Assembly (NCBI GenBank): GCA_031367385.1
Contig: JANLPS010000390.1
Span: forward strand, 1-27,410
Direction of reading: 5' to 3'
Length of the DNA stretch: 27,410 nt
Source of the DNA: Archangium sp.
GTDB lineage: Bacteria; Myxococcota; Myxococcia; Myxococcales; Myxococcaceae
The notes under the pieces are model-generated. The model did no database searches, had not been told where the DNA came from, and saw only the letters and a list, made by a program, of their open reading frames with translations. The position numbers and the translations under genes are program-made. This document shows positions 1 through 27,410 of this stretch, piece after piece. Each line of letters starts with the position of its first letter. Position 1 is the first letter of the stretch.

Positions 1-155
1 TCCGCGTTTCGGGGTGGCAACACTTTGATCGCCACCGGCACGTTCAGCTCGCGGTGAAAGCCGCGGTAGACCTGGCCCATGCCACCCGCACCCCGGGGCG
101 CGATGATCTCTATCCGACCGGCGGAGAGCTTTCTCCCGAGCAAGGGGTCGATCAT
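1..155 (-). CDS. Ser/Thr protein kinase, N-terminal part (runs off the window start)
   Basis: Not in the ORF track. My manual translation from ATG at 155 gives MIDPLLGRKLSAGRIEIIAPRGAGGMGQVYRGFHRELNVPVAIKVLPPRNA..., with the Hanks-kinase Gly-rich loop (GAGGMGQVY) and the VAIK lysine. Confidence 0.9.
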   Translation of the reverse strand, partial: MIDPLLGRKLSAGRIEIIAPRGAGGMGQVYRGFHRELNVPVAIKVLPPRNA

Positions 156-181
156 CTCGCGTACACTCCGCGGTACCCTAC

Positions 182-1540
182 ATGAGTCAATTCACGGCCC
201 GGGTGAAGCTGCCCCCCCTCGACGAATTTCGCGGCGTGCCCCAGTGGCACGTCACGGTGACCGACCCCGCGAGCAGCACCCAGCGGGTCTTTCACGTGGT
301 CTCCGGGTTGCCGTTGCGCGTCGGCGCCAACCCCGGCAACGACATCGTATTGCGAGACACCACCGCCAGCCGGGTGCACGCTGAGCTCTCCGCCGAGCCC
401 ACCGGGGTACGGGTGCGAGACCTGGGCAGCACCAACGGATCGTGGCGGCAAGGCGTGCGGCTCTACGACGCCATCGTGCCCGCCGGGCTCATCACCATGG
501 GCGAATCGCAGCTGCTGATCGCCTCCGAAGCGCCCGCGAAGCAAGCGTTGACCGAGGCCGCCCGGTTCGGCCCGCTGGTGGGGCAGAGCGCGCCGATGCG
601 GGCCCTGTTCAAGACGATGAGCCAGGTCTCGCGCTCGAACAGCACCGTGCTGGTGCGCGCCGAGAGCGGCTCGGGCAAAGAGCTGGTCGCCCGAGCGTTG
701 CACGAAGCCAGTGAACGCGCCTCGAAGCCGTACGTGGTGTTCGACTGCGCAGCGGCAGCGCCCACATTGATCGAGAGCGCGCTGTTCGGTCACGAGAAGG
801 GCGCCTTCACCGGCGCGACCACCCGAAAAATCGGCGTCTTCGAAGAGGCCGCGGGCGGCACGCTCTTTCTCGACGAAATCGGAGAGCTCCCGCTCGAGCT
901 GCAGCCCCGGCTGCTCCGCGCGCTCGAAGCCCGCGAGATTCGCCGGGTGGGTGGAGACAAATCGGTGCCCATCGACGTTCGGTTGATCGCCGCGACGCAC
1001 CGCGACCTGGCGCGCGAAGTGAACGACGGGCAATTTCGCGAAGACCTCTACTACCGGCTGGCGGTGGTGCGGCTGCGCATACCCCCGCTGCGCGAGCGGC
1101 TCGACGACCTGCGAGTGCTGGTCGAGCACCTGATGCTTCAAGCCGTCGGTGGAGACGAGCGGCGCGTCGAGACCCTGCTCGCCGCGATGGACGAGACGCA
1201 GTGGGAGCGGCTGCGGGCCCACCCCTGGCGAGGCAACGTGCGTGAGCTTCGCAACGCGGTCGAGCGCTCGTTGGCGATGGCCGATTCGCTGAGCCCCTCG
1301 TCTGATCTCGAGCCCGCCAAGCTGACCGGCGCAGACCCCGAGGCCGTGCAGTTGGATCAGCCGTTTCTCGAGCAGAAACAGCAGCTCCTCGAGGCCTTCG
1401 AAGCGCGCTACCTGCAAGCCATGGTCGACAAGCACGAGGGCAACTTGAGCCGGGCGGCGGCCAACGCGGGCATCGACCGCATGTACTTCAAGCGATTGCT
1501 CAAGAAGTACGGCTTGCCGCGCGCGCCCAAGGTTAGATAG
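182..1540 (+). CDS. FHA-domain sigma54-dependent enhancer-binding protein (FHA-AAA+-Fis HTH)
   Basis: FHA motifs (VG..ND, SRVHA, DLGSTNG), Walker A ESGSGKE, GAFTGA loop, Walker B FLDEIGE, FREDLYYRL, WRGNVREL and a C-terminal HTH (GNLSRAAANAGIDR). Confidence 0.95.
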   Translation: MSQFTARVKLPPLDEFRGVPQWHVTVTDPASSTQRVFHVVSGLPLRVGANPGNDIVLRDTTASRVHAELSAEPTGVRVRDLGSTNGSWRQGVRLYDAIVPAGLITMGESQLLIASEAPAKQALTEAARFGPLVGQSAPMRALFKTMSQVSRSNSTVLVRAESGSGKELVARALHEASERASKPYVVFDCAAAAPTLIESALFGHEKGAFTGATTRKIGVFEEAAGGTLFLDEIGELPLELQPRLLRALEAREIRRVGGDKSVPIDVRLIAATHRDLAREVNDGQFREDLYYRLAVVRLRIPPLRERLDDLRVLVEHLMLQAVGGDERRVETLLAAMDETQWERLRAHPWRGNVRELRNAVERSLAMADSLSPSSDLEPAKLTGADPEAVQLDQPFLEQKQQLLEAFEARYLQAMVDKHEGNLSRAAANAGIDRMYFKRLLKKYGLPRAPKVR

Positions 1541-2462
1541 CGCCGGTCTGAACATCGAAGTAGGCGACCAGCGTGCCCAGCGCGGTGTTGCGGCCTTCTT
1601 CTTCGGCTTCAGACTCGCTGACCACCACGCCGTCGAAGCGCACCAAGAACAAGAAGTTGCGCTCGGTGCTCAAGAACGGGTCGGCCTGCTTGAGGCGAAT
1701 CAACGCGGTCTCTCCGCTCTCGACGAACTCGGTGGTCGAGCGGGTCTCGACCTCACCCGAGACCCGGCTCGAGCTGCCGCTGTAACTGCCGCTGGCCGAG
1801 GTGCTGCCGTAGCGCCCGCTGGCCGAGGCTGACGCGCTGCCGACCGAGCCATACCGGCGACCGACCAGCACGTTCGAGGTCTCGCCCTGCAGGGTCATCT
1901 CATTGAGCGCCAGCTCGACCTTGCCCTTGCGGTTCTTCACCTCGCTGATGCGGCCGACGAAGAGCACATACCGGCCCTTGAATGTGCCAGGCGCCCGCAG
2001 CGCCGCACCGAGCTCGAAGAGGGGCACCCGCTTTTCTTGAAGAATGATGAGGTCTTGCCCGACGTTGCCGCCGCGGGTGGCGATGATCTGCGCCATCACC
2101 ACGCTCGCGTCAGAGCGGGTTCTCAGGTCTTCGCCCCAGATTTCTGACACCTCTTTGAGCAGCGAAAAGCCGCCTTTGTTGACGCAGGCCTTGAGCGCGC
2201 TCCAGCCCAGGTCTCGGCCGTAGTCGCGGGTCAGCTCTTTCGCGCCGACGCCGCACTCCACGGGGCGGCGGTACCCAGCGGCCCACTTGTCGAGGTCTCT
2301 GGGTGCGGGCGCCTTCTCGGTCGAGACGACGCGCGACGGTTTCGCTCCGTCAGAGGCCGGGGCCGGCTTGGTGGCACCGAAGGCCTCGGCGGCCGATTGG
2401 CGCTCGGGGGCAGTGGTGGCGCAGCCGCAGATCAGCAGCGCCCAGAGGGTGAAGCGGTTCAT
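1533..2462 (-). CDS. Hypothetical lipoprotein with Ser/Gly-rich insert
   Basis: Likely start is MNRFTLWALLICGC (signal peptide plus lipobox-like Cys). The upstream part of the 510-aa track ORF overlaps the next gene and looks non-coding. Confidence 0.7.
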   Translation of the reverse strand: MNRFTLWALLICGCATTAPERQSAAEAFGATKPAPASDGAKPSRVVSTEKAPAPRDLDKWAAGYRRPVECGVGAKELTRDYGRDLGWSALKACVNKGGFSLLKEVSEIWGEDLRTRSDASVVMAQIIATRGGNVGQDLIILQEKRVPLFELGAALRAPGTFKGRYVLFVGRISEVKNRKGKVELALNEMTLQGETSNVLVGRRYGSVGSASASASGRYGSTSASGSYSGSSSRVSGEVETRSTTEFVESGETALIRLKQADPFLSTERNFLFLVRFDGVVVSESEAEEEGRNTALGTLVAYFDVQTGAI

Positions 2463-2491
2463 GAAGGGCCTTTGGAGGGTCATCGAAATGG

Positions 2492-3034
2492 TCACAGCTC
2501 GGTCGACGGCGCGGGGCGGCGGGAGTCGGCTTTCTTCACCGCTCCGGGCCCGGGCCCGGGGCTCGTGCCGTCGGCGGGGGTGGCGGGCACGTCGCCCAGC
2601 TGAAGGGCCTCGGCCAGCGAGACGTAGCAGCCGTGCGCGTGCGTCGAGAAGCGGCCTTGGGTGTCGATCAACGCTTCGACGCCCTCCAAATCGCATTCTT
2701 GGGCGGCGGCGTGAACCCGGGTGCCGCAGGCGTTGACCCGCGCGGTGAGGTCGCTCGTCTTGGCGACGTTGCGCTGCAGGCAGATGCCGCGGCCAATGCG
2801 CTCGGCGAGGTCGACGTTGTCTTTGGCCTGGCGATCTCGGTCGGCCTCCGACGCCGCGGCGGCAGGCCGGGCATCGAAGTGACAGGCCTTCGAGCGGCGC
2901 AGCGTCTCGGTCGAGCAGGCCGAGCCGGTGGGCGTCTCGTCGACCTTCATCGGCGTGGTCGACAGCGGTTGGGGCTCGACGCCCCCCATGAACTTGGGTT
3001 CTGCAGCCAAAATGAAAAGCACGAGTGAGACCAT
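2492..3034 (-). CDS. Hypothetical secreted Cys-containing protein
   Basis: Start MVSLVLFILAAEP (short hydrophobic signal-like N-terminus), six Cys residues, co-oriented 29 bp upstream of the lipoprotein. Confidence 0.65.
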   Translation of the reverse strand: MVSLVLFILAAEPKFMGGVEPQPLSTTPMKVDETPTGSACSTETLRRSKACHFDARPAAAASEADRDRQAKDNVDLAERIGRGICLQRNVAKTSDLTARVNACGTRVHAAAQECDLEGVEALIDTQGRFSTHAHGCYVSLAEALQLGDVPATPADGTSPGPGPGAVKKADSRRPAPSTEL

Positions 3035-3238
3035 CTGTACGCTCCGAGGGGCAGTGCGTGTGCAACTTCGGGCCCGGGGCCTGGGGCAGGGCAAGCGAAG
3101 GCTAGCATTCGGGCAATCGAGGCTTTCAACTGCTTGATGAGACCGCCAGGCTCGGTTCTGAGGCTCACGTCAGCCTGGCATTACCTACATCAGACACCAG
3201 GTTGCGGAGGGGGTTCTCCATGGTGATGGTGGAGCGCC

Positions 3239-4117
3239 ATGTCTTCACAATCAGTTCGAACCGTTACCCGAGTCGTTCAAGCCCACTCACAACACGAAGG
3301 CGCCGGTTTCACCGTTCGCCGCCCCATACCCACCGTCGGCCTCGAGCAGGTCGACCCGTTTCTGTTGGTCGACGAGCTGGGGCCGGTCAGCTACTCGCCG
3401 GGCCAAGCCGTGGGAGCCCCAGATCACCCACACCGAGGCTTCGAGACGGTGACCTACGTGCTCGAAGGCGAGAGCGCCCATGAAGACTCGGCGGGCCACA
3501 AGGGGTTCATCGGGGCCGGCGACGTGCAGTGGATGACCGCGGGCGCGGGCATCGTGCACTCCGAGATGCCGTCGGTGCGAATGCAGCAGGCCGGAGGGCG
3601 CATGCATGGGTTTCAAGTGTGGGTGAACCTGCCCAAGCGCGACAAGCTGATGGCGCCCCGGTACCAAGAGGTGCCGAAGGCGAAGATACCGGTGGCGACG
3701 AGCGACGACGGCAAGGCGACGGTGCGGGTCATCGCAGGGCAGGCGCTGGGCGTGTCGGCAGTCATCGAGACGCGCACGCCGATTCTGTACCACCACTGGT
3801 CGCTCGAGCCGGGCGCGCGGGTTCAGCAGCCGGTGCCCTCGGCCTTCAATGTGTTCGCCTATGTCTTTGCGGGCGAGGTGAGCATCGCGGGGCGGGTGAT
3901 TCGCGATGGGCAGATGGCGATGCTCGGGCCCGGTGAGGTGGTCGAGCTGAGCACCGAGCCAGGCGCTCCCCAGGCTGCGCAGCTGCTGCTGCTGGGCGGC
4001 GTGCCGTTGCGAGAGCCGATGGTGCGGTACGGGCCGTTCGTGATGAACACCCAAGACGAGCTGGCGCAGGCCTTCGCTGATTTTCAGAGCGGCAAGATGG
4101 GTGAGATTTCGCGGTGA
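3239..4117 (+). CDS. Pirin family protein
   Basis: DPFLLVDE, metal-binding HPHRGFETVTY, WMTAGAGIVHSE, GPFVMN motifs; GGAG RBS upstream. Confidence 0.96.
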   Translation: MSSQSVRTVTRVVQAHSQHEGAGFTVRRPIPTVGLEQVDPFLLVDELGPVSYSPGQAVGAPDHPHRGFETVTYVLEGESAHEDSAGHKGFIGAGDVQWMTAGAGIVHSEMPSVRMQQAGGRMHGFQVWVNLPKRDKLMAPRYQEVPKAKIPVATSDDGKATVRVIAGQALGVSAVIETRTPILYHHWSLEPGARVQQPVPSAFNVFAYVFAGEVSIAGRVIRDGQMAMLGPGEVVELSTEPGAPQAAQLLLLGGVPLREPMVRYGPFVMNTQDELAQAFADFQSGKMGEISR

Positions 4118-4338
4118 AACAGCCTCCGCGGGTCGCGCGACTCACCGGCACGTCGTGGACGAGCGTGGTCGAGCGCGAGGGGTGGCGGCACTTCTACGTC
4201 ATCGGCGTCTCGCGCAGCGATGACGGGTGGCGCGTCGAGCTGGCGGCCAGCTGCGACCCTCATCGGCGAATCAGGGTGACAGCCCGTGAGCTGCTCGATC
4301 AAGACGGGTGGCGCGCTGGGTTGATGCCCTTGAGGTGA
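4114..4338 (+). CDS. Small Trp-rich protein (TIGR02450/DUF2389-like)
   Basis: GTGA overlap with the pirin stop; pattern SWTS...GWRHF.V....VEL.A......REL.D...W..G resembles this family. Confidence 0.65.
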   Translation: MKQPPRVARLTGTSWTSVVEREGWRHFYVIGVSRSDDGWRVELAASCDPHRRIRVTARELLDQDGWRAGLMPLR

Positions 4339-4371
4339 CAACGGCCCGTCGCTTTGCGAAAAGCGTTCGGC

Positions 4372-5109
4372 ATGTTCGATAGCGACGAGTTCAACCAGAA
4401 GCTGTTTTTTCCCCGGCCTGATTTCAACGAGCCTGGAGGCAGTCAGGTTGATCATTTCGTCGCCGTGCCGGGAGGCAGGCTTCACCTCCGTGAACATGCG
4501 GGCCCCGGCGTGCCGCTGCTGTTTTTTCACGGCAATGGCGAAGTGGGCTCTGACTACGACGAGGCGGCCGGTCTGTTCGCCGAGGCGGGGGCCGCGCTGT
4601 GGGTGAGTGATTACCGCGGCTACGGCGCCAGTGAAGGCGTGCCGACGTTGCGAAACCTGATCAGCGACGCGCACGCGCTCTTCGCCGCGATGAAAGCGCC
4701 CTGTCTGGTGATGGGCCGATCATTGGGCAGCGCCGCGGTGGCCGAGCTGATGGGGTCGTCACCGGCCACGATGCTGGGCGCGATCATCGAGAGCGGGGCG
4801 GCCGACTTCACCGGGCTGATTCGGCGCCGGGGCATGGCCGTGCCGAGCGCCTTCGCTCCCGAAGTCAGGGCGGTCTTCGACCCGCTGCCGAAGTTGGCCC
4901 GGGGCCGGGTGCCCTTGCTCGTACTGCACGGAGGCGCTGACGAGATGATCAGCCCTCGCGAGGCTCAGCTGACCTTCGACGCCGCCGGTACCCCTGCCGC
5001 TCACAAGACGCTCTGTCTGCTCGAAGGTCACGGGCACAATGACGTGATGCGCGCGCCAGAGTATTGGGTGGCCCTCAAACGCTTCATCTCTTCGCTGCCG
5101 AGCAGGTGA
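4372..5109 (+). CDS. Alpha/beta hydrolase (ABHD13/Bem46-like)
   Basis: FFHGNGE, DYRGYGAS, nucleophile GRSLG, LHGGADE (Asp), GHGHND (His). Start taken at ATG 4372 (MFDSDEF). Confidence 0.9.
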   Translation: MFDSDEFNQKLFFPRPDFNEPGGSQVDHFVAVPGGRLHLREHAGPGVPLLFFHGNGEVGSDYDEAAGLFAEAGAALWVSDYRGYGASEGVPTLRNLISDAHALFAAMKAPCLVMGRSLGSAAVAELMGSSPATMLGAIIESGAADFTGLIRRRGMAVPSAFAPEVRAVFDPLPKLARGRVPLLVLHGGADEMISPREAQLTFDAAGTPAAHKTLCLLEGHGHNDVMRAPEYWVALKRFISSLPSR

Positions 5110-5113
5110 CCCC

Positions 5114-5267
5114 ATGCCTACGACTGACAAACGCGTCGATGCGTACCTCAAAGCCGCGGCTCCCCCCTCTCGAGGCCAAGCGGCCCGAGACCCGCGCGAC
5201 CCGAATCGCCAAAACGGTGGCTTGGGTGGCGAGCGGCAAGTCTCTCAACGCGAAGTACGGGCGCTGA
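5114..5267 (+). pseudogene. Internally deleted remnant of a YdeI/OmdA-associated (DUF1801-OmdA) gene
   Basis: ATG 5114 gives MPTTDKRVDAYLKAAAP, like the family N-terminus. After a C6 run (5162-5167) a different frame gives LEAKRPETRATRIAKTVAWVASGKSLNAKYGR*, like the family C-terminus. The middle is missing. Confidence 0.65.
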
Positions 5268-5303
5268 CGCGTGGGTGACCAAAGGTCGGCGAGATTCGCG
5301 CCC

Positions 5304-6098
5304 ATGGGCCGAGTGATGTCGTTGGTGCGCTTCTGTGTGGGGTTCGCGGTGATCATGGTGCTGTCGCTGATCACCATGGTGCTGCTGCCCTTCTTGTTTC
5401 CGTTTCGGGTGACCCGCATCAAGCTGTGCAACATCTACGGCAAGGTGTGCGGGCGGTCGATCGTGTGGCTCGCGGGAGTGACCCCCAATGTCACCAACTG
5501 GGAGCGCCTCGCCGGCTCGATGCCCGCGATTTACGTGACGAATCACACCTCGACGCTCGACGCGTTCTTGTGCGTGTGGCTGTGCCCGATCGGCGCCTGC
5601 GGCGTGTTCAAGAAGGAGATCGTCTACGTGCCGTTCTACGGGCAAATCGCCTATCTCTCAGGGCACTTGCTGATCGACCGCGGCAACAAGGGCAAAGCGG
5701 TCGAGGCGCTTCGCGAGATCGGCCAGTTCATGAAGAAGAATCGCCTGGGCGTGTGGATCATGCCCGAGGGCACTCGCAGTCGAGACGGCTCGCTGTTGCC
5801 GTTCAAGCGCGGTTTCGTGCACCTCGCCATCGCGACCGGGTTGCCGGTGGTGCCGGTGGTGATTCATGGCGCGTACAAGAATTGGGTGACGGGCAAGTTT
5901 CTGCAGTTCAACCCGATGACGCTCGACGTCGAGGTGCTGCCTCCGCTCGATACCTCGAGTTGGAAGGAAGAGACCGCGTCGGTGCATGCCGATTCAGTGA
6001 GGGATATTTTCGTCGCGAAGCTGGCCGCGCATGATCAGGCTGAGGCGAAGGTCCCTGCTGCTCCGTTGGTGGCTTCGTTGGGGCAGACCAGCAACTGA
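5304..6098 (+). CDS. plsC: 1-acyl-sn-glycerol-3-phosphate acyltransferase (PlsC/LPLAT family)
   Basis: NHTSTLD (HX4D), IDR, PEGTRS, FKRG and VPV motifs; N-terminal hydrophobic helix. Start could be 5304 or 5316. Confidence 0.88.
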   Translation: MGRVMSLVRFCVGFAVIMVLSLITMVLLPFLFPFRVTRIKLCNIYGKVCGRSIVWLAGVTPNVTNWERLAGSMPAIYVTNHTSTLDAFLCVWLCPIGACGVFKKEIVYVPFYGQIAYLSGHLLIDRGNKGKAVEALREIGQFMKKNRLGVWIMPEGTRSRDGSLLPFKRGFVHLAIATGLPVVPVVIHGAYKNWVTGKFLQFNPMTLDVEVLPPLDTSSWKEETASVHADSVRDIFVAKLAAHDQAEAKVPAAPLVASLGQTSN

Positions 6099-6099
6099 G

Positions 6100-8073
<1,974 letters not shown>

Positions 8074-8230
8074 GGGGTGTGAACCGTTACACACCGGGGC
8101 CTCCGCGACATGGGCGAGCGAAGGCGCAAGTGTGCGTCACGGTACGGGTTTTCGACCATGGTGCTGCAAAGTTCTTCGGGCCGCGCTTTTCGACCTGGCC
8201 TCCCGTGCGGTTGGTCTCGAGGAGGCACTC

Positions 8231-8494
8231 ATGCTGAGGGCTCTGCAGATTTTGACCGCAAAAGAAGTCGCGAGGGCGGTGGTCGTGGTTTGGGTACTGG
8301 GCGTCAATGCGTGGCGCGTGCTCGCAGTGATTCGAAGGGAGCGCGCGCGTCACCGCGATCAGGTGCTCACCGCAAGAGGGCCACTGGGCGACGATGTGAA
8401 TCGTCGCGCCGAAGCGAGGTCGCGACCTCGGCTGTCGTCGGAGCTGGAGGCAAACGGCCTTCGCGTCGGCCCGACTCGCAAGAGAAGGGGCTGA
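8231..8494 (+). CDS. Small hypothetical membrane protein (87 aa)
   Basis: GGAGG RBS at 8221-8225 before ATG 8231; hydrophobic stretch AVVVVWVLGVNAW; stop overlaps the next start (TGATG). Confidence 0.45.
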   Translation: MLRALQILTAKEVARAVVVVWVLGVNAWRVLAVIRRERARHRDQVLTARGPLGDDVNRRAEARSRPRLSSELEANGLRVGPTRKRRG

Positions 8495-8787
8495 TGGAGA
8501 CCGTTGGCCTGATTGTCGGTGCCCTCGTGCTTCTGTGGGCCACCGCTTCGGTCGCTTGGCGCTTCGTCCGCTCGGTTCAGAGATGGTTCTCTCGCAACAC
8601 GGGGCTGCCTTCTCGAATGAGGGCAGCTGGTTCGATCAGGGCTGCGCTGGGCGAGCTCCTCGATTCGGCCTCGGCGAGCGGCCCCGTCGTCGAGGTCGGC
8701 GAAGGAGAAGATGCGGCTGACGACGATTCACCCTCTGAGACGTCAGACGCGAGCACCGAGGGCTTTCACCAAGACGACTCCCAGTGA
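8494..8787 (+). CDS. Small hypothetical membrane protein (97 aa) with acidic tail
   Basis: METVGLIVGALVLLWATASVAWRF N-terminal TM; Asp/Glu/Ser-rich C-terminus; TGATG coupling to the upstream ORF. Confidence 0.55.
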   Translation: METVGLIVGALVLLWATASVAWRFVRSVQRWFSRNTGLPSRMRAAGSIRAALGELLDSASASGPVVEVGEGEDAADDDSPSETSDASTEGFHQDDSQ

Positions 8788-8887
8788 GGCGGCTTCGATG
8801 CGACGAAAGGGCTCCTGCCCATGAGCCCAATCGGCGCGTGGGAGCGCGATCTTCTTCAGCCCGGCTGCGCGGCAATGGCTGGCGTGA

Positions 8888-10081
8888 TCACCGCGGCTCG
8901 ACTGGCCGCTCGTAGATTCGGTACGTCTTGATCTTTCGAGCGCCGGTCGCCTGAATCGTTCGGTTGATCAGCGTGTCGTCTTCGAGCACCCAGCCCATTT
9001 CGCCCGACGCATACCCGAGCTTTTGCGCCGCTTGAAACGTCTCGAGCGCCAGCAACGCGTCGATGCCACGCCGGCGAAACCCGTCTTTGATGCCGAACAA
9101 CAACACGCGCAGGCGCTCGATTTTTCGCGCTGCCCACAGCAGCTTGGCCAACCCGAAGGGGAAGAGGTAGCCGCCAGCCGCCTTCAACGCGACGTTCGTA
9201 TCGGGCAGCGTGATGCCGAACGCGACGGCTTCACCGTCAACCTCGGCGATGAATGAGAGCTCAGGCCGCAGCAAAATGACCGGTCGCACGCGGTGCACCA
9301 GATCATCGAACTCGCTGTCGCTCATCGGCGCGAACCCGAAGCCCGGCCGCAACATGCCTTCGTAGATGCCCTTGATTCGTCGAATGTCGGCCTCGGGGTT
9401 GCTCGTGTCGAGCCGTCGCACCCGAACATGGCCCGTGGCTTTGACCCGCTCGGCCAGGCGCGTCACCTTGTCGGGCAGACCCTGGGCGGCGACGAGCTCC
9501 CAGCTCCAGAGGTCTTTCATTTTCACGAAGCCATTCGCCTCGACCAGGCGCGAATAGTACTTCGGGTTGTACGGCATCATCATCGACGGAGGGCGATCGA
9601 ACCCGTCGATCAGCAGCCCGCAGTCGTGGTGAAAGGCGAGGTTGATCGGCCCCACCAGCCGCTGCATGCCGGCCCGGCGCACCCACTCGGTGGCGCGCTC
9701 GAACAAGGCGGCGGCGACGCCCGGGTCGTTCTGCGACTCGAACATGCCGAAGAACCCATCGCGGCTGTCGTGAAAGCGGTTGTACCGGCTGTCGACCACC
9801 GCGGCGATGCGGCCCACGGTGCGGCCCCGTCGCTTGGCCAAGAAGAACGCGGCGCGCGCCTGGCCGAAAAACGGGTTCACCTTGGGGTCGATGAAGTCGC
9901 GGCGCTCGGCCACGATGGGCGGCACGAAGTTGGTGTCACCCGCATAGTGCTCGAGCTGAAAGCGCACGAACGCGTCGCGCCCGGCCGAGCCAGAGACCTC
10001 TTCAACAATCACGTCAGCCGCCGCCACCGCGTGCTGCGGAGGCGGGACCGGCGGTGTCACCAGCTGCGCCCGACGAGCCAC
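8888..10081 (-). CDS. YghO-like GNAT acyltransferase (bacterial ceramide synthase-like), paralog 2
   Basis: Motifs D.NFVPP, NPFF, VGRIAA, FFGMFE, GFD.PP.MMMPYNPKYY, WVLEDD, KTYR; clearly paralogous to the adjacent gene. Confidence 0.85.
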   Translation of the reverse strand: MARRAQLVTPPVPPPQHAVAAADVIVEEVSGSAGRDAFVRFQLEHYAGDTNFVPPIVAERRDFIDPKVNPFFGQARAAFFLAKRRGRTVGRIAAVVDSRYNRFHDSRDGFFGMFESQNDPGVAAALFERATEWVRRAGMQRLVGPINLAFHHDCGLLIDGFDRPPSMMMPYNPKYYSRLVEANGFVKMKDLWSWELVAAQGLPDKVTRLAERVKATGHVRVRRLDTSNPEADIRRIKGIYEGMLRPGFGFAPMSDSEFDDLVHRVRPVILLRPELSFIAEVDGEAVAFGITLPDTNVALKAAGGYLFPFGLAKLLWAARKIERLRVLLFGIKDGFRRRGIDALLALETFQAAQKLGYASGEMGWVLEDDTLINRTIQATGARKIKTYRIYERPVEPR

Positions 10082-10085
10082 GCTC

Positions 10086-11288
10086 TTAGTTCTTCACAGT
10101 CGCGGCGAGCGTCTTGCCGACGACGCGATAGGTCTTCGAGCGGGTCGCTCCGAACACTTCAATCACCCGGTTGACCATGTCGTTGTCTTCGAGCGTCCAC
10201 CCGATTTCGCCGCCGACCCAGCCGAGCTTCTTGGCGACGTTGTAGGTCTCGAGCACCAGCAGTGAGTCGAGGCCGCGCTTGCGAAACTCAGGGCGAATGC
10301 CGAGCGCGATCAATCGGCCGCGGTTGATCTTCTTGAGGCTGAGCAACATCTTCACCAGGCCAATCGGCATGCCGTAGGTGAAGAGCTTGCCGTTGGCTTT
10401 TTTGATCGACTGGTTCGCGTCGGGCACCGTGATCGAGAAGGCAACTGGCTTGCCCTCGACCTCGGCGAAGAGCACCAGCTCGGGCTTGAGCACCAGCTTG
10501 AGCTCCTTGCCCATGGTGTCGAACTCCTTGTCGGTCATCGGCACGAAGCCCCAGTTCTTCTCCCAGGCGGCGTTGTAGATCTCCTTGATGCGCCGAACCT
10601 CGTTGTCCCAGTCTTTGAGCACCGCCGGGCGCATCACGATGCCCTCGCGCTTTTGAATTTTGGCGGCGATGCGAGCGACCTTCTCGGGGGCCGGGTGATC
10701 GGTCTTCAGGTCCCACGCCCAGAGGTCTTTGATCTTGCCGTACCCGCAGGCCTCGGCGAGGTCCAAGTAGTACTTCGGGTTGTAGGGCATCATGATCGCC
10801 GGGTCTTGATCGAAGCCCTCTGCCAAGAAGGCCCACTCACCGTTGCTCGAGAAGCTCGCCGGGCCCCAGCAGTCATTGAGGCCGCGCGCCTTCACCCAGG
10901 CTTCGGCGGTTGAGAAGAGCGCCCGCGCCACCGCCACGTCATTGACGCACTCGAAGAAGCCGAACCAGCCGACCTTGGTGCCGTGAAACTCGTTGTAGCG
11001 GGGGTCTTCGACGGCGGCGATGCGACCGACGATCTTGCCTGCGCGCCGAGCCAGGTAGAGCTGCGCGCTGCCGAACTCGAACCAGGGGTTCTTCTTCGGG
11101 TCGAGCACCTGCTCCCTGTCCATCACGAGGGGGGGCACGAAGTTCGGGTGGTCGCCGTAGATCTCGTACTGAAACAGAATGAACGCCTTGCGATCGGCTG
11201 CGGTCACGACCGGCGTCACGAGCACGTCTCCGGACATCACGGGGGCTACCGATGCTGCGCCTGGGCTCGTCTGAGGGGTCGTCGACAT
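10086..11288 (-). CDS. YghO-like GNAT acyltransferase (bacterial ceramide synthase-like), paralog 1
   Basis: HPNFVPPL, KNPWF, VGRIAA, GWFGFFE, GFD..P.IMMPYNPKYY, YNAAWEKNWGFVPMT, RKRGLD, WTLEDN, KTYR. Confidence 0.88.
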   Translation of the reverse strand: MSTTPQTSPGAASVAPVMSGDVLVTPVVTAADRKAFILFQYEIYGDHPNFVPPLVMDREQVLDPKKNPWFEFGSAQLYLARRAGKIVGRIAAVEDPRYNEFHGTKVGWFGFFECVNDVAVARALFSTAEAWVKARGLNDCWGPASFSSNGEWAFLAEGFDQDPAIMMPYNPKYYLDLAEACGYGKIKDLWAWDLKTDHPAPEKVARIAAKIQKREGIVMRPAVLKDWDNEVRRIKEIYNAAWEKNWGFVPMTDKEFDTMGKELKLVLKPELVLFAEVEGKPVAFSITVPDANQSIKKANGKLFTYGMPIGLVKMLLSLKKINRGRLIALGIRPEFRKRGLDSLLVLETYNVAKKLGWVGGEIGWTLEDNDMVNRVIEVFGATRSKTYRVVGKTLAATVKN

Positions 11289-11329
11289 TGTGCGCGCTTG
11301 TAGGAGAATGGCGGTTCGGCAGTCAAATC

Positions 11330-11345
11330 GAGCAATATATTGCTC
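11330..11345. promoter_or_regulatory. Perfect 16-bp palindrome GAGCAATATATTGCTC, putative operator
   Basis: Read directly; AT-rich core in GC-rich DNA, about 42 bp upstream of the GNAT start. Confidence 0.7.
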
Positions 11346-11450
11346 ACACTAAACTTCCGTTAAATCGGGCGGTTTGGCCCATTCAACTCAGTGACAGACG
11401 TCGAAGTGAGGCCGCAACCGCCTGAAACCGAGTGCGAATTGGCGAATACT

Positions 11451-11466
11451 GAGCCATATATTGCTC
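11451..11466. promoter_or_regulatory. Second copy of the palindrome, GAGCCATATATTGCTC (1 mismatch)
   Basis: 15/16 identical to the 11330 copy, offset by 121 bp, in the same divergent intergenic region. Confidence 0.7.
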
Positions 11467-11680
11467 GTTCGGCTGCGTAAACGACCTCTCAGTGGCGACC
11501 CCATTCGGCGTCAATGCGGTTTTATCCAAATGATATTACTGCGTCATTTGACCTTGATCGGGTCCCTGCGCACCTGCGTTCCAACTGCGCAAAGACCACT
11601 GCGCAGAGGGTCTCCTGCTTGACCCCTCACAGTGACCTGTCTATTCCACGCCCACTTTCGAAGCTCACCGGAGTGACCCG

Positions 11681-13573
11681 ATGACTCACCTCTACGACTA
11701 CCCCAATTTGATCGCCGCCATCGATGGCTCGAAAGGCATGGTCGACAAGGGCTTCACGTTTCTCGACCGAGATCAAAAAGAGCTCTTCTTCTCGTGGGAC
11801 GGGCTGCGCGAAGAGGCGAAGCGCCGGGCTGCGCACTTTCGCAGCTACGGGCTGAAGAAGGGCGACCGCCTCGCGATGGTGCTGCCAGACGGCGAAGACT
11901 TCGTGCCGACGTTCTTGGCCGCGGTGTGGGCCGGGTTGGTACCGGTGCCACTCTACCCGCCGCTGTCGATGGGCAAGCTCGACTCGTACATCGACACGCT
12001 GATCACCATTCTGAACAAGGCCGGCCCGACCTACATCACCACCAACGCCAAGGTGCAGGCAGTGCTCTGGAGCGGCCTGTCGAAGGTCTCGAGCCTCAAG
12101 GGCGTGATCACCGCCGAAGAGCTGCGCGGCGCTGCCCCTGCTGGCGTGTCGCAAGAACCGGCCGAGGTCAGCGACACCGACCTGGCGTTCTTGCAGTTCA
12201 CCTCGGGCTCGACGTCGACTCCGAAGGGCGTGGCGGTCACCCACGGCAACCTGCGCGCGAATGCCTGGGCGATCATGCGTGACGGCCTGAAGACCGACCC
12301 AGCCGTCGACCACGGCGTGTCGTGGCTGCCGCTGTACCATGACATGGGGCTGATCGGCTTCGTCATCGCCCCGATGTTCCACAAGGTTCAGATCACCTTC
12401 ATCCCCACGATGGCGTTCGTGCGAAAGCCGACGCTGTGGCCCGAGACGATCTCGCGGGTGCGGGGCACCATCTCGTTTGCTCCGAACTTTGCCTACGCGT
12501 TGACCGCGAAGCGCTCGAAGCCCGAGCAACTCGAGAAGTGGGACCTGTCGTCGATGCGGGCCTTCGGTTGCGGCGCCGAGCCGATCAACCCCACCACGAT
12601 GCGCACCTTCGTCTCGCAGTTCACCAAGGCCAAGCTCAACCCGAGCTCGCTGCTGCCCTGCTACGGCATGGCCGAGGCGACCCTGGCGATCAGCTTCATC
12701 GCGCTCGACGAAGAGCTCTCGACCGACGTGGTCGACCAAGACGCGTACCAGACCGAAAAGCGCGCCGAGCCGGTACACCAGAGCAAGCTGAGCGCTGGCC
12801 GAGCCCAAGAATTCGTGTGCTGCGGCAAGGCCTTTCCCCAGCATGAGGTCGCGGCGTTCGATGACGCTGGCCTGCGGTTGACCGACCGTCGCATCGGCGA
12901 GCTCTGGGTGCGCGGCCCGTCGATCGCCACCGGGTACTACGAAGACGTCGAGCAGTCGCAGAAGACCTTCGGGCACGGCTGGCTCAAGACCGGAGACTTG
13001 GGCTACCTGGTCAACGGCAACATCTACATCACCGGCCGCAAGAAAGACCTGATCATCATCAACGGTCGCAACTACGACCCGCAGCGCATCGAGTGGATCT
13101 GCGACGACCTGCCCGAGGTTCGCAAGGGCAGCAGCGTGGCGTTCTCGCGGCCCGGCGCGGCGAGCGAAGAGCTGATCATCGTGCTCGAGTCGCGAACCGA
13201 GAACAAAGCCGCCCTGCAAGAGCTGGTGACCCAAAAGGTCAATGAACAGCTTCAATTGCAGGCGACCGAAGTGGTGATCGCGCCGCTGGGCAGCTTGCCC
13301 AAGACCTCGAGCGGCAAGCTGCAGCGCTCGAAGACCCGCCAGCAGTTCATCGACGGCACGGTCGGCAAAGAGGGCAACCGCTCGCTCGGCAGCAACGCTG
13401 AGAAGTTGGTGCTCGCACGGCACGTGGCGCTCTCGTTGCTGGGCCGTACCCAGCACCGCGCCAAGGCCGTGGTCGCGCACGCCAAAGAGATTCACTCGGT
13501 CACCGACGCGATGGGCAAGCTCAAGTTGGCGGGCAATTACTTCTCGAAGCGCGTCTCGACCCTCCTCGGCTGA
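11681..13573 (+). CDS. Fatty acyl-AMP ligase (FAAL)
   Basis: FLQFTSGSTSTPKG, SWLPLYHDMGLIG, PNFAY, YGMAEATL followed by a FAAL-type insertion, TGDLG, GRKKDLIIINGRN, LPKTSSGKLQR. Confidence 0.93.
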   Translation: MTHLYDYPNLIAAIDGSKGMVDKGFTFLDRDQKELFFSWDGLREEAKRRAAHFRSYGLKKGDRLAMVLPDGEDFVPTFLAAVWAGLVPVPLYPPLSMGKLDSYIDTLITILNKAGPTYITTNAKVQAVLWSGLSKVSSLKGVITAEELRGAAPAGVSQEPAEVSDTDLAFLQFTSGSTSTPKGVAVTHGNLRANAWAIMRDGLKTDPAVDHGVSWLPLYHDMGLIGFVIAPMFHKVQITFIPTMAFVRKPTLWPETISRVRGTISFAPNFAYALTAKRSKPEQLEKWDLSSMRAFGCGAEPINPTTMRTFVSQFTKAKLNPSSLLPCYGMAEATLAISFIALDEELSTDVVDQDAYQTEKRAEPVHQSKLSAGRAQEFVCCGKAFPQHEVAAFDDAGLRLTDRRIGELWVRGPSIATGYYEDVEQSQKTFGHGWLKTGDLGYLVNGNIYITGRKKDLIIINGRNYDPQRIEWICDDLPEVRKGSSVAFSRPGAASEELIIVLESRTENKAALQELVTQKVNEQLQLQATEVVIAPLGSLPKTSSGKLQRSKTRQQFIDGTVGKEGNRSLGSNAEKLVLARHVALSLLGRTQHRAKAVVAHAKEIHSVTDAMGKLKLAGNYFSKRVSTLLG

Positions 13574-13614
13574 AAAGCCTCTTCAAGCCTCACGCAACAA
13601 AAGGAAAACAGCAC

Positions 13615-13875
13615 ATGGCTCAGGTCAGCATCACGCAGTTGTTCGCGCAGGCCGCTCAAGAAGTGAACGGCAAGAAGCTCGCGAATCTCACCAAAGACAC
13701 GGTCATCTCGAAGCTCGGGCTCGACTCGGTCGCGGTGATGGAGCTGGTCAGCTTCTTCGAAGAGAAGCTCAACATTCGCATGCCTGATGATGACCTCGCG
13801 AAGGTGCAGACCCTGGGCGATTTGGGTGCGCTGGTGCAGCGGCTGTCGCCTCCGGGCACTGAAGTCAGTTTCTAA
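13615..13875 (+). CDS. Free-standing acyl carrier protein
   Basis: LGLDSVAVMEL phosphopantetheine site; 86 aa; AAGGA RBS upstream. Confidence 0.93.
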   Translation: MAQVSITQLFAQAAQEVNGKKLANLTKDTVISKLGLDSVAVMELVSFFEEKLNIRMPDDDLAKVQTLGDLGALVQRLSPPGTEVSF

Positions 13876-13894
13876 AGTTTGACGAGGTGACCTG

Positions 13895-16800
13895 ATGGCT
13901 GACGGCTCGAACGACGACAGCTCCCGCAGCACCGACATCGCGGTGATCGGCATGTCGTGCAAATTTCCGCACGCGGCTGATCTGCCCGCGATGTGGAAGC
14001 TGATCAGCACGGGAGAAGTCGCGTTCGAAGACATCGGCGATTCACGGTGGACGCACTCGTCATTCTTCGAGCCCACCGACGTTCGCGCGCCCGACAAGAC
14101 GTACGTTCGCAAGGGCGCCTTCATCGACGGCGTCGAGGAGTTCGCGGCGTTGCACTACGGGCTCGCTCCGCGCCGCGTGCAGGTGATGGACCCGCAGCAG
14201 CGCCTGGCGATTGAGATGACCCGGCAGGCGTTGGCCGACGCTGGGTACGACGTGAAGGGCTTCGACCGGGCCCGCACCGGCGTGTTCATCGGCGCGTCGG
14301 TCAGTGAGTACAAAGACGTGATGGGCGCTCGGCACCGCGCTCAGCAGATGGTCGACGGTGACTTCGGAGATCGGTTGTCGCCTGAAGAGGCGGCCTCGCT
14401 CAAGTCAGCGGTCGCCGACGTGGTGCCGATTCGCGCGTTCAGCATCGCTGGCTCGTTGCTGAACATGATCGCCTGCTCGGTCTCGCAGACCTTCGACTTG
14501 AACGGCCCCGCGATGCAGATCGACGCGGCGTGCAGCTCGGCATTGGTGGCGATTCACGAAGCGTCGATCAACCTGCGCGCGAGGCAGTGCAACGTGGCCA
14601 TCGCTGGCGGTGTGTACCTGAACCTGCACCCCGACAACCTGGTCGGGTTCTCACGCATCGGTGCCATCTCGATGAGCGGCGTGTGCCGGCCCTTCGACGA
14701 GCGCGCCGACGGGTTCGTGATGGGTGAGGGCATCGGCCTGGTGGTGCTCAAGCGCTATGAAGACGCGGTTCGCGACGGCGATCGAATTTACGCGGTGATG
14801 CGCGGGTCGGGCTGCAACAACGACGGTCGCGGCGAAGGGCCGATGACTCCGCGGCCCGAGGGGCAAATCGAGGCGATGCGCCGGGCGCACAGCGAGCTTC
14901 AGGTGCCCATCGAGACGATTGGGTACGTCGAGACGCATGGCACGGCCACCACCGTCGGCGACGCAACCGAGGTCGGAGCGCTCAAGAAATTCTTCGATGA
15001 GAAGGCCGGTCACGCGCTGACCCACCCCTTCGCGTACCTGGGCAGCATCAAGGCGAACATCGGCCACACCATGTCGGCCGCGGGCGTCGCCGGGTTCATC
15101 AAGACCTGCTTGATGTTGCATCACCGCGTGATTCCTCCGCAGCCAGGGTGTGAGAGCCTGAACCCCAAGCTCGATTTGACGCACTCGCCCTTCAAGATCA
15201 GCGATCAAGCGCGTGCGTGGGAGAAACCGAATGGTTTTCCCCGGCGGGCGGCGGTGTCGAGCTTCGGGTTTGGCGGCACCAATGCGCATGTAATCGTCGA
15301 AGAGACTCCGGTGCGTGATGAGGTGCCGGCTGATCGAGACGAGCTGTTTCTGGTCTCAGCGCCGACTCCGGAGCTGTTGATCACCTATGCGAACGCGCTG
15401 GCTGATCAGGTCGCCGCGCAGGCCTTGCGCCCGGCCGACGTGGCCTACACCTTGTCGACGCGAACCGTCTTCCCCGCGCGGGCGGCGTTCGTGGCCAAGG
15501 GCCGTGACGCGCTGATCAGCGCGCTTCGCTCGGTGAACGGGCAGCTGGTGGGCGAGGCCGCTCCGAAGGTGGCCTTCTTGTTTCCCGGTCAGGGGGCCCA
15601 GCGGGTCAATCTGCTCAAAGACCTGGTCGAGCGGTACCCGTCGATCAAAGCGCGCCTGGCGCAGTACGAGCTGGCGGCGGGCGTCTCGATGCTCCCCTCG
15701 TTGTACCCCGCTGCGGGTGCAGACCTGGCCGCGGCGCAGGCGCATCTGACACGCACCGAAGTGTGTCAGCCGGTGATGGCCGCGCTGGGTCTCGCGCTCA
15801 GTGAGTTCTTGAAAGAGCTGAACGTGGTGCCCGCGATGGTGCTGGGGCATTCGCTCGGTGAGTTCGCCGCGTCGGCCGCGGCCGAGATGATCACCCCCGA
15901 GGTCGCGGTGCGGCTGGTCGCGCAACGGGGCCAGTTGATGGCTGATCTGCCCCTCGAAGATGCGGGAGCGATGATCGCGGTGATGGCCGAGCGTTCGGCG
16001 GTCGAGCAGCTGCTGCAGTCAGGCCCCGAAGGCGTGTGGCTGGCGAATCACAACCACCCGAACCAGGTGGTGCTCAGCGGTACGACCCCGGGCATCGCGC
16101 GCGCCGAGATCAAGCTCAACGCCGCGGGCCTCAAGTCGACTCGCCTCGATGTGTCGCACGCCTTTCACTCACCGCTGCTCGACGGAGTCGACCCCGGCGT
16201 GACCGCGCTGGTCGAAGCGCTCGAGGTGGGCGAGCCTAAATGCCCAGTGATTTCATGCATCGAGGGCCGCGCGTACACTTCTGCCGCCGACGCGAAGGCC
16301 GTGTGGGCGAGTCATGCGACCGCTCCGGTGCAGTTCGTCGACGCGGTCACCGCGTGCGTCGCAGCGGGTGCGACTGACTTCGTTCAAGTGGGTGCCGGCT
16401 CGGCGTTGCTCTCGTTCGCTCGGCCGATGGCAAAAGACGCGAAGACCTGGGCGATCGCTCCCAACGAGGGCGGCGATGACGGGGCGCAGTTGTTGTCGAC
16501 GCTGGGCCAGCTGTGGGTCAAAGGCGTGCCGCTCAAGGCGCGCGCGTTGTTCGAGGGCGCCGAGGCGAGCTTGGCGATGGTGTCGCCGACTCCGCTCGAG
16601 ACGCAGAAGTATTGGGCGATCGAGCGCACCGCCCGCACGCCACATGTACCGTTGTCGCGCACGGTCGTTTCTTCTCCGGTTTTGCAGGCCAAGGGTGTCT
16701 CGATGGACAATCTGATCGCTTTGTTCGCGCAGCAGAACGCGCTGTTGCAGACCCAGGCTGATGTACTCAAGGCGCAGTCGGCGACGCTCGTGGCACTGGC

Positions 16801-19800
16801 CGGTGGGCAGCCGGCGCTCGCGCCCTCGCTGCCGGGCCCCGCGGTGACGCCGCCAATGCAGGTCACCGAGCCGGTCGCTGCTGCTCCGAAGCCTCCCAAC
16901 TTTTCGAACCTGGTCGCGGCGAAGGCGGTCGTGGCCCCCGTCGCTGCGAAGCCCCCGGTCGTCGAAGATCTGCGCCCGATGGTGCAAGAGAAGGTGCTGG
17001 GCTCCGTCTCGCGGATCAGCGCTTTCCCCGTGCAGACGTTGAAGCTCGACGCGACGCTGGTCGGTGACCTGGGCTTCGACTCGCTGATGCTGGTCGAGCT
17101 TGATCAAGACATCGGCAAGGGGTTTCCCTCGCTGGGTGGGCTGCCTCGCGAGCTCTTCAGCAAGACCACCACCGCCGCGACCGTCATCGAGCATGTCGTC
17201 AATGCCCTCACCAACACAGTGCCCGCGCCGATTGAAGCGGTGCCCACGGCGTCAGTGCCGCTCGAGCGGTATGTGCCGACGGTGTTGGCGGCTCCGTTGA
17301 CCAGCCTGACCGAGACGGTGACCCGTCTCGAAGCGCCGGTGTTGGTGACGCGTGACTCGCACGGCATCGCCGAAGCGCTGGTCGCCAAGCTGGCCGAGCA
17401 GGGTGTGTCGGCGAAGATTGGTGACCTGGGCACCGCGGGCCCGTTCGCGGGCGTGATGCACCTGGCTGATGTCTCGGCGAGCGGCGATTACCGGGCTCCG
17501 ACGCACAACGCGTTGGCGCTGGCGAAGAAGCTCACGGCTGAAAATGCCGAGGTCTTCATGACCGTCTCGGGCCTCGGTGGCCGGTTCGGCCTGACGGGCA
17601 CCAAGCGTGAACAGCTGGGCCAGGTCGGTGCGCTCGGCTTCACCCGGGCACTGGCGCAAGAGTGGCCTGACGCGGTCGTCAAGGCGGTCGATGTCGACCT
17701 CTCGCTGAACGCGGCTGATCTCGCCCAGGCGCTGGTCGATGAGCTGATCAGCGGAGACCGCACCAACGAGGTCGGGTTCTCGTCGGCGGGTCGCATGACG
17801 GTCGGGTTGGCTCCAGCGATGAAGACCACCGGTGAGGTGATCGGCGCTGATCAGGTCGTGTTGATCAGCGGCGGCGCCAAGGGCCTCGGGCTCAAGTTCG
17901 CCAAGGCCCTCGCGAAGAAATCGAAGTGCACCATCGCTTTGACCGGTCGTTCATCGGCCGAGGTCACCGGCGAGGTCGTCGCGGCTGGTGCGCGCGCGTG
18001 CAGCTTTCACGTGATGAACGTGCGCGACCCGAGCAGCGTGCAGCACGCGGTGAGCGAAATTCGCAAGCAGTACGGGCGCATCGACGTGGTGGTGCACGCG
18101 GCAGGGGTGCTGGCCGATGCGCTGGTCGCGAAGAAGGAGGTCTCGGCGCTCGATTCAGTGCTCGAGACCAAGGTCGGCGGCGCGCTGGCGCTGCTCGACG
18201 CGGTGCCCGAGGCGAAGCGCTTCATCGGCATCGGCTCATGGGCCGGCCGCTTCGGCAACGCCGCGCAGACCGATTACTCGGCCGCGAATGCGATGTTGGC
18301 TCGGGTGGGCCGGGCGACGATTGATTTTCCTCCGTTCGAAGACTCGGAGATGGTCAAGAAGATACCCGCGTTTCGCAAGGCCGAGCTGAGGGCCTCGGGC
18401 GTGACCTTCTTGACCGATGACGAGGGCATGGCGGCGTTCTTGACCGAGGTCGAGGGTGGCGTGGGTGAGGTGCTCGTCGGCCGTGGGTTGCCCGAGCGCG
18501 TCGTCAAACACACCGGCACGTTCCCCGTGTCGCGGCTCAACCACGTGTACCTGAATGATCACACCATGGCCGGTCAGCGCGTGCTGCCCTTCGCCTCGGC
18601 GCTCGATCACGTCACCGCCGCCGCCCTCGAAGCGAGTGGTGCGCAGGGCTTCACTGCCTTCACCGTGAGCGACTTCGCCTTGCAGCGCGCGGTGCTGGTG
18701 CCTGACACCACCTGGCTCGAGGTCTCGACGACCTCAGCGAAGCGAGCTGGCCGCGCTGGCGCCATCGAGGTCACCCTGAGCCAGGGGCAGGCCCTCTCGT
18801 ACAAGGGCGTCGTGACGTTGGGCGTTTCGAGCTCGGTGCCCGCAGTCAAAGCCATCGTCGCGGGCGGCGATTTGCCGATGTCGCTGAGCGATTTCTACAG
18901 CGGCTTCACCTTTCACGGGCCGCGCTTGCAGGGCATCACCCGCATCGACGCGGTCTCTGATGTCGGCGTGGTCGGGTGGGTCAAAGGCAGCCGCCCCTCG
19001 GAGTGGATCAAAGAGCCCCTGCGCTCGGAATGGACCGTCGACCCGTTGATCATCGATGCCTCGTTTCAGCTCGCTGGGTACTGGGCCTGGGTCAAGCAGC
19101 AGCGCGCCGGTTTCCCCCTCGCGCTGGGCACCTTCGTGCAGCTCAAGCCGTTCGGCATGGGCCCCGTGAAGTGCACGGTGAACTTCGAGACCTCGAGCGA
19201 CGATTTCTTCTCGGGCACCCTGGTTTGGCACGACCAGAAGGGCGACGTGTTGGCGTACATGACCGGCACCAAGGCCGAGTTCAAGAAGCGCGACCCGCAG
19301 TTCGCTCCGGCGAAGGTGCCCAACGAAGCGATTGCTCCAGCGACCGGCCCGGTGCCCGACGAAGCCACGTGGAACCCGGCGAAGTTCCCCGAGTATGAAG
19401 ACTTACAGGAGCGGCTGCAGATGGCCGAGGCCTTCGGTCTTCGCAACCCGTACTTCTCGGTGCACGAGGCGATTTGCGGTGACACCACCGTCGTCAACGG
19501 CAAGGAGATGATCAACTTCTCGTCGTACAATTACGTCGGCAACTCGGGCAACCCGGTGGTCTCGAAGGCGGCCCAAGACGCGATCACCAAGTACGGCACC
19601 TCGGTGTCGGCGAGCCGCGTGGCCTCGGGTGAGAAGCCGCTGACCCGTGAGCTCGAGGTCGCGTTGGCCGACTTCTTCGGCACCGAAGATTCAATCGTGA
19701 TGGTCTCGGGTCACGCCACCAACGTCAGCGTCATCGGCCACATCGTCGGCGCGGGTGACCTCATCGTTCACGACGCCCTGGCGCACGACTCGATCATCGG

Positions 19801-20593
19801 TGGCGCCAAGCTCAGCGGTGCCAAACGTCGCCCTTTTCCTCACAATGACTGGGAGGCGCTCGACCGCATGCTCACCAACCTCCGGCCGCATTACCGCCGA
19901 GTGTTGATCTGCATCGAAGGCACCTACTCGATGGACGGCGACATACCCGAGCTGCCGAGGTTCATCGAGGTGAAGAAGAAGCACCACGCGTTGCTGCTGG
20001 TCGATGAGGCACACTCGGCGGGTACGGTGGGCAAGACCGGCCGCGGCATCGGCGAGTACTACAAGGTCAATCGCGCTGACGTCGACCTGTGGGGCGGCAC
20101 GTTGTCGAAGTCGTTCGCGAGCTGCGGCGGGTACATCGCTGGCAGCAAGGCGCTGGTCGAGTACCTCAAGTATACGACCCCTGGGTTCGTCTACTCGGTG
20201 GGCATCTCGCCGCCCAATGCGGCCGCGGCGCTGGCCTCGACCCAAGAGATGATCGCTCACCCCGAGCGCGTCACCAAATGCCAAGAGAACGCGAAGTATT
20301 TTCTCGAGCTGTTGCACTCGCGGGGCATCAACACCGGCATGTCGAAAGACTCGGCGGTGGTGCCGGCGATCATCGGCAACTCGGTGCTCTGCCTGCAGCT
20401 GAGCGACGCGCTCAAGACCCGCGGCATCAACGTGCAGCCGATTCTGTACCCGGCGGTCGAAGAAGATCAGGCGCGGTTGCGCTTCTTTCTCTCGTCGCTG
20501 CACAAGAAAGAACAGCTGCAGAAGACCGCTGATGTTCTCAAAGAAGAGCTCGAGCGGTTGACCCGAGAGATGAACGCTGAAGCCGTTGCTTGA
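13895..20593 (+). CDS. Type I PKS KS-AT-ACP-KR-DH fused to a PLP alpha-oxoamine synthase (SPT/AONS family)
   Basis: KS: DAACSS, HGTAT, NIGH. AT: GQGAQ, GHSLG, HAFH (malonyl-type). ACP: LGFDSL. KR: GGAKGLG, HAAGVLAD, DYSAAN. DH: DHTMAGQRVLP and DASFQ. AOS: NFSSYNY, AHDS, YSMDGD, DEAHS, GTLSKS (PLP Lys). GAGGT RBS upstream. Confidence 0.95.
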   Translation: MADGSNDDSSRSTDIAVIGMSCKFPHAADLPAMWKLISTGEVAFEDIGDSRWTHSSFFEPTDVRAPDKTYVRKGAFIDGVEEFAALHYGLAPRRVQVMDPQQRLAIEMTRQALADAGYDVKGFDRARTGVFIGASVSEYKDVMGARHRAQQMVDGDFGDRLSPEEAASLKSAVADVVPIRAFSIAGSLLNMIACSVSQTFDLNGPAMQIDAACSSALVAIHEASINLRARQCNVAIAGGVYLNLHPDNLVGFSRIGAISMSGVCRPFDERADGFVMGEGIGLVVLKRYEDAVRDGDRIYAVMRGSGCNNDGRGEGPMTPRPEGQIEAMRRAHSELQVPIETIGYVETHGTATTVGDATEVGALKKFFDEKAGHALTHPFAYLGSIKANIGHTMSAAGVAGFIKTCLMLHHRVIPPQPGCESLNPKLDLTHSPFKISDQARAWEKPNGFPRRAAVSSFGFGGTNAHVIVEETPVRDEVPADRDELFLVSAPTPELLITYANALADQVAAQALRPADVAYTLSTRTVFPARAAFVAKGRDALISALRSVNGQLVGEAAPKVAFLFPGQGAQRVNLLKDLVERYPSIKARLAQYELAAGVSMLPSLYPAAGADLAAAQAHLTRTEVCQPVMAALGLALSEFLKELNVVPAMVLGHSLGEFAASAAAEMITPEVAVRLVAQRGQLMADLPLEDAGAMIAVMAERSAVEQLLQSGPEGVWLANHNHPNQVVLSGTTPGIARAEIKLNAAGLKSTRLDVSHAFHSPLLDGVDPGVTALVEALEVGEPKCPVISCIEGRAYTSAADAKAVWASHATAPVQFVDAVTACVAAGATDFVQVGAGSALLSFARPMAKDAKTWAIAPNEGGDDGAQLLSTLGQLWVKGVPLKARALFEGAEASLAMVSPTPLETQKYWAIERTARTPHVPLSRTVVSSPVLQAKGVSMDNLIALFAQQNALLQTQADVLKAQSATLVALAGGQPALAPSLPGPAVTPPMQVTEPVAAAPKPPNFSNLVAAKAVVAPVAAKPPVVEDLRPMVQEKVLGSVSRISAFPVQTLKLDATLVGDLGFDSLMLVELDQDIGKGFPSLGGLPRELFSKTTTAATVIEHVVNALTNTVPAPIEAVPTASVPLERYVPTVLAAPLTSLTETVTRLEAPVLVTRDSHGIAEALVAKLAEQGVSAKIGDLGTAGPFAGVMHLADVSASGDYRAPTHNALALAKKLTAENAEVFMTVSGLGGRFGLTGTKREQLGQVGALGFTRALAQEWPDAVVKAVDVDLSLNAADLAQALVDELISGDRTNEVGFSSAGRMTVGLAPAMKTTGEVIGADQVVLISGGAKGLGLKFAKALAKKSKCTIALTGRSSAEVTGEVVAAGARACSFHVMNVRDPSSVQHAVSEIRKQYGRIDVVVHAAGVLADALVAKKEVSALDSVLETKVGGALALLDAVPEAKRFIGIGSWAGRFGNAAQTDYSAANAMLARVGRATIDFPPFEDSEMVKKIPAFRKAELRASGVTFLTDDEGMAAFLTEVEGGVGEVLVGRGLPERVVKHTGTFPVSRLNHVYLNDHTMAGQRVLPFASALDHVTAAALEASGAQGFTAFTVSDFALQRAVLVPDTTWLEVSTTSAKRAGRAGAIEVTLSQGQALSYKGVVTLGVSSSVPAVKAIVAGGDLPMSLSDFYSGFTFHGPRLQGITRIDAVSDVGVVGWVKGSRPSEWIKEPLRSEWTVDPLIIDASFQLAGYWAWVKQQRAGFPLALGTFVQLKPFGMGPVKCTVNFETSSDDFFSGTLVWHDQKGDVLAYMTGTKAEFKKRDPQFAPAKVPNEAIAPATGPVPDEATWNPAKFPEYEDLQERLQMAEAFGLRNPYFSVHEAICGDTTVVNGKEMINFSSYNYVGNSGNPVVSKAAQDAITKYGTSVSASRVASGEKPLTRELEVALADFFGTEDSIVMVSGHATNVSVIGHIVGAGDLIVHDALAHDSIIGGAKLSGAKRRPFPHNDWEALDRMLTNLRPHYRRVLICIEGTYSMDGDIPELPRFIEVKKKHHALLLVDEAHSAGTVGKTGRGIGEYYKVNRADVDLWGGTLSKSFASCGGYIAGSKALVEYLKYTTPGFVYSVGISPPNAAAALASTQEMIAHPERVTKCQENAKYFLELLHSRGINTGMSKDSAVVPAIIGNSVLCLQLSDALKTRGINVQPILYPAVEEDQARLRFFLSSLHKKEQLQKTADVLKEELERLTREMNAEAVA

Positions 20594-20622
20594 TCAACGA
20601 AGTGCGTGAAGGAAGCTTTCAA

Positions 20623-21501
20623 ATGACCTCGACTCAAGAAGAAGTTGAAATCGGTTACGACATCAGCAACGAGTTTTTTCGCCTCTGGCTCGACGAGCGC
20701 ATGCACTACACCAGCGCGGTGTACGACGCCGAGCACACCACGCTCGAGCAGGCGCAGCGCAACAAGAGCAAGTGGCTGGCTGATTTCGCCGAGGTGACTC
20801 CCGAATCGCTGGTGCTCGACATCGGCTGCGGCTGGGGCGCCAACCTTGAATACCTGGCCCTCGAGCGAAAAGTGCAACGCGCGCATGGCATTACGTTGTC
20901 GCGTTCACAGGCCGATGAAATTACGGCTCGCAAGCTGCCCGGCGTGACGATGTGGGTCGAAGACTACAAAGACTTCGCTCCGAAAGAAAAATACGACGCG
21001 CTGATCAGCATCGAGATGATCGACCACCTGGTCTCGCCCGCGCAGCAGCAGCAGGGCCTCGCGATTCAGATCTACCGCGACTACTTCAACAAGACCGCCA
21101 AGTGGGTCAAGCCCGGTGCCTGCTTCGGGTTTCAGGCCATCTTGCGCGACCGCGTGCCCCGCACCCGCGCCGATTTGGAAGATTTGAAGTTCACCGCAGA
21201 CGTCATCTTCCCCGGTGGGCTCAACCCGCGGCTCGAAGAGCTCGTCGCCGCGTGTGGCCAGTCATGGGAGATCATTCAGCTCAACACCCGCCGGGTCGAT
21301 TACGGCAAGACCACCGCTGAGTGGCTGCGCCGCTACCGCATGAACAAAGACAAGATCATGGCCTCGGGCTGGGGCGATCGCAGAATGAGCAATGGCGAGA
21401 CCGTGTGGGTCAACTACGAGCGGTACCTGGCGACCTGCGTGAAGGCCTTCGCCAACCACTGGTCGAGTGACGTGCAGATGAAGCTGCGCCTCAAAGACTG
21501 A
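20623..21501 (+). CDS. SAM-dependent methyltransferase, cyclopropane-fatty-acid/mycolic-acid synthase family
   Basis: YDISNEFFRLWLD..M.Y, LEQAQ..K, LDIGCGWG, GITLSRSQ, IFPGG, DYGKT. Start at ATG 20623 (GAAGGA RBS); the alternative TTG 20590 overlaps the PKS stop. Confidence 0.9.
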   Translation: MTSTQEEVEIGYDISNEFFRLWLDERMHYTSAVYDAEHTTLEQAQRNKSKWLADFAEVTPESLVLDIGCGWGANLEYLALERKVQRAHGITLSRSQADEITARKLPGVTMWVEDYKDFAPKEKYDALISIEMIDHLVSPAQQQQGLAIQIYRDYFNKTAKWVKPGACFGFQAILRDRVPRTRADLEDLKFTADVIFPGGLNPRLEELVAACGQSWEIIQLNTRRVDYGKTTAEWLRRYRMNKDKIMASGWGDRRMSNGETVWVNYERYLATCVKAFANHWSSDVQMKLRLKD

Positions 21502-21552
21502 TTTTCGAACCGTGGGTCTGCGACCGCGCGAGAGCGCCTGAGGGGCCCCCAA

Positions 21553-21594
21553 CTGAACCTCGAGGTTCAGATTTCTGAACCCTGGGGTTTCAGA
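21553..21594. repeat. Two adjacent related palindromes between convergent genes (possible terminator or binding sites)
   Basis: CTGAACCTCGAGGTTCAG (perfect, 21553-21570) followed by TCTGAACCCTGGGGTTTCAGA (imperfect, 21574-21594). Confidence 0.5.
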
Positions 21595-21681
21595 GTGCTC
21601 CCGCGCACGCCGACGCCCTCTTCGAGCTGGGTGAGCGCTGCGGCGAGATCGAGCTCGACCCTCTCCGGACTGTATCGAGCT

Positions 21682-22488
21682 TCAAGCCAGCTCAACCCAC
21701 GCTTCATTGCGTCGCAAGAAGGGCAGGGTCGACGGAGCGTCGTAGCCTGCAAACCCCGTCAGCCCGGCGGGCTTGAGCCCCTGGGCCTTGAGGTTCGCGA
21801 GCAGGCGCAGCTGCATCTGCTCGTTGTCTTCACCGTTGAAGGTGCCCTTGTAGCGCAGCGCGGCCACTCGGCGGGCCGGCAGGGCGCGCAGCCGAACCTC
21901 GTGGTTGAGCGGCGAGGGCAGGCTGGCCAGTGAATACCCGTCTGGCATCACGAAGCGCACCAGGTAGCTGCCGTCTTGCATCATCGCGAGGTCGGTCTTT
22001 CGCTCGCGAATCTGGGTGACGGGAGCGGTCATCTCGATGCGCTCTCCGGTCGCGTTGTGGCCGAAGATGTACTCGGCGAGCACCCGAAAGCCGATGTCGA
22101 GCGCCTCGCGAAAGGAGTCGGCGCGCACGGTGGTCTCGGCCACGGTTTGGGGTGAGTAGTGCCGAATTTCGACCTCGTCGGGCCCAACGGAGGTCTCGAC
22201 ATCGTAGGTGGCTTGCTCAGAAAACAAGCGGGCCATTTGCCAGCGAAACAGGCCCAGCCCGAGCGCCGCGCCGAGACCGATGATGGCCGGAGGCTTGGTG
22301 AGCGCGTCGAGCAGGCTGCGAGCCGGGCTGACGCGGCGGCGCTGCAGCAGGTCGGTTTGGGTGGCGACGTAGAGGCCCGCGCCAGCGGCGGCGAGCACGG
22401 CTCCGGCTGAGATGAGGCCAATCGACTTCTTCGAGGCCACGACTGGAGGCGGGGGTGCGGCTTTGCGGGTGCGGGGCTTGCTCGGCAT
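21682..22488 (-). CDS. SOUL heme-binding family protein with N-terminal hydrophobic extension
   Basis: EIRHY, FRVLAEYIFG.N...IEMTAPV, FVMP, YDAP.TLPFLRRNE; AAGGAG RBS before ATG 22488. Confidence 0.88.
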   Translation of the reverse strand: MPSKPRTRKAAPPPPVVASKKSIGLISAGAVLAAAGAGLYVATQTDLLQRRRVSPARSLLDALTKPPAIIGLGAALGLGLFRWQMARLFSEQATYDVETSVGPDEVEIRHYSPQTVAETTVRADSFREALDIGFRVLAEYIFGHNATGERIEMTAPVTQIRERKTDLAMMQDGSYLVRFVMPDGYSLASLPSPLNHEVRLRALPARRVAALRYKGTFNGEDNEQMQLRLLANLKAQGLKPAGLTGFAGYDAPSTLPFLRRNEAWVELA

Positions 22489-22671
22489 GGGGGCTCCTTC
22501 AAAGTGACTTCGACGACCGGTTTGCAATTCGAAGACCCGAGACTTTCACAGCTGCGCCTGAAGGGGTCGGTTCTCAAATTCGCCACATTCGACCCGGTCA
22601 GTGCGGCGATCACGCTGCGATGTGGGGAATTTCGCCTTGCCTCAGGGCCGCGATGTCGCCAGACAGCCACG

Positions 22672-23592
22672 ATGGCCTGGCTGAACTACCACCACCTCTT
22701 GTACTTCTGGACGGTCGCTCGCGCGGGCACCATCGCCGCCGCCAGCAAGGAGCTGCACCTCTCGCAGCCCACCATCAGCAGCCAGCTCAAGACCCTCGAA
22801 GACGCGCTGGGCGAGCGGTTGTTTCAGAAGCACGGTCGACGCCTGGCGCTGACCGACGTGGGCCGAACGACCTACCGGTATGCCGATGACATTTTTCGCC
22901 TCGGGCGCGAGCTGCAAGAGGCCGTGTCGCGGGGGCCGGTGGGCGAACAGGTGCGCTTCGCGGTGGGCGTGACCGACGTGATACCCAAGTTGGTGGCCGA
23001 GCGGTTGTTGCGGCCTGCCTTTGCTGCCTTGCCGCAGCTGCAGCTCGAATGCGTCGAGGGGCCGTTGCCGCAGCTGTTGGGCCAGCTGGCCCTGCATGAG
23101 CTCGACGTGGTGCTCTCTGATCAGCCCTCGCCCAATGACATCAAGGTGCGCGCGTTCAACCACGCGCTCGGCGAGAGCGGCACGTCGTTCTTCGCCCGGG
23201 GCCCTCAGGCGGCGGCGCTGCGCAAGGGGTTCCCCGAGTCGCTGACTGGCACGCCGATGTTGGTCGCGCGCACCGGTACCGACACCCGCATGCACTTGGA
23301 TCAGTGGTTCGACGACAAGAAGGTGAAGCCGAAGATCGTCGGCGAATTCGACGACTCGGCGCTGATGAACGTGTTCGGGCAGCGGGGGCTGGGCGCGTTC
23401 ACCGCTCCCACCGCCATCGAGGCCGAGGTGGTCAGCCAGTTCGACGTGCAGGTGGTGGGGCGCACCGATGAGCTGATGCAGCGCTTCTTCGCCATCTCGG
23501 TCGAGCGAAGGCTGCGGCACCCCGCGGTAGTGGCCATCGCCGAGTCGGCTCGCACCGAGGTGTTCACCGAGAGCGCTACTCCTTCTTCTTGA
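22672..23592 (+). CDS. nhaR: LysR-family transcriptional activator, NhaR-like
   Basis: MAWLNYHHLLYFWTVAR.G...A...LHLSQPTISSQLK.LE, EFDDSALM..FG and ISVERRLRHPAV are typical of the NhaR subfamily. Confidence 0.85.
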   Translation: MAWLNYHHLLYFWTVARAGTIAAASKELHLSQPTISSQLKTLEDALGERLFQKHGRRLALTDVGRTTYRYADDIFRLGRELQEAVSRGPVGEQVRFAVGVTDVIPKLVAERLLRPAFAALPQLQLECVEGPLPQLLGQLALHELDVVLSDQPSPNDIKVRAFNHALGESGTSFFARGPQAAALRKGFPESLTGTPMLVARTGTDTRMHLDQWFDDKKVKPKIVGEFDDSALMNVFGQRGLGAFTAPTAIEAEVVSQFDVQVVGRTDELMQRFFAISVERRLRHPAVVAIAESARTEVFTESATPSS

Positions 23593-23818
23593 GCGTCGCG
23601 GAGTTCTCTTTGATGAACGCCCGAATGTCGTCGGCCAGGTCGAGCAGCTTGACCCACTGCTCCTGGTAGAGCGTGACGGGAAAGCGGCCGAGGCCGTACA
23701 CCGAGAGCCCGCCCTTCTCGCTGACCTTCATCGAGATGGCGCGCGAGCTGCGGCTCTTCAGCGCTTCGTTCTCGGCCTTGAGGCGTTCGAGCTCAGCCTT
23801 CATTTCTGTTTCATTCAT
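23576..23818 (-). CDS. Small conserved hypothetical protein (N-terminal coiled coil)
   Basis: ELERLKAENEALK coiled coil followed by KVSEKGGLSVYGLGRFPVTLYQEQW, a motif I recognise from a widespread uncharacterised family. Confidence 0.8.
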   Translation of the reverse strand: MNETEMKAELERLKAENEALKSRSSRAISMKVSEKGGLSVYGLGRFPVTLYQEQWVKLLDLADDIRAFIKENSATLKKKE

Positions 23819-23933
23819 GGGCCGCACGCTCGGCTGCGGCGATGACGACGTCAAGGCCGGTCGTGGCTCGACGCGCTCATCAAGAAATGGGGGTGCTGAA
23901 CAGAATGTCAGTGGTCTATGCTAGAACGTTCGC

Positions 23934-24260
23934 ATGACACGAAATCTGAATCGGTTGGCGGAGTGGAGCGTGGTGGATGGTCTCGTGACCGAAGTGTACC
24001 GGGAGACGTCGCTGCTCTCACCGGCAGAGCCGGTGCGAGACTTGATGCGCGAAGCGGCGTTGTCGCTGGCGACGATGAGCTCGCTCGAGGTGGCGCACGC
24101 CAAGCTGGCGACGCTGGGGTACCTGTTTCGGCTCGCCAACGAGTCGGGGCTGGTGCCCCTCGAGGTGGTCTCTCGAATGCTCGAGCGCATTCTCGAATCG
24201 GCCCGGGCGTTGCGGCGCTTCACCCCGAGTGGCTCCCAGCCGGTGCCCGACCCCGGTTGA
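23934..24260 (+). CDS. Hypothetical protein, possibly a divergent four-helix-bundle (23S rRNA IVP/Avd-like) protein
   Basis: All-helical pattern L..W.....LV.EVY..T...P..E....MR.AA.S....L..A...L..L.Y...LA...G; fills the gap between neighbours without overlap. Confidence 0.5.
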   Translation: MTRNLNRLAEWSVVDGLVTEVYRETSLLSPAEPVRDLMREAALSLATMSSLEVAHAKLATLGYLFRLANESGLVPLEVVSRMLERILESARALRRFTPSGSQPVPDPG

Positions 24261-24269
24261 CGCGTAGAA

Positions 24270-25769
24270 TCAGTCGTCGAACAGCGCTGAGACGAACTCT
24301 TTGGGGTCGAAGGGCCGAAGGTCTGAGACCTTTTCGCCGACGCCGACCCACGCCACCGGCAACTTGAGCTCGTCACAGATACCGATGATGACGCCGCCCT
24401 TGGCGGTGCCGTCGAGCTTGGTCAACGCGATCGCCGTGATGCCCACGGCTTCGTGAAATTGCCGAGCTTGTGCAATCGCGTTTTGCCCATTGGTGGCGTC
24501 GAGCACGAGCAACACCTCGTGCGGAGCGCCGGGCACCGCTTTGTCCAACACCCGCTTCGTTTTCTTGAGCTCCTCCATGAGATTCAGCTTCGTATGCAGT
24601 CGGCCGGCGGTGTCGGCGATCATCAAATCGGCGTTGCGGGCCTTGGCGACCTTCGCGGCCTCGAAGACCACCGAGGCGGGGTCTGCGTCTTCTTTGCCTT
24701 TGACAAGCTCGGCGCCCGCGCGGCCGGCCCAGACGTCGAGCTGCTCGGCGGCGGCGGCGCGAAAGGTGTCTCCGGCGCCCAGCACGACCGACTTGCCCAT
24801 GCCCTTGGCCTTCGCCGCGAGCTTGCCGATGGTGGTGGTTTTGCCCGCGCCATTGACGCCGACGACCATGATGACGTGCGGAGGCCCGCCGCCCCCCAGG
24901 GTGTGGTTGGCTTTCAGGTCGACGATTCGCTCGACCTCTTTTCGAATGACCGCCTTGACCTTGTCTGACGAGTCGAGCTCTTTGCTCCGGGCCTTTTCGC
25001 GCGCCAGCTCGACCAGCGCCGAGGCGGTCTTGACGCCGATGTCGGCGCTGAAGAGCACCTCTTCGAGCTCGGCGAGCACCTTGTCATCGATGGCCTTCGG
25101 GGCACCCCCGAAGAGCCCGTTGAGGCGCGCCATGAACCCTTCGCGCTTGGTCTTGGACAGGCCCGCGGCGAGGGTCTGGCCCCCTTCGGCCTCGACCTTG
25201 ACGGCCAGGGCGGCGGCGGCCTCTTGGGAGCGTTGGGCGGCATCTCGTTTCTCTTGCTCGATGGCCTCGAGGCGCAGGCGCTCGGCTTCGTCGCGTTCAC
25301 GCTTCTTGCGCTCGCGCTCTTCGACCTCGACGCTCTTCTGGGCCCGGTACGCGTCTCTCTTGGCTTCTTCTTCTTGGTCTTTGAGCCGTCGGGCCTCGGC
25401 CTCGAGCTGGCCCTTGAGCCCGGCGTCGGCCTGGCGCGCGTCGGCTTCGAGCTTGGCGCGTTCGGCGTGCAACCGGTCAGCAGCCTGCTTGGCCTGCTCT
25501 GCGCCTGCCCGGGCCTTGAGCTCGGCTTCGGTGGGCGGCAGCACCACCTTCGGTGCTTCGGGTACCACGCTGGGCTCGAGCGAGACCGGCGGTGGGGCGA
25601 GCGCCTTGGGCTGCGAGGGGCCCCCGCGGGCCATCAACCGGCGAACCACGAGCGCCATCAACAGCAGCAGCGCGACCACGACCGCGATGGTGATGCCATT
25701 GCCCAGCAGGCTGCTTGGCTCGCTGACGGGAGGAACGGGGACTTCAGTCTGCGCGAACACCGGCTTCAT
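24270..25769 (-). CDS. ftsY: Signal recognition particle receptor FtsY with N-terminal TM and coiled coil
   Basis: GVNGAGKTTTIGK, DTFRAAA, DTAGRLHTK, DATNGQN, TKLDGTAKGG, GVGEK..DL..FD. Start taken at ATG 25769. Confidence 0.96.
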   Translation of the reverse strand: MKPVFAQTEVPVPPVSEPSSLLGNGITIAVVVALLLLMALVVRRLMARGGPSQPKALAPPPVSLEPSVVPEAPKVVLPPTEAELKARAGAEQAKQAADRLHAERAKLEADARQADAGLKGQLEAEARRLKDQEEEAKRDAYRAQKSVEVEERERKKRERDEAERLRLEAIEQEKRDAAQRSQEAAAALAVKVEAEGGQTLAAGLSKTKREGFMARLNGLFGGAPKAIDDKVLAELEEVLFSADIGVKTASALVELAREKARSKELDSSDKVKAVIRKEVERIVDLKANHTLGGGGPPHVIMVVGVNGAGKTTTIGKLAAKAKGMGKSVVLGAGDTFRAAAAEQLDVWAGRAGAELVKGKEDADPASVVFEAAKVAKARNADLMIADTAGRLHTKLNLMEELKKTKRVLDKAVPGAPHEVLLVLDATNGQNAIAQARQFHEAVGITAIALTKLDGTAKGGVIIGICDELKLPVAWVGVGEKVSDLRPFDPKEFVSALFDD

Positions 25770-25904
25770 AGGGCGGCGCCATAGCACGCTGCGACGGGTG
25801 TGGCCCTGCTCTGTGCCCGATATGTCTGGCCTGCTGGGGCGTTGGCCGACGGCGAAAAGAGGCCCGCGCAATCGACGAAAAGCCCTGGTACATCAGCTTG
25901 CGTC

Positions 25905-26450
25905 ATGCGAGCTCATCTTCTTGCGTCGTTCATGTTGTCGGCAGGCTGCATCGTCTCAGCGCCCACCAGCGAGGGCACGGTGGCCACCAGCCGCCCGTTG
26001 CCACCCGCGCCGCCGGTCGAGTTCAAGGTGGGTGCGAACTTCGGCGACAAGGCCGAGCTGACCAGCGTGATTCTCTCACCCAGCCGCGGAGTGCCTGGCG
26101 ATTCGGTGAAGGTATTGGCCAACTACAAAGTGAACGCCGCTTTCGATACCGACTACACGGTCTTCGTTCACGTCGAAGACGTCGATGGCAAGGTCGACCG
26201 AATCAACGTCGACCACGTGCCTGGCCGCGGCTCACTGCCGACTTCGAAGTGGAAGGTGGGCGAGATGGTGCGCGACGAGTTCGACATCCCGATTCCTCCC
26301 GGGTACCCGGTGCGGGGGCTGAACATCATGCTCGGCCTGTGGGACCCGCGAACCGACGCGCGCTGCAAGATCGTCAACGCCGAGCAGGTTCGCACCGACG
26401 GGAGAGACCGGCTCTTCGTCGCCAACTTTCCCGTGGTGCAGGGCCCGTAA
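25905..26450 (+). CDS. Hypothetical lipoprotein (beta-rich, Ig-like)
   Basis: MRAHLLASFMLSAGC lipobox; DYTVFVH...DH.P.....PTSKW..GE.VRD motif. Confidence 0.75.
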   Translation: MRAHLLASFMLSAGCIVSAPTSEGTVATSRPLPPAPPVEFKVGANFGDKAELTSVILSPSRGVPGDSVKVLANYKVNAAFDTDYTVFVHVEDVDGKVDRINVDHVPGRGSLPTSKWKVGEMVRDEFDIPIPPGYPVRGLNIMLGLWDPRTDARCKIVNAEQVRTDGRDRLFVANFPVVQGP

Positions 26451-26462
26451 GTCGCGCTTTGG

Positions 26463-27410
26463 CTACTTCGCGACTTCGAACAACCCAGCGGCACCCATGC
26501 CGCCGCCGATGCACATCGTGACCACGCCGTACCGGCCCCCGCGGCGCTTGAGCTCGCGCAGCAAGGCTCCGGTCATGCGCGCCCCCGAGACGCCGAGTGG
26601 GTGGCCCAGGGCAATCGCGCCGCCGTTGGGGTTCACCTTGCTCACGTCGAGACCCAGCTCGCGAATGCAGTAGAGCGACTGGGCGGCGAAGGCCTCGTTG
26701 AGCTCGAACACGTCGATGTCTTTGACCGTCAGCTTGTTCTTCTCGAGCAGCTTCTTCACCGCGGGCACCGGGCCGATGCCCATGATGTCAGGGGGCACTC
26801 CGGCGACGGCGAAGTCGATGAAGTAGCCCAGCGGCTTGACGCCGAGCGCCTTGGCTTTGCTCTCGCTCATCACCACCACCGCGGCCGCTCCGTCGGTCAG
26901 CGGAGACGCGTTACCCGCGGTCACCGTGCCCTTGGGGTCGAAGGCGGGTTTCAGCTTCTGCATGCCCTCGAGCGTGGTGTCGGGGCGCAAGATGGTGTCG
27001 TCGCTCACCGTCACTTCGCGCATCACGCCGCTCTCATCGGCGACCCGCACCGTCATCGGCGCGATTTCTTCTCGCAGAATGCCCTTCTCGCGAGCGGTGG
27101 CTGCGCGCTTCTGCGACTCGACGGCGAAGGCGTCTTGGTCTTCGCGCTTGACCCCGAACCGCGCGGCGACCTTCTCGGCGGTGGCGCCCATCGTGGTGTA
27201 AATCTCGGGGTACTTCTCCATCAGGTCGGGGTTGGCCGAGAGCTTGATGCCGCCCATCGGCACCATCGACATCGTCTCGGTGCCTCCGGCGATGGCCACG
27301 TCGTACTGGCCGGCCTGAATCGCCTGAGCGACCTGAGCAATCGCCTGCAGGCCCGAGGCGCAGAAGCGGTTGACGGTCAGGCCTGGCACCGAGTCGGGCA
27401 GCCCGGCCGC
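26463..27410 (-). CDS. Thiolase (acetyl-CoA C-acyltransferase), 5' end outside the window
   Basis: NRFCASG (Cys), [16 protein letters not shown] (His), MCIGGGMG (Cys); the frame is open to the window edge. Confidence 0.95.

Follow-up and report, generated by a model that had tools for sequence, protein, structure and literature searches.

A gene cluster of Archangium sp. probably encodes the main ceramide pathway of the cell, in which a PKS fused to an alpha-oxoamine synthase (AOS) would be a non-orthologous replacement of the canonical serine palmitoyltransferase (SPT). This predicted ER-less KS-AT-ACP-KR-DH::AOS fusion, associated with FAAL/ACP priming in eight families of Myxococcota, is new. 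The cluster occupies positions 8888–21501 of the 27,410-nt stretch of contig that was analyzed (the window), and all its genes are present and open (table 1). A sequence-only reading of this DNA had described two GNAT genes divergent from genes for a FAAL, an ACP, the PKS::AOS, and a methyltransferase, and we recovered this layout with every ORF intact. That reading stopped at the single locus and missed the proposed replacement of the canonical SPT, which is visible only across genomes.

Table 1. Genes and promoter elements of the Archangium sp. cluster (positions in the window).
Feature	Position	Strand	Description	Remarks
GNAT2	8888..10081	-	Second bCerS/YghO-like tandem GNAT	30% identity to E. 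coli YghO, 44% to GNAT1
GNAT1	10086..11288	-	bCerS/YghO-like, candidate ceramide N-acyltransferase	Start may be 11237
Operator-like palindrome, copy 1	11330..11345	no strand	GAGCAA-N4-TTGCTC	
Operator-like site, copy 2	11451..11466	no strand		One mismatch relative to copy 1
FAAL	11681..13573	+	Fatty acyl-AMP ligase, AasR-like	FAAL insertion; C-terminal extension of ~60 aa
Stand-alone ACP	13615..13875	+		Ser38 in LGLDS
PKS::AOS	13895..20593	+	Single-module PKS fused to SgaB-clade alpha-oxoamine synthase	2232 aa
Methyltransferase	20590..21501	+	Short CMAS-family, SAM-dependent	292 aa; likely ATG start 20623

The ceramide genes of Escherichia coli BL21 have the same divergent layout, with yghO opposed to aasR-cerR-acpR-spt (roles in PMC9386255). 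The description of the two GNATs as YghO-like holds over the full length of the BL21 protein, with 35% identity for GNAT1 (over 389 aa) and 30% for GNAT2. The FAAL is 35% identical to E. coli AasR and shares with it an insertion that is absent from three CoA ligases compared; its match to NCBIfam PRK09192 (E 2e-153) stays under the model cut-off. An AasR-type acyl-ACP ligase with a dedicated ACP, a feature of the canonical bacterial ceramide pathway, is present in the cluster. Close orthologs of this FAAL occur in 11 of 41 genomes, all carrying the PKS cluster. Its identification as a FAAL linked to a type III PKS was rejected, that FAAL being encoded on contig C379. No stand-alone SDR gene was found within 8888–21501 or conserved beside the cluster, and the neighboring LysR gene is not conserved there in other loci. 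LpxC is present in the genome, which gives no obvious sign that lipid A has been replaced.

Among 201 Myxococcaceae genomes, the fused AOS was counted at ≥65% identity in 58, 8 of 66 matches having been dropped (48–55% identity, in SPT-bearing genomes), and a canonical SPT match was found in 128. Only two genomes, G059 and G063, have both. The PLP lysine is missing from the SPT of each, and also from that of G004, where a contig end truncates the cluster. None of the 58 fused-AOS genomes has an SPT match that keeps this lysine. More decayed SPTs were detected in 52 of the 201 genomes; 48 of these also have the fused AOS, and a canonical SPT match is found in none of the 52. The ancestral SPT gene of the Archangium genome lies at 19385–20686 of contig C46. 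The SPT of cluster carriers has lost further catalytic motifs besides the PLP lysine, and in most carriers its gene has become separated from the GNAT genes. As the frames of the decayed SPTs are open and dN/dS is 0.06–0.30 in the 13 closest of 16 pairs, we rejected their interpretation as decaying pseudogenes: the old SPT is predicted to persist as a catalytically dead protein under purifying selection. Early copies keep the motifs GPR and FT(T/S)(S/A)L. A role as a strict LCB1-like partner, completing an active site, is weakened because late copies have also lost SGSR and FSAS.

Phylum-wide, this type of AOS was identified in 62 of 301 genomes, belonging to eight families, after 8 of 70 matches had been dropped (four more of the kind dropped above and four FAAL-ACP-AOS-sized frames). 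An SPT match accompanies it in 3 of the 62, a count from which divergent SPTs of distant families, under the E-value cut, could be missing. One genome, G230, combines this AOS type with a lysine-bearing SPT. Genomes of only 2.1–2.7 Mb still keep the fused AOS. Among the best 80 loci per scan, the named Myxococcota loci with the fusion are all MAGs.

The origin of the GNATs connects the cluster to the canonical pathway. In many relatives, a GNAT1 ortholog lies directly 3' of the canonical SPT gene. Both GNATs nest among those of SPT operons, GNAT2 among the second GNATs, and the PKS-linked GNATs form single clades, in a quick tree search without bootstrap. Judging from this tree, the bCerS-like genes found after the canonical SPT in relatives gave rise to both GNATs, which have moved from the SPT operon to the PKS cluster. 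This nesting bears out the earlier placement of the GNATs with bCerS, YghO serving as a proxy for the Caulobacter bCerS. The predicted structure of GNAT1 is a tandem GNAT fold (pLDDT 88.9), and a PDB sequence search with GNAT1 returned chance matches only. GNAT2 diverges at the W-x-x-NWGF motif, where it reads MLRPGFGF. Co-conservation with the PKS, which the sequence-only reading had also made a condition, is likewise supported, though not universal: of the 26 loci that could be evaluated (7 of 33 were dropped for too little upstream DNA), 15 have the GNATs adjoining the cluster and 11 do not have them beside the FAAL. In G006, a complete genome, GNAT2 and a distant GNAT were found, but a close GNAT1 is lacking. 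Since the PKS-linked GNATs form single clades, the Myxococcaceae SPT/AOS pattern probably represents about one evolutionary event, and the family counts are not independent.

This last point would fit a cluster devoted to a free or specialized amino-alcohol lipid (an SgaAB-like secondary metabolite, a signal, or a surface-polysaccharide anchor), with GNATs serving other ends and the loss of SPT a coincidence of clade history. So would the 11 loci with unlinked GNATs, and the products of SgaAB itself, free sphinganines and PG-sphingolipids, have been described as secondary metabolites (PMC12134224). We nevertheless consider this explanation unlikely, given GNATs that came from the SPT operon and SPTs that appear already dead in the three genomes with the least decayed copies. 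Moreover, no capsule, export, or tailoring gene is conserved around the cluster in the loci compared, and CerR-like or bCerS-like genes recur beside it in distant families. In distant lineages, six loci have a CerR-like gene there, a seventh has both a CerR-like gene and a bCerS-like GNAT, and a further locus reads CerR-FAAL-ACP-AOS-GNAT, where the AOS is of this type and a PKS is absent. No ortholog of the Myxococcaceae CerR was found in the Archangium genome (best match 32–35% identity, vs. 49–79% among orthologs) and none in the window; several canonical-SPT genomes also have none. A paralog on contig C84 is 32–39% identical to CerR-like proteins.

The AOS retains its catalytic Lys, His, and Asp (H1964, D2037, H2040, K2072), and the motifs GTLSKS (with K2072), DEAH, and HDSI are kept across 50 aligned fusions, a few of them entered twice. 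The sequence-only reading had called for an AOS phylogeny: placement with canonical SPTs failed, and the AOS groups instead with SgaB-like proteins (SH-aLRT 99, quick tree without bootstrap), the clade of a serine-specific SPT; the dead SPTs sit on long branches. It is 53% identical to a Pseudomonas SgaB ortholog (L233), which by eye matches the published PfSgaB almost letter for letter, 36% to the myxobacterial SPT, and 33% to that of E. coli. NCBIfam SPT models score 209–275 against cut-offs of 500–670, outside the canonical SPT clades. On neighbors and motifs, we rejected BioF, encoded on contig C379 beside bioB, and Kbl, encoded on contig C485 beside tdh. The AOS might accept an amino acid other than serine, such as alanine or glycine, in which case otherwise the same pathway logic would yield lipids of the 1-deoxy-ceramide type or other amino-ketone lipids. 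Its identity to canonical SPTs is only 33–36%, AOS substrate choice is not reliably readable from sequence (PMC13692747), and 1-deoxyceramides are abundant in the Black Sea, from producers not known (PMC11334938). We judge this very unlikely, however, as the active-site motifs closely match those of SgaB, and PfSgaB is serine-specific in vitro, nearly exclusively so over alanine and glycine (PMC12134224).

The fusion has the domain order KS-AT-ACP-KR-DH-AOS with one internal ACP, and a domain search of the protein detected no ER. Active-site residues are present in the KS (C213, H348, H391), AT (S653 and HAFH), ACP (S1063), KR (Y1461), and DH (H1556, D1721), and these too are kept across the 50 aligned fusions. 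That the PKS is instead iterative and PfaA-like, with reduction in trans, so that the amino lipid formed would have a very long or polyunsaturated chain instead of being a sphingoid base of ordinary length, is most improbable: its PfaA-like domain order and TIGR02813 score (600 bits, cut-off 1010), the iterative SgaA with its C24–C28 bases (PMC12134224), and an NMO-family (ER-like) domain in another PKS on contig C403 are set against the single ACP, the absence of a PfaB/C/D partner from the cluster in every locus examined, and FAAL/ACP priming, which provides a ready chain. Iteration would alter chain length and leave the ceramide logic unchanged.

The sequence-only reading had also proposed a CFA-family methyltransferase. 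A CMAS-family gene is indeed present, and by its motifs the enzyme looks MmaA1-like rather than like a cyclopropane synthase. It has an MmaA1-type E-x-x-D motif (SIEMIDHL), which, like FGFQAIL, is found in 120 of 120 homologs. The N-terminal lipid-binding domain, the G-x-F-E-H motif, and the LLHT histidine of CFA synthases are missing, and the NCBIfam CFA model gives 114 bits for a cut-off of 400. The MmaA1 reaction gives a trans alkene bearing a methyl branch at the allylic position. MmaA1 (PDB 8RAQ) shares the short length without a lipid-binding domain as well as E-x-x-D, but identity is low (E 5e-19) and UmaA scores slightly higher. The gene lies next to that of the PKS in 31 of the 33 named Myxococcota loci, one other being lost to a contig end.

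Between the divergent genes, the repeated palindromes reported earlier are real. The sequence GAGCAATATATTGCTC begins at 11330, with a copy carrying one mismatch at 11451, and the whole 8-Mb genome contains no other match with ≤2 mismatches; perfect 16-nt palindromes as such are not rare, the genome having 318. With ≤1 mismatch, GAGCAA-N4-TTGCTC precedes the FAAL in 30 of the 35 distinct upstream regions from Myxococcaceae, compared with 0 of 14 in other groups and 0 of 196 coding windows, an imperfect control for upstream DNA. We rejected a genome-wide regulon, as the genome has 2 perfect sites. Scans for sigma-70 promoters and terminators gave results at chance level.

The closest known system is SgaAB(C) of Pseudomonas fluorescens MYb115, which likewise combines a type I PKS with an AOS of the same clade, the serine-specific SPT SgaB (PMC12134224). 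However, SgaA is a separate KS-AT-DH-ER-KR-ACP protein, 29% identical over KS-AT, which gives saturated C24–C28 bases (PMC12134224), whereas the Archangium cluster has a fused AOS and the order KS-AT-ACP-KR-DH with no ER, adds FAAL/ACP priming, bCerS-like GNATs, and a CMAS methyltransferase, and contains no SgaC-like SDR. The genus table of PMC12134224 names no myxobacterial genus, only three unclassified Deltaproteobacteria. The AasR-AcpR-SPT-bCerS-CerR pathway of Caulobacter and E. coli BL21 (PMC9386255, PMC11324152) shares the AasR-like FAAL, the dedicated ACP, and the YghO-like N-acyltransferase. It differs in that the cluster has a PKS module between ACP and condensing enzyme, an AOS from another clade, two GNATs, and an added methyltransferase, with CerR not in the window. 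The canonical myxobacterial operon, SPT-bCerS-(CerR)-(second GNAT), contains the orthologs of both cluster GNATs, and the SPT of Myxococcus xanthus served as a serine-utilizing control in PMC13692747. In the fungal fumonisin and sphingofungin pathways, an AOS also releases a PKS chain, but there the AOS stands as a protein of its own, and the pathways lead to toxins. The earlier statement that no characterized pathway has this combination stands in part. Since the AOS falls in the clade of the serine-specific SgaB, PKS-made sphingoid bases are already published for bacteria (SgaAB, PMC12134224), of which that reading was unaware, and the principle itself is thus not new. In open-access literature (PMC and bioRxiv, subscription papers lying outside this search), we found neither an account of a PKS::AOS fusion accompanied by FAAL, bCerS, and CMAS methyltransferase nor one of a dead myxobacterial SPT.

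The route proposed earlier fits every test run, as a prediction from genes alone. By homology to AasR/AcpR, the FAAL would activate a free fatty acid and load it on the stand-alone ACP. The PKS would extend the chain with malonyl, most simply once, followed by the KR and DH; as these motifs are intact and no ER follows, a 2E-enoyl chain should be left on the internal ACP. The fused PLP-dependent AOS would condense it with L-serine, as shown for the 53%-identical SgaB, and release a 3-keto long-chain base. GNAT1 would N-acylate this base, GNAT2 perhaps with another acyl chain, as suggested by their orthology to SPT-linked bCerS-like proteins. The methyltransferase would methylate an alkene, probably while the chain is ACP-bound. 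The 3-keto group may be reduced by an unlinked reductase or stay oxidized, and the displaced SPT would have a non-catalytic role. More boldly, we infer that, without an enoyl reductase, the Δ4-trans bond of sphingosine could be made without oxygen, and that the MmaA1-like methyltransferase could add a methyl branch. It is possible, but on balance doubtful, that all elements hold together: a fused megasynthase as housekeeping ceramide source across Myxococcota, Δ4-trans sphingosine formed by dehydration without O2 or desaturase, an MmaA1-like methyl branch, and an SPT pseudoenzyme.

The standard way to recognize bacteria that make sphingolipids is by SPT homology, homologs outside the SPT-like clade being set aside (PMC11334938). 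Our results suggest that, in a large fraction of the uncultured Myxococcota living in sludge, soil, and water, ceramides are made in a way that SPT screens may miss, and the dead SPT kept by carriers would mislead such screens. They connect membrane ceramide synthesis, a primary function, with sphingoid bases of PKS origin, which until now have been described as secondary metabolites, and offer a testable oxygen-independent route to sphingosine. The fungal sphingolipid C9-methyltransferase is kin to CFA synthases. Methyl-branched unsaturated sphingoid bases occur in fungi (PMC3887071), and the methyl branch predicted here would, if true, converge on these fungal-type bases. The decayed SPTs form a graded series from enzyme to pseudoenzyme after displacement. 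If true, selection would have maintained SPT as a pseudoenzyme, a bacterial counterpart of the dead LCB1 subunit of eukaryotic SPT, and the successive steps of its decay could be traced from genome to genome.

The two GNAT genes occupy the minus strand of the window (contig C110 of genome G000), and a 392-nt gap separates them from the divergent plus-strand genes encoding a FAAL, an ACP, a 2232-aa PKS, and a CMAS methyltransferase. The PKS domains are arranged KS-AT-ACP-KR-DH, with an alpha-oxoamine synthase (AOS) fused behind them; domain search revealed no ER. The catalytic motifs of this PKS::AOS are intact, and an alignment of 50 fusion proteins (a few fetched twice) shows them conserved. 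The FAAL carries the FAAL insertion, and its close orthologues occur solely in cluster-carrying genomes. They also retain about 60 additional C-terminal aa that exceed the family models and possibly form a membrane or docking helix. The flanking genes (table) are not conserved together with the cluster. A palindrome is present in two copies in the 392-nt gap. Among distinct Myxococcaceae regions, 30 of 35 have GAGCAA-N4-TTGCTC upstream of the FAAL gene, against none of 14 others and none of 196 coding windows; a genome-wide site search marked no wider regulon in the window's genome.

Locations of the flanks, the inactivated SPT, and side observations
Feature	Location	Description
Flanks	window 1-8100 and 21682-27410	ordinary: FHA sigma-54 activator, pirin, hydrolase, acyltransferase, double Ser/Thr kinase, SOUL protein, LysR, FtsY, thiolase-like frame
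FAAL extension	window 13400-13573	
Dead SPT of the window's genome	G000:C46:19385-20686 (L169:8386-9687, minus strand)	open 433-aa frame, catalytically dead
Canonical SPT-GNAT operon	L167:6252-12613	
Planctomycete FAAL-ACP-AOS fusion (example)	L033:7751-11260	
PKS-less set	L329:6678-12343	
Actinobacterial PKS with AOS	L035:6611-11230; L374	
Acyl-ACP desaturase-family gene	L019:4075-4938	
Fusion lacking AT	L315:4957-10440	

The relatives of the window are Myxococcaceae MAGs. The AOS was used to fetch the best 80 loci; 33 of them are fusion-bearing Myxococcota. In these, FAAL-ACP-PKS::AOS is invariant wherever the contig extends far enough, and a methyltransferase gene follows in 31; a GNAT gene adjoins FAAL in 15 of 26 evaluable loci. 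Phylum-wide, this AOS type was identified in 62 of 301 genomes from eight families, within frames of at least 1,800 aa in 55 carriers. Fetched loci from several of these families share the core, often with an adjoining gene similar to the reductase CerR, and L315 has a bCerS-like GNAT in addition. Some loci harbor an extra acyl-ACP desaturase-family gene (PF03405), absent from the window's genome; in this subset of clusters (L019, L311, L315, L319-L322) its position is between ACP and PKS or close by. The fusion of L315 is 1,827 aa long and lacks an AT domain.

The window GNATs are 35% and 30% identical to Escherichia coli YghO, which PMC9386255 names as the ceramide N-acyltransferase homologue. 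The divergent arrangement recurs in E. coli BL21, with yghO against aasR-cerR-acpR-spt. GNAT1 has a predicted tandem GNAT fold, and its orthologues directly adjoin a stand-alone serine palmitoyltransferase (SPT) gene in most Myxococcales and several other phyla. Both GNATs nest among SPT-operon GNAT genes in a quick tree. They represent the cell's native bCerS-like genes, moved to the PKS cluster. Genes for an MMPL-family transporter and an MlaC-like protein flank one canonical SPT-GNAT operon (L167); together they are candidates for sphingolipid transport. Two contigs (G008:C375 and G018:C443; L174 and L173) carry CerR-like and GNAT genes, the G008 GNAT running off the contig end; neither SPT nor fused AOS was found in these two genomes.

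Among 201 Myxococcaceae genomes, 58 encode the fused AOS when at least 65% identity is required, 52 of them within frames of at least 1,750 aa. A canonical SPT match is present in 128, and only G059 and G063 have both. In the SPTs of these two and of G004, whose PKS cluster is interrupted by a contig end, the PLP lysine and the DDAH aspartate are both gone. These early copies still adjoin GNAT genes. The copy in the window's genome is more decayed and has no Pfam match. Like the intact operon, it has the MlaC-like gene as a neighbor, and it shares the C-terminal motif FDAVETLTWRA with active myxobacterial SPTs. Such decayed copies were found in 52 of the 201 genomes; of these 52, the fused AOS is present in 48 and a canonical SPT match in none. 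Their lysine, stacking-histidine, and SGSR motifs are gone, their N- and C-terminal parts are kept, and 45 matches are free of internal stops. They nest inside Myxococcaceae SPTs, beside the early copies (quick tree; support 97, long branches). Across 16 pairs, their dN/dS runs from 0.06 to 0.30 for the 13 closest and from 0.48 to 0.54 for the three most distant; eight control pairs, one of them itself lysine-less, give 0.11-0.23. Given the open frames and low dN/dS, these copies are pseudoenzymes under selection. Phylum-wide, three of the 62 AOS carriers have an SPT match, a count that distant SPTs below the cut could escape; only that of G230 keeps the lysine. Within Myxococcaceae this pattern probably goes back to about one event.

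The window AOS is 53% identical to that of Pseudomonas locus L233, itself a near letter-for-letter match to published PfSgaB (compared by eye). Identity falls to 36% with myxobacterial SPT and to 33% with that of E. coli. In a quick tree, the window AOS groups at a support of 99 with SgaB-like proteins and with FAAL-ACP-AOS fusions from planctomycetes, separate from SPT, BioF, and Kbl. According to PMC12134224, PfSgaB is a serine-specific SPT that yields C24-C28 sphinganines with the PKS SgaA; PKS-made sphingoid bases are therefore already known. However, PKSs of the SgaA type stand alone, are fully reducing, and differ in domain order (29% identity), whereas the window PKS is AOS-fused. The planctomycete fusions are widespread (L032-L078) and about 1,120-1,260 aa long. 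In a MAG labelled Acidobacteriota (L329), CerR-like, FAAL, ACP, stand-alone window-type AOS, and bCerS-like GNAT genes constitute a PKS-less version of the pathway. In the actinobacteria Skermania and Kutzneria, a KS-AT-ACP-type PKS accompanies an AOS of this clade; fusion was noted for Skermania only, with FAAL just before. In Pseudomonas, Bordetella, and Achromobacter (L256, L266, L233, L222, L079), an SDR adjoins SgaAB-like pairs, and further neighbors presumably resemble capsule-modification genes, hinting that the bases may anchor capsules.

In the proposed mechanism, FAAL would put a fatty acid on the ACP and the PKS would then extend the delivered chain. Established PKS chemistry with intact KR and DH and no ER yields a 2E-enoyl thioester, the expected product here. 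Serine condensation would set this alkene at C4-C5 and so produce 3-keto-sphingosine with no desaturase involved. GNAT1 would N-acylate the base; GNAT2, whose NWGF motif is altered, may take a different acyl donor. Like mycolate enzymes, the methyltransferase is short, and it has the E-x-x-D motif of MmaA1, which forms methyl branches, and not that of cyclopropane synthases; this analogy makes a methyl branch more likely than a ring. No Myxococcaceae CerR orthologue was found in the window's genome, nor in several canonical-SPT genomes.

The open-access literature describes SgaAB and the AasR/AcpR/SPT/bCerS/CerR pathway, and we found in it no account of the PKS::AOS fusion, of a connection between this fusion and bCerS, or of the inactive SPT. 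No myxobacterial genus is named in the genus table of the SgaAB paper (PMC12134224). That the product is an oxygen-independently made, methyl-branched sphingosine is a tentative and rather doubtful proposal. We read the cluster as a distinct PKS-based route to sphingolipids that, with good confidence, most likely provides the primary ceramide supply.

Follow-up and report, generated by a model that had tools for sequence, protein, structure and literature searches.

We found that a PKS fused to an alpha-oxoamine synthase (AOS), encoded on the plus strand at 13895..20593 (2232 aa) of the window (the whole 27,410-nucleotide stretch of Archangium sp. DNA analysed here), belongs to a gene cluster that is very probably a ceramide long-chain-base synthase replacing the stand-alone serine palmitoyltransferase (Spt). 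The genes flanking PKS-AOS on both sides (8888-21501), which the original prediction overlooked, form part of the same system. The sphingolipid assignment of that prediction was strengthened by the bCerS neighbours, an AasR/AcpR-like layout, a distribution complementary to that of Spt and an spt remnant without its lysine; this ceramide-type context, together with the putative SgaB-type clade of the AOS, makes the Spt-replacing role likely. We consider it plausible, with the balance about even, that the PKS-AOS also makes the 4E double bond. The proposal as a whole (an Spt-replacing cluster with loading, methylation, conversion of a 2E-enoyl chain to a 4E base, N-acylation and ketone reduction) may equally well prove right or wrong.

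Pfam placed the domains of PKS-AOS in the order KS (aa 14-418), AT (561-856), KR (1322-1468), DH (1546-1792) and Aminotran_1_2 (1871-2214), while the single cis-ACP, unseen in the whole-protein scan, reached 25.1 bits against the PP-binding cut-off of 20.8 once excised. Assigned from Pfam and motifs, the domains all lie on the plus strand: KS at 13934..15148 (ketoacyl-synt N and C; C213, H348, H391), malonyl-type AT at 15575..16462 (GHSLG with S653, plus HAFH; also homologue alignment), cis-ACP at 16964..17224 (GFDS, Ser1063; DS invariant in 74/74), KR at 17255..18480 (GGAKGLG, K1426/S1448/Y1461, B-type Asp1408; catalytic part at about 17852-18298 by Pfam and alignment), PKS-type dehydratase at 18530..19270 (PKS_DH_N and PS-DH above cut-off; H1556 in HxxxGxxxxP, plus D1721) and the PLP-dependent AOS domain at 19370..20593 (Pfam and tree; H1964, D2037, H2040 and K2072 intact). 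Across 80 aligned homologues the catalytic residues were invariant wherever the region was covered (KR D1408 and Y1461, 77/77; DH His, 77/77; DH Asp, 80/80; AOS Lys, 80/80), with one AT His-to-Arg change as the sole exception, and the ACP count was one in all 74 rows with an ACP motif. The 200 aa upstream of the catalytic part of the KR gave no Pfam match and were taken, by inference, as the structural subdomain. The Pfam scan of PKS-AOS detected no ER- or TE-family match, and the homologue alignment held no inter-domain linker large enough for an ER. The architecture originally predicted (KS-AT-single ACP-KR-DH-AOS with catalytic motifs, ER and TE absent) was thus borne out by Pfam, the excised-ACP score and the residue alignment, with coordinates correct to within a few tens of bases and with the ACP ahead of KR-DH in PfaA fashion.

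The KS-AT-ACP-KR-DH order is shared with the PUFA synthase PfaA and the enediyne PKSE. Unlike PfaA, the protein scored below the TIGR02813 cut-off (600 bits against 1010), has one ACP instead of a tandem and carries a C-terminal AOS. Enediyne PKSEs have a C-terminal PPTase and a TE partner, whereas PKS-AOS ends in the AOS and its recurrent neighbour families included no TE, enediyne cassette or PfaB/C/D.

The cluster starts with two divergent YghO/bCerS-family N-acyltransferases on the minus strand: copy 2 at 8888..10081 (397 aa; 30% to E. coli BL21 YghO, E about 1e-62 to 2e-62) and copy 1 at 10086..11288 (400 aa; 35%, E about 1e-72 to 3e-72), the latter 58% identical to a GNAT adjoining the stand-alone Spt of another Myxococcaceae genome. 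These two copies were the only YghO matches in the genome; yghO is a homologue of the Caulobacter CC_1154 N-acyltransferase (PMC9386255, Fig. 9 legend). On the plus strand follow an AasR-like loader, a fatty acyl-AMP ligase (FAAL) at 11681..13573 (630 aa; 35% to E. coli AasR, E 6e-115; best NCBIfam model PRK09192 with 512 bits, under its cut-off of 600), an AcpR-like stand-alone ACP at 13615..13875 (86 aa; PP-binding E 1e-10; 35% over 37 aa to E. coli AcpR), PKS-AOS, and a CMAS-family SAM-dependent olefin methyltransferase at 20623..21501 (292 aa from ATG 20623; Pfam CMAS E 2e-49). Scanning for promoters and terminators gave no more matches than chance would (2 vs 1.1 and 13 vs 10.0, respectively).

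This gene set matches the Rhodobacterial AasR-AcpR-Spt-CerR-CerS pathway as described for Caulobacter and E. coli BL21 (PMC9386255, PMC11087976). In particular, the ceramide cluster of E. coli BL21 has the same divergent layout, with yghO facing away from FAAL-epimerase-ACP-spt, and its proteins are similar to those found here (FAAL 35%, ACP 35%, YghO 30-35%). The cluster differs in having a PKS-AOS of a different AOS clade in place of the stand-alone Spt, two bCerS copies, an added methyltransferase and no linked epimerase or CerR-type reductase within the window. A homologous epimerase was linked in 22 of the 80 PKS-AOS loci, and the best CerR-type candidate in the genome lay on contig C84, with 28% to E. 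coli ECD_02852.

We examined 190 Myxococcaceae genomes and found PKS-AOS in 56 and Spt-query matches in 127, with an overlap of only three. The reading that these three genomes have both systems was dismissed, as their Spts are without the PLP lysine; the 56 carriers yielded no intact stand-alone Spt. A decayed spt orthologue was present in 54 of the 56, and the PLP lysine was kept in none of the 51 that reach the lysine column (53 retrieved), with no Lys within 4 columns. The remnant in this genome has kept the ancestral spt position (MlaC, OEP and aldolase neighbours), while the bCerS genes adjoin the PKS. The genomes are related, and the replacement in Myxococcaceae may represent one or two events. 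Across 355 genomes of the phylum Myxococcota, PKS-AOS was found in 91, of which 86 have bCerS, and two further families showed the same complementarity (PKS-AOS in 16/16 and 16/17 genomes, Spt in 0/16 and 0/17). The absence of Spt in distant families is weaker evidence than in Myxococcaceae because the Spt query overlooks divergent Spts (as in family f11); an inventory of 15 carriers at a lax cut-off revealed no other AOS within the Spt clade.

These data bear on the reading that the cluster makes an unrelated secondary metabolite or a capsule-anchor aminoketone, with an incidental bCerS linkage. The closest annotated AOS genes belong to capsule-related clusters, bCerS adjacency is found mainly in Myxococcaceae, and five carriers (in f4, f28 and f33) had no bCerS match, two of them with an intact Spt-like gene. 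However, such a pathway would leave unexplained why the Spt lysine is lost in every checked carrier while bCerS stays, and why PKS-AOS and bCerS are both retained in genomes of 2.2 and 2.7 Mb; we regard it as highly unlikely.

In the tree, the AOS domain fell apart from the canonical Spt clade, in a clade (SH-aLRT 100) with the AOSs of loci L111 and L112, which also includes AOS domains from other clusters in Spt-bearing genomes. L111 is a Pseudomonas AOS adjoining a PKS, 53% identical to the domain, in a cluster laid out like sgaABC; it stands in here for PfSgaB, as judged by layout and PKS-to-SDR locus-tag spacing. PfSgaB is an almost exclusively serine-selective SPT (PMC12134224). The domain scored below every NCBIfam Spt cut-off (280, 254 and 215 bits vs 640, 500 and 670), with BioF as its best model; the Spt models are incomplete, since even the myxobacterial query Spt falls under the CFB cut-off (513 bits).

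Placement outside the canonical clade, and AOS motifs that do not reveal the choice of amino acid, leave room for a different base: the AOS might intercept the beta-hydroxy intermediate and give a 5-hydroxy base, as fungal SphA condenses 3-hydroxy-4-enoyl-CoA (PMC10936153), or use alanine or another amino acid and give a 1-deoxy base or other aminolipid. We judge this improbable: His and Asp of the DH do not vary between families, which is hard to square with a bypassed DH, and the nearest characterised clade member selects serine.

For the Spt-replacing cluster we propose the following route. As homology to AasR/AcpR suggests, the FAAL would load a fatty acid onto the stand-alone ACP, and the methyltransferase would act on a mid-chain C=C of the acyl chain, a methyl branch being likelier than a cyclopropane. 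The KS would take the chain, the AT would supply malonyl, and the B-type KR and the DH would, in an assumed single cycle with no ER, give a 2E-enoyl chain on the cis-ACP. The fused AOS would release this chain by decarboxylative condensation with L-serine, the substrate suggested by clade and context; acyl C1 becomes C3 of the base in the chemistry of this family, so the 2E bond would become 4E. Finally, the two YghO/bCerS enzymes would N-acylate, and the unlinked candidate CerR-type reductase would reduce the ketone. The B-type KR, the intact DH and the lack of a linked ER fit the 2E-enoyl to 4E route originally suggested, while the product itself stands as a prediction. The literature searched showed no precedent for an AOS accepting a 2-enoyl thioester; sphingofungin synthesis was ruled out as one, the substrate named being a 3-hydroxy-4-enoyl (PMC10936153).

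No ER was found at any of 99 PKS-AOS loci. PfaA-order PKSs rely on a separate ER, and PfaA (TIGR02813) was the second-best model of PKS-AOS, so a PfaD-type or housekeeping FAS II ER might complete the cycles; the Spt-replacing role would be the same, with the PKS as an elongase and C4-C5 saturated, like the C24-C28 sphinganines of SgaAB (PMC12134224). A PfaD-type ER was present in this genome, whose Pfa system, with its ER domain, lies away from PKS-AOS, and in 32 of 80 carriers, but it was not found in the other 48, including two single-contig genomes (G006 and G010). Moreover, SgaA-type PKSs have a built-in ER whereas the listed PKS-AOS homologues never do, and we consider a trans-acting ER unlikely.

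An acyl-ACP desaturase orthologue occurred in 18/80 carriers, for the most part next to the gene for the ACP, and 10 membrane desaturases are encoded in this genome; searching it for Lipid_DES (PF08557), without a positive control, gave no match and carries no weight. Because of the desaturases present, the term desaturase-free, which had been applied to the route, is tenable for the 4E bond alone.

ER-less KS-AT-ACP-KR-DH enzymes, PKSE among them, work iteratively and make polyenes, and searches of PDB and a plasmid set with KS-AT and KR-DH returned no close characterised relative that settles single-turn versus iterative use. An unreduced, iterating PKS would give a conjugated 4E,6E(-8E) di- or trienyl base, and the methyltransferase would use this DH-made polyene instead of a pre-existing bond; its co-occurrence with the PKS (68/80) is much closer than that of the linked desaturase (18/80). 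The dedicated FAAL (near PKS-AOS in 18/19 cross-family loci) and ACP imply, however, a preformed long acyl starter, the host membrane desaturases could provide the olefin, and the recurrent neighbours lack a TE or enediyne cassette; we find a polyene base rather unlikely.

The methyltransferase orthologue, found in 68/80 PKS-AOS carriers and 0/80 controls, indicates that the base is probably not plain sphingosine and that the final product is probably also methylated. Its best PDB matches were UmaA, CmaA2, CFA and MmaA1 (best E 5e-23), an Atlas search confirmed the CMAS identity and nothing more, and the SAM motif D[IV]GCGWG was present in 56 of 57 homologue rows. It shares family and length (about 290 aa) with the mycolic-acid methyltransferases; similarity to these and to CFA synthase is low, and they have His where it has Gln. 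The position of the Glu/Gly motif may decide between a methyl branch and a cyclopropane ring, a residue rule for which the literature searched gave no confirming statement. At this position SIEMIDH aligns with SFEAFDA of MmaA1, whereas CmaA2, UmaA and CFA have Gly-containing motifs; Cys replaces Glu in 7/57 homologues. MmaA1 is described as producing methyl-branched trans-olefins (PMC12845086). The co-occurrence of the methyltransferase with PKS-AOS speaks for an unsaturated base, but the enzyme might use a host-made cis double bond, so its presence is no proof of a surviving DH olefin.

Sphingolipid synthesis by a PKS and an AOS is already known from PfSgaAB(C) of Pseudomonas fluorescens MYb115, a type I PKS and AOS making long-chain bases that are saturated (PMC12134224), and the only characterised bacterial system of this kind in the literature consulted. 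Those PKSs of the SgaA type that we examined have the order KS-AT-DH-ER-KR-ACP, their AOS being a separate protein. In contrast, PKS-AOS has the ACP before KR-DH, no ER and a fused AOS, and its cluster has FAAL/ACP loading, bCerS, a methyltransferase and a replaced Spt. The genus table of that paper names no Myxococcota genus. AOS-mediated release from a PKS also occurs in a Planktothrix fusion (KS-AT-DH-ER-KR-ACP-AOS; locus L113) and in the fungal Fum1/Fum8, SphB/SphA and MyrB/MyrA pairs; such PKS-AOS systems, where examined, contain an ER or are without KR-DH. The non-redundant layout table of PMC3870968 has no KS-AT-CP-KR-DH-AOS entry, and we found no earlier description of an ER-less PKS-AOS fusion replacing Spt in the literature searched.

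In many uncultured myxobacteria, the fusion enzyme thus seems to have assumed the first sphingolipid step, the usual enzyme being left as a catalytically dead remnant. The genomic record of this replacement would be a rare one, with an inactive spt at its former locus and bCerS next to PKS-AOS. PKS-derived sphingolipids, so far a matter of secondary metabolism (PfSgaAB), would then reach into the synthesis of core membranes. Surveys identify bacterial sphingolipid producers by stand-alone Spt (PMC11334938) and would probably miss, or be misled in, PKS-AOS lineages, which account for about a quarter of the 355 genomes analysed in Myxococcota. If a 2E-enoyl chain is condensed directly, this would be a new oxygen-independent route to the sphingosine 4E bond, useful for making sphingoid bases.

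More speculatively, and with considerable doubt, several Myxococcota lineages might build eukaryote-like unsaturated methyl-branched bases (resembling fungal 9-methyl-4E,8E-sphingadienine) on the ACP line ahead of serine condensation, the 4E bond arising by polyketide dehydration and not by an O2-dependent Delta4-desaturase, and with the lysine-less pseudo-spt under purifying selection for a non-catalytic role, possibly as an LCB1-like AOS partner or a ceramide-enzyme scaffold. Eukaryotic SPT includes an inactive subunit, to which the retained pseudo-Spt would be a testable bacterial parallel. MAGs are among the named carriers.

The open reading frame at 13895-20593 encoded a 2232-aa polyketide synthase ending in an alpha-oxoamine synthase (PKS-AOS). 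Its Pfam domains followed the order KS, AT, KR, DH and Aminotran_1_2, a single ACP (above the PP-binding cut-off if scanned alone) lay between AT and KR, and the full set of catalytic motifs was found, in agreement with the domain description of the original prediction. We aligned the window PKS-AOS and 79 homologues, all of them from named GTDB records, and in this 80-row alignment, where partial rows are gapped, all covering rows kept the Cys/His/His of the KS, the Ser of the AT, the Asp-Ser of the ACP, the Lys/Ser/Tyr/Asn and B-type Asp of the KR, the His and Asp of the DH, and the His/Asp/His/Lys of the AOS. The predicted lack of an enoyl reductase (ER) was also borne out: no ER family appeared in the Pfam lists of the best 120 homologues from either of two protein searches, none of the linkers had space for an ER, and PKS-type and PfaD-type ER queries (the latter being the separate enoyl reductase of PUFA synthases) gave 0 matches in 99 PKS-AOS loci. 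The protein is not a canonical serine palmitoyltransferase (Spt), PfaA, PKSE or SgaA (the PKS of Pseudomonas fluorescens PfSgaAB). We consider it very probably a ceramide-base synthase replacing Spt. Judging from its sequence, it probably functions in the manner of a serine palmitoyltransferase that is fed with acyl-ACP and has an ER-less elongation module of its own; it would perform one cycle and use serine.

The AOS domain scored below every NCBIfam Spt cut-off; it shared 33-36% identity with the Spt of E. coli and of myxobacteria, 43.5% with a like gene of Sinorhizobium and 53% with a Pseudomonas plasmid AOS adjoining a KS-AT-DH-ER-KR-ACP PKS. In a quick IQ-TREE run (102 rows; 26 duplicate, partial or very weak rows, including decayed spt remnants, were left out), the window AOS and the Pseudomonas and Sinorhizobium AOS formed one clade (SH-aLRT 100), separate from the Spt clade (98). 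The Pseudomonas plasmid gene was taken, by its cluster layout, as a stand-in for PfSgaB, the AOS of PfSgaAB. The PKS plus AOS sphingolipid route has already been published for PfSgaAB; that article describes PfSgaB as a serine-selective SPT and the SgaAB product as saturated C24-C28 sphinganines, and none of the genera it tabulates for homologous clusters belongs to Myxococcota (PMC12134224). Clade membership by itself does not settle the substrate, because the PKS-AOS clade also takes in AOS domains from other clusters of genomes that bear Spt. Such domains were seen in the Spt-bearing Myxococcaceae G055 (locus L134), G086, G090 and G111 (L135-L137); L134 also had a FAAL and a distant CMAS methyltransferase. 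A Streptomyces plasmid protein of ~1600 aa (L281:11359-16182), beside an MMPL transporter, was 41% identical to the window protein over the KS-AT region and 54.5% over the AOS.

The fused PKS-AOS of Planktothrix contains an ER, whereas that of the window has none; a cyanobacterial case has been characterised. A literature search, covering titles and abstract openings and few subscription journals, returned no description of the present architecture, of a myxobacterial Spt replacement or of a dehydratase-derived 4E base. The KS-AT-CP-KR-DH-AOS layout was likewise absent from the non-redundant table of PMC3870968.

PKS-AOS was the third gene of a closely packed run, in which a fatty acyl-AMP ligase (FAAL, 11681-13573) came first and an ACP (13615-13875) second, and it was followed by a CMAS-family methyltransferase (from the ATG, 20623-21501). 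Divergent from this run were two GNAT-like genes (10086-11288 and 8888-10081) with 35% and 30% identity, respectively, to E. coli BL21 YghO, whose Caulobacter homologue is, according to PMC9386255, the ceramide N-acyltransferase CC_1154. The E. coli BL21 cluster, with yghO divergent from FAAL-epimerase-ACP-spt, has the same layout, but the AOS here has a PKS fused in front. Over 80 PKS-AOS loci, the recurrent neighbours were FAAL (at least 56), methyltransferase (at least 53), ACP (at least 44), YghO-like genes (at least 27), a CerR-like epimerase (at least 22) and a ferritin-like acyl-ACP desaturase (at least 12), all lower bounds since many loci are incomplete and the flank often stops before the YghO genes. 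FAAL and ACP were also present in 18 and 16, respectively, of 19 more loci from other families. The window's genome is of the Myxococcaceae type; all 79 homologue loci were MAGs by title, nearly all from Myxococcota or Deltaproteobacteria. None of the genes in the unrelated flanks (182-8094 and 21685-27410: FHA/sigma-54 regulator, pirin, hydrolase, PlsC-like acyltransferase, two-kinase-domain Ser/Thr kinase, SOUL protein, LysR regulator, FtsY and a thiolase-like gene) was widely recurrent beside the cluster. In genome G228 (L120), the PKS-AOS had 1827 aa and gave no match for AT, but its linked genes still comprised ACP, FAAL, an epimerase and a YghO/CC_1154-type ceramide N-acyltransferase (bCerS). 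A second FAAL of the window's genome (35% to E. coli AasR) lay upstream of bioB/bioF on contig C379 (8469-13278), in a run where we labelled, by eye from translations, an apparent type III PKS, a small membrane methyltransferase and an oxidoreductase.

Among 190 Myxococcaceae genomes, the DH-AOS query gave 64 matches, which left 56 carriers of PKS-AOS after removal of 8 AOS-only matches (48-55%). In PKS-less relatives, a YghO-like gene came after a stand-alone Spt. The Spt query gave 127 matches, in 124 of the 134 non-carriers and 3 of the 56 carriers, and the Spt of these three carriers had lost the PLP lysine as well as the DxxH aspartate; 10 of the 190 genomes matched neither query. The window's genome also had BioF, Kbl, one weak unassigned AOS and an Spt-like frame on contig C46. 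This frame (C46:19385-20686, equal to L216:8386-9687, minus strand; 433 aa, open) was 37% identical to myxobacterial Spt, without the PLP lysine and the stacking histidine, and adjoined MlaC, an outer-membrane efflux protein and an aldolase, the same genes that border spt-bCerS in Spt-bearing relatives. We identify it, from sequence comparison, as a dead Spt orthologue at the ancestral spt locus. The remnant of another genome (G128), used as query, had Spt itself as best match in 5 Spt-bearing relatives, and with a profile built from six remnants, 54 of the 56 carriers gave an orthologue (E <= 2e-67); of the remaining two, one had a fragment at a contig end and the other had none. We fetched 53 remnants, 51 of which covered the lysine column, and none of the 51 had a lysine within four columns, while 9/9 comparison Spt or Spt-like rows kept it. 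In most PKS-AOS Myxococcaceae the remnant persists as an open frame and is under purifying selection, with a median dN/dS of 0.20 (range 0.06-0.35; 107 non-independent pairs, whose selection at an identity of >=70% lowers the estimate). An apparent intermediate was seen in G141 and G142 (L130, L131, L138, L139), where a mildly decayed spt preceded two bCerS genes, FAAL-ACP-desaturase-PKS-AOS occupied a separate locus and the methyltransferase was on another contig. Another family member, G018 (L181, L187; 95% complete), had a bCerS match, but the search for Spt and PKS-AOS yielded only Kbl and BioF-like genes.

In the Myxococcota survey of 355 genomes, 101 matches minus the same 8 and 2 AOS-only fusions (~960-990 aa) gave 91 carriers. 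The Spt query had 175 matches, 5 of them in carriers (the three dead copies plus, in family f4, two Spt-like genes that are intact), and bCerS was found in 257 genomes, 86 of the 91 carriers among them; the genomes are related and these counts are not independent observations. Families f8 (16/16) and f17 (16/17) had PKS and bCerS and no match to the Spt query. This query misses divergent Spts, as f11 shows, and we therefore listed all AOS homologues of 15 carriers at a lax cut-off, which yielded PKS-AOS, Kbl, BioF-like genes, one HemA, remnants and weak unassigned genes. Genomes of 2.2 and 2.7 Mb kept FAAL-ACP-PKS-AOS and two bCerS genes, a retention that suits a core membrane pathway. In f11 (L178-L180), 13 of 17 genomes had bCerS, and the three examined had a divergent Spt-like AOS clade, missed by the myxobacterial Spt query at 1e-95. 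The bCerS query had no match in carriers G319, G320, G321, G365 and G375 (L124-L127), which may use another N-acyltransferase; L124 and 4 of the 80 named loci had a 2-oxoacid-dehydrogenase-type acyltransferase gene just downstream. The 1.8-Mb genomes G351 (L133) and G341 had a FAAL-to-AOS fusion (~960 aa, seen in L133) whose AOS belongs to the PKS-AOS clade, and their family had no match to the bCerS query.

When an intact DH follows a B-type KR, the product is an E-2-enoyl thioester, whose double bond would become a 4E bond through SPT chemistry. The original prediction proposed such a sphingosine-type bond without an O2-dependent desaturase, and we give a 4E product even chances. Survival of the double bond is favoured by the absence of a linked ER and by a PfaD-type ER search of 80 of the 91 carriers, which found none in 48, two single-contig genomes among them; the PfaD-type ER present in 32 of the 80, the window's genome among them, and possible housekeeping reductases speak against it. 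The single unusual AOS acyl substrate that we met in the literature is a 3-hydroxy-4-enoyl-CoA (PMC10936153). The window's genome also had a PUFA-synthase-like system (contigs C403, L218, and C141, L217), in which a PfaD/NMO-type ER domain is joined to the N terminus of a PfaA-like KS-AT-ACPn protein; similar long ORFs occurred in ~15 relatives.

An olefin of the pathway is probably methylated, since an orthologue of the CMAS methyltransferase was present in 68 of the same 80 carriers and, with an identical cut-off, in 0 of 80 controls (these genomes gave 4 weak matches, 33-36%). In 48 of 57 rows the methyltransferase motif was like that of MmaA1 and unlike that of cyclopropane synthases, a resemblance that points to a methyl branch. 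Carbocation chemistry would proceed poorly on an electron-poor 2-enoyl bond, which makes a mid-chain bond the likelier methylation site. A linked desaturase was found in 18 of 80 carriers and is absent here; the window's genome had 10 membrane desaturases. As the mid-chain bond could come from a linked desaturase or from these host enzymes, the proposed desaturase-free route can apply to C4 only.
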